A stretch of 41,887 nucleotides of DNA. Source: a virus (lineage: Duplodnaviria; Caudoviricetes). Position numbers and translations under genes: made by a program. The notes beneath the pieces are model-generated. The model had not been told where the DNA came from and ran no database searches. It was given only the letters and a program-made list of their open reading frames with translations. Shown here piece after piece: positions 1 through 41,887 of the stretch. The stretch's first letter is position 1, and each line of letters begins with the position of its first letter. The stretch lies in the IMG/VR virus record IMGVR_UViG_3300037047_000308, positions 1 to 41,887 of that record; one strand, 5' to 3'.

Positions 1-3
1 CTG

Positions 4-1800
4 TTGGACCTGACAGCCGCCGAAGACCCAAGGCGTAATCCACGGAACCGCTGCATTCATGAAGGCTTCCTTTCCGTGGCGCTTATTCCTATCCGTGCGA
101 ATCAAGAGATCGTCGGCCTGCTGCAGTTAAATGGCCGGAAGAAGAATAACTTTACAATCGAGGCAATTCGATTTTTTGAGGGGATCAGTGCAAGTATAGG
201 CGTGGCGCTGATGCACAGGCAGGCCGAGGAAGCGCTTAAACTGGCCCATGACGAACTGGAGAAACGGGTCGAGGAGAGAACCACAGAGGTTAAGGAACAG
301 GCTGCGCTCCTTAACCTTACCCACGACACTATCTTCGTAAAGGATATCGAGGATCGAATTACCTTTTGGAACAAGGGTGCTGAAGAAACATACGGATGGA
401 GTCGGGAAGATGTGCTGGGAAAGGTCACGCATATATTTCTTCAGACGCAATACCCTGGCGCCTCTTATGAAGAGGTGAGATCGTCTTTGATGGACAGGGG
501 CCGCTGGGAAGGAGAGCTCATTCATACGAGAAAGGATGGTCATCAGGCTGTGTTGGCGAGTCGCCAGGTCCTTAATCGTGACAGGGAGGGAAAGCCCCTC
601 GGCGTCCTTGAGATAAATATAGATATCACCGCGCAAAAGAACGTTGAAGAACAGCTCCGCCAGTCACAGAAGATGGAAGCTATCGGCACCCTCGCAGGAG
701 GCATTGCCCATGACTTCAACAATATCCTCGCGGCTATCCTGGGATTCACAGAGCTCGCCATCGATGATGTTTCCGACCGTCCAGAGGTAGAAAGAAATCT
801 TCATAACATCCTTAAATCGAGCATGAGGGCCAAGGAACTTGTCAAACAGATACTCGCCTTCAGCAGAAAGACCGCCCATGAGCGAAGCCCTATATCGCTC
901 ACCCCGCTTATCAGAGAGACTGTTCAGCTTCTCAAAGCCTCAATCCCTGCCACTATTCAAATCGTATCTACCTTGAGGGCCACCTCGGATACAGTCCTTG
1001 CAGCGCCAGTAGAGGTGCAGCAGATACTCATGAATCTTGCCACCAACGCCTCCCTTGCGATGGAAGAGGAAGGGGGAGCTCTGGAGATCGACCTCGTTGA
1101 TATCGACTTCGCACCCGATTCACCCGTATTGGAACCGGATATGATGCCGGGAGAGTATGTACAGCTTGTAGTAAAAGACACAGGCGCTGGCATGAGTCCT
1201 GACGTTATGAGGCGGGCCTTTGAGCCCTTCTTCACCACAAGGGTAAGGGGCAAGGGCACCGGCATGGGCCTTGCCGTAGTGTACGGGATTGTGAAGAACC
1301 TGCAGGGTATGATCACGGTCGAGAGTGAGGCCGGGAAGGGTTCCACCTTTCGCGTGTCTCTTCCCAAGATAAAGACTGGGGTAAAAGAAGAACAGACACT
1401 AGCAGCTCAAACCCCGGGGGGCAAGGAGAGTATCCTCTTTGTTGACGATGAGGAGATGCTCACTGAATGGGGACAGGCTATGCTCGAACGTCTTGGCTAC
1501 GCGGTGACTGCCCTGACTGACAGCACGGAGGCACTGAAGCTCTTCTCTTCCGATCCTTCCCGCTTCGACCTCGTGATCACCGACCAGACCATGCCGAAGC
1601 TCACAGGCCTGAACCTTGCCCGGAAACTTCTGGAGGTACAAAACAACATCCCCATCATCATCTGCACCGGTCATAGCGATGGTGTACCTCCAGAAAAGGC
1701 AAGAGAAGTTGGGATAAAAGAGTTCCTCATCAAACCCATTGGAAAGCAGCAACTGGCAACAGTAGTCAGAAGTGTGCTCGATACAAAATCTGAAGACTAA
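4..1800 (+). CDS. Hybrid sensor histidine kinase/response regulator (partial GAF, PAS, HisKA, HATPase, REC); probably 5'-truncated by the window edge; host gene
   Basis: PAS (ITFWNKGAEETYGWS), H-box GGIAHDFNNIL, N-box ILMNLATNA, G1 VKDTGAGM, F/G2 FEPFFTT..GKGTGMGL, receiver ILFVDDE..DLVITDQTMP..FLIKP. Confidence 0.93.
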   Translation: MDLTAAEDPRRNPRNRCIHEGFLSVALIPIRANQEIVGLLQLNGRKKNNFTIEAIRFFEGISASIGVALMHRQAEEALKLAHDELEKRVEERTTEVKEQAALLNLTHDTIFVKDIEDRITFWNKGAEETYGWSREDVLGKVTHIFLQTQYPGASYEEVRSSLMDRGRWEGELIHTRKDGHQAVLASRQVLNRDREGKPLGVLEINIDITAQKNVEEQLRQSQKMEAIGTLAGGIAHDFNNILAAILGFTELAIDDVSDRPEVERNLHNILKSSMRAKELVKQILAFSRKTAHERSPISLTPLIRETVQLLKASIPATIQIVSTLRATSDTVLAAPVEVQQILMNLATNASLAMEEEGGALEIDLVDIDFAPDSPVLEPDMMPGEYVQLVVKDTGAGMSPDVMRRAFEPFFTTRVRGKGTGMGLAVVYGIVKNLQGMITVESEAGKGSTFRVSLPKIKTGVKEEQTLAAQTPGGKESILFVDDEEMLTEWGQAMLERLGYAVTALTDSTEALKLFSSDPSRFDLVITDQTMPKLTGLNLARKLLEVQNNIPIIICTGHSDGVPPEKAREVGIKEFLIKPIGKQQLATVVRSVLDTKSED

Positions 1801-2059
1801 ACAGTAATCACTGTTTCCATTGTTAATCATCAATTTAGTCTACCGCCCGGCCTTACTGCTTCGCAGGTGTTCTGACAACCCTTCGCCTCCCTGCTTCACC
1901 CAAACCCCCCTTCTCCGCCCCGATTTAGCGCCCATCCCACATAAAATTTTTCTTCCCTGCCACGTTCGCGCATTCACGCGTGTACCAACGTAAGACCCAC
2001 CTTTATTCATCGCCCATGCTTTCCCTCTTGTAAGTCATTGAAATAACAGCTCTTTTCCA

Positions 2060-2087
2060 TTGCATTCGGCAGGTAATATGTTACAAT
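2060..2087 (+). promoter_or_regulatory. Candidate sigma70 promoter for the radC-parB operon
   Basis: TTGCAT (2060-2065), 16-bp spacer, extended -10 TGnTACAAT (2079-2087) in an AT-rich tract upstream of RBS AGGAGG and ATG 2148. Confidence 0.5.
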
Positions 2088-2147
2088 ATACTATAAGTAT
2101 ATGAAATCATTAGCGATATACACACAACACCCAAAAAGGAGGTACTT

Positions 2148-2573
2148 ATGCTTCTCAAGCTCAAAGAAACAGGCAGAACCAACATCACCGGTCCTGAAGC
2201 AGTCCACCGGGTTCTCTCCCGGGCACTCAAAGCCGAGAACCAGCTTGACCGGGACAAAGAGCACTTCTGGGCCATCGGCCTTACCACCAGGAGCCGAATC
2301 AAATATGTGGACCTCGTTTCCCTCGGCACCCTGAATGCTTCCCTAGTCCACCCCAGGGAATTGTTCCGGACCGCAATCAAACGGGCCGTCTCATCAGTGA
2401 TCGTCGCCCACAATCACCCCTCGGGAGACCTCGAGCCTTCGTCCGAAGACACAAGAATTACCACCAGGATCCGGGAAGCCGGCAGCATCATCGGCATCGA
2501 AGTCCTCGATCACGTCATTATCGCCGGCAGCAAGTATACGAGCTTCAAAGAACGCAACGGAGGTCTACTATGA
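2148..2573 (+). CDS. radC: RadC-like JAB/MPN domain protein (short, mobile-element type lacking the N-terminal HhH part)
   Basis: KEHF..VSLGTLNASLVHPRE..VAHNHPSGDLEPSSED..IEVLDHVII motifs; RBS AGGAGG. Confidence 0.92.
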   Translation: MLLKLKETGRTNITGPEAVHRVLSRALKAENQLDRDKEHFWAIGLTTRSRIKYVDLVSLGTLNASLVHPRELFRTAIKRAVSSVIVAHNHPSGDLEPSSEDTRITTRIREAGSIIGIEVLDHVIIAGSKYTSFKERNGGLL

Positions 2574-3361
2574 ACAATTACGAAAAGAAGAAAGAAGCAC
2601 GAATCCAACGTTTCAAAGACAGGGCCGAAAAGGCCCGCGCAAAGTCTGAAGGTCTTTACAAATCAGGGGCGGATGCCCTCCGGGTAATTCCTTTCGGTCA
2701 GCCCATCCTCATTGGCCATCATTCCGAGAAGGCTGATCGTTCCTACCGCAACCGGGCCTTTGCCAAACTCGACAAAGCGTCTGCGGAATCGGAAAAGGCT
2801 CAGTATTACGACAATAAGGTCCAGGCAGCCGAGTCGAACCACTCCATATCATCAGACGATCCCGACGCCGTCGAGAAGCTTCGGGCCAGGATCAAGAAAG
2901 CTGAATCCCTCCAGGCGCGTATGGTGGCAGCCAACAAGATCGTCCGCAAATTTAAGGCTGATAAACACAACGGCACTCTTGCACTGGAACAAGAGGGCTT
3001 TACTGCCGGAACAGCGGCGCGTCTCTTTGAACCGGACTTCATGGGTCGTCTCGGTTTCCCAGATTACGCCCTCCAGAACAACAACGCGAATATCCGTCGC
3101 ATGAAGGAGCGTCTGGCCGCACTTGAACGCTCCAGTGCCGCCGAGACCACCGAAATTGAGCGCAACGGAATTCGAATCATTGAAAACGCAGAAGAGAACC
3201 GTATACAGCTTGTCTTCCCCGGCAAACCCGATGTCTCCGTCAGGACACTCCTTAAGAGGAACGGCTTCCGCTGGTCCCCGACCAACGGAGCATGGCAGCG
3301 CCACCTCAATAGTGCCGGCAAATACGCGGCCCAGAGGATCATCGAGGAGGTATCCAAATGA
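2570..3361 (+). CDS. DUF3560 domain protein
   Basis: Signature IPFGQPILIGHHSE, ISSDDPDA, C-terminal NRIQLVFPGKP..LKRNGFRWSP..GAWQR; ATGA overlap with radC. Confidence 0.85.
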   Translation: MNNYEKKKEARIQRFKDRAEKARAKSEGLYKSGADALRVIPFGQPILIGHHSEKADRSYRNRAFAKLDKASAESEKAQYYDNKVQAAESNHSISSDDPDAVEKLRARIKKAESLQARMVAANKIVRKFKADKHNGTLALEQEGFTAGTAARLFEPDFMGRLGFPDYALQNNNANIRRMKERLAALERSSAAETTEIERNGIRIIENAEENRIQLVFPGKPDVSVRTLLKRNGFRWSPTNGAWQRHLNSAGKYAAQRIIEEVSK

Positions 3362-3654
3362 GTGATTCCAAGAAAATGAAAATCGTCGCACACATGTTCG
3401 GAGGCGTAATTGAGGCCGTTGAACACAATCTGTCCGACCTCGATGTAGAGATAATTTTCACCGAGAATCGCAAATACACCGTGGATGATGAGGAGATATG
3501 GCTTGATGAATATGAGCAAACCTTCGTCTATTCCTGGCTTGACGCTGAACTCAACAGAGAAGGCGTGGAACAGATATTCGATGTTGCCGAAGCCGAGAAA
3601 AAGAGGCGATCAGCGCTCAAAGAGGATCGGAAAAAGGAGGTGGAAGCACTATGA
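3358..3654 (+). CDS. Hypothetical acidic protein
   Basis: RBS GAGGAGG, ATGA overlaps at both ends. Confidence 0.7.
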   Translation: MSDSKKMKIVAHMFGGVIEAVEHNLSDLDVEIIFTENRKYTVDDEEIWLDEYEQTFVYSWLDAELNREGVEQIFDVAEAEKKRRSALKEDRKKEVEAL

Positions 3655-3905
3655 CCGACCCGACCCTGAGCCACTTCAGCACCCTGGCCGGCGGCCTCTC
3701 CAGACGCAAGAAGGTCGCCATCGAAATTACCCTAAAGAATGAGCGGGTCCTCCAGGCCCTTTACGAACCGCTCTTCAAAACGATCACCCTTGGCGGCATG
3801 ACCTTCCCCGCCGCCGAATTATCCACCTGGACAAAACTCTGCTGGGGATCAGTCCCGCAGGGCATCGTCATAAAAAACCTACAAGGAGGTCCCATTCATG
3901 GTTAA
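3651..3905 (+). CDS. Hypothetical protein
   Basis: RBS GGAGGTGG, coupled to neighbours by overlaps. Confidence 0.65.
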   Translation: MTDPTLSHFSTLAGGLSRRKKVAIEITLKNERVLQALYEPLFKTITLGGMTFPAAELSTWTKLCWGSVPQGIVIKNLQGGPIHG

Positions 3906-6057
3906 GAAAATCCCGTTAGACGAACAGACTCAGACAATTCTCTCCTATATGTCTTTTTCCGACGGTCCCGATGGGTCCGTTATCGGCAAGATCATTTCCC
4001 AGCTCGACCGCAAGACTTACGAAAAGGTCAATAAGGCCCTCGTAGTCCTGGGCGGCAAATGGAACCGCAAGGCCGGAGGCCACATCTTTCCCACAGACCC
4101 CCGACCCCACGTCGAGGAAGCTATCGATGAAGGCACACTCACAGTGGAAAAGGACGGCTTCTTCCAGACCCCGCCCGAAATAGCTGCCCGCATGATCGCC
4201 CTTTGCGGTGACCTCACGGGCTTAAGTATCCTCGAACCCTCCGCCGGCCTCGGGGCCATAGCGGACCACCTTACCCAGGCCGAAGACGTCCTCTGCATCG
4301 AGAAGAATCCCGACCGGGCAGCGCTCCTCAGACAGCGCGGATACAACGTCCACCAGGTGGACTTCCTTGAATCCGGTCCCTTCTTTTCATGCTTCGACCG
4401 GATTATCATGAACCCGCCCTTCGAGGACGGCCAGGATATGGATCATGTCTGCCACGCATACACCATGCTTGTCCCCGGCGGGATCCTTGTTTCCATCATG
4501 AGTGAAGGCCCCTTTTTCCGGTCCGATCGCAAGGCTCAGGAATTCCGCAACTGGCTCGATGAAGTCGGCGGTTACTCTGACCCTCTTCCTGACAAATCAT
4601 TCCATGTAAGCGGTACCGATGTAAAAACCCGCATCGTAGTTATTCGCGCCCCATGGGCGACATCAAACAATAAAGGAGAAAGCATCATGAAGACAATCGT
4701 ACAGGCACAGGATTTAGGCAGTTTTTCAATTGAAGACGGCAGCAAGCTCAGCTTCAGGCAGGCTCTCAAAGAGAACGATCTCAACCCGAAAGAATGGCGT
4801 CTCGCCTCCACCTACGAGACCAAAACAACAATCACCTATACCGTGACCCGCAAGACCCCGGAGGCCGCACTCTCCCAGGCCGCCCCTCTATCTTCGGCCC
4901 CTGCTACCGATGTAATAGCCCCCACCGAAGCGGCAAATCCCACAGACCCGGCAAGCCCTGTTGATCCTGCACCCCCGCCGCCGGCACAGGCCCTTCTGAC
5001 GCTTCCCCGTAAGGACTTCGAGCAGGCTTTGAAGGTCGCCTGCGATTTTGCCGCGCCCAGGACAACACTTCCCATCCTCACCAATGTACACCTCGCTTCC
5101 GATGGCGCCACCCTCAATATTTACGCCACCGACCTGGAGTGCTACTGGACGCGGACTATACCCCTTTCCTCCGGCGTCCCGGTTGCCGCAGCCGTCTACG
5201 CCTCCATCCTCTACTCAGAGGTAAAGGCCCTCGAGACCGACGTTGTTCAGGTCCGGCTCGCAATCGACAATGAGGCACGCACGATCTCCGTGAATGGCCG
5301 GTGCTCCATCCACACCTCAGACCCGGAGGAATTTCCCGAACCCCCGGTTGTTTCCGGCCCGGAGTTCTCCATCCCTGATCTTCGCGGCAAACTGAAGGCG
5401 GTAGAACCGGCAATCAGCACCGACCAGACCCGCTACATGCTCACCGGTGCGCAAATCGACTTTGCCGGCGGCAAGATCGTCGCCACCGACGGCTTCAGGC
5501 TCCACCACCAGGATATCAAGCCGGTCACAGGCACTCTTCCTATTCTCCTTCCGCACCGCGCAGTCAAGCTCATTATCAAGCATGGCGGGGCCTCCACAAT
5601 CACTGTCGACGGGACCGATGAACGCAAGTATATAAACTATCCCCTCCAGGGAGGCGCCATGATCGCCCGGCTCCTCGAAGGCAACTACCCCGACTGGCGG
5701 AACGTCCTTCCGGAAGACAAGGACCTTCTTATTGGTGTAAAGTTTGACACAAAGGAATTCTTCAAGATCGTGGAGGGCGTCATCCCTATTGCGGGCGCCA
5801 AAAGCACCGTCTCCCTCACCGTCAACGGCAGTCTTTCCATCGAGACGGAAGGCGACTGCGGACGCTACCACTGGCAAATACCGTGTGATGTCACCGGCAA
5901 GGGAGATGAATCGTACACGCGCTTGTACAATCTCAAATACCTGACAGATGCGCTCAAATCATTCGCAGGCGACGGCCCGGCCCTTCTTGAATTCCCCGTT
6001 ACCTTTGGCGCTACCCGCGTCAACAGCAATGCGATCGTCATGCCCATCAGGGCGTAA
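3898..6057 (+). CDS. SAM-dependent amino-methyltransferase (N-terminal ~260 aa) in frame with a DNA polymerase III beta-clamp-like domain; internal start at 4687
   Basis: MTase motifs FFQTP, ILEPSAGLG, IIMNPPF; DnaN motifs TLPILTNV, ATDLE, AISTDQTRYMLTG, VATDGFRL, RLLEGNYPDW, YNLKYLTDAL, VMPIR; internal RBS AAAGGAG (4672-4678) + in-frame ATG 4687. Confidence 0.85.
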   Translation: MVKKIPLDEQTQTILSYMSFSDGPDGSVIGKIISQLDRKTYEKVNKALVVLGGKWNRKAGGHIFPTDPRPHVEEAIDEGTLTVEKDGFFQTPPEIAARMIALCGDLTGLSILEPSAGLGAIADHLTQAEDVLCIEKNPDRAALLRQRGYNVHQVDFLESGPFFSCFDRIIMNPPFEDGQDMDHVCHAYTMLVPGGILVSIMSEGPFFRSDRKAQEFRNWLDEVGGYSDPLPDKSFHVSGTDVKTRIVVIRAPWATSNNKGESIMKTIVQAQDLGSFSIEDGSKLSFRQALKENDLNPKEWRLASTYETKTTITYTVTRKTPEAALSQAAPLSSAPATDVIAPTEAANPTDPASPVDPAPPPPAQALLTLPRKDFEQALKVACDFAAPRTTLPILTNVHLASDGATLNIYATDLECYWTRTIPLSSGVPVAAAVYASILYSEVKALETDVVQVRLAIDNEARTISVNGRCSIHTSDPEEFPEPPVVSGPEFSIPDLRGKLKAVEPAISTDQTRYMLTGAQIDFAGGKIVATDGFRLHHQDIKPVTGTLPILLPHRAVKLIIKHGGASTITVDGTDERKYINYPLQGGAMIARLLEGNYPDWRNVLPEDKDLLIGVKFDTKEFFKIVEGVIPIAGAKSTVSLTVNGSLSIETEGDCGRYHWQIPCDVTGKGDESYTRLYNLKYLTDALKSFAGDGPALLEFPVTFGATRVNSNAIVMPIRA

Positions 6058-6066
6058 GGAGGCGGT

Positions 6067-6507
6067 ATGATATATACCTTTGGCTACATGATCGGCACCC
6101 TTCGCCAGACAGAACGGTTCATGGCAGCAAAAAAGGTTGACCTTCTCGTTGACCTTCGCTCAGCCCCCTATTCCCGAAGGCCCGACAAATACGAATTTAA
6201 CCGGAACAGCCTTCATATCGTCCTCAGGGATCGCTACCTGTGGAAGGGCGATGCTCTCGGCGGCAAACCGGGCCCGGCGACACCGGAAGGCATCGCCTGG
6301 CTTCTGGATCAGGAAAAGGCACGGCGTACGCTCCTCCTCATGTGCGTGGAAAGAGACCCTCTCCAGTGCCACCGGTTTCAGGATATCGGCCGTCGCCTCC
6401 TGGCCCAGGGGCTCGACATTATCCATCTTACCCAGCCATCGGATGCGCCGTTCGTGATCCCGAAGGCCACATCCCGGATACTCAAGGAAGGAGGCTTACT
6501 AGCATGA
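6067..6507 (+). CDS. DUF488 family protein
   Basis: IYTFGY, LVDLRSAPYSR, FNR, LGG, LMCVERDPLQCHR motifs; RBS AAGGAGG. Confidence 0.82.
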   Translation: MIYTFGYMIGTLRQTERFMAAKKVDLLVDLRSAPYSRRPDKYEFNRNSLHIVLRDRYLWKGDALGGKPGPATPEGIAWLLDQEKARRTLLLMCVERDPLQCHRFQDIGRRLLAQGLDIIHLTQPSDAPFVIPKATSRILKEGGLLA

Positions 6508-7367
6508 ACGATACCATCAAAAACATTCCCATGGAGCTGGTTTTCCCGAACCCGAACCAGCCCAGAAAAGACTTTGATCCTGAAAAGCTCGAAGAACTCG
6601 CTATGTCCATCAGACAATACGGTGTCCTCGAGCCCATCGTGGTCACCCCCCGCGACGCCCGTTACATGATCGTAGCAGGAGAGAGGCGTTATCGCGCCTC
6701 TCTCCTTTCCGGTACAGCCGAAATCCCCGCCCGTGTCATTGAGGCCGGCGATTCTCTCGTCGAAGAGCTGGCCCTCCTTGAAAACGTTCAACGGGAGGAC
6801 CTGAACATCATTGAGGAGGCCCGGGCCTACCAGGCCCTTCTCGACCGGGGATGGACCCGCGAAGAACTCGCCCGGAAAATGGGTTTCAAGCAGCTCTGGA
6901 GAATCGACGAACGGACGAACCTCCTGAACCTTGCACCGGAATATCAGCGGCTGGTAGCAGACGGTACGATCGGCCATTCCCAGGCCTTCGAAATGAGCCG
7001 GGTCGGCCCTACTCATCAGGCCCTTATCCTGAAGAAAATCCGTTCCGGCGAACTAGGAAGCTACAACAAGATACGCGCCTTTGTTGACGGCCTGATCGCT
7101 GCCCAACAGCAGGGGTGTATCTTCTCCTTTGAAACCATTACCCTTGAGGAGCGGAGCACCATCGACAACCTTGAATACCTTATCAGGTCAGTCGAGCGGT
7201 ACATCAATATCCTGGACGGCGACCGGGCGCAGGACCTCAAGAAGGCCGCCTTTCACTCCGCCGTCACGCCGGAACGCCTCGATCTCATCATTCAGCACCT
7301 CATGAAAATCCGCAAGCTCGTCCTTGCTGGCACCGGAGTCAAAACCGCAATCGAGACGGCAGCATAG
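6504..7367 (+). CDS. parB: ParB/RepB/Spo0J family protein (start reassigned to ATG 6504)
   Basis: PNPNQPRKDF, LAMSIRQYGVLEPIVV, IVAGERRYRA, LLENVQREDLN..EEA, HTH; RBS AAGGAGG and ATGA overlap with DUF488 stop. Confidence 0.9.
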   Translation: MNDTIKNIPMELVFPNPNQPRKDFDPEKLEELAMSIRQYGVLEPIVVTPRDARYMIVAGERRYRASLLSGTAEIPARVIEAGDSLVEELALLENVQREDLNIIEEARAYQALLDRGWTREELARKMGFKQLWRIDERTNLLNLAPEYQRLVADGTIGHSQAFEMSRVGPTHQALILKKIRSGELGSYNKIRAFVDGLIAAQQQGCIFSFETITLEERSTIDNLEYLIRSVERYINILDGDRAQDLKKAAFHSAVTPERLDLIIQHLMKIRKLVLAGTGVKTAIETAA

Positions 7368-7380
7368 CCGTCTCTTCTCC

Positions 7381-7406
7381 GTCATTCCGGCGAAAGCCGG
7401 AATCCA
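7381..7406. repeat. REP/RPE-like palindrome GTCATTCCGGC-GAAA-GCCGGAATCCA
   Basis: ATTCCGGC/GCCGGAAT perfect stem with GAAA loop; related copy at 18325-18351. Confidence 0.8.
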
Positions 7407-7412
7407 TTTCAC

Positions 7413-7448
7413 GCCCTATAGGTCCATCCGACCCATAGGGCTTTTTTT
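7413..7448 (+). terminator. Intrinsic terminator of the accessory operon
   Basis: GCCCTAT-AGGTC..GACCC-ATAGGGC stem followed by T7. Confidence 0.8.
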
Positions 7449-7481
7449 ATGACGAGAGACAGTACGATGTTTTCGAGCTGC

Positions 7482-7517
7482 TCAGTATTTTCTGAAAGCA
7501 ATAATTTGCCGACTCAT
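7482..7517 (-). pseudogene. Divergent ORF stub MSRQIIAFRKY*, possible 5' remnant of an integron integrase
   Basis: Divergent from the attI-like site at 7731, where intI normally sits; shares a 17-bp exact match and peptide QIIAFRK with the stub at 10209-10238; identity as intI is inference only. Confidence 0.35.
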
Positions 7518-7672
7518 TCGTCAGTACCAGCTTTGGTAAGTCATACATTCATAGACTTCAATCGGTACTGAGGCATCGATACCATAAATAACGAACTTCA
7601 CTTTCTTGTAGTATTACCTACTAATTATGACAAACTTACACCAAGACTATTTGATTTCATTGTGTTTTTCTA

Positions 7673-7701
7673 TTGTCATTTACAGCACTTCAGAGTAGAC
7701 T
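7673..7701 (+). promoter_or_regulatory. Pc-like cassette promoter
   Basis: TTGTCA (7673-7678) - 17 bp - TAGACT (7696-7701), 30 bp upstream of the first cassette core site. Confidence 0.65.
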
Positions 7702-7713
7702 TTCATAAATACG

Positions 7714-7737
7714 AACTTCGTATATTAATTGTTATGT
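7714..7737 (+). other. attI-like site 1 (core G|TTATGT)
   Basis: GTTATGT (7731-7737) is 6/7 complementary to R'' ACACAAC of the first attC; 18/21 identical to the site at 10534-10554; not preceded by an attC hairpin. Confidence 0.6.
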
Positions 7738-7750
7738 GAAGGGAATAATT

Positions 7751-8164
7751 ATGAAAATGCGTCCTCACAATACTGAGCAAGCGGCCCGGGGTTTTGTAAT
7801 GTTTGAACTCGCCAGGCGTGGTTACAGCGTTCAACCGACCGACAGCAGATTCCCATCAGAGGATTTACTAGTGATTAGCCCCAACGGCAAACACTTCGGG
7901 ATTGATATCAAAGGCATGAGCACAAAAAACTTCTGGCAAGTTAAGGAACAAACGCCTTCTGATGAGACTTATTACGCCCTTGTATATGTTAAGCCGGAAG
8001 GACTCCCGGACGTGTATATTCTTGATAGTCACACCATGATGAAGCTTCACAAGGAGTATAAAGACAGGATTATAGCGAACGGCGGGAATGAAGATAATCG
8101 TTGGGGTGTATTATGGACGACGCCATTCCCCTACAAGGATAGATGGGACACTTTTCCGGAATGA
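7751..8164 (+). CDS. Cassette 1: small PD-(D/E)XK-like nuclease
   Basis: VMFELARRGYSV..EDLLVISPNGKHFGIDIKG pattern (D..D-x-K). Confidence 0.65.
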   Translation: MKMRPHNTEQAARGFVMFELARRGYSVQPTDSRFPSEDLLVISPNGKHFGIDIKGMSTKNFWQVKEQTPSDETYYALVYVKPEGLPDVYILDSHTMMKLHKEYKDRIIANGGNEDNRWGVLWTTPFPYKDRWDTFPE

Positions 8165-8185
8165 GGAGCCTGAAGGAAAACGGCC

Positions 8186-8248
8186 ACACAACCCATGGGT
8201 GCACCCAATCGGCCATAAAGCGGCCTCTGGGTGACGCTGCTGTTCGGT
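8186..8248 (+). other. attC site (63 bp)
   Basis: R'' ACACAAC, 5 bp, L'' GGTGCACC (extra G), stem GGCC/GGCC, L' GGTGACG, 5 bp, R' GTTCGGT. Confidence 0.82.
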
Positions 8249-8285
8249 CATGGATCATAAAATTTATATTGTGGAGGTGAGTTAA

Positions 8286-8678
8286 ATGGATTGCACTCAA
8301 CAAGCAATAAAAATTTATGAAGTATGCGTCAAGAATGCAAAGCTTAGTAAAAAGTTAACGTATCGTGATGTGCTTGACTATTTAGGGTATGGGGAACGTG
8401 TTCAAGGACATTCTATACGTTATGGTTTAGAGTTAGTCTGGATTGCTTGTGCTTATTCAAAATTGCCAATTTTAACTTCTATTATTGTAAATCAAGGAAC
8501 GGGGGCGCCCTCTGAAAGTGGCTATTCAGTTGCAGATTGGGAAAAAGACGCTCAAAAAGTATTTAAACAAAAAGAATGGCCACGCGTTGATGATATTGAT
8601 TGGAATTATGTTTATAAACATCGCGCGGAATTATCAAACATTCACAGCACCAGAGGCTACTGGAATAAAAAGAATTAA
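8286..8678 (+). CDS. Cassette 2: hypothetical protein, possible winged-helix-like domain
   Basis: RBS GGAGGTG; LTYRDV..LG and LPILTSIIVNQGTGAP pattern; AT-rich. Confidence 0.7.
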   Translation: MDCTQQAIKIYEVCVKNAKLSKKLTYRDVLDYLGYGERVQGHSIRYGLELVWIACAYSKLPILTSIIVNQGTGAPSESGYSVADWEKDAQKVFKQKEWPRVDDIDWNYVYKHRAELSNIHSTRGYWNKKN

Positions 8679-8681
8679 AAA

Positions 8682-8736
8682 ACCGAACAAGCCCATACAG
8701 CCGATCGCTTCGCTCCGGCTGATGTTGTCGTTGAAC
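8682..8736 (+). other. attC site (55 bp)
   Basis: R'' ACCGAAC (exact complement of GTTCGGT at 8242), 5 bp, L'' CATACAGC, L' GCTGATG, 5 bp, R' GTTGAAC. Confidence 0.88.
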
Positions 8737-8769
8737 ATTGAAGAATCGATGGAAGGAGGGTAGTCAGTA

Positions 8770-9324
8770 ATGGTGATTGAGAAAGACAAGATTAGAGTGA
8801 TATATGGAGAGCTTCAGGGCTATCTATCCCAGACACCAAAACCCAGTAGCCCGACAGATATCTTTGCAACCGACTCCTCTTGGCAAAGATACAACATAGC
8901 CGTTGGGGATTTGTCGAAGATCACCGGAGAGGACTTCGCACGCTTCCAGATACGACCAACCAGACAAAACAGATACGACATAGTCCACATAGAAGACTAC
9001 CGGCAAGCACTGAATGGCTTGATTAACACTCTCCATGCCTTGTATTTTGGGGACGAACCGCGACCCTTTGGTGGTTCTCCGACAACAGTTATCTCGCAAA
9101 CTCAATATCAGGTTCAGTCTATACAAATGCTCCTGGACTTCCAAAGCAAGATCGACAAAGCTTTGCAAAACGTTGAAGAAAACAGTACCAAAAAGAAATT
9201 TCTAGAAAAGATGAAAGGCAGTTTAAGCACCATAAAGAACGTAACCGAACTGTTCTCGCTTGTCCTTAAGCTGGCAAAAGAATACGGTCTCGGTTTGGGT
9301 GATCTGATATCGATATTCACGTAG
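8770..9324 (+). CDS. Cassette 3: hypothetical protein
   Basis: RBS GGAGG, 184-aa ORF directly after attC. Confidence 0.75.
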   Translation: MVIEKDKIRVIYGELQGYLSQTPKPSSPTDIFATDSSWQRYNIAVGDLSKITGEDFARFQIRPTRQNRYDIVHIEDYRQALNGLINTLHALYFGDEPRPFGGSPTTVISQTQYQVQSIQMLLDFQSKIDKALQNVEENSTKKKFLEKMKGSLSTIKNVTELFSLVLKLAKEYGLGLGDLISIFT

Positions 9325-9325
9325 T

Positions 9326-9348
9326 TCCGGGTTAGCTCCCCGTCATGT
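9326..9348 (+). other. Right-half attC remnant with mutated core (GTCATGT)
   Basis: TCCGGGTTA-N7-GTC has the same spacing as TCCGGGTTA-N7-GTT in the attC at 11108; GTCATGT approximates the complement of R'' GCATAAC at 10161. Confidence 0.5.
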
Positions 9349-9371
9349 TCTAAAAACAAGGAAAGTAGACG

Positions 9372-10157
9372 ATGGAAGTTCCCAGCGACGTATCCAAACT
9401 GATTAAAGGCAGTGGTAATAATTTCCACGCGAAAGTGGCCCGTTGGTTATCTAACGACGGCTGGCATGTTATCGTGAGTCCCTACTATATGGATCAGACC
9501 CAGAACAAAGCTCGTGAAATAGATATAATTGCCGAGAAGCTCTGGCCAGTAAAGAATTTATTCGGTCGGCATACGGAAGAAGTAGCCGTGCGACTGTTTA
9601 TTGAGTGCAAGTTTGTTACTTCATATTCAGTGTTTTGGTTCGCCGAGAAAGACGAGAAATCCTCTCTAGACCTTGTATGCAGTACTAGTCCTTTCCAAAA
9701 GAACAACTTATACACAGCGAAGCATCACTACTTGGCCGGAAATCCGAATGTTGCCAAGTTGTTCACGACGAGCGTGAGTAAGACCTCGGAAAACGAACCT
9801 TTCTACAAGGCACTGAACCAAGCGCTGAACGCCATGGTATCAATGCGTGGTCAGGCTATTTCAGTGCCAGCACTGAGGGAATCGCGAACGAGCCCAAAAG
9901 CGCTCATTGAATTCCCAGTCATCGTTTGCAGCTCATTCGAGAAGATGTTCGCTGTCGACTTCTATATCGACTCACAGCCGCAGTCAATAAAAGACAACTT
10001 CCAGCTCGAGGTGCGCTACGCCTATGTTGACAGATACAACAAACAGCGCAACGACTATTTCTTGCTTGATTTTGTCGAATTCAACCAGCTCAAGGAGTTT
10101 GCCAAAGCTATCAATGAGGATGCTAAGGCTGCCGCATATTTAGCGGCTCCAAATTAA
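9372..10157 (+). CDS. Cassette 4: PD-(D/E)XK restriction-endonuclease-like protein
   Basis: SGNNFHAKVARWL..YYMD..REIDIIA..LFIECK..IEFPVIV. Confidence 0.72.
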   Translation: MEVPSDVSKLIKGSGNNFHAKVARWLSNDGWHVIVSPYYMDQTQNKAREIDIIAEKLWPVKNLFGRHTEEVAVRLFIECKFVTSYSVFWFAEKDEKSSLDLVCSTSPFQKNNLYTAKHHYLAGNPNVAKLFTTSVSKTSENEPFYKALNQALNAMVSMRGQAISVPALRESRTSPKALIEFPVIVCSSFEKMFAVDFYIDSQPQSIKDNFQLEVRYAYVDRYNKQRNDYFLLDFVEFNQLKEFAKAINEDAKAAAYLAAPN

Positions 10158-10160
10158 GCA

Positions 10161-10209
10161 GCATAACAAACGGATGGGGACGACTAATTACAGTCGCGGT
10201 TCACCCCAT
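10161..10209 (+). other. Left-half attC (GCATAAC AAACG GATG..) interrupted by an ATGGGG..CCCCAT hairpin
   Basis: Canonical R'' 4 bp after the stop; no L'/R' at the expected spacing; inverted ends at 10174-10179 and 10204-10209 with inner CGACT/AGTCG stem. Confidence 0.55.
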
Positions 10210-10238
10210 TATTTCCTGAAAGCAATAATTTGTGCCAT
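10209..10238 (-). pseudogene. Divergent ORF stub MAQIIAFRK*, possible second integrase 5' remnant
   Basis: CTGAAAGCAATAATTTG at 10216-10232 identical to 7492-7508; same orientation relative to the second attI-like site. Confidence 0.35.
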
Positions 10239-10533
10239 ACTCAACTATTTTCATCTTGCAATCGAAACCAGGTTGGGGGATAATAAGCTTTGGGGGACGC
10301 TCAATGTTCTTTGAAGTGCATATCTTCGTGGGCATAAGGGCAAGAAACAGATCACAGAATACTATCACGCCACCCTTTAGAACCACCTCTGCCAGACATC
10401 CTTTAAAAAAGTATATTCCTTTTTTTGCACGTACTATCAGCAATTGTCATAAAAGAACATGTTCCTCTTAGTATATTGATAAGTTATGAGTGCTTTTGAT
10501 TTTATGATGTTAATGAGATCAGGAAAAATAGGC

Positions 10534-10557
10534 AACTTGGTATATTTATTTTTAGCA
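10534..10557 (+). other. attI-like site 2 (core T|TTAGCA)
   Basis: AACTTGGTATATTTATTTTTA 18/21 identical to site 1; TTAGCA (10552-10557) complements R'' TGCTAAC at 11108; the conserved G is replaced by T. Confidence 0.55.
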
Positions 10558-10570
10558 CAGGAGAATCGAA

Positions 10571-11113
10571 ATGAACGTTAACGGTATTCCTGCGAAGTTG
10601 TTCGATTCAATTGAAAAGGTTCTCCGATATATCGTTCCTGGGCTGCTATTCGTTCTTCTCGTAAAATCGTCATATTCACAAGCTACACTCAATCAGCTGA
10701 GCCCTAACATCTCTCAGACAGAGTTTTACTTTCTCTCTCCGGTTTTTGGCTTTGTAATCTATGTCATTCACAGAGTGATCTTCTGGCTGGTAGACTGCGT
10801 ATGCCGTTCGCGTCGCAATATGACTCTACTTGAGTCATTGCGTGGCCAGGCAATGCGAAAAGAAAAGTGTACTGAACTTACGGGAATCCTTTACTATCGT
10901 TGGGCACTGCTTCATTTTGGGCTAATACTTGCGGAATTGGTTCTTGTCTTCTCGCTGCTTTTGACCGAAAAGGGTACGGTCGTAGCATCGCACGCGGTCG
11001 CAATACCTATACTAGCAGTTGCGTTCTTTGTCCTTTGTTTCTGCTTCTACTGTCAGCTAAATATGGCGGATTTGGAGTCAATTAAGGAGTACACTAAAAA
11101 ATCAAGTTGCTAA
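10571..11113 (+). CDS. Cassette 5: membrane protein with about four hydrophobic segments
   Basis: RBS AGGAG; hydrophobic stretches YIVPGLLFVLLV, VFGFVIYVIHRVIFWLV, FGLILAELVLVFSLLL, IPILAVAFFVLCFCFY; stop lies inside attC R''. Confidence 0.8.
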   Translation: MNVNGIPAKLFDSIEKVLRYIVPGLLFVLLVKSSYSQATLNQLSPNISQTEFYFLSPVFGFVIYVIHRVIFWLVDCVCRSRRNMTLLESLRGQAMRKEKCTELTGILYYRWALLHFGLILAELVLVFSLLLTEKGTVVASHAVAIPILAVAFFVLCFCFYCQLNMADLESIKEYTKKSSC

Positions 11114-11173
11114 CAATCGCATGAACCCGATCGTGTCCCTGACGGGCCACTCCGGGTTATGTGTGCGTTCGCC
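11108..11173 (+). other. attC site (66 bp)
   Basis: R'' TGCTAAC, 5 bp, L'' CATGAACC, L' GGTTATG, 5 bp, R' GTTCGCC. Confidence 0.9.
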
Positions 11174-11190
11174 TGATCTCGGAGACCTTA

Positions 11191-12087
11191 ATGAAGAATA
11201 CCGACTGGCCCACCTCAGAAATCTTTCGAATCGCTCAAACATCGGGCAAGCCCCTCGAGGTCGTGTCCGCTGAGGCTTTCCTGGGAGCGGGATGGACCGC
11301 TCGACTCGGCTCGTATTATTCAGACGGTGCTCTTGACATTCCGCGTGAACTCGATGTCTTGGCTGAAAGAACAGTCGATCTCGATGTCGGTATCGGGTTG
11401 AAGCTTCGAGTTCGCGCGCTGGTCTCGTGTCGAGGATTTCCGGAAGAGCGATCCCCCGTCTTCTACTCAGTTTCTTCCGAGTCTGTCCCGAGTTTTGAGC
11501 CACGACTGTTCGTCGAGCACCGGGGGGCTTGGGCCGTTGATCCAACAGGTCTCTCATACGGATCTCTTACTACGCTCGAGCGCCGAGCTGCCGACCGCAC
11601 GCTTGAGCTCTGTGGCCTAACCGGCGCGCGGCCAGTCGCCGCCATGGACATGATCGAGCGCGCGGAGGGCGGTTCGAAGGCAAAGACTGGCGGCAAGCCG
11701 CAACCGTCCAACGTCACATACGCGCGGATGAAGGATGGTGATAGCACGTTGTTCAAAGCGGCCGATAGCGCGATTAAGGCCGCATTCTATTGGAAGCAGG
11801 AAGACTACCAGCGTGGGGGCGATTTCGCGGCCATCAATATTCCTGTGTGTGTCTTGAGCTGTCCGTTCTGGGATGTACCGATCGATCATGGAACCACTGG
11901 TCACCCAAAGATACGCGGTAAGGGCTATATGGTGAACTTGTATCCCGCGCGTCCTTTTGCAAAGGAACTCATGTGCTTGTTTTGGGCTGCGGACCAAGTG
12001 CCGTCGCTCGTGACCGCGCTTGATGAGTTGCTCTCCTGGTTCTCTGGTCAAATCAGGGATGCATACAGTGCATCAAAGCCGGGCTAA
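11191..12087 (+). CDS. Cassette 6: PD-(D/E)XK-like protein related to cassette 4, with non-canonical motif (start reassigned to ATG 11191)
   Basis: SGKPLE..YYSD..RELDVLA..ALVSCRG..INIPVCV; RBS GGAG; visibly more GC-rich than neighbours. Confidence 0.65.
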   Translation: MKNTDWPTSEIFRIAQTSGKPLEVVSAEAFLGAGWTARLGSYYSDGALDIPRELDVLAERTVDLDVGIGLKLRVRALVSCRGFPEERSPVFYSVSSESVPSFEPRLFVEHRGAWAVDPTGLSYGSLTTLERRAADRTLELCGLTGARPVAAMDMIERAEGGSKAKTGGKPQPSNVTYARMKDGDSTLFKAADSAIKAAFYWKQEDYQRGGDFAAINIPVCVLSCPFWDVPIDHGTTGHPKIRGKGYMVNLYPARPFAKELMCLFWAADQVPSLVTALDELLSWFSGQIRDAYSASKPG

Positions 12088-12144
12088 CCACGCCATGCAC
12101 CCGATCGCGCAAACGGCGCGCTCCGGGTGGTGGCCATGTTCGGT
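12082..12144 (+). other. attC site (63 bp)
   Basis: R'' GGCTAAC (contains stop), 5 bp, L'' CATGCACC, GCGC/GCGC stem, L' GGTGGTG, 5 bp, R' GTTCGGT. Confidence 0.9.
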
Positions 12145-12172
12145 ACAAAAGAAATGAAAGAGGAGGGTTAAA

Positions 12173-12901
12173 ATGTCATTAGCGTGGCATGAAGCTTTGG
12201 ACAAGGTGCGTCAATATGCTTTCAAGGTAATTACTCCCAACGGTTCTGGAACGGGTTTCGTTATTACCTACCAAGACAGCCCCGGCGTGTGCGGTCTTGC
12301 GACAGCCTACCACGTAATCGATCACGCGTATACTTGGGAGGAACCCATAAAAGTGCTTCATGCTCAAACAGGGAAAGAGGTTATTTTGCGGGCGCCTGAC
12401 AGGTATATCTTTACGAACCCCCAAAACGACGCTGCACTTGTCATGTTCATGCGTAATGATTTGGCCATAGAATGTAGTACGCTTCCGCTGATACCAGAAG
12501 ACAACTATCTGAAACCGGCAAATGAACTGGGTTGGGCGGGTTATCCTGTAATTGCTCCAAATGAATTCTCCTTCTTTAGCGGACACGTAAGCTGCTACCT
12601 AGCAAGAGAGAAGTCATATCTTGTCGACGGTGTGGCCATAAATGGTGTTAGCGGTGGTCCAGCTTTTACAATTTTCGGGGACGAAGTCCACATCGTTGGA
12701 ATTGTCTCTGCCTATATTCCAAACCGAATTACAGGCGAGAACCTCCCGGGCGTTTGTTATGTCAGCGGAGTTGATCCTTTTCATGAGTTTATGAAAGACA
12801 TCAATTCCCTTGAAGAAGCCCGGACAAAAGGTGAAGTTACGGAGCATGCAACATCTTCGGATATGGTGCCGACAACCGCTCAACGACCATCGGGCCGATA
12901 A
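12173..12901 (+). CDS. Cassette 7: trypsin-like serine protease
   Basis: GSGTGF, TAYHV (His), NDAALV (Asp), GYP, NGVSGGP (Ser), VGIVS; no signal peptide; RBS GAGGAGG. Confidence 0.88.
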   Translation: MSLAWHEALDKVRQYAFKVITPNGSGTGFVITYQDSPGVCGLATAYHVIDHAYTWEEPIKVLHAQTGKEVILRAPDRYIFTNPQNDAALVMFMRNDLAIECSTLPLIPEDNYLKPANELGWAGYPVIAPNEFSFFSGHVSCYLAREKSYLVDGVAINGVSGGPAFTIFGDEVHIVGIVSAYIPNRITGENLPGVCYVSGVDPFHEFMKDINSLEEARTKGEVTEHATSSDMVPTTAQRPSGR

Positions 12902-12948
12902 GCTTACCACCTCTAACGACATGGAGGGAAAGTTCCTAAAACAAGCAT

Positions 12949-13011
12949 CCCGAACGAGCCGCTACAGCCAATCGCCGATAAAGCCGGCTCTGGCTGAGCT
13001 TTTTGTTGGAC
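12949..13011 (+). other. attC site (63 bp)
   Basis: R'' CCCGAAC, 5 bp, L'' GCTACAGC, L' GCTGAGC, 5 bp, R' GTTGGAC. Confidence 0.88.
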
Positions 13012-13022
13012 TAGGAGCGTAA

Positions 13023-13973
13023 ATGATGAAATCATCTCACAAAGTGTTTTTTGCTATCCCTTTTGATTCAGCGACCAAGAATATGTATGAAAGCATTCGC
13101 CAGACAATAAGGGTAAAATTTCCTTCCGTTACGACCGTGATCGGCAATCAAGAAATAGGGCCTTCACAAAAATACTCTGACATTGCATCATTCAAAGCGC
13201 AAAACCAAGAACTTATGAGACAGTTTGTGCACCAAATTAGAAATGCTGACATCGTTATTGCAGATTTAACAAACAATAACCCAAATGTCCATGTTGAGCT
13301 TGGCATTGCCTTAGTGGAGAACAAGAATATATTACGAGTGACCGGCCGACCTGTTACAGAGTTAGGATTTGATGTTAGAGGATTAGAAGTACATCCGTAC
13401 AAAGACGAGGCTCAACTAACTGCAACCATAACGGATTATCTAACCCTTTTTTTTGAAATCAAGAAGCTCCCGATTTCAAATCACTTTCCCCAGTTGTATT
13501 TCAAAGAACCCGGTCTACTGGAGCTGAGAGCACTGGATAGAGGAATTGAACTTGATGTATACCCCAGCCGTCCAAATATCTTTAGAATAAGAGATGGCGC
13601 AATAAAAGTTGAATTTGAAATCCTTAAAGCAAGGAAACCGGAGGATTGGTTTGGTATATACTTAAGAGTAGGATCAAATATTGTCATCGGTAGCTATCTC
13701 GTGTATGTGCGTGAAAAAGGATCACTTGAAATTCTGTCATACCCTGAACGTCAGATTTTGAAAACCGCAGAAATTGGTCATTCAATATCAGGTAGACATA
13801 TTTTGACTGTAGAGATGGAGAATGATTACCTCGAAGCAAGTATAGCGAAAACACAACTGACAATTGACAATCTGTCTCATCAAATAGCAGGTCACATACA
13901 TCCAGCATCATTTTACGCTAACGTAAATATATACGCGTTTGAGATGATTAGTCGGGATACTATCGATTGGTAA
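13023..13973 (+). CDS. Cassette 8: nucleoside 2-deoxyribosyltransferase/TIR-like N-terminal domain plus beta-rich C-terminal domain
   Basis: KVFFAIPF..IRNADIVIADLTNNNPNVHVELGIA..FDV; RBS AGGAG; no downstream attC seen. Confidence 0.75.
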   Translation: MMKSSHKVFFAIPFDSATKNMYESIRQTIRVKFPSVTTVIGNQEIGPSQKYSDIASFKAQNQELMRQFVHQIRNADIVIADLTNNNPNVHVELGIALVENKNILRVTGRPVTELGFDVRGLEVHPYKDEAQLTATITDYLTLFFEIKKLPISNHFPQLYFKEPGLLELRALDRGIELDVYPSRPNIFRIRDGAIKVEFEILKARKPEDWFGIYLRVGSNIVIGSYLVYVREKGSLEILSYPERQILKTAEIGHSISGRHILTVEMENDYLEASIAKTQLTIDNLSHQIAGHIHPASFYANVNIYAFEMISRDTIDW

Positions 13974-14078
13974 ACATACGGGGTTGAGGGACGCCCATTA
14001 AATTTTCAAATTCTCAAAAACTCGTCTCCGACTCGTGACCCCGTTTTCACTTCCAAGTCAACAAACGCGATCGCCAAT

Positions 14079-14115
14079 AAATTGTGAAGCCATCTGCCAG
14101 ATCGCTTCACAATTT
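14079..14115. promoter_or_regulatory. 37-bp palindromic site upstream of the terminase operon (candidate late-promoter regulator site)
   Basis: AAATTGTGAAGC-CATCTG-C-CAGATC-GCTTCACAATTT; related copy at 19160-19190. Confidence 0.65.
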
Positions 14116-14132
14116 TGTGCTATGGCTATGCC

Positions 14133-15014
14133 ATGGCAGCCGAAATCACGCCCGATGTCATCAATGCAGCCCTCGTCTCTTCAGAAAGGATACAATACCG
14201 CAACCTTCTGGTCCTCCTTAACGACGGCAAGGTCCTGACCGATTCCCAGCAGAAGAAATACGACGCTTACCGCGCCAAATGCGAGAAATACGCCGCCGCC
14301 TTGGAGGCCTCCTCTTCTCCGAACTCCGAACTCTCTGCTCCGAACTCTGATTCGGCAGACGCCGAATCAGTAGGCATCCCTTCCGATCTCCGTGTAAGGC
14401 GACGGTATACCATGTCGCCGGAGGCTATTGCCCAGCGGAAGGCCGCTTCCAATTCCCCGGCCAAGGCAGCCGCCATGGAGGGCAACCGCAACGGCTGGAA
14501 ACACGGCCACTTTGCAAATAATTTCATCAACAAGCTGAAGCCCTGCCTGTCCACGTGCCCCAACTATCCCTGCTCCCTTGTTGAAAACGGCGAGGTCGAG
14601 CCGGGCGACGACTGTCTAGACAAGGCCGATATTATTAGTTTTTTCCGCTCCATCCATGCCGCGGTGCAGGACAAGAATTATGAATCCTTCAACGATCTTG
14701 CCTCTCTGCAGATCGCCAACACCATCAAGGTTGTAGAGATGCTCGTGGAGGACGTCATCCGCGACGGCACGGTGGTCAAGCGCGAACGCTATGATAAGGA
14801 CGGCCGTCTTTCCACCATCGAGTATGTCCCGCACCCCTCGCTTCTGGCCCTGCCCAAGCTCGTGGCCGACCTCGGCCTGAACCCCGCCGAGTTTCTCATT
14901 ACCCCGAGGTCCCTGAAACGTGCCGACTCCGAGGAATCGACCGCCAACACCCTGGCCGAAATGATGTCCCGTGCGGGCAGGGTCTTCAAAAAGCCCCAGC
15001 CTAAAGAGGAATAA
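14133..15014 (+). CDS. Terminase small subunit-like protein
   Basis: GNRNGWKHG motif, Cys cluster CLSTCPNYPC..C, position directly upstream of large terminase. Confidence 0.65.
   Translation: MAAEITPDVINAALVSSERIQYRNLLVLLNDGKVLTDSQQKKYDAYRAKCEKYAAALEASSSPNSELSAPNSDSADAESVGIPSDLRVRRRYTMSPEAIAQRKAASNSPAKAAAMEGNRNGWKHGHFANNFINKLKPCLSTCPNYPCSLVENGEVEPGDDCLDKADIISFFRSIHAAVQDKNYESFNDLASLQIANTIKVVEMLVEDVIRDGTVVKRERYDKDGRLSTIEYVPHPSLLALPKLVADLGLNPAEFLITPRSLKRADSEESTANTLAEMMSRAGRVFKKPQPKEE
14317..14351 (+). repeat. Heptamer tandem repeat (CTCCGAA-type) x5, in frame
   Basis: CTCCGAA CTCCGAA CTCTCTG CTCCGAA CTCTGAT. Confidence 0.8.
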
Positions 15015-15015
15015 C

Positions 15016-16992
15016 GTGCAGGCAGCCTTTGCCCATAATGCCTCCCAGGGTATCCAGGAGCCGATCATTCCTGACGAGCTCGCAAAATCCATCCTCGTTC
15101 CCCGCCCTGATTTTGAAGCGTGGCTTGCCCGCCACGACTGGACGTATCACCAGATAGCCAGGGGAGAGTTTCCGGCGCCCTACGCCACACTCAGCGACTT
15201 TCAGCTCGGCTGCCTGTGCTCCGATGCGTTTCTGTGGGCCACCGCCTTTCTCAGGGAGCCGGACGACCCCAACCACGACGAGCCGTATGACTTTTGGGAG
15301 TATCAGAAAGAATCCCTCTGTTATACCGGGTCCTGCGTTCACAAGGACGGCTCGGAGGTGGGCAAGACGCGGGAGATCATTCCCTGGGTCCTCCATAAGG
15401 CGTTTACCGTCATATCGGGTTCCGGCCTTATCGGGGCTCCCCTCCAGACCCACCTTGACGAGATTATCGAGTCCATGTACGACCAGCTCCTGTGGAATAA
15501 GGGCCTCGGGCTGTCGCTCCGCCGGTGGAAAAAGCACCCTCACCACGCATTCTACTTCACAAACGGTTTTAAGATCGATTTTCGCCCCTCCGGTCATGAC
15601 GGCATCTCCTACAGGGGCGTCCACGCCTCGGTCTTTGCCATCAAAGACGAGGCAGCGAAGGATAAGAACCCCAAGCAATGGTCCGAGTTCTGGCGCGCCA
15701 TGAAACCGGGGTGCGTCGCCCGCATTTACTCGGTGCCTGACGGCGACCGGTCATGCGAATTCTACTGGCTCGCCCAGCGGGCAGCAAGAAACAGCAGCTT
15801 CAACCGTTCAAACGCTTTGAACAGTTTAAACGGTTTGAACCGTCCCGAAGGGGCGGAAAAAGAGGAGGAATCCCTTGAATCCCTTCACGATGTACCAGCC
15901 CATATCAAGGCTCTTACGTTCAGACTTTTCCACTGGCCTAAGACCCTTATGCCGTATCCTTTCTGGTCCCCTGAACGAAAGCGGTTCTATGTCGAGCAAT
16001 ACGGTGGAGAAGATTCTCCTGGATACAAGCACAATGTCCTCGGCGAAGACGGCGATCCGGAATCTACTGTCTTCCCCTGGCACCAGTTCAGACTCTGCAT
16101 AAAGGATATTCCCGAATACCGGTGTCTCAAGCTTCTCGTCGACGGGGCCAACAACGAGGTCATTGTTAACGGGTACCGCTGCGAGTTCGCCTCTAACCTT
16201 GAACCTTCAACCTTGAACCTTGAACCTGTTCTTTCTGAGCCTATCCCCCGCGCCGTAACGCTCATTGACACCGTCTACCGGCAGTCAACATTCTTTGATC
16301 CTGATTCGGACGGCGAGTCTCCCTTCCGCGCCCTCATCAAGGGGTTTTTCAACCATGTTCCCGGCCTCAAACGGGGAGGCGGGGACTTCGGCTTCTCCGG
16401 CGACCCCACCGAGCTTGTCATTAAGCTCATTCACGGGAAGCGCGAGCGCATCGTGGCCCGCCTCCACCTCAAGCATGTGACCTACGACCAGCAGTGCCAG
16501 GCACTGGACGCCCTCGATGACCTCTACAACGGTTTTGGTTCTTCTCTCCCCTCTCCCATCTCCCCTCTCCCGTCTGATCTTACCTGGGGGACCGATTTCG
16601 GTAATGCAGGCAGCGCCGTGGCGCATGATCTTCAGGGACTTCCCCAGTACACCCATAAGCAGTACGACGACCGTCTCCGCGGCTTTCAATTCCAGTCGAC
16701 CACTGACAACGTGGACGAGACCGGCAGCGCAATAATCGACGCCAGGACCGGCAAGCCGGCCAAGATCACCCTCAAGGAGCTGGCCACCGACATCATGGTC
16801 AAAAAGATGCAGCGCCAGGAGCTTGAATATCCGCCGGATCCGGACTTTGCATTCTTCTACCCGAACCACACCGTCCGCCAGGGCGACCGGCAGCGGATCT
16901 ACAAAAAGGAAGACGACCACCTTATCGACGCCGACCGCGTGCAGATCCTCGCCCACATCCTGAGCCAGGCAATGGAGGATCTGTTTGCATAA
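15016..16992 (+). CDS. terL: Terminase large subunit (probable GTG start 15016)
   Basis: Q-motif WEYQ, Walker A DGSEVGKT, Walker B FAIKDEAA, nuclease acidic motifs GGDFG and DDHLIDADR; RBS GAGGA. Confidence 0.85.
   Translation: MQAAFAHNASQGIQEPIIPDELAKSILVPRPDFEAWLARHDWTYHQIARGEFPAPYATLSDFQLGCLCSDAFLWATAFLREPDDPNHDEPYDFWEYQKESLCYTGSCVHKDGSEVGKTREIIPWVLHKAFTVISGSGLIGAPLQTHLDEIIESMYDQLLWNKGLGLSLRRWKKHPHHAFYFTNGFKIDFRPSGHDGISYRGVHASVFAIKDEAAKDKNPKQWSEFWRAMKPGCVARIYSVPDGDRSCEFYWLAQRAARNSSFNRSNALNSLNGLNRPEGAEKEEESLESLHDVPAHIKALTFRLFHWPKTLMPYPFWSPERKRFYVEQYGGEDSPGYKHNVLGEDGDPESTVFPWHQFRLCIKDIPEYRCLKLLVDGANNEVIVNGYRCEFASNLEPSTLNLEPVLSEPIPRAVTLIDTVYRQSTFFDPDSDGESPFRALIKGFFNHVPGLKRGGGDFGFSGDPTELVIKLIHGKRERIVARLHLKHVTYDQQCQALDALDDLYNGFGSSLPSPISPLPSDLTWGTDFGNAGSAVAHDLQGLPQYTHKQYDDRLRGFQFQSTTDNVDETGSAIIDARTGKPAKITLKELATDIMVKKMQRQELEYPPDPDFAFFYPNHTVRQGDRQRIYKKEDDHLIDADRVQILAHILSQAMEDLFA
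15799..15843 (+). repeat. 9-bp tandem repeat (TTNAACNGT-type) x5, in frame in terL
   Basis: TTCAACCGT TCAAACGCT TTGAACAGT TTAAACGGT TTGAACCGT. Confidence 0.8.
16195..16229 (+). repeat. Heptamer tandem repeat AACCTTG x5, in frame in terL
   Basis: AACCTTG AACCTTC AACCTTG AACCTTG AACCTGT. Confidence 0.85.
16545..16572 (+). repeat. Heptamer tandem repeat TCTCCCN x4, in frame in terL
   Basis: TCTCCCC TCTCCCA TCTCCCC TCTCCCG. Confidence 0.85.
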
Positions 16993-17010
16993 AAATTTCC
17001 GGAGGCCCTT

Positions 17011-19152
17011 ATGAACCTTTTCAGTCTTAATTTTCGCTGGCCGCTGACCCGCACGGCAAAGATATATCCGCCCACAAAACCTGAAGGCGGCGTCCAGCTC
17101 CGCTCCGTCGACGGCCAAGGGCCCTACACGAAATATTTTGCGAATTATATCCCCCGTAAGATTGACGGGCAGTTTTACGAGTTTCTCCGCGAGGCGATTC
17201 CCATAATGGACGCCGCCGTCAACCGCCTTGTCTCCCTTGACGGCCACCTCGAGGTGACAGGGGAAAACGAGGCTCTTGTAGAGGAGATCCAGGAATGGTT
17301 TTACAATGTGCCCGTCAACGATCTTCAGCGCGGCCTCCAGGCATTTCACCAGAACCTCACCGCCGAGGCATTCGAGCAGGGCTTTGCCCTCGGAGAATTT
17401 GTCACCGACCGGAAGCGCACGGACATCGTGCAGCTCCGCGTGGGAGACTCCAAATACATCAAATTCGCCCGCAACGCCTCGGGTTCTGAGGGGCAGTCAG
17501 GGCTCACCATCTATCAGAAGGGCGACAATGATCTTGAATGGCGTCCGCTGAATGCGCAGAACCTGATCTATTTTTCCATCAACAACGAGAACCAGAACCC
17601 CCACGGAACACCCCTTTTCCGCTCCTGCGAATTTGTGGCGAAGGTTCTCGCCACCATGCACAACAGTATTCTCAATGTGTGGGAGCGGTTCGGCGACCCC
17701 TCCTTTTCCATTATCTACAAGACGTCGCGCAAAGACGGCGACGACCTTACCGCCCGCAGGAACACCATCGCCGCCGAATTTGATGAGGCTATACGGGCGA
17801 AACGCGAAGGTAAATCCGCGGACTTCATCCGGGCCATCGACACAAATTCCGCGATAGACATCGCCGTTATCGGGGCGGATGGCCAGGTTCTGGAACTGGA
17901 GATTCCCGCCCGTCACATACTGGAGCAAATTGTCGGCAAATCAGGCCTACCGGCCTGGATGCTCGGCATCCAGTGGTCTACAACGCAGGGTCTCTCCGAC
18001 AATGAGGCCGAGATCCTCCTCGCCGACGTGGCCACCCGTCAGGCTGCCAAAATGCCATATTTTTATAATCTCATTCGCACGCTCCTGCTGCTCCGGGGCC
18101 GCACCTGGAAAAAAGGTGACTGGCGTCTCGAATGGGCACAGGTCAACCTCAAGGATGTTGTCAAACAGGCCCAGGCGAGGTTTCTTGATGCCCAGGCACA
18201 GCAGATGTCCTCCAACGCATCCTCCGGGATCCCGACGAAAGTCACCGGCGGAGGGCAAGGGAAAAGGGCCGCCGGACGATGGACGAGGGACGAGGGACGA
18301 AAAAGCGCGTACACCGGAGGAGTTGTCATTCCGGGCTTGACCCGGAATCCAGGGTTCGAAGGCGTTCACGGCATCAAAGAAGAGACACGTCCCGTCCCAT
18401 GGCCGGAACTCGACCGCATAGAAACCGCCTACGAAGACCGCCTCAAAACCAACTGGGCTTCCGTCCGGGACAAGGTTCTTATGGTTTTGAAACTCACCGA
18501 AGCCGGCAAACTGGCAAGCGTGCAGGGTGACGCTAAAGTCGATATTCCAACGGGCATCGAACCCTTTTCCTTCACCGACGAACAGATAGCGGCGATCATG
18601 AAGGCCATGCGTGATTTCACCGGCACATACAGGCCCGATGACCCCGACTCACCCGTCCGCTGGTACTACGGGCAGTCCTATTCCGCAGGACTGATTCAGG
18701 CAGCGAAGCTCATCGGGAAAGAACGTCCCATCCTGGATATCATCAAAAACGCGGAGATCTATGACGAGCTGTGCGACACCGGCTTCCAGCTGCTCAAGGA
18801 CGACGCCACGAGGTTGATTGTCCATCAGATCATTCCGGAGATGGAGGCGCAGATGCTGGCCGGCACGAACCCCCGTCATGTGGCAGCTAGATTAGACACT
18901 ATCTTTGGCGCCCAGAACAGCGACTGGGAGCGCCTGGCCCGCACTGAAATGACCATGGCAGCGGAATCGGCCAAGCTGGACGAATGGAAGGATTGGAAGG
19001 TCAGGCGCGTCGAATTTTTTCCCGCCCCCGACGGATGTACGATCTGCATCGCCCTGGCCGGAGAATATCCGATCGACACATGTCCGGTGCCAGGCCGCGA
19101 CACCCATCCCCGCTGCCGCTGCTCCATCCGCCCGGCGGCAAGCGAGACGTGA
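17011..19152 (+). CDS. Portal protein fused to a Mu gpF/SPP1 gp7-like head morphogenesis domain
   Basis: Follows terL; portal-like NPHGTPLF and GLPAWMLG; C-terminal RLARTEMT..DGCTIC..P..HPRCRCSI. Confidence 0.8.
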   Translation: MNLFSLNFRWPLTRTAKIYPPTKPEGGVQLRSVDGQGPYTKYFANYIPRKIDGQFYEFLREAIPIMDAAVNRLVSLDGHLEVTGENEALVEEIQEWFYNVPVNDLQRGLQAFHQNLTAEAFEQGFALGEFVTDRKRTDIVQLRVGDSKYIKFARNASGSEGQSGLTIYQKGDNDLEWRPLNAQNLIYFSINNENQNPHGTPLFRSCEFVAKVLATMHNSILNVWERFGDPSFSIIYKTSRKDGDDLTARRNTIAAEFDEAIRAKREGKSADFIRAIDTNSAIDIAVIGADGQVLELEIPARHILEQIVGKSGLPAWMLGIQWSTTQGLSDNEAEILLADVATRQAAKMPYFYNLIRTLLLLRGRTWKKGDWRLEWAQVNLKDVVKQAQARFLDAQAQQMSSNASSGIPTKVTGGGQGKRAAGRWTRDEGRKSAYTGGVVIPGLTRNPGFEGVHGIKEETRPVPWPELDRIETAYEDRLKTNWASVRDKVLMVLKLTEAGKLASVQGDAKVDIPTGIEPFSFTDEQIAAIMKAMRDFTGTYRPDDPDSPVRWYYGQSYSAGLIQAAKLIGKERPILDIIKNAEIYDELCDTGFQLLKDDATRLIVHQIIPEMEAQMLAGTNPRHVAARLDTIFGAQNSDWERLARTEMTMAAESAKLDEWKDWKVRRVEFFPAPDGCTICIALAGEYPIDTCPVPGRDTHPRCRCSIRPAASET
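18274..18301 (+). repeat. Heptamer tandem repeat GGACGAN x4, in frame
   Basis: GGACGAT GGACGAG GGACGAG GGACGAA. Confidence 0.85.
18325..18351. repeat. REP/RPE-like palindrome inside the portal gene
   Basis: GTCATTCCGGG-CTTGA-CCCGGAATCCA, same family as 7381-7406. Confidence 0.8.
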
Positions 19153-19159
19153 AAAATAA

Positions 19160-19190
19160 TGAAGCGATCTGCCAGACCACTTCACAATTT
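19160..19190. promoter_or_regulatory. Second copy of the palindromic site, upstream of the protease/capsid genes
   Basis: TGAAGCGATCTGCCAGACCACTTCACAATTT versus TGAAGCCATCTGCCAGATCGCTTCACAATTT at 14085-14115. Confidence 0.65.
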
Positions 19191-19242
19191 AGTGATAAGA
19201 CAACGGTTAAAACCGTTGAAAACACCGTAAACGGAGGACCTG

Positions 19243-19476
19243 ATGGGACCAAAGAATAAAGCCAAAGACGATGACATTACCAAAAAGAAGGCAGACAAAG
19301 AAAAGGAATTTGCTGGCAAAGACATGACCGTCGAAGGAACGAAAGAGGCGACAGAAGCTGAGAAAGAAGAGGCTAACTCCGAATCTAAAACTCCGAACTC
19401 CGAACTTACCCCCGACAAGCCTCTGACCATCGGCGATCTGCTCCCGGGTCTCCGCGCAAAAGGCATGAGGATATGA
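19243..19476 (+). CDS. Small charged hypothetical protein containing a CTCCGAA heptamer tract (19377-19404)
   Basis: RBS GGAGGA; K/E-rich. Confidence 0.6.
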   Translation: MGPKNKAKDDDITKKKADKEKEFAGKDMTVEGTKEATEAEKEEANSESKTPNSELTPDKPLTIGDLLPGLRAKGMRI

Positions 19477-19488
19477 AATGAGGCTCCC

Positions 19489-20634
19489 ATGAAAACCAAC
19501 AAACCCGGCACTAAGATTTTCAGGTTCGGCGGCATAAAGGCCGCCCTCGCTTCCCCTACCGATGAACAGCTCTCCGCAATCAACACGTTTACCCGGCGTC
19601 CGTTCACCGCTGAGGAGCTGCTTGTCGGCCAGGTCCGCCTGTGCAACAATGCCATCGACCGTGATCAGGAGCGCTACAGCGAAGAGTGTATAGACTGGTT
19701 TGTCAAGACCATCGTCCGGAAGACGTTTCTCTTAAATCATGACAAGCACGACATGAGCAGGTCTGCCATCGGCAAGTTTTTTGCCGCAGACATCGAGAAG
19801 ATTTCCCTTGACCAGAGCCGCATGGAAATAGACGAGAATCTCACCCTTCCTGAAGGCAAGTCGGAGGTATGGTTTCTCTGCCCATGGTTTTATGTCGCAA
19901 AAGACGCCGTCTCGCCCCAGGATCTCGTAAAGATCGAGGCAGGCATCTATGATTTTGCCTCTATCGGCTATCGGTGTCAGCAGCTTGTGCCCGTCTATGC
20001 CGCCGCCGGTGCGGCAGAAGTCCTCTACTGGGAATACAGGGGCAAATCAGAGGCCACCGAAGGGTCCCTTGTTTATCTTGGCGCCCAGTACGGCGCAGGC
20101 ATGAAAGACTTTGAGGATCAGCCCCCGAAACCCGGGGATACTACTGAAAAAAATACCCAAGGAGGGGAAAACACTATGAAAAATCTTGCTATGAAACTTA
20201 TGAAGGCATTCGGAAAGGTCTTTTCCGAGGACGAAGAGAAGATCTTCGACGAGATAAAGGCCGTGGTCGACGAGAAAGATACCCGTATCGCCGCGCTCAC
20301 CCAGGATACGACTGCCAAGGATGCAAAGATTACAGAGCTTACCCCCCTGGCAGCCGACGGCAAGGCGTACCGTGAGGAACTCGTCACACAGTATGTGACC
20401 CATAAGGCCAAGCTCGGCGAGGTGGGTGAAATTCCTGAGGCCCAGAAGTCGGTCAAAGACGTGGCAGCCGCCTACCCGGTTGATTTCTTGCGGTCAGAAG
20501 TCAAACTACTTGAGGCCCGCGTGTTCGAGAAGTTTCCTGACACAGGCAAACTCAAGGGCGATAATCGTACGGATAAAACAAGGGACGGAAAAGACGGGCA
20601 GGAGAAAGTGAACCCGCTCGTACCGAAAGACTAA
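19489..20634 (+). CDS. Prohead protease/scaffold-like protein
   Basis: IDRDQE, FLLNHD, IGK, GIYDFASIGY, EGSLV..GA pattern then coiled-coil C-terminus; internal RBS GGAGG + ATG near 20176 suggests a nested scaffold start. Confidence 0.7.
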   Translation: MKTNKPGTKIFRFGGIKAALASPTDEQLSAINTFTRRPFTAEELLVGQVRLCNNAIDRDQERYSEECIDWFVKTIVRKTFLLNHDKHDMSRSAIGKFFAADIEKISLDQSRMEIDENLTLPEGKSEVWFLCPWFYVAKDAVSPQDLVKIEAGIYDFASIGYRCQQLVPVYAAAGAAEVLYWEYRGKSEATEGSLVYLGAQYGAGMKDFEDQPPKPGDTTEKNTQGGENTMKNLAMKLMKAFGKVFSEDEEKIFDEIKAVVDEKDTRIAALTQDTTAKDAKITELTPLAADGKAYREELVTQYVTHKAKLGEVGEIPEAQKSVKDVAAAYPVDFLRSEVKLLEARVFEKFPDTGKLKGDNRTDKTRDGKDGQEKVNPLVPKD

Positions 20635-20674
20635 CCGTTTAAACTGTTTGAACGGTTCAAACGGTTTGAACTCT
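20630..20674 (+). repeat. 9-bp tandem repeat (TTNAACNGT-type) x5, intergenic
   Basis: ACTAACCGT TTAAACTGT TTGAACGGT TCAAACGGT TTGAACTCT. Confidence 0.8.
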
Positions 20675-20696
20675 TAGCGAATAAAAGGAGGACACC

Positions 20697-21662
20697 ATGG
20701 CTTTAGCATCCGGATATGACAGCATCAGGAATTCAAGGACACTGCTCCTCGCCCACACCTCCGCCGTTGTGGCGGGCGAGATTATTGTGTCGAACGGCAA
20801 TGTTCTTATTGCCATCGGCGCAGCCGATGCAAATGTGGAGAACGCGTATATCTATCTCGGCAAGGCTATCGTTCCCAAGGTCACCGGCACGGCATTCGCC
20901 CCCGGCGACAAATGCTACTGGGATTCCGCAGCCGGTAATATAACAAAGGTGACTACAGGAGGCAATACCCTGGCCGGCATCTGTGTTGAGCCGGCATTGA
21001 GCGCCGATACAGTGATCGTTATGATGATTCTGCCGAACGCCCTTGTGGCGCCGGCTGCCTCGGTAGTGACGATCAGCGACGCCGGCCTGTTCACCGCCAA
21101 CACGAACGTTGAGACTGCCCTCCAGGAGATATTCCAGAGTCTCAAATCGGTCCAGGGTTTTATCCCCATTCCGCTTACCGCGTTCAGGGAACTTGCCGCG
21201 GGCGTCTTTATCAACGGCGCCGGCAATGGCGGCATTTTAGCCACAGATACAACCCCGATCCTCACCAACATCGCCGACGGTGACGGCATGCGCATCACCT
21301 GGGCTGCCGGCAACACGGACCAGATAGAAGCGCAGGTTATCCTTCCCCCTGACATTGATCTGACGGCCGATCTTGTGGTCCATTTCCTCACCTCAAAGAA
21401 CGCTGACGCGAACACGGTTCACATGGACGGCGAGGCATATTTTGGCGAGAGCGACACGGACTGTTTCCCCTCTGCTGCCGCCGCGAACCTCATTACGCAA
21501 GCCAAGGCAGAGCTTACGGCGACGATCCTCGCTGCTGATTTGCCGGCAGCCCAGGTCAACTATAACATGACTCTGGTCGTGATGCCCGAGGCCCACGCAG
21601 GCGATGCCGTTTATCTGCACGCGGCCTGGCTCGAATACAAGCGAAAGCTGCTTACCACCTAA
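20697..21662 (+). CDS. DUF2190-like capsid decoration/cement protein with C-terminal extension
   Basis: VVAGEII..G..IA..G...VPK..G.AF.PGDKCYWD..IT....NTLAG pattern; RBS AGGAGG. Confidence 0.65.
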   Translation: MALASGYDSIRNSRTLLLAHTSAVVAGEIIVSNGNVLIAIGAADANVENAYIYLGKAIVPKVTGTAFAPGDKCYWDSAAGNITKVTTGGNTLAGICVEPALSADTVIVMMILPNALVAPAASVVTISDAGLFTANTNVETALQEIFQSLKSVQGFIPIPLTAFRELAAGVFINGAGNGGILATDTTPILTNIADGDGMRITWAAGNTDQIEAQVILPPDIDLTADLVVHFLTSKNADANTVHMDGEAYFGESDTDCFPSAAAANLITQAKAELTATILAADLPAAQVNYNMTLVVMPEAHAGDAVYLHAAWLEYKRKLLTT

Positions 21663-21730
21663 TTGAGAAAGGTACGGGATGCAAGGGGTGGGTGTGTCCC
21701 CTGCATCCCCACCAAAAAAGGAGGATCACC

Positions 21731-22696
21731 ATGAAATTATTGTACGGACACAAAGTTTTCGAGTGGAAGAACATCGAGCAGATCCCGCCGGGTGAGCGCA
21801 AGGCAGTCATTGTCGATGCGGCACAGAAGGCGCTCAACAAAATAGCTACCGCACCTCTCGGCATTCAGGGAGGCAAGATGGTAGGCACGGATGCGAACCT
21901 CGTAGCCGTTGCGCCCATCGTCCTCGTCATGAGCGACAGCATCAAAGCTCCGGACAGGGGGTATGAAGTCCTTTTTGATGAGGTGGACATGCGGGCCAGT
22001 CAGAGCGACTCCTTCGAGGTCCTCGATGTCACCGGAGGTGTTACGTTCTACCAGCAGAAGCCCGGCCAGGAGGCCAAACTCTCCAAGCTCCCCACCACGG
22101 CAAAGACCTCCGTTGGGTACCTCCGCTTCATCGGCGGTTTCCCCATCCTGGACGACTGGATCAGATTTAACAAGTATTATCTGATTGATCAGCTCTTTGC
22201 CGACACGGTCAGGCGCTGGTACGACCAGAAGGCAACCCTCGTTTACGGGCTTATGGCCGCCCTCTCGTCCGCGATCAACGAGTCGTATTCGACCGACGAC
22301 ATAACCACGATCAACAATGCCTGTGCCAATATCCTTATTAACCTGCAGGCAGCCGGCTACGCGGTGGACGAGAACTCCCAGTTTGTGATTACGTGCAACC
22401 CGTCGCTGAAGGCGCGGATCTTCAAGGCCATAGCGGCGAGCTTCGTAAACCCGAACAGCAATAACAACCAGATCGTCTATAACATCTCCACGGTCGTCAG
22501 CACCACGAAGCTTGTCAACACGACCTACTATGTGTCCCTCGCCGGAGGAAAGAACCAGCGCGGCGAGTGGGAGGATCTGAACCTCCGTCCGCCCCAGAGG
22601 AACGAGCTTGTCCTCGGCGCTGACCATATCTGGACCGGAGCCTACAACGCCATTATCGGCGAGGCGAAGCAGCACAGGAGATGCGCACTGTCGTAA
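21731..22696 (+). CDS. Probable major capsid protein (start ATG 21731)
   Basis: Position after protease/decoration genes, ~320 aa, strong RBS AGGAGG, flanked by hairpins; no diagnostic motif recognised. Confidence 0.6.
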   Translation: MKLLYGHKVFEWKNIEQIPPGERKAVIVDAAQKALNKIATAPLGIQGGKMVGTDANLVAVAPIVLVMSDSIKAPDRGYEVLFDEVDMRASQSDSFEVLDVTGGVTFYQQKPGQEAKLSKLPTTAKTSVGYLRFIGGFPILDDWIRFNKYYLIDQLFADTVRRWYDQKATLVYGLMAALSSAINESYSTDDITTINNACANILINLQAAGYAVDENSQFVITCNPSLKARIFKAIAASFVNPNSNNNQIVYNISTVVSTTKLVNTTYYVSLAGGKNQRGEWEDLNLRPPQRNELVLGADHIWTGAYNAIIGEAKQHRRCALS

Positions 22697-22702
22697 GATA
22701 AG

Positions 22703-22731
22703 CGGTGGTCAGGGGGTTCCCTTGGCCACCG
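22703..22731 (+). terminator. GC-rich hairpin after the capsid gene (terminator or mRNA stabiliser)
   Basis: CGGTGGTCAGGGG/CCCTTGGCCACCG stem, no U tract. Confidence 0.4.
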
Positions 22732-22752
22732 GAATCCTCGGACGAGGTTGAC

Positions 22753-23178
22753 ATGGCTAAGGTTACCGCAACGGAAATCAAGGCCCTCGGATTCACATAT
22801 CAACAGTTTCAGCAAGCCTCCGAGGATGCCTTCACCACCTACATAAATTCTATTATCGCCGACGAAGCGGAGCGCCTCGAGGCGGACCTCGGCTCCGACC
22901 TGTACGATTCCACGGATGACGCCACCGCTTCCAGGATAAAACGCATCGAGAAGTATCGCGTCGCCGCGGAGATGCTTTCCCGCCGTATCAATATCCGGCT
23001 CGCCAATATAAGCGGCTCCGGGGAGGGGTTTGATCTTTCCGAGGAGCGCCGGCAGCTCGAGCGGTATCTCAAGGATTCCGACGCCCTTTTTGTTACGGTA
23101 GGAGCATCCATCGACTACGCAGGTGGCGTGCTGGAAACTTCCCACTTTGAGGAAGACGAATTGGAGGGAGCGATCTGA
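22753..23178 (+). CDS. Putative head-tail connector
   Basis: Position after capsid, RBS GAGG, helical ~140 aa. Confidence 0.5.
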   Translation: MAKVTATEIKALGFTYQQFQQASEDAFTTYINSIIADEAERLEADLGSDLYDSTDDATASRIKRIEKYRVAAEMLSRRINIRLANISGSGEGFDLSEERRQLERYLKDSDALFVTVGASIDYAGGVLETSHFEEDELEGAI

Positions 23179-23179
23179 C

Positions 23180-23701
23180 ATGCTGAACGTAAGGATCGAA
23201 GGCGACAAGGCATTAATCCAGGGCCTCAACAGGCTCGCGGCCGATGGCTTGCCGAGAGCTTCCGAGCGCGGCCTTGTCAGGATCGCCGAAGGTATATACG
23301 GGGAGGTATTATACTGGCTCTCCGGCGTGGGCGGTGCATCAAAAAAGACCAGAACTGATTACGCGGGCTTTACAAATAAATCCGGCAAAGAAGTTATGTT
23401 CCGGAGTTATCAGGGATCCGGTGAGTATCCAGTCCCGAAGCGAACGGGATATCTGAGCCAGCAGCTTGACTGGCTAAAACCGGGCGAGAGCAAATCAGGC
23501 GATGTGGGCATCTTTACCGCAGGTAAAAACGAAGCCGTGATTTATAACCCGTCCCTGTATGCCAACGCAATCCATGAGGGAAAAGGATCTTCTGCCAAAT
23601 TCGGCCCCCGCCGTTTTATGACCGACGGGCTTGAACGTTTTAATGCGGGAGACGCCATGAAGCGCATCATGGAAGAGGAAATCGCGAAGGAGATCAAGTG
23701 A
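23180..23701 (+). CDS. HK97 gp10/Mu gpG-like tail completion protein
   Basis: VRIEG..L, VPKRTGYL, YANAIHEG, PRRFM motifs. Confidence 0.65.
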   Translation: MLNVRIEGDKALIQGLNRLAADGLPRASERGLVRIAEGIYGEVLYWLSGVGGASKKTRTDYAGFTNKSGKEVMFRSYQGSGEYPVPKRTGYLSQQLDWLKPGESKSGDVGIFTAGKNEAVIYNPSLYANAIHEGKGSSAKFGPRRFMTDGLERFNAGDAMKRIMEEEIAKEIK

Positions 23702-24027
23702 GCATAGTACAACGCACTGAAAACGGCAAAATCAAATTCGATTGGGGCGCAGTTATTACAATGATAGCGTGTGCCCTTCTTGGTGGTTTACTTTCCGCGC
23801 CAGGTGTTTACTATGGGATTAAATACGACCAACAGCAAGACCGCTACCGTATAGAGCAAACAGAGAAAAAGGTTAGCCTCCTTGAAATAGCGGTGAAAAC
23901 CATAGAACTAAAAGATGCTGCTGATAGTCGTGATTTTAGCCATGCTTGCGAAACACTGAACGAGATTAAGAGGGCTGTGGACGACATCAGAAAAGACCAG
24001 CAAAGATTGCAGAAGAAGGAAAGATAG
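23698..24027 (+). CDS. Membrane protein with coiled coil, holin/lysis-associated candidate
   Basis: One hydrophobic segment then coiled coil; directly upstream of amidase. Confidence 0.5.
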   Translation: MSIVQRTENGKIKFDWGAVITMIACALLGGLLSAPGVYYGIKYDQQQDRYRIEQTEKKVSLLEIAVKTIELKDAADSRDFSHACETLNEIKRAVDDIRKDQQRLQKKER

Positions 24028-24471
24028 ATGATACCGACAAAGATCATACTTCACCATAGCGCAACCAGGGATTCAGGCACCGTATCTTGGAACGCTATCA
24101 GGAGATACCACATCAATGAGTGCAAGTGGGGGGCCATTGGATACCATTTTGGCACTGAATTCATCGAGGACAAAGGAGATCCCAAAGGCAGTTATGAAAT
24201 CCTCATGGGTAGGTTTCCAAATATGACGGGAGCACATACCACAGGGCTTAACCATACATCATTGGGCGTCTGTTTTGTTGGCAACTTTGATAAAGCACCA
24301 GTACCGGAAGAACAATGGAGACAGGGTGTAAAGCTCGTTAAATGGCTTTGTGAACACTTCGGTATATTGATAAGCGAGATATGGGGACACCGTGACTTTG
24401 CAAATAAGACGTGTCCCGGCAATCTATTCAATATTGAGAAATTCAAGGAGGATGTGGCGAGCCATGAATGA
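24028..24471 (+). CDS. N-acetylmuramoyl-L-alanine amidase (Amidase_2) endolysin
   Basis: IILHHSAT, IGYHF, GAHT, SLGVCFVGNF, GHRDF, TCPG. Confidence 0.92.
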   Translation: MIPTKIILHHSATRDSGTVSWNAIRRYHINECKWGAIGYHFGTEFIEDKGDPKGSYEILMGRFPNMTGAHTTGLNHTSLGVCFVGNFDKAPVPEEQWRQGVKLVKWLCEHFGILISEIWGHRDFANKTCPGNLFNIEKFKEDVASHE

Positions 24472-24976
24472 TAAAATTAATCTTTCCTCTGGAATGGAAT
24501 TCGCGGTTAATTCAGGCAGCAATCTCGCTAAGGCCATCAACTGTGCTCAGAAAATCAAGGCCCTTGACGATGAATCATCTCATAATCACGCGGGCATTAT
24601 CGTATGCAACAAGGGAAGGACGTTCGAGGCCTTGTGGAAGATAGGCTTTTCTGATCTCGACGAGTACAAGGGCTGCAATATGATTATTGTCTGCCACAAG
24701 TTGATGTCTCAGCGCACCTTTGATGACGCATTTTCCAGGATCGTCACGTTCAATGGCAAACTCTACCCCGTTCCGAGACTCTTCCTCCACATGGTTGGCC
24801 TGGCTAAATTTGTGCACTGGAAATATCCGGTTTGTTCGGAGCTGGTCGCCAAGTTCGACTACGAGTGCGGCTTCCGGCGTAACTGGTGGGGAATCAATCC
24901 CGACAACCTGGTCGATGAGTGGCGGATCTCGAAACATTACGAGATTATTTTTGAAGGGATATGGGTGGGGGAGTGA
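24464..24976 (+). CDS. Permuted papain-like NlpC/P60 (YaeF/YiiX-like) protein
   Basis: His before Cys: HNHAGII..FEA..G..Y..VCSELVA..INP. Confidence 0.7.
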   Translation: MNDKINLSSGMEFAVNSGSNLAKAINCAQKIKALDDESSHNHAGIIVCNKGRTFEALWKIGFSDLDEYKGCNMIIVCHKLMSQRTFDDAFSRIVTFNGKLYPVPRLFLHMVGLAKFVHWKYPVCSELVAKFDYECGFRRNWWGINPDNLVDEWRISKHYEIIFEGIWVGE

Positions 24977-24978
24977 AC

Positions 24979-25434
24979 ATGAAGACCGATGGACGATGGA
25001 CGATGGACGATGGACGCATACGGACAAAAATGTTTCTCCTGCTCGCTGCTGCCTGCTTTCTGCTCGCGGGCACGTCCGGGTGCGCAACCAGCAGAGTTAT
25101 TACTGAAATGGGTGTGTCCATCGGCGGCGCGTTTCAGAAAGCGGCCGCCAAGGGCGAAGTGAGCGCAGAGCAGTCCATTAAGTCGTGGCCTTACGTCAAG
25201 GGCTGCATCAAGGGCGTTATGGCGCACAACTATGAATTTGAGGTGCCACAGGGAGCAAAGGACATTATGAAAAAGCTGGATGGCTTTGCAAAAAAAGAGA
25301 AGCTTACCGGCGAGGACAAGGGCGAAATTATAGGGAGTTACGTTCGCCTTGAGGGTATTGCATTGAAACAGGGATGGGACCGCTACGGCGTCAACATCTA
25401 CAACCTCATAAAAACAGCCATAGCAGGAGGCTGA
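24979..25434 (+). CDS. Putative lipoprotein (spanin-like position); CGATGGA x4 tract (24987-25014) at its 5' end
   Basis: Hydrophobic stretch FLLLAAACFLLAG followed by TSGC lipobox-like motif. Confidence 0.6.
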   Translation: MKTDGRWTMDDGRIRTKMFLLLAAACFLLAGTSGCATSRVITEMGVSIGGAFQKAAAKGEVSAEQSIKSWPYVKGCIKGVMAHNYEFEVPQGAKDIMKKLDGFAKKEKLTGEDKGEIIGSYVRLEGIALKQGWDRYGVNIYNLIKTAIAGG

Positions 25435-25437
25435 TAA

Positions 25438-25884
25438 ATGGCATTAAACGATATTCTCGACCGGATACAGAGCGAGCTTGAGGACAAGCTTGAGTCATTC
25501 TCCACAACTGCCTGGGGGAAGGCCGTCGCGGTCAGGCGTATGTTCAAACACCGCGTTGAGGTTGCCCTTGGCGATCTGCCGATTATTATGATAACGGTTC
25601 CCTCTATCGAAGGCGGTACATGGAGACCTGCGGAGAGAGACTACCGCCCCACGATACGGCTCTACTGTGGATTTCATCAGACCGACCCGGAAGCCGCCCA
25701 GTCTCAGCTCATTCTGTTCGACGATGCCATAGAAGACACCTTGCTGTCGCTGAAGGAGGCAAACAACCTGCCAGCCGGAACCGAGGATATCGACCCGAAA
25801 AACAGTGTCACCGACGAGGGGTACTTTCACCCGGTCTATTTTTTTGTCAAAGACGTAGAGATTGATGTTGTACGAACGTTATGA
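25438..25884 (+). CDS. Putative tail terminator/completion protein
   Basis: Size, DLPIIMI motif, acidic, position. Confidence 0.5.
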   Translation: MALNDILDRIQSELEDKLESFSTTAWGKAVAVRRMFKHRVEVALGDLPIIMITVPSIEGGTWRPAERDYRPTIRLYCGFHQTDPEAAQSQLILFDDAIEDTLLSLKEANNLPAGTEDIDPKNSVTDEGYFHPVYFFVKDVEIDVVRTL

Positions 25885-25895
25885 AGGAGGATGCC

Positions 25896-26249
25896 ATGAA
25901 ACGCTTATTTTTGATTGTATTTATTCTATTGCTTTTCACTTTTCACTTTTCGCTTTTCGCCGCTCCCCCCGCTTACGCCGACTGGTCCGTCACCGTCACC
26001 TGGACGCGGTCTGTAGGCCCGAATCTGGACTACGAACAGACCTTGCTTGATGGTACAGCCAAATGCACCGTCCAGGAAACAGCCCCGACAACGTGCAATT
26101 TTGTCGTGCCTGCCCTGACAAATCAGCAGATTAAAATCAGGAGTGTAAATTCACAAGGAGCGTACAGTGAAACGACACCTCTTATTCTGGGCGATGTGCC
26201 TGTGCCTGCTACAGGCGTTATGGCTACCATCACCTACGTCAGCCCGTGA
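25896..26249 (+). CDS. Small signal-peptide-bearing beta-rich (FN3/Ig-like) protein; CTTTTCR x4 tract (25932-25959) within the signal region
   Basis: MKRLFLIVFILLL..AYA, VTVTW..IKIRSVN..G..SE; RBS AAGGAGG. Confidence 0.65.
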   Translation: MKRLFLIVFILLLFTFHFSLFAAPPAYADWSVTVTWTRSVGPNLDYEQTLLDGTAKCTVQETAPTTCNFVVPALTNQQIKIRSVNSQGAYSETTPLILGDVPVPATGVMATITYVSP

Positions 26250-28302
26250 TGTCCGGCTCGCATGGGACCCAAACGACCAGGCAGAGCAGGTTGCAGGGTA
26301 CAAAATCTGGTATGGGCAACAGAGCCGCCAGTATGGATATACAGTCGATGCCGGAAACAGGACCGATTATACTCTTGGACTGCCTTCTGACGGAGGGTGG
26401 TATGTTGCAGCTACTGCCTACCGTGCGGACGGAGTGGAATCGGCATTCTCAAATGAGGTATTCTCCCCGGGCTTGCTATCCGGGGAAATCTCCCCGGCAA
26501 CGGACATCAGGTCATCATGGAGGCCGGTAATGGCCAACAATTTCTCAAGCGATCCCGATGTTGTTGCCCTCTATCGGTTTGAAGCGGGGGCCTTAACCAC
26601 AGATTCGTCAGGCAAAGGAAATACGCTAACGAGTAGCGGGTCTCCCGAGTCCGATACAACAAATTACAAAGAAGGCTCTGCCGCTGTTAGACTTGTTTAT
26701 GGCGACGCAGACCGTTTTCACAGAGATGACGTTGACCTTTCTTCTGACTTCCCGCTCAAGAACGGGACGAGCAACAACGTTTTTAGCATTGTTGCCTGGA
26801 TAAGGCCAACCACAATTAACTCATCTTATACTCATTGTATAGCCGCTAAATGGGATTCATACAATGGCCGGCGTACCTTTCATTTCTCCGTTGAGGGGAG
26901 TAGCGGGAAGCTCAGGATTAATCTTGGTTACAACAATGGGAGTTCATCAACCGCTTTTCTCCATAACTCAGTTTTAATTACTGATACCTGGTACCATGTA
27001 ACCCTTGCGTATAGGAATTCTGACAAAACATACGCCTTAAGGGTGCGGGACGCTTCGGGCAATGTGGTAGGGTCTGATGTCGAAGGCACATGGGATAACA
27101 ATATTAATATCGAAGACGCACCATTCACCATAGGCGTCTTTAACTACAATGGGACATATTACAGCACGTCAAGATTTGATGGACAGTTAGACGAATTGGT
27201 AGTCTTTAAGAGGTTTCTTGCTGTAAGCGAGTCTACCGCAATCGCAACGGGGGTGTATGGTCAGACTGCCACCAAGACCGTCGCCGATGACGGGGCGGGA
27301 AGCGACGCCATATCAGGAATTTCTGCCTCCCTCTCGGTGCCAGACACTGCATCCGGTGCGGACGCAACGGGGGGCATGGCAGCCGCCGTTCCCGTTGTGG
27401 AAACCGGCCGGGGCGCGGATGCAATCAGCCGGATACTGGCAGCCATCGCCCAGACAGATCAGGGCCAGGGTGCAGATGCCATCAGCCTCATACTTGCGGC
27501 CCTCTCCATTCCGGAGACCGGTTTCGGCTCCGATACAGACCCATCTGTGACAGCAGCCGTTTCAGTTGCCGACCAGGGACAGGGCAGCGACGCCGCTCCG
27601 GCTATCGCAGTGCAGGTTATCCTGTCCGATACGGGCGCAGGAGACGACGCGATATCCATTCTGCAGGCGCTGCTCAAGACCGTGGCCGATGCCGGGCAGG
27701 CCCATGATTCGCTCGGAATTTCCGTTGCGGTGTCCGTTGAGGACGCGGGCCACGGAGAGGACTCACGGGAAATTTCGGTCACCCTCTCGATCACCGACGC
27801 AGGGGCCGGCGCAGATGCCCTCTCAGTCCTTACCGCGCTCCTCAAAACGATAACCGACGCAGGTTCCGGAAGCGACGCCATATCAGGAATTTCTGCCTCC
27901 CTCTCGGTGCCAGACACTGCATCCGGCGCAGACAGCCTGATTATTGCAGTCTCCCTGACCGTACCTGATGCCGGATCCGGAGAGGACTCCCTGGCTATTC
28001 TCCAGGCGCTCCTCAAGACCGTGGCAGATGAGGCCGGCGGAACGGACTCCCTCGCGGGCATCTCAGTATCGGTCCCTGTGTCCGACGCAGGGCGCGGCCT
28101 GGATGTCATATCCGCAATAACCGCGATTCTCTCCATGCTCGATACGGCGCACGGCGCGGACGCACTGGTCGTTGTCTGCCAGGAAACACCTACCCGGGTT
28201 ACCGTGAGGTTCACCGGCAAAAAACCCGGAGCATCCTTTACAGGCAAGAAACCAGGCATAACATTCACCGGAAAAATGCCTGGAGTGGATTTTGAAAGCT
28301 GA
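26167..28302 (+). CDS. Virion-associated fibre-like protein: FN3-like, LamG/ConA-like domain, ~16 x 18-20-aa repeats; alternative start ATG 26530
   Basis: VRLAWDPN..VAGYKIWYG..ES.FSNEV; FSIVAWIRP..WYHVTLAY..FDGQLDELVVFKRFL; D-x-G-x-G-x-D repeats; FTGKKPG-type x3. Confidence 0.75.
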   Translation: MKRHLLFWAMCLCLLQALWLPSPTSARDVRLAWDPNDQAEQVAGYKIWYGQQSRQYGYTVDAGNRTDYTLGLPSDGGWYVAATAYRADGVESAFSNEVFSPGLLSGEISPATDIRSSWRPVMANNFSSDPDVVALYRFEAGALTTDSSGKGNTLTSSGSPESDTTNYKEGSAAVRLVYGDADRFHRDDVDLSSDFPLKNGTSNNVFSIVAWIRPTTINSSYTHCIAAKWDSYNGRRTFHFSVEGSSGKLRINLGYNNGSSSTAFLHNSVLITDTWYHVTLAYRNSDKTYALRVRDASGNVVGSDVEGTWDNNINIEDAPFTIGVFNYNGTYYSTSRFDGQLDELVVFKRFLAVSESTAIATGVYGQTATKTVADDGAGSDAISGISASLSVPDTASGADATGGMAAAVPVVETGRGADAISRILAAIAQTDQGQGADAISLILAALSIPETGFGSDTDPSVTAAVSVADQGQGSDAAPAIAVQVILSDTGAGDDAISILQALLKTVADAGQAHDSLGISVAVSVEDAGHGEDSREISVTLSITDAGAGADALSVLTALLKTITDAGSGSDAISGISASLSVPDTASGADSLIIAVSLTVPDAGSGEDSLAILQALLKTVADEAGGTDSLAGISVSVPVSDAGRGLDVISAITAILSMLDTAHGADALVVVCQETPTRVTVRFTGKKPGASFTGKKPGITFTGKMPGVDFES
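27298..27926 (+). repeat. 59-bp exact direct repeat (27298-27356 and 27868-27926)
   Basis: GGAAGCGACGCCATATCAGGAATTTCTGCCTCCCTCTCGGTGCCAGACACTGCATCCGG twice, 570 bp apart, in frame. Confidence 0.9.
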
Positions 28303-28345
28303 TGCCTCTCAGCCGTGAGCCATTAGCAAATACAAGGAGGACACC

Positions 28346-28828
28346 ATGTTCGACATTGCCAGACACAAGACAAAATGGACCGTCAGAAAATACAAAAACG
28401 ACGAGGCATACCGCAGGGGCGACCACTACGAGGTCTCAGAATTTGACGGCAACCTGCTCCTCAATGAAGGCATCACGGCCCTGCAGAACCTGCTCATCGG
28501 CGCTGCGGAGACAGCATTTAACAACGCCAACAGCTATCTAGGCGTGGGCGATTCCGACACAGCCGCAGCCGCGGGACAGACCGGCCTCCAGGCGGTGACA
28601 AACAAGCTCTATAAGGCCATGGAGGCGACTTATCCCCAGATATCCGAACAGACCACAACCTGGCGGTCCGTGTTCGGGTCTTCCGACGGAAACTTTGCGT
28701 GGAAAGAATTCACCGTTGCAAGCGGCAATTCCGACGCAGCAGACAACCTGAACCGGAAGGTCAGCGATCAGGGAACCAAAGCATCCGGCCAGACCTGGAC
28801 GCTAGATCTTGCGATCACCTGGAGCTAA
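28346..28828 (+). CDS. Hypothetical virion protein
   Basis: RBS AAGGAGG; NLLLNEG..YLGVGD..NFAWKE..K pattern seen in tail/fibre-associated phage proteins. Confidence 0.65.
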   Translation: MFDIARHKTKWTVRKYKNDEAYRRGDHYEVSEFDGNLLLNEGITALQNLLIGAAETAFNNANSYLGVGDSDTAAAAGQTGLQAVTNKLYKAMEATYPQISEQTTTWRSVFGSSDGNFAWKEFTVASGNSDAADNLNRKVSDQGTKASGQTWTLDLAITWS

Positions 28829-28831
28829 GCC

Positions 28832-29152
28832 ATGGATGTGGTCAAAGAACAGACCACCTATATTGTGTCGGCTTCCTTTACCGATCAGGACGGGGCAGCA
28901 GTAACCCCATCCTCGGGCACGTACCGCATTGATGATATCACCGACGGGGCGATCACCCGGGTGAAAGACACTACGGCATTCACTCCCGCCGGGCCGACCC
29001 ACTCATTTGAGATCACGCCGGACGAAAACATCATCCTGAAAGCCGCCAACCAGATCGAATACCGGCTTGTGACCGTCAAATTTATCTACGGCACAGCCCG
29101 GCAGGGGGCGGAGGAACATATATACTGCATCAAAAACATGAGGGGAATTTAA
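28832..29152 (+). CDS. Hypothetical beta-rich phage protein
   Basis: RBS GGAG, operon position. Confidence 0.65.
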   Translation: MDVVKEQTTYIVSASFTDQDGAAVTPSSGTYRIDDITDGAITRVKDTTAFTPAGPTHSFEITPDENIILKAANQIEYRLVTVKFIYGTARQGAEEHIYCIKNMRGI

Positions 29153-29165
29153 TAAGGAGGCCGCC

Positions 29166-29366
29166 ATGTATAAACTGAAACAAACCGAACCGCCCTTTGA
29201 GATCGTTGACGGACCGTTCGCCGGCCGGAAGTATGACCGCAAAGGAGTATACGCCGAGATCCCGCCGGACTACAAAGACAAATTCAGTGAGCAGGAAGCA
29301 GTAAGCAGCGAGCAACTGTTCACGGCTCACGGCTCACAGCTCACAGAGGAGGAATCCCATGAGTAG
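29166..29366 (+). CDS. Small hypothetical protein whose C-terminus is encoded by a heptamer tract
   Basis: RBS AAGGAGG; overlaps the next start. Confidence 0.65.
   Translation: MYKLKQTEPPFEIVDGPFAGRKYDRKGVYAEIPPDYKDKFSEQEAVSSEQLFTAHGSQLTEEESHE
29285..29346. repeat. Head-to-head heptamer tract (CAGTRAG x4 then CNGCTCA x4)
   Basis: CAGTGAG CAGGAAG CAGTAAG CAGCGAG CAA CTGTTCA CGGCTCA CGGCTCA CAGCTCA. Confidence 0.8.
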
Positions 29367-30627
29367 AAACTATCTTGCCAACCACAACCTGCTGGCCTTG
29401 TCCCTGTTGCTTAAGGAGACGGGCCTCAACACGGAACAGACCCTTTCCCACGCGCTCCTCGTGGAAGCCGGAGATATTATCGGCCTCACTCCCCGCAGGG
29501 AATCCAACGCCGATGAGGCAAACGGCAAGGAAGAGCCGGACGATGTGTATCACCTCGGATTCCTTGCAGACACAACCCTGAACTTTAACAAGGCCAAGCC
29601 CCAGGACTTCATGCTCGGTCTTGGGTTCGGCTTCGGGAGCGTCTCCACCGCTGCCTACGGCGGGGGCTACAAGCACACCATCACGCCCTTGGCCGGCCTT
29701 GAGCACCCCTCATTTACGGCAGCCCAGCGCCTCGGCAGGACCATCATGAAACGACGGTTCGCCAGCCTCTTTATCGACCAGGTCACGTCCACCTTTGCCA
29801 AGGACTCCTGGGCAAAGTGTGTTGCCTCGGTCAAGGGAACCGGCAAATACACGGACACCATGGCCAAAGAAGAGATCACGGCAGCCTACAACGCCGCATC
29901 GCTCACGCTTGCCGCCAACGGCGTCCAGGGGGCAGATGCTCCGACCCGCCTTGACAATGTCCACCAGATCCGCGTCCTTGTCCCCGCAACCGGTGAGTGG
30001 GTAGAGGTTGCGTACAGCGCGGTCTCGGATGCCTCCCCTGCTGTGATTACCATTACCCCTTCCGGAGGCGCGGCAACATCCACCACCTATGAGGTGATTT
30101 ACGCGCCCACGGAAGCAGCGTGGGCAACCTTCCCTGCACGGGTCACCGAGCCCCCGCTGCGCGTCACCGACCTTGTGGTCAAGGTGGGCGGCAAATGGAA
30201 CGGCAGCGCATTTCTGGGAGGACGCACGCTCTCCTCGGAGATTGAATCCATCGAGCACGTGCTGAATAACCAGATGCTCATCGAATACCGCGTGGGCGGA
30301 ACAGGAACCTATGCAGACTATGCCTTCCGCCAGGGCCGCACCCAGACAATCAAGCTGAACCGCGAGATGCGCGAATTCATCCTCCAGCAGCGCCTCCTGG
30401 ACAACGAGGACCTTGGCGTCTATATGAAGGCCACCGGCGCGGAGTTCGAGTCCGGCAAAAACTATTACGTGGAACTTGTGTTTCCGAAGTGCAGGGTCCT
30501 GACTGCGCCCATATCGGTAAACGGAAAAGTGCTGGCGGAGGCCGGCGACCTTGTCGTGCTGGAAGATGCCGCCTACGGCTCGGCACGTTGCGAGATTGCC
30601 AATGAAATAGCAACCCTTGCGGCATAA
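29359..30627 (+). CDS. Probable major tail (tube) protein
   Basis: Immediately upstream of chaperone and tape measure; KETG..TE, YKHTITP..HPSFT, ELVFPK patterns; RBS GAGGAGG. Confidence 0.65.
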   Translation: MSRNYLANHNLLALSLLLKETGLNTEQTLSHALLVEAGDIIGLTPRRESNADEANGKEEPDDVYHLGFLADTTLNFNKAKPQDFMLGLGFGFGSVSTAAYGGGYKHTITPLAGLEHPSFTAAQRLGRTIMKRRFASLFIDQVTSTFAKDSWAKCVASVKGTGKYTDTMAKEEITAAYNAASLTLAANGVQGADAPTRLDNVHQIRVLVPATGEWVEVAYSAVSDASPAVITITPSGGAATSTTYEVIYAPTEAAWATFPARVTEPPLRVTDLVVKVGGKWNGSAFLGGRTLSSEIESIEHVLNNQMLIEYRVGGTGTYADYAFRQGRTQTIKLNREMREFILQQRLLDNEDLGVYMKATGAEFESGKNYYVELVFPKCRVLTAPISVNGKVLAEAGDLVVLEDAAYGSARCEIANEIATLAA

Positions 30628-30636
30628 GCCGCAAGA

Positions 30637-30724
30637 CTGTGAGCAGTAAGCAGTGGCTTGATTGTGAGCCGTGAGCTGTGAACAGTAAGCTGTACTGCTT
30701 ACTGCTTTCTGCTGACTGCTTACT
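30637..30724. repeat. Heptamer tract (CAGTAAG/CTTACTG family) containing left arm (30653-30681) of a 29-bp inverted repeat
   Basis: GTGGCTTGATTGTGAGCCGTGAGCTGTGA. Confidence 0.85.
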
Positions 30725-30741
30725 AAAAACAAGGAGGACAC

Positions 30742-31137
30742 ATGCTCATCATAAAAAATTTCGGCTACGAAGAATCACAGGCCCAGGGGAAATGGTTTGA
30801 CTTCACCATCTGGGGCGCAAAAATCCCCATCAAAATACGGCCCCGGACCAATGCAACCGTTACCGCCATCCGGGAACAATTCAAAGATAGTAAGGACGAT
30901 GCCAAACGGGCTGAAGCGATCGGCGACGCCACGTTAGACTTTTTTATCGAAGATTTTAAGGGTATCGGAGACCCCGGACCTGATGGCACGGGCATTCCCT
31001 GGGAAGTGAACCTGGCGAATAAAAAACGCCTGGTCGGTCTTGAAATGCGTCCCGGTGAACGGCCCATTTTCGAACAGATATATGAGAAGGCAACATCCCT
31101 CGGGTTTGAGGTTATCGAGGAAGAGCAAAAAAACTGA
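30742..31137 (+). CDS. Tail assembly chaperone (lambda gpG-like)
   Basis: Between tail tube and tape measure; ends CAA AAA AAC TGA. Confidence 0.75.
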   Translation: MLIIKNFGYEESQAQGKWFDFTIWGAKIPIKIRPRTNATVTAIREQFKDSKDDAKRAEAIGDATLDFFIEDFKGIGDPGPDGTGIPWEVNLANKKRLVGLEMRPGERPIFEQIYEKATSLGFEVIEEEQKN

Positions 31138-31508
31138 AAAGCCTCGCTGCGTGCCTGGTAAGCGGCGAGGAACCTGAACAGATACTGCCGGGCAACAAGG
31201 GCGTGTGGACCGTAATGATACTGCTCCCGACGCAGTGGAAGACAGAGATATATGGCGCATTCGGCATGGCCGGCGGCATGATCGGCACGCACATCTCCGC
31301 TTTAGACTACAACGTGGCCTATCAGACGGCAGGGGCCTGCGGGATCCCTCTCACGCAATCATTTATCGAGCGCCTCCACTTTATGGAAAAAGAGATCCTC
31401 GCACGGCTCAAGACAGGAGAGGAAGGCTGCACCCCGGAAAAAAAACGTTCCTGTGCCGCCGTCTACGGAGAATATTTTGAATGGACATGCAAAAACTGTA
31501 AGCAGTAA
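31128..31508 (+). CDS. -1 frameshift extension of the tail chaperone (gpGT-like)
   Basis: Slippery A AAA AAC (31128-31134) in the correct phase; -1 frame open without stops into ORF 31203-31508 (contains ALDY). Confidence 0.75.
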   Translation, partial: KKLKSLAACLVSGEEPEQILPGNKGVWTVMILLPTQWKTEIYGAFGMAGGMIGTHISALDYNVAYQTAGACGIPLTQSFIERLHFMEKEILARLKTGEEGCTPEKKRSCAAVYGEYFEWTCKNCKQ

Positions 31509-31644
31509 GCGGAGAGCGGGAAGCTGTCAGCAGTTACTGCTCACTGCTCACAGCTCACGGCTCACAATCAAGCCACGGCTCACTGTCAACGGCAAGCAGA
31601 GAGCAGAAGGTTTAACCCTATGCCCCATGCCCTAATGCTCTATG
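31496..31644. repeat. Heptamer tracts containing right arm (31548-31576) of the 29-bp inverted repeat, then CCCTATG-type x4 (31616-31644)
   Basis: TCACAGCTCACGGCTCACAATCAAGCCAC; CCCTATG CCCCATG CCCTAATG CTCTATG. Confidence 0.85.
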
Positions 31645-31660
31645 CGCACCAGGAGGCTGC

Positions 31661-34150
31661 ATGAACGAAATCAAATTAGTTATTACCACAGATTCATCCG
31701 GGGCCGTCACCGGTGTAAAGAACCTTGAGTCACAGATAGGCTCATCGTCAGACGCCATGACGGGCAAGCTGAAAAACGTAGCCGTCGCCCTGGGCGCCGC
31801 CTTCGGCGCTCGGGAGATCGTCAACAGCATCAAAGATTATACCCTCCTGGCGGCCCGCGTCGAGACCCTTGGCGTTGTCCTTGATGTGGTCGGGAGAAAT
31901 GCCGGCAAGTCTCAATCCCAGATGCAGGCCTATGCGGAAGGGGTAAAATCCATGGGCATCACAACCCAGGAATCGCTCCAGACCGTCATCCGCATGAGCC
32001 AGGCGCAAATGGATCTCAATAAATCGTCAGACCTGGCCCGCGTTGCCCAGGACGCGGCAGTCATCGGCAGCACCAATTCCAGCGACGCCCTGAACAAACT
32101 GGTCTACGGGATCCAGAGCGCCCAGGTTGAGATACTGCGGACCATCGGTATCAATGTTTCCTTTGAGGAGTCCTATAAAAAACTAGGCCAACAATTGGGC
32201 ACAACTTCGGAAAAACTTAACGAACAGCAGAAGGTACAGGCACGAACAGACGCGGTCATGGAAGCAGGCACACGCATTGCCGGCGCCTATGAGGCTTCCA
32301 TGGGCACCGTCGGCAAGCAGCTCACCAGCCTCGCCCGGTATTCTGAAGAAGCCGAACGAAAAATAGGAAAGCTTTTTACTCCCGCCCTGTCGGTAGCAGT
32401 TATAGAACTAACAGAAAGTCTTAAGAATTTGAACTCCGAAATGGATTCACTCAAAAAGACCGGCGACACCGACTCATGGGCAAAACAGATTGCCGACGGC
32501 ATGAGAGACATTATCGCAGAGGCATACCGTCTCGGCATGCTTCTGGATAAGATTGGCGGAACCCTCACCGCCATAGGGTATTATGGTTCTTTCGGCACAA
32601 GCGAAAAGATGAAGGGCTGGAATAAAACGTTTGAGGAACGATACAAATCCTCCGACCACATGCTTATGGATATGGCCATGCGCTCCTCGGGATTTCGGAG
32701 GCTGGGCGACGAAGAGCTTGAATATGCCTCAGGGTTTTCACCGACAGAGTCAGTCGCTGGACAGACACTCTACTATACCAGGCAGGCGGAACAGCCAAAG
32801 CCTTCCTTTGGAGCAGGAGTGGCCGCAGGCGGTAAAAGCCCTGCCGGCCCTACCGCAGCCGAGTTAAAAAAGCTTACCGGCGCCCAGAGAGAATGGGGCG
32901 AGAAAATCGATCTCATGAACCCGTCGCTGGACGAATTTGATAAAAAAGTACTTCAGATTGAGCAGGACGCCCAGAAGCTCAGAGATCAATTCGGCGACCA
33001 GGCGTGGATAACAGAAGGCGAGGAATGGGGTAAAGCATACATACAATGGGCGGAAGACATTGCCGCCGCACAGAAACAGGCCGAAATGGCAGCCCAGGCT
33101 GCCGCAGAGATGGAACGCGTCGCCGCAGAGAACAAACAGAAAGCCCTCGATCTCACGTTAAAGCTGGCCAACGCAGAAGCCCAACGGGCGGAGATGAATC
33201 TTGGCTACGATCAGCACGAGCTTGAACTCAAGCACCGGTATGGAGAGATCGGTTCCGGTCAGGCCGCATCAGCCGCTTTCGATATGGATGTCCGCCGGTT
33301 GGAGATAGCGCGCGATCACCTGTCTGTTGAGATTCAGAAGCGAACTGAAGCAACAACCTATGAAGATACGGAAAACGGGATACTCACGCTCGGTTTGCAG
33401 AAAAAAGCCGTTGAAGAAGAGATCAACCGCCTCCTCGGGCTGCGCAGCGCCATCCTCAAAGAACACGAAGGAACAATGGGCGAGGGCTTTGCAACGGGCT
33501 GGAACAAATACTTTGACGACATGGGTAGCCAGTTTCATCGCGGCGAGCGTCTGGCGCAGGATTTAGGGCGGTCCATGCACGATGCCCTGGAAGACATGTT
33601 TTTTGATCCCACACAGGCAAGCTGGGAAAACCTCTGGAACAGCATGCGGCGCATAGCTGCACAACAAATGGCCGACCTCGCCATGGACTTGCTGAAGGGC
33701 CAGTCGGGCGGATCAGGCGGCATCGGAGGTCTGTTCAGCGCCATCGCAGGGCTTTTCGGTTTCGGCGGCCCGAGCGCCGAAGCAATGAAAATAGGCGCGG
33801 GAGAGGCAGCGGCGTGGGGGTACACAGGCCACACAGGCGGCACAGGCAACGAGCTGAAACGGACGCCCATGTTTGTCATCCCCTCCATCCTGTCAAAAGC
33901 TCACGGAGGCTTAGGCCCCCGGGAGCGCGTGACGGTCACCCTGGATGATGAGACGATCTTCACGGCGGGCCAGACCCGCGCGTTAGGGCTGATGGCGAGG
34001 CGCGGCGGGGCGCAGGCCCAGCCGGTGAACATCACCATCAACGCCCTCGATTCCGCCAATGTGGCGGAGTGGGTGTACAACAACCAGGACATCCTCGCAT
34101 CGGCGGGCATGGCTGCTGCAAGGGAGAATCATCCCTCCAGGAAGATGTGA
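31661..34150 (+). CDS. Tail tape measure protein
   Basis: 829 aa Ala/Glu-rich helical protein, IKLVITTD start, Gly-rich GGIGGLF and VNITINALDS C-terminus. Confidence 0.85.
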   Translation: MNEIKLVITTDSSGAVTGVKNLESQIGSSSDAMTGKLKNVAVALGAAFGAREIVNSIKDYTLLAARVETLGVVLDVVGRNAGKSQSQMQAYAEGVKSMGITTQESLQTVIRMSQAQMDLNKSSDLARVAQDAAVIGSTNSSDALNKLVYGIQSAQVEILRTIGINVSFEESYKKLGQQLGTTSEKLNEQQKVQARTDAVMEAGTRIAGAYEASMGTVGKQLTSLARYSEEAERKIGKLFTPALSVAVIELTESLKNLNSEMDSLKKTGDTDSWAKQIADGMRDIIAEAYRLGMLLDKIGGTLTAIGYYGSFGTSEKMKGWNKTFEERYKSSDHMLMDMAMRSSGFRRLGDEELEYASGFSPTESVAGQTLYYTRQAEQPKPSFGAGVAAGGKSPAGPTAAELKKLTGAQREWGEKIDLMNPSLDEFDKKVLQIEQDAQKLRDQFGDQAWITEGEEWGKAYIQWAEDIAAAQKQAEMAAQAAAEMERVAAENKQKALDLTLKLANAEAQRAEMNLGYDQHELELKHRYGEIGSGQAASAAFDMDVRRLEIARDHLSVEIQKRTEATTYEDTENGILTLGLQKKAVEEEINRLLGLRSAILKEHEGTMGEGFATGWNKYFDDMGSQFHRGERLAQDLGRSMHDALEDMFFDPTQASWENLWNSMRRIAAQQMADLAMDLLKGQSGGSGGIGGLFSAIAGLFGFGGPSAEAMKIGAGEAAAWGYTGHTGGTGNELKRTPMFVIPSILSKAHGGLGPRERVTVTLDDETIFTAGQTRALGLMARRGGAQAQPVNITINALDSANVAEWVYNNQDILASAGMAAARENHPSRKM

Positions 34151-34151
34151 C

Positions 34152-34685
34152 ATGCCGCTCAACTTCCCGACCGTCAAATCAAAATATAGCCTCATTGAGA
34201 TGCCGTCATACGACGTGACGATCATCAAGTACGGATTCCGGGTTGAACAGCGCATCCTCAACGACCCCGACCCGGTGCGGACATTTGAGATGAACTTCGA
34301 GTCCCTCCTGTTGTCCGATGCGGTCCTTATCCTCAACTTCTTTCACGCCCGGCATGGGAACTACGAATCATTCTATTTGCAGAACCGGGAGGAGGCATAC
34401 CGGCCCGCCCCCTGGCGGCCGGCAACAACGTACTACGCAGGCGATATCGTCAGGCCCGTTTCTCCCAACGGCAGATCGTACCGATGCACCACGGCGGGAA
34501 CGTCCCACGCAGCGGACGAGCCAACCTGGCCCGCCCTCTACCACGGCACGGTTTTGGATAACTCCGCCGTCTGGACGGAAAACAGCCGGAGGGTGAGGTT
34601 CGTAGAACCCTCGACACGGTTCGACAACTTCAAATACAGCCTCTATTCCTTCGGCGCGATTCAATTCCTTGAGGTTCCCGAATGA
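34152..34685 (+). CDS. DUF2460-like distal tail protein with inserted carbohydrate-binding-like module
   Basis: G.RVEQR, FFHARHGNYESF, VRF; insert WRPATTYYAGDIV..NGRSYRCTTAGTS..EPTWP. Confidence 0.7.
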   Translation: MPLNFPTVKSKYSLIEMPSYDVTIIKYGFRVEQRILNDPDPVRTFEMNFESLLLSDAVLILNFFHARHGNYESFYLQNREEAYRPAPWRPATTYYAGDIVRPVSPNGRSYRCTTAGTSHAADEPTWPALYHGTVLDNSAVWTENSRRVRFVEPSTRFDNFKYSLYSFGAIQFLEVPE

Positions 34686-35518
34686 GCCTCGATACGGCCA
34701 AAACTCAGCTTACAATCTGCACGTGCTATGCCTTTGAGCTGCCCATTGGCATCAACGCCTATTTTACCGATTGGGGGCAGGATCTGGCCTTCCTCGGCCA
34801 AACCTATACGGCCGTGCCCATCCGCCGCTCCGCCATCAAGATCAACACGGACATGCAGACCGACAGGGTGGATATCTCCATCGGTATCATCGGCATCACC
34901 ATCGGGGAGGCGGCCTACACCCTGTGGCAGATCGTGCGCCACGGGTTCCTGCGAAACGCGAAAGTGACCGTCTACACCGTCGATTATACCGCCCCGGAAA
35001 ACTACCTCCTGCGGTACATGGGATATGTCCGGGGAGACATCAAGCCGGGGCCCGGCACAATCTCCTTTTCGGCAGTCTCAATAATCGGCAGGCTCCACGA
35101 GCTGCCTGTTCCGGCTATCCTCTACGGCAGGGAGTGCCCACTCACCATCTACTCTGCCCGGTGCGGCCTCGACCCCGGCGACTGGGACGAAAGCGCAGCG
35201 GCAGAGAATGGCTCTACAAACCGGCTTCTCTATGACGGTGTTTTTGCCTATGCGCACCATGCAGCCGGGTACTGGCTGGGCGCGAAAATAACATTCACCT
35301 CGGGTGACAATACCGGCATATCCGGCAGCGTGATCGACCACAAAGACGGCTCCGTAAAGCTTTTGACGCCCCTGCCTGCCGCGATAGGAACCGGCGACGG
35401 GTTCACCGCATGGCCCCACTGCCGGCGGCAGGGCTCGGCGTGCCACGGCATTTTTGACAATTATGCAAACTATCTGGGCTTTGAGTATATGCCCAATCCG
35501 GAGGCGCTCTTTGCGTAA
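34682..35518 (+). CDS. DUF2163/BR0599-like tail hub protein
   Basis: YFTDW.QDL, C...IY...CGL, ITFTSGDN.G, C-terminal C..C..FDNYANYLGFEYMP. Confidence 0.8.
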   Translation: MSLDTAKTQLTICTCYAFELPIGINAYFTDWGQDLAFLGQTYTAVPIRRSAIKINTDMQTDRVDISIGIIGITIGEAAYTLWQIVRHGFLRNAKVTVYTVDYTAPENYLLRYMGYVRGDIKPGPGTISFSAVSIIGRLHELPVPAILYGRECPLTIYSARCGLDPGDWDESAAAENGSTNRLLYDGVFAYAHHAAGYWLGAKITFTSGDNTGISGSVIDHKDGSVKLLTPLPAAIGTGDGFTAWPHCRRQGSACHGIFDNYANYLGFEYMPNPEALFA

Positions 35519-35526
35519 TAAAACCA

Positions 35527-35589
35527 GTGAAAAGTGAAACGTTAGAAGTGAAAAGTGAAACGATGAACGACGAACAAGGAACGACGAAC
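35527..35589 (+). repeat. Composite heptamer tract x9 (GTGAAAM then GACGAAC types)
   Basis: GTGAAAA GTGAAAC GTTAGAA GTGAAAA GTGAAAC GATGAAC GACGAAC AAGGAAC GACGAAC. Confidence 0.85.
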
Positions 35590-36021
35590 GAGATAATTAT
35601 CGCTGAAGCACGTTCCTGGCTCGGCACAAAGTGGCGCCACGGCCAGCGCGTCAAGCATGAGGGGACCGACTGCGTGGGGTTCATCATCGAACTCGGCAAG
35701 ACCTTCGGCTGGATACCGGCCGACTATATACCGCCTGTCTATTCATCCCAGCACGCGCTCCATCGGGCCGAGTCGCTCCTGAACGCAGAACTCGCCAGAT
35801 TCGCAGACCCCGTTGCGCCGCCGGTGAAAGACATGACCGCCTGGCGCGCGGGCGATATCCTGGCATTCCGCTATGAACGCACCGCAGGCCATGCGGGCAT
35901 CTACATCGGGGAGGGCAGGATGATCCACTCCTATATGCCCCGCAAAAAAGTCATCGAATCCCCGGTCAGGGAATTCCTCTCCACCCTTGATTCGGTCTGG
36001 AGGCCCCGTGCAGACGTCTAA
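35527..36021 (+). CDS. NlpC/P60 tail-associated peptidase; first 63 bp are a heptamer tract so the true start is uncertain
   Basis: EARSWLGTKWRH, GTDCVG, GDILAF, HAGIY, MIHS. Confidence 0.88.
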   Translation: MKSETLEVKSETMNDEQGTTNEIIIAEARSWLGTKWRHGQRVKHEGTDCVGFIIELGKTFGWIPADYIPPVYSSQHALHRAESLLNAELARFADPVAPPVKDMTAWRAGDILAFRYERTAGHAGIYIGEGRMIHSYMPRKKVIESPVREFLSTLDSVWRPRADV

Positions 36022-39000
36022 CGCATCGGCATTTCAGCTCGGCACGGCCGTCATGGGCGCAGTAATCGGTTCTTTTGCCGGCAACCCGCTCATGGGCTTT
36101 CAGATCGGCATGATGGCCGGCTCGTTCCTTTTCCTGCCCAAGGCCAAAGACGCGAACAACGTCATCAAGGCGTCTGACTTGCAGATGCCCCGGTGCGAGA
36201 CGGGCATCCCCATACCGGTCATGTACGGCGCATTCGGCCCGGTGTCCGGGAACGTAGTGTATTTCGGCAACAAGGTCAAGCATACCCATGTCCAGGAGAC
36301 AGAAGGCAAAGGCGGCGCCGGTGGTCAGAAAACGATCTACTATACCTATACGGCAGATTTTGCCATGGTTATCGGCTGGGGACCGGGCACGGTGCTCCGG
36401 GCATACGCAGGGGGCCGCGAACTGGAAATGGACTCCTTCCGCATCTACGACGGAACCCAGACCGACCCCGATCCCATCTTCAACGCCCTGCCCCGCAAGC
36501 CCGTGTGGAAGGGCCTGATCCTCATCTGCGCCGAACAGTACGATTTCGGCACGGCGGGCCAGTTCCCCATGTTTGAGTTCGATGTGGCCCGGAAAAAGGC
36601 CGTCGACCCCGCAGGGACCGGATACTGGGCAGGAGAGACAATCCCGGTGGCAGGCGGCATTGACATCTATGGCGATGATCTCTATCTGGCCGGGGGTGCC
36701 TCGGAAACCGCTCCCCTCATCACCATCTATGACCCGTGGATCCGGCGGGATGATACCGTGCCGGGGACTATACCTGCGGCTGCCAAAAGCATTGCCGTAT
36801 CCCCTGAGCGGGCCTTTCTGGTGGAGTGGGCAGACTCGCCCCTTATTGTCTACGTGTACGGCCGGTCCGATATGGCCTATCAGACCGCCATTGATCTCAC
36901 CGGCACCGCGAACCGCATATTCGCCATAGCCTGCGACCAGCAGAAGCTGTATGTAATCTATAACAACATCTCCAACGCGGTCCGGATCAGACGCTACAAT
37001 TGCAGCGATCTCTCCCTGGAGGCTACCTTTACAATCACCGGCATATCGACGGGCCGCGTCATTGCCGACCTGGCCGTTGACCCCGATTACTATTATCTTG
37101 CCGACACGGCAAACGCCAAGGTGTGGCAGATCCCCAGGGCGACCCTTTCCGCAACCGCCAGAACCATTCCCTCCGGTACGCCTTCCGGCGTTGCCGTGGA
37201 TAACCTTGGCCGGATATGGGCGGCAGGGGGAGGCGCCGCCGTCTACGTCTATGCACAGGATTGGACTCTCCTGGCAACCGTTTCCGGCGCCGGCATTACC
37301 GCAGCCGCATCGGTGCGGCTCTTTTCCGTTAGACACCGCCTGGCCGTATTGAACATGTCGGGTGATTCCGGGTCCATCGCCGTCCTTTCCGCCGGAGAAC
37401 TCACCCAGGATGTGGTCCCTGGCTTCAGCTTCGAACGCTCCTGGAGGCTTGCGCCAGCCACCACGGACATAACCCGCCTTGCAGCGGGAGAGGCCCTCCT
37501 TGCGGCCATCGAGAAACCCTCGGACGATATCTATGTCTATTCCCACACGGGCGACCATATCAACACCATTGCCGGCACATGGATTGACGTTACAGTCAAC
37601 GGGACGGGCGTCTACGGCGTCCCGGACGGCAGCAGCATCTCATTCTACGCGGGGGGCACAGGGGCCGCAGACACGCGGAACGTCGGGAGCGACGTGACCG
37701 GCGCAGGGGGCACATTCACGGCGTGCATGTTTGCTGCAGCCGGCAAGGACATGATCAACGGCAATCTCAAGTTCTATGTCCTCTATCGGGCAGGAGCGCA
37801 ACGCAAGATCGCCGAGTACACCCTTTCATCGGACGGAAAGGTGTCCACCGCCGACTTTGAGGGCATTATCGACACCAAAGGCGCGGGCGCGGTTGAAGAT
37901 CTGGAGGCAAGCCCGGACGGTTACGGCCTGCTCATGCTCCGCGGGGCCGTTGTCTGGCATTACGACCAGACCTGGCAGAAAGCCAAAAGCAGGGTGCGCC
38001 CCTACCTCTCCCTTGCCTGGCTGCCCGACGCATCAAGATACGTTTCCTGCGAGGCGGACAGCGTCATCTTTCACGGCCAGAGCGGCACCCCGGAAAAGAC
38101 CCACAATGACGCCTCCCGCATGACCGCCCTGCGGGCTGTCGCCTATTTTGGGGGGCGCATATTTGCAGCGGACAAACTGGCCGCAGCAGGACAGTCCCGC
38201 ATCCTCGTCTATATTGACGAGTCCCATCCCGCCTCTACCGCAGGCCCCTGGCTGCCCGCCGATATCGCCCATGACATGCTCGCCGACATGTCCTACGGCG
38301 CAGGAATAGACCCTGACCTCATCGACGCCGAACCCGGCAGGCTGGTCAATTCCTACGCGGCGCGGCACGGGCTTGAGCTTGCCCCATACTACACGACCCA
38401 GATGCCCGCCACTGATTTTCTGGAGGAGATCTGCGCCCATCACAACGGGTTTGTCCGCGTGGCGGAGGGCAAGATAGCTCACAGCCAGTTCTACTATGAC
38501 CCGTTTGACGAAGACTGCGCCTTTACGGAGATAACGGACAAGAGCGACGGGTTCTCGGAGGCGGGCGTTCTGGGGGAACAGTGGGAGATCGTCGGGCCGG
38601 TGGGGCCAAATCTGATACAAAATGGAGGGTTTGAGGAGGGGGTTGAAGGATGGACTCCGATAAACGCCACTCTTGCAAGCATATCCGGAGGCGTATATGG
38701 TAAATGTCTCGAATTGACAATGACAGATGGGAGCGTACAAGTTGCAGCGCAGATATTTTCCTCTCTCACTCCGGGCAATATATACATGATGGCTGCCTAT
38801 GCTAAATCAGGTACCTCTGGAGATGTGGCCTTTGGGCTATACCTACAGGAGGATGGTGTAGGTAATAGATACAATATAGATGGCATTACGGAGGGCGACT
38901 GGGTAAAACACAGACTCACATTTACCGTTGCAGATATTATCAACAAGATCATATTGATTAAAGGTACGGCCTCCCCGGGAACCATGCTTTTTGATGAAGT

Positions 39001-41887
39001 ATCGCTCCAGGAGATACCGGACATCACCATCCCGGGCGGCAAACTGACTATCTCCCGCGATGGGTCAGAACAGGTAAACATAGGGCTCATTCATGCCGAT
39101 CAAACCTACGGCGCGTTTGACATCAGAATAGATTTTATGGATTTTTCGGCAACAATTCCATCTGACGGGCAATACGCCTGGGCAGGCCTGAAATTTATTA
39201 TCGATGACGACAACTGGGTTCAGGTGGCAATCAGAAAGGGGTACAGTGGTCAGCTTGTGTACCAGACCATGATTGTTATTGGCGGAGCGGCGGATGGGCA
39301 CGGCGAATATACCTCCGATACATCCGGCACCCTCAGAATTGTCCGCAAAGGGCAGACGGTCTACCCATACTATCGTGCCGACTCAGGCTGGCACTTACTA
39401 GCAGGCAAGGCATATGGCGGATTTCCGGCATCGGGCGGGAGACCGTGCGTCTTTGTCTATGGCAGCGCCGAAGTGGAACAAAGCTGTTCATTTATCAACT
39501 ATGTCCACATGGAATCCTTTGAGGCCATCTACCCGGAGCACATCGTCCGGGAGATCGTCTCGCGCTCCGGAAAATCGTCCCCCAAGGCAAACCCGGTGGA
39601 AATCGCATCCTCCGGCAGCCGGGACAGGCCCAACCAGGTGACGGTGGAATTCAGCAGGGCCTTTGTGGGGGCGTCCATTACCGGGATCGCCCGCGCAGAC
39701 GACCTGGTCGACATCGGGGCGAACGGAACGGTGCCGGCGACAATCAGGCTCGCCGCCATCAGGAGGGCGTCGGCAGCGCGCTACATGGCAAACCTGAACC
39801 TCATGCGGGCCATCGCCGGGCAGGATACCCTTGCTTTTCAGGTGGGTTGGAAAACCACGCTAACCGCCGGAGATCTCCGATGGATTACTTATCCTGAGTG
39901 CGAGCTAGACCACGTGCCTATCAGGATTGTTTCAGAGCAGCTAACAGAGCACGGCACGCGCCAGGTTACGGCCGTCCGGGAAGAGGATATTTATGACGCC
40001 GGCCAGTATGCCGACGACCTCCCGCTCTACCCTGAGCGCCTCAAACCCGCCTATCCGGGGGACTGCGAAAACGTCCGGGCCATCCTGGTGGCGGCGGAAT
40101 TCTCTGCGCCGCTGGATTATGACCTGGACATTTTTTTCACCGCGCCGGATAACGACTCCTGGGCGGGAGCGGCCTTATATATGGCATACGCCGAAGAGGG
40201 CGACTACGTTCTGAAATCAACAACCCAGGCGGGGGGCATTCTTGGCGTCGTTGCCGCCGTGGGAGACTCCGGAGGGACGAAATACATCGACGTGACCCTG
40301 TACACCGACGACGATCTGGCGAGCCTCACGGCGCTGGCAAGCTATTTTCAGAACCTGGCATGGATCGACTGCGGGGACGCGGCCCACTGGTTCCAGTTTA
40401 CTGACGTGACGCTGATAAGCGGGCGCACCTGGAGGCTGACCGGCCTCGTGTGGAATACCAATTCCCTGGCAACCGACAACAGTTACGGAGACGCAGCAGC
40501 CGCCGACCCGGTGGCCTTTTACGCCCGGAGGCCGTTCATTCTCGACATCCCGGACGCAGACCTGGGCGCGCCGCTGTATTTCAAAGTGGCGTCCGTCAAC
40601 ACCCGGAACATGATCCAGTCCCTGGCCGACGTAGACCACATTACCATTACTATAAGCGCCCGCAACACCGTCCCTTCCATCGGCGATTACGTGGAGGGCA
40701 ACCCCGCCCCGCTTGCGGGAGACGCGGTCCATTACGAGTCATCCGATAACCGGTATTACCGGGCAAACACCTTGACCCGTCCGAACGTTGTCGGCGTCAA
40801 GGACGGGATGGGAAAGATCATACTGTCCGGGCCCGGGCGTAAGCTCCGGGGCCTCACTCCCGGGTCTGCGTATTATCTGGCATGCCCGCCTATTGCGGAA
40901 CAGGATTTTTACACAGGGTGTGATTTTGAGTTTTCTTGGACGCCGTCTCTCAGCTCTCCACGATCGGCGCAGGGGTTTAGCCTTGCATCGGCAGGAAAGG
41001 TGATTACAGGCATTGCCATGTGGATGGTGAAGTACGGCGCCCCGGCATACAACGTCTGTTTGTATCTGCGGGCAGATGACGGCGCCGGAAAGCCCTCTCA
41101 AAACATATTGGCAAAATCTGAATGGTTGCCGGGTTCAGATATGCCTCCCATTGCCGCTGTGAACAAGCGGGTATACTTTCGTTTCTTCGAATTTGTTGAA
41201 CTTCAACCGTCGACAACATATCACATAAGCGTCGAGGTTGATCTTCCTGATACAACTTCTCCTGTGAATTGGGGCAATAATTATGTAAAAACATATGGTG
41301 ATAATGAAGGGTTCACGTCCGGTAAATGGCATTATCACAGCGCCGGCGGCGCATGGACGGAAATAGCATCGGTGGATTATGCCATGGCCCTTGACCTTGC
41401 CGATGTCGCCGATACGTCCGCCCCGAACATCACAACAACGCACCCGTTTGACACGGCAAACTTTGCGCCGGTCATCGGGATGCTGCCGGTGCGGAAGGTA
41501 GGGCTTGCGACGTCTGTTTCGGAGATGATGGTTGCAGTCGACTGGCTGTGGCCTGCGGTGGTCTTTTCTGACTGGGAAACCACATGGTCGGGTGACCAGA
41601 TGCACAATGTCGCTACTATTGATCTCCTGGGGGCGGAAAAGCTGTTGATGCTGTTTTGCTTCTGGGCATCGACATACGGCGATAACACCGAGGCACGGGC
41701 ATATTGCAACGGCGTAGCCGGGACCTTGTTTGAATATGATAATGATATTGCCCCTTTCCAGCAGATGTTCCGGGCTCAGGTGTTCACCAAGGAGGATATT
41801 CAGTTGGGCGCTAGAAAATACCTGTACATTGATTTAGGCGCTGCAGGCACCCCGAAAGCGGGGCGCATAACTGTATTAAAGGTGTAA
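36008..41887 (+). CDS. Large tail-tip/host-specificity protein (GTA g15/phage J-like scaffold) with propeller-like, CBM-like and ConA-like insertions
   Basis: GIPIPVMYG..VSGNVVY, GKGG..YTYTADFA, PNQVTVEF, LTAGDL, WAGAALY, LYFKVASVN; follows DUF2163 and NlpC/P60; RBS GGAGG before GTG 36008. Confidence 0.82.
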   Translation: MQTSNASAFQLGTAVMGAVIGSFAGNPLMGFQIGMMAGSFLFLPKAKDANNVIKASDLQMPRCETGIPIPVMYGAFGPVSGNVVYFGNKVKHTHVQETEGKGGAGGQKTIYYTYTADFAMVIGWGPGTVLRAYAGGRELEMDSFRIYDGTQTDPDPIFNALPRKPVWKGLILICAEQYDFGTAGQFPMFEFDVARKKAVDPAGTGYWAGETIPVAGGIDIYGDDLYLAGGASETAPLITIYDPWIRRDDTVPGTIPAAAKSIAVSPERAFLVEWADSPLIVYVYGRSDMAYQTAIDLTGTANRIFAIACDQQKLYVIYNNISNAVRIRRYNCSDLSLEATFTITGISTGRVIADLAVDPDYYYLADTANAKVWQIPRATLSATARTIPSGTPSGVAVDNLGRIWAAGGGAAVYVYAQDWTLLATVSGAGITAAASVRLFSVRHRLAVLNMSGDSGSIAVLSAGELTQDVVPGFSFERSWRLAPATTDITRLAAGEALLAAIEKPSDDIYVYSHTGDHINTIAGTWIDVTVNGTGVYGVPDGSSISFYAGGTGAADTRNVGSDVTGAGGTFTACMFAAAGKDMINGNLKFYVLYRAGAQRKIAEYTLSSDGKVSTADFEGIIDTKGAGAVEDLEASPDGYGLLMLRGAVVWHYDQTWQKAKSRVRPYLSLAWLPDASRYVSCEADSVIFHGQSGTPEKTHNDASRMTALRAVAYFGGRIFAADKLAAAGQSRILVYIDESHPASTAGPWLPADIAHDMLADMSYGAGIDPDLIDAEPGRLVNSYAARHGLELAPYYTTQMPATDFLEEICAHHNGFVRVAEGKIAHSQFYYDPFDEDCAFTEITDKSDGFSEAGVLGEQWEIVGPVGPNLIQNGGFEEGVEGWTPINATLASISGGVYGKCLELTMTDGSVQVAAQIFSSLTPGNIYMMAAYAKSGTSGDVAFGLYLQEDGVGNRYNIDGITEGDWVKHRLTFTVADIINKIILIKGTASPGTMLFDEVSLQEIPDITIPGGKLTISRDGSEQVNIGLIHADQTYGAFDIRIDFMDFSATIPSDGQYAWAGLKFIIDDDNWVQVAIRKGYSGQLVYQTMIVIGGAADGHGEYTSDTSGTLRIVRKGQTVYPYYRADSGWHLLAGKAYGGFPASGGRPCVFVYGSAEVEQSCSFINYVHMESFEAIYPEHIVREIVSRSGKSSPKANPVEIASSGSRDRPNQVTVEFSRAFVGASITGIARADDLVDIGANGTVPATIRLAAIRRASAARYMANLNLMRAIAGQDTLAFQVGWKTTLTAGDLRWITYPECELDHVPIRIVSEQLTEHGTRQVTAVREEDIYDAGQYADDLPLYPERLKPAYPGDCENVRAILVAAEFSAPLDYDLDIFFTAPDNDSWAGAALYMAYAEEGDYVLKSTTQAGGILGVVAAVGDSGGTKYIDVTLYTDDDLASLTALASYFQNLAWIDCGDAAHWFQFTDVTLISGRTWRLTGLVWNTNSLATDNSYGDAAAADPVAFYARRPFILDIPDADLGAPLYFKVASVNTRNMIQSLADVDHITITISARNTVPSIGDYVEGNPAPLAGDAVHYESSDNRYYRANTLTRPNVVGVKDGMGKIILSGPGRKLRGLTPGSAYYLACPPIAEQDFYTGCDFEFSWTPSLSSPRSAQGFSLASAGKVITGIAMWMVKYGAPAYNVCLYLRADDGAGKPSQNILAKSEWLPGSDMPPIAAVNKRVYFRFFEFVELQPSTTYHISVEVDLPDTTSPVNWGNNYVKTYGDNEGFTSGKWHYHSAGGAWTEIASVDYAMALDLADVADTSAPNITTTHPFDTANFAPVIGMLPVRKVGLATSVSEMMVAVDWLWPAVVFSDWETTWSGDQMHNVATIDLLGAEKLLMLFCFWASTYGDNTEARAYCNGVAGTLFEYDNDIAPFQQMFRAQVFTKEDIQLGARKYLYIDLGAAGTPKAGRITVLKV

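Follow-up and report, generated by a model that had tools for sequence, protein, structure and literature searches.

The window, that is, the whole 41,887-nt stretch of DNA that was analysed, contains a provirus in which an integron cassette array occupies a slot between two groups of phage genes. Upstream of the slot is a phage accessory operon, which encodes RadC, a DUF3560 protein, a methylase/beta-clamp fusion, a DUF488 protein and, in the last position, a ParB-like protein (6504-7367, plus strand; Pfam ParB_N, 2e-28). ParB homologues are also found shortly upstream of terS in nine related loci. Downstream lies the first gene of the head module, the presumed terminase small subunit gene (terS; 14127-15014, plus strand), whose product is 92% alike in amino acids to that of the related prophage L061 and which precedes the presumed terL and the portal gene. 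The terminase identity is presumed from the position before the portal gene, from a Walker-A-like stretch recognized by eye, and from a weak homologue match to Terminase_6N (E 0.0066, in one of nine proteins tested); for the window protein, neither Pfam nor PHROGs gives a match and the PDB gives no credible one. An earlier sequence-only reading had put the array between the accessory operon and the terminase and, with the latter presumed, this is where it lies, after the end of ParB at 7367 and before the gene that precedes the presumed terminase.

The right border of the slot (13980-14078) is 95% identical to L061 positions 8983-9076 and has no other significant match; among the loci compared, only L061 has this segment at that point, and the 13980 border, considered as a candidate cos site, was not found in the other relatives checked. 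Next comes an inverted repeat (14079-14115), a likely late-gene promoter/operator, with a second copy at 19154. By eye, a related motif is present upstream of terS in L002, L007, L017, L046, L050 and L051. The gene order of the complete relative G001 is integrase, repressor, primase, Xer-like gene, accessory operon, terS and, further on, tail genes and a tRNA (names given partly by eye), and there, as in other relatives, the ParB-terminase slot is inside the prophage. The locus resembles a P2/P4-type hotspot in being a variable locus between conserved phage genes that adjoins the packaging module. The hosts are likely anaerobic Syntrophorhabdales; runs X7-X16, with small shares, were left out as habitat evidence.

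attC sites and cassettes of the array

Five attC sites are present on the plus strand at 8186-8248, 8682-8736, 11108-11173, 12082-12144 and 12949-13011, all with the geometry R''-5-L''(extra base)...L'-5-R'. They start where the sequence-only reading had placed them, and the covariance-model check that it proposed, made here with our own model, bears them out. This model, trained on 21 attC sites from host chromosomal arrays and on zero window sequence, matches all five on the bottom strand at 33.7, 53.8, 54, 35.5 and 53.7 bits, respectively (E 4e-10 to 2e-5, a rough calibration). On the top strand, four of the five reach no more than 11-14 bits, and outside these sites no match in the 41.9 kb exceeds 13 bits. 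The training sites were chosen with an in-house geometry scan, and the model differs from that of IntegronFinder; by this in-house measure the array, with five attC on one strand spaced 0.5-2.4 kb apart, is a CALIN. Extra matches from a loose geometry scan were dropped because the covariance model gives them no support; in L061 the loose scan overlooked three of four attC, all recovered by the model. attC 3 is 89% identical to an attC of genome G317. Two damaged sites may also be present on the plus strand: a possible attC 3' half with a GTC core (9325-9348), judged by eye and with no significant match in a short BLAST search, and a degenerate attC (10161-10220) that aligns with host attC at 76-81% (BLAST E 0.006-0.86). 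The model matches neither.

The array contains eight ORFs (1, 2, 3a, 3b, 4, 5, 6 and 7), all on the plus strand. Cassette 1 (7751-8164, 137 aa) encodes a predicted PD-(D/E)XK nuclease with conserved residues E9, D38 and K54. Its AlphaFold model (pLDDT 92.8) has I-Ssp6803I, Hjc and PvuII as top Foldseek matches (lowest E 2e-3; none reaches 1e-3), and its profile has no match among PDB sequences. The product of cassette 2 (8286-8678, 130 aa; cassette unit ~8242-8732) falls outside known families. ORFs 3a and 3b are likely fused cassettes. The first (8770-9324, 184 aa) is assigned to no known family, since its homologue search gave 32 proteins, itself included, all labelled no further than "hypothetical", and has no match in plasmids; the second (9372-10157, 261 aa) likely encodes a PD-(D/E)XK nuclease, with the motif read by eye and a sub-threshold match to Pfam XisH (E 0.0015). 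Cassette 4 (10571-11113, 180 aa) specifies a likely membrane protein, hydrophobic by eye and with no family match. A possible restriction-nuclease fold is assigned to cassette 5 (11191-12087, 298 aa), for which the top ESM Atlas matches are unnamed and the NERD/Mrr_cat clusters reach TM 0.34-0.45, below the tool's threshold. Cassette 6 (12173-12901, 242 aa) encodes a trypsin-like protease (Pfam Trypsin_2, 8e-5) that also matches the N-terminal part of PADLOC LmuA (2e-9). Cassette 7 (13023-13973, 316 aa), with no attC after its ORF, has a nucleoside-deoxyribosyltransferase/TIR-like N-terminal domain (Pfam Nuc_deoxyrib_tr, 7e-5; PADLOC TIR effector, 5e-7); a wider homologue search yielded no added function, and the single-sequence fold has a pLDDT of 38.

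From these predictions, several of the cassettes are likely nucleases. The sequence-only reading had called the cargo defence-like, and this holds in part: about five of the eight ORFs have weak fold or domain evidence and two have partial PADLOC matches below 1e-6, but a PADLOC profile search recognized no complete known defence system among the window cassettes. RNA run X4 includes contigs over parts of the array, although this run cannot show transcription.

The cassettes carry the footprint of insertion by integron recombination that the sequence-only reading had described. The core that precedes each cassette complements its own R'' at 6/7 positions in c1, c5 and c6, at 7/7 in c2, and at 6/7 in c4, whose last six positions are exact and which has a T in place of the G of GTT. 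At the four variable core positions 17 of 20 match, a value attained in 2 of 120 permutations (mean 9.6); as a control, cores compared with the downstream R' match at 6/20. In addition, cassette 2 is identical at 472 of 491 nt (96%) to a cassette in a chromosomal array of G192, a genome of another phylum; both copies end exactly at the recombination cores and have different neighbours. By sequence, then, at least this cassette is shown to move as a unit bounded by GTT cores. Since its G192 copy and the 17/20 complementarity both point to core-bounded units, it is supported that the cassettes were set in place by integron recombination.

attI modules and the missing integrase

The array is headed by an attI/promoter module of ~250 bp, module A (7489-7737, plus strand), which includes a Pc-like promoter (7673-7701) and the attI core (7731-7737). 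As the sequence-only reading had supposed, an attI is present here, predicted by homology: module A is homologous to intI-adjacent regions of two host contigs, with the alignment ending at the core. The complete integron on G316:C2, where IntI scores 409.8 bits against the integron-integrase model (cut-off 265), has a second attI module that matches module A at 81% over 257 bp, and a module adjoining a broken intI on G319:C24 matches it at 84% over 151 bp; both attI regions are divergent from intI. Module A also contains what is likely a decayed remnant of the start of intI (7557-7585, ~30 nt, minus-strand ATG at 7585-7583). The likeness is at the DNA level only; a reading of ~30 IntI codons was cut back, as tblastn finds no protein match. 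A Pc-like, σ70-like promoter motif is present in 12 of the 16 attI modules compared.

A second, divergent attI-like segment, module B (10207-10557, plus strand), has a core at 10551-10557 with a G-to-T change. Its end can be aligned with other attI modules; it has a long tree branch and no Pc-like motif. The beginnings of the two modules share a 26-bp direct repeat (92%; 7483-7508 and 10207-10232). A 13-residue likeness to IntI on the plus strand of module B (E 0.014-0.16) was judged to be chance. The mutated core of module B, together with the two damaged attC and a last cassette with no attC, suggests decay. The module B start and 13980-14050 were also considered as RAYT-type (HUH) transposon ends; they offer short motifs only, with no significant BLAST match. 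Genes of RAYT-type (HUH) transposons are present in host arrays.

No integrase accompanies these modules, in line with the sequence-only reading. A six-frame search with PF00589, at E up to 1, found no match in the record, which extends at least 7 kb beyond the array on each side; thus the window has an attI at the head of its array and no intI adjoining it. Among Syntrophorhabdales genomes, 19 of 96 encode an IntI above the cut-off and 8 of 96 contain a module of the module A type, and the module core is found in 15 of 251 genomes of another class. Syntrophorhabdales integron modules are also located at many chromosomal sites with no intI. In viral contigs the exact attI core has 0 matches; a degenerate pattern found five AT-rich phage contigs with no attC matches, which were taken as chance. 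Module A has no match among 50,697 GenBank phages.

Related prophages and the origin of the array

L061, which is 93-95% identical to the window around terS, contains in the same slot an attI and four attC, with cassettes unrelated to those of the window; its cassette 1 strongly matches HEC-05/GmrSD_N. Within the 10 kb of L061 that was compared, the ParB operon does not appear on the left side. In a third prophage, that of G002, an attI-like site, two attC and a core that matches at 7/7 lie in the interval from the Xer-like gene to the operon. The trait is nevertheless patchy, since attC matches are missing from all nine loci in which ParB precedes terS. The comparison of relatives that the sequence-only reading had called for thus gave the different cassettes that it expected, but not at the same attI: the attI modules of the window and L061 are only 71% alike, versus 93-95% for the adjacent backbone. 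Each is nearer to a chromosomal copy (84% for the window module, 83% for that of L061), and the two fall into separate groups in both trees (150-260 bp, many weak forks, no clade statistic). This argues for repeated capture of host integron pieces and against a single reprogrammable attI owned by the phage, which the sequence-only reading had envisaged. As two related prophages have different cassette rows in the same region, repeated acquisition of gene-loading platforms from the hosts is likely in this phage family, as judged from these sequences.

We consider it fairly probable that the window contains an integrase-less array with a host-type attI module, located in a variable slot of a prophage and captured as a block from a host integron system. 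Host IntI would have assembled the array one cassette at a time, after which the attI-plus-promoter module and its cassettes would have moved into the prophage slot; such entry would have occurred twice in tandem in the window and separately in two relatives. In the lysogen, the Pc-like promoter would drive the first cassettes; for cassettes to be gained or lost today, a host IntI would have to act in trans. Protection of the lysogen against other phages would come from the nuclease-, protease- and TIR-like cargo, and we propose that the slot retains such blocks because of it.

The strongest competitor, which we regard as unlikely, is that the prophage is cryptic and decaying, its left arm lost or split by host DNA, and that a chromosomal orphan-attI array landed in it by chance and was never packaged. 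The record is a provirus that is ~65% complete and lacks a recombinase, and a host-type histidine kinase, with many paralogues in G317, abuts RadC in the place expected for early genes. Ahead of the equivalent of the 13980 border, L061 has the end of a gene and a terminator that read as host-like; the G002 prophage is truncated beyond the portal region and has host-like metabolic genes in its array region. Orphan attI arrays are frequent at ordinary chromosomal sites of these hosts, and in run X1 the depth is 119.5 for the kinase contig and 122.9 for the terminase contig, with no sign of extra phage copies, although depth is a poor measure of this. However, the full-length head genes of the window can be aligned over their entire span with those of L061 and complete G001, the slot is internal in intact relatives, and chance landing explains poorly why three prophages of one family have arrays in the region. 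The incompleteness of the record and the position of the kinase do weaken one claim of the sequence-only reading, that the phage can move cassettes between hosts, since this requires a working phage.

Somewhat less credible still is a single attI dock, inherited and owned by the phage lineage and reloaded in situ by host IntI, which would leave relatives different in their cassettes only. The attI in the same slot and the common 13980 border of the window and L061 would fit, as would runs X1 and X2, in which a second strain seems to have position 13985 joined to a module-B-like segment and attC-like sequence. For X1, the array (100.6) and the alternative joint (22.2) together come to nearly the depth of the terminase contig (122.9), and in X2 a 91-nt attI contig with two differences stops at the core, where the loose end of another sequence starts. 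Yet on the short side most joints have only 20-28 letters, and joints of this kind are flagged as frequently derived from repeats or other organisms, and with several attI copies per host, alternative first cassettes need not be linked to the phage. The disparity between attI and backbone also opposes an inherited dock, as does the longer module of L061, which is 83% identical over 596 bp to an internal module of G316. Finally, it is highly improbable that the phage's Xer-like recombinase loads the cassettes instead of host IntI: the family does encode this tyrosine recombinase upstream of the region (in three of five records tested, before the accessory operon), but the protein scores 50-76 bits against the integron-integrase cut-off of 265 and is not IntI, the attI and attC sites belong to the type found in host integrons that have true IntI, arrays are missing from most relatives that carry the gene, and the window record lacks it.

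A bolder proposal is offered tentatively. The host attI-plus-promoter module may serve the phage family as a repeatedly captured dock ahead of the packaging genes, one that is small, mobile and constant at its left end. Inside the prophage, host IntI would refill it, virions would carry it, and the phage would shuttle defence cassettes from integrons of one phylum to those of another. For the prophage defence hotspots known so far, the means of refilling has been mostly guesswork; integron recombination would give a named mechanism here, and the relatives indicate that refilling occurred more than once. If the phage is functional, integron cassettes would have a plasmid-free route out of sedentary chromosomal arrays and across hosts. 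The many integrase-less attI modules of Syntrophorhabdales also offer a test bed for the origin of CALINs and for one IntI serving many docks in trans.

Comparison with known systems

The cos-proximal defence hotspots of P2/P4 phages, for which exchange via cos ends and homologous recombination has been proposed (Rousset et al. 2022, PMC9122126), are variable, defence-rich loci and, like the window slot, stand directly before the packaging genes of a temperate phage. Their defence functions were put to the test, whereas that of the window cargo is predicted; the word "integron" is absent from the main text of that paper. Cassettes with tested anti-phage activity are described from chromosomal or plasmid integrons (bioRxiv 10.1101/2024.07.02.601686 and 10.1101/2024.07.02.601719). 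Those of the window are similar in being small, single-gene units with nuclease, protease and TIR-like domains but, unlike them, are matched to no tested system.

The window agrees with the definition of a CALIN (Cury et al. 2016, PMC4889954), for which that account proposes mobilisation by a distant integrase and an origin through intI loss or rearrangement. Unlike the CALIN as presented there, it retains an attI and a Pc-like promoter, has two attI modules in tandem, the second with no Pc-like motif, and is located in a prophage.

The sequence-only reading had thought integron arrays in phages rarely described, but Qi et al. (2023, PMC9892861) list, in phages, 17 arrays that lack an integrase besides three complete integrons; one of the arrays, in a prophage, has an attI at its head. 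In Shewanella prophage M16-3 a CALIN headed by an attI has tail, capsid and terminase genes on its flanks; in Vibrio, prophages took up pieces of chromosomal integrons (PMC9892861). Like the phage CALINs given there, the window has at least two attC and no intI nearby, inside a phage. The single-phage cases in that account differ from the present one, in which three prophages of one family contain different arrays in one region, the attI modules trace to different chromosomal copies, and the hosts are likely anaerobic Syntrophorhabdales. In a literature search with most subscription papers and the supplementary CALIN list of Qi et al. outside its range, no account was found of attI modules being captured repeatedly at a single prophage slot. 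Integrase-less phage arrays are thus already published; the comparison with PMC9892861, as far as its described cases go, suggests that what is new here is the repeated occurrence of differing arrays within one phage family.

The attC sites and their cassettes

At 41,887 bp, the window is a provirus record that CheckV puts at ~65% complete, and the parent contig of its proteins is 136,175 bp. Across most of 7.5-14 kb, between the ParB gene and the presumed terS, its GC content drops from 55-58% to 39-47%. The sequence-only reading had placed five attC sites here (8186, 8682, 11108, 12082, and 12949), and all are recovered by a covariance model trained on 21 sites that belong to chromosomal arrays in probable relatives of the host, with window sequence excluded. 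The stem of these 21 sites covaries (paired cells 91%, versus 69% in shuffles), and the model is biased towards the geometry, because its training sites came from our own geometry scan. The five sites score 33.7-54 bits on the bottom strand; on the top strand four of them reach only 11-14 bits, and nothing else in the window exceeds 13.2 bits. The complementarity claimed between each cassette's 5' core and its own R'' arm holds at 17 of 20 variable positions, a level equalled in 2 of 120 permutations.

None of the eight cassette ORFs (1, 2, 3a, 3b, and 4-7) matches an NCBIfam model. Cassette 1 has a predicted PD-(D/E)XK nuclease-like fold (best E 2e-3), and weaker evidence makes cassettes 3b and 5 probable nucleases; cassette 6, a trypsin-like protease, partially matches LmuA, cassette 7 contains an NDT/TIR-like domain, and no family was found for cassettes 2, 3a, and 4. 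Given these domain types and excerpts from preprints on integron defence cassettes, a putative role in defence is plausible. Direct evidence that cassette 2 travels as an integron-cassette unit comes from G192, the only one of 390 genomes (class of G003, titled Thermodesulfovibrionales) in which it is present. The G192 copy (472/491 nt identical) lies in an array with four attC matches; the alignment begins and ends exactly at the GTT cores, and both flanking neighbours differ.

GTC/GAC cores instead of GTT/AAC occur at window 9342-9348, in an attC of locus L172 (~7436-7486), and in L061 (6791-6797 and 7611-7617), a locus closely related to the window on the terS side. Cassette 3 of L061 combines its GTC core with a GAC R'' that is exactly complementary (7/7); thus, core variant and cassette appear to move together.

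attI modules and chromosomal integrons

Since the best named relatives of the kinase gene at window 4-1800 are Syntrophorhabdaceae, the search for relatives of module A (7489..7737) was aimed at that family's order. Window 7490-7740 is matched in 8 of its 96 genomes, and 19 of the 96 contain an IntI above the cut-off. On contig G316:C2, a full IntI (409.8 bits; cut-off 265) is directed away from one module copy, and a second copy 1.3 kb further (81% over 257 bp to the window) heads at least six attC sites. In G319:C24 a broken intI is directed away from a copy (84% over 151 bp); G317:C43 resembles this locus minus intI. The majority of the 12 regions fetched consist of a module and attC sites without intI, adjoining housekeeping genes. 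A σ70-like motif is present in 12 of 16 modules, and about half have a common left end. By sequence comparison, then, the head of the window array is an attI of host type. The array had been described as lacking an integrase, and indeed no tyrosine recombinase was found in the window record.

Module B (10207-10557), a second attI-like segment, is divergent, with a core T replacing G. Its start is a 26-bp direct repeat of the module A start, and a degenerate attC precedes it; therefore, the region comprises two tandem attI-headed blocks, partly decayed.

Many intI-less attI modules with cassettes occupy ordinary chromosomal sites in G316, G317, G319, G308, and G268 (L141-L152) and in the class of G003 (L100-L118), with at most five matches per genome and, in several, one common left end. 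Such dispersed modules amount to a scattered integron system that a single IntI might serve in trans. At L088 118-1430, intI begins immediately after the left half of an attI motif and shares its strand, the usual layout being divergent. Putative transposase genes, which we take from an N-terminal motif to be RAYT/IS200-like, lie within or right behind attI-headed arrays (L189 14377-15406; L101, L107, L114), one directly at the attI.

The slot in the phage family

In the prophage of the complete chromosome G001 the order is integrase, repressor, primase, Xer-like recombinase, accessory operon, terS, head, tail, and tRNA (several names being our reading of the sequences), and in 3 of the 5 viral records checked an Xer-like gene lies upstream of the accessory operon. 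The slot is therefore internal in the window's phage family. The label "terminase" is putative, from position and a weak match in one homologue. Terminase queries returned 86 loci, including duplicates; nine have a ParB homologue a short way ahead of terS, and none of the nine contains an attC match. The window's head genes are full length, and a host-type kinase, with numerous paralogues in G317, stands at the expected place of early genes. This kinase may be prophage cargo, as is paralleled in the G002 prophage (L051 2021-7660) by a reductive dehalogenase (TIGR02486 above cut-off) and a GntR regulator between accessory operon and terS, or the prophage's left arm may be gone. The proposed location within a prophage is supported by the relatives and is less secure for the window itself, given this kinase.

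L061 matches the window at 93% identity from 13980 onwards; ahead of the equivalent border lie an attI module and four attC sites, whose cassettes are unrelated to those of the window and begin with one for a GmrSD/HEC-05-like protein. The G002 prophage carries an attI-like site and two cassettes between Xer-like gene and operon, on the opposite strand, with a core match of 7/7. The sequence-only reading envisaged one phage attI reloaded in place. Against this, the window and L061 modules are 71% alike versus 95% for the border and 93% for terS, and their nearest copies are chromosomal and different (a G316 internal copy, 84%, and a G319 copy, 83%, respectively). Two attI trees, built from short alignments with rough support and L147 omitted, also place them apart. 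Recurrent capture of host modules fits these sequences better than a single inherited phage attI.

Three sequencing runs, from groundwater and coal metagenomes, contain more than half of the region's sampled words, and the window may derive from one of them, X1. In run X2 the array has 22.5-fold depth and the flanks up to 70-120, with variant letters; a 47-fold contig departs from the window at 7497, the module A start. An attC-like piece joins 13985 (38.9 in X2, 22.2 in X1) and ParB joins 13981 (21.7), the joints mostly having an unreliable 20-28 letters on the short side and hosts holding several attI copies. In X1, 100.6 and 22.2 together match the terminase contig's 122.9. These observations weakly suggest that slot content varies among co-occurring strains.

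In the 719-aa product of window 3898-6057, a DNA methylase-like domain is joined to a DNA polymerase beta-clamp domain; L017 has this fusion too (72%), and other relatives have shorter forms. A second variable slot lies between portal and protease genes (window 19137-19197; L061 14101-17012, with two additional minus-strand genes); window 19137 has loose ends in X1 and X2, and the inverted repeat upstream of terS recurs at 19154. Upstream of terS, L061 327-3498, L050 154-3329, L058 856-8754, and L059 8302-8955 contain more defence-type genes (DUF262 plus a split HEPN gene, MADS-like genes, a type III restriction-like set, and a TIR protein). attC-like sites amid small phage genes of distant relatives score in the reverse of the usual orientation (L034 8472-8559, equivalent to L054 and L078, between Xer-like gene and terS; L033 412-500; L028 8236-8292). 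In another relative, L008 1401-2859 has four attC-like matches (20-31 bits) amid short genes, upstream of a primase-sized gene.

Proposed assembly of the array and known systems

The attC sites are real, one cassette moves as a unit, the attI is of host type, integrase is absent, and relatives carry differing arrays. In the proposed mechanism, a host IntI would have assembled the array, and attI-headed blocks would have been captured into the prophage slot; cassettes would be expressed from a Pc-like site (cassette promoter) and may benefit the lysogen. The blocks may have entered by recombination at the left end of a module, as the 26-bp repeat hints, and in class 1 integrons attI-bounded units do recombine, according to PMC12901181.

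By definition the window array is a CALIN (attC cluster without intI) and not a complete integron. Integron arrays in phages had been thought rarely described, yet Qi et al. 2023 (PMC9892861) report phage CALINs, one of which, like the window array, is attI-headed and near terminase genes. The hotspots of Rousset et al. 2022 (PMC9122126) also lie beside packaging genes; they carry defence genes and, unlike the window slot, are described without integrons. The literature search found no phage family that recurrently acquires host attI modules at one region. Phage CALINs are already known, and what is new relative to the literature found is the likely recurrent uptake of host attI modules at one region by a phage family.
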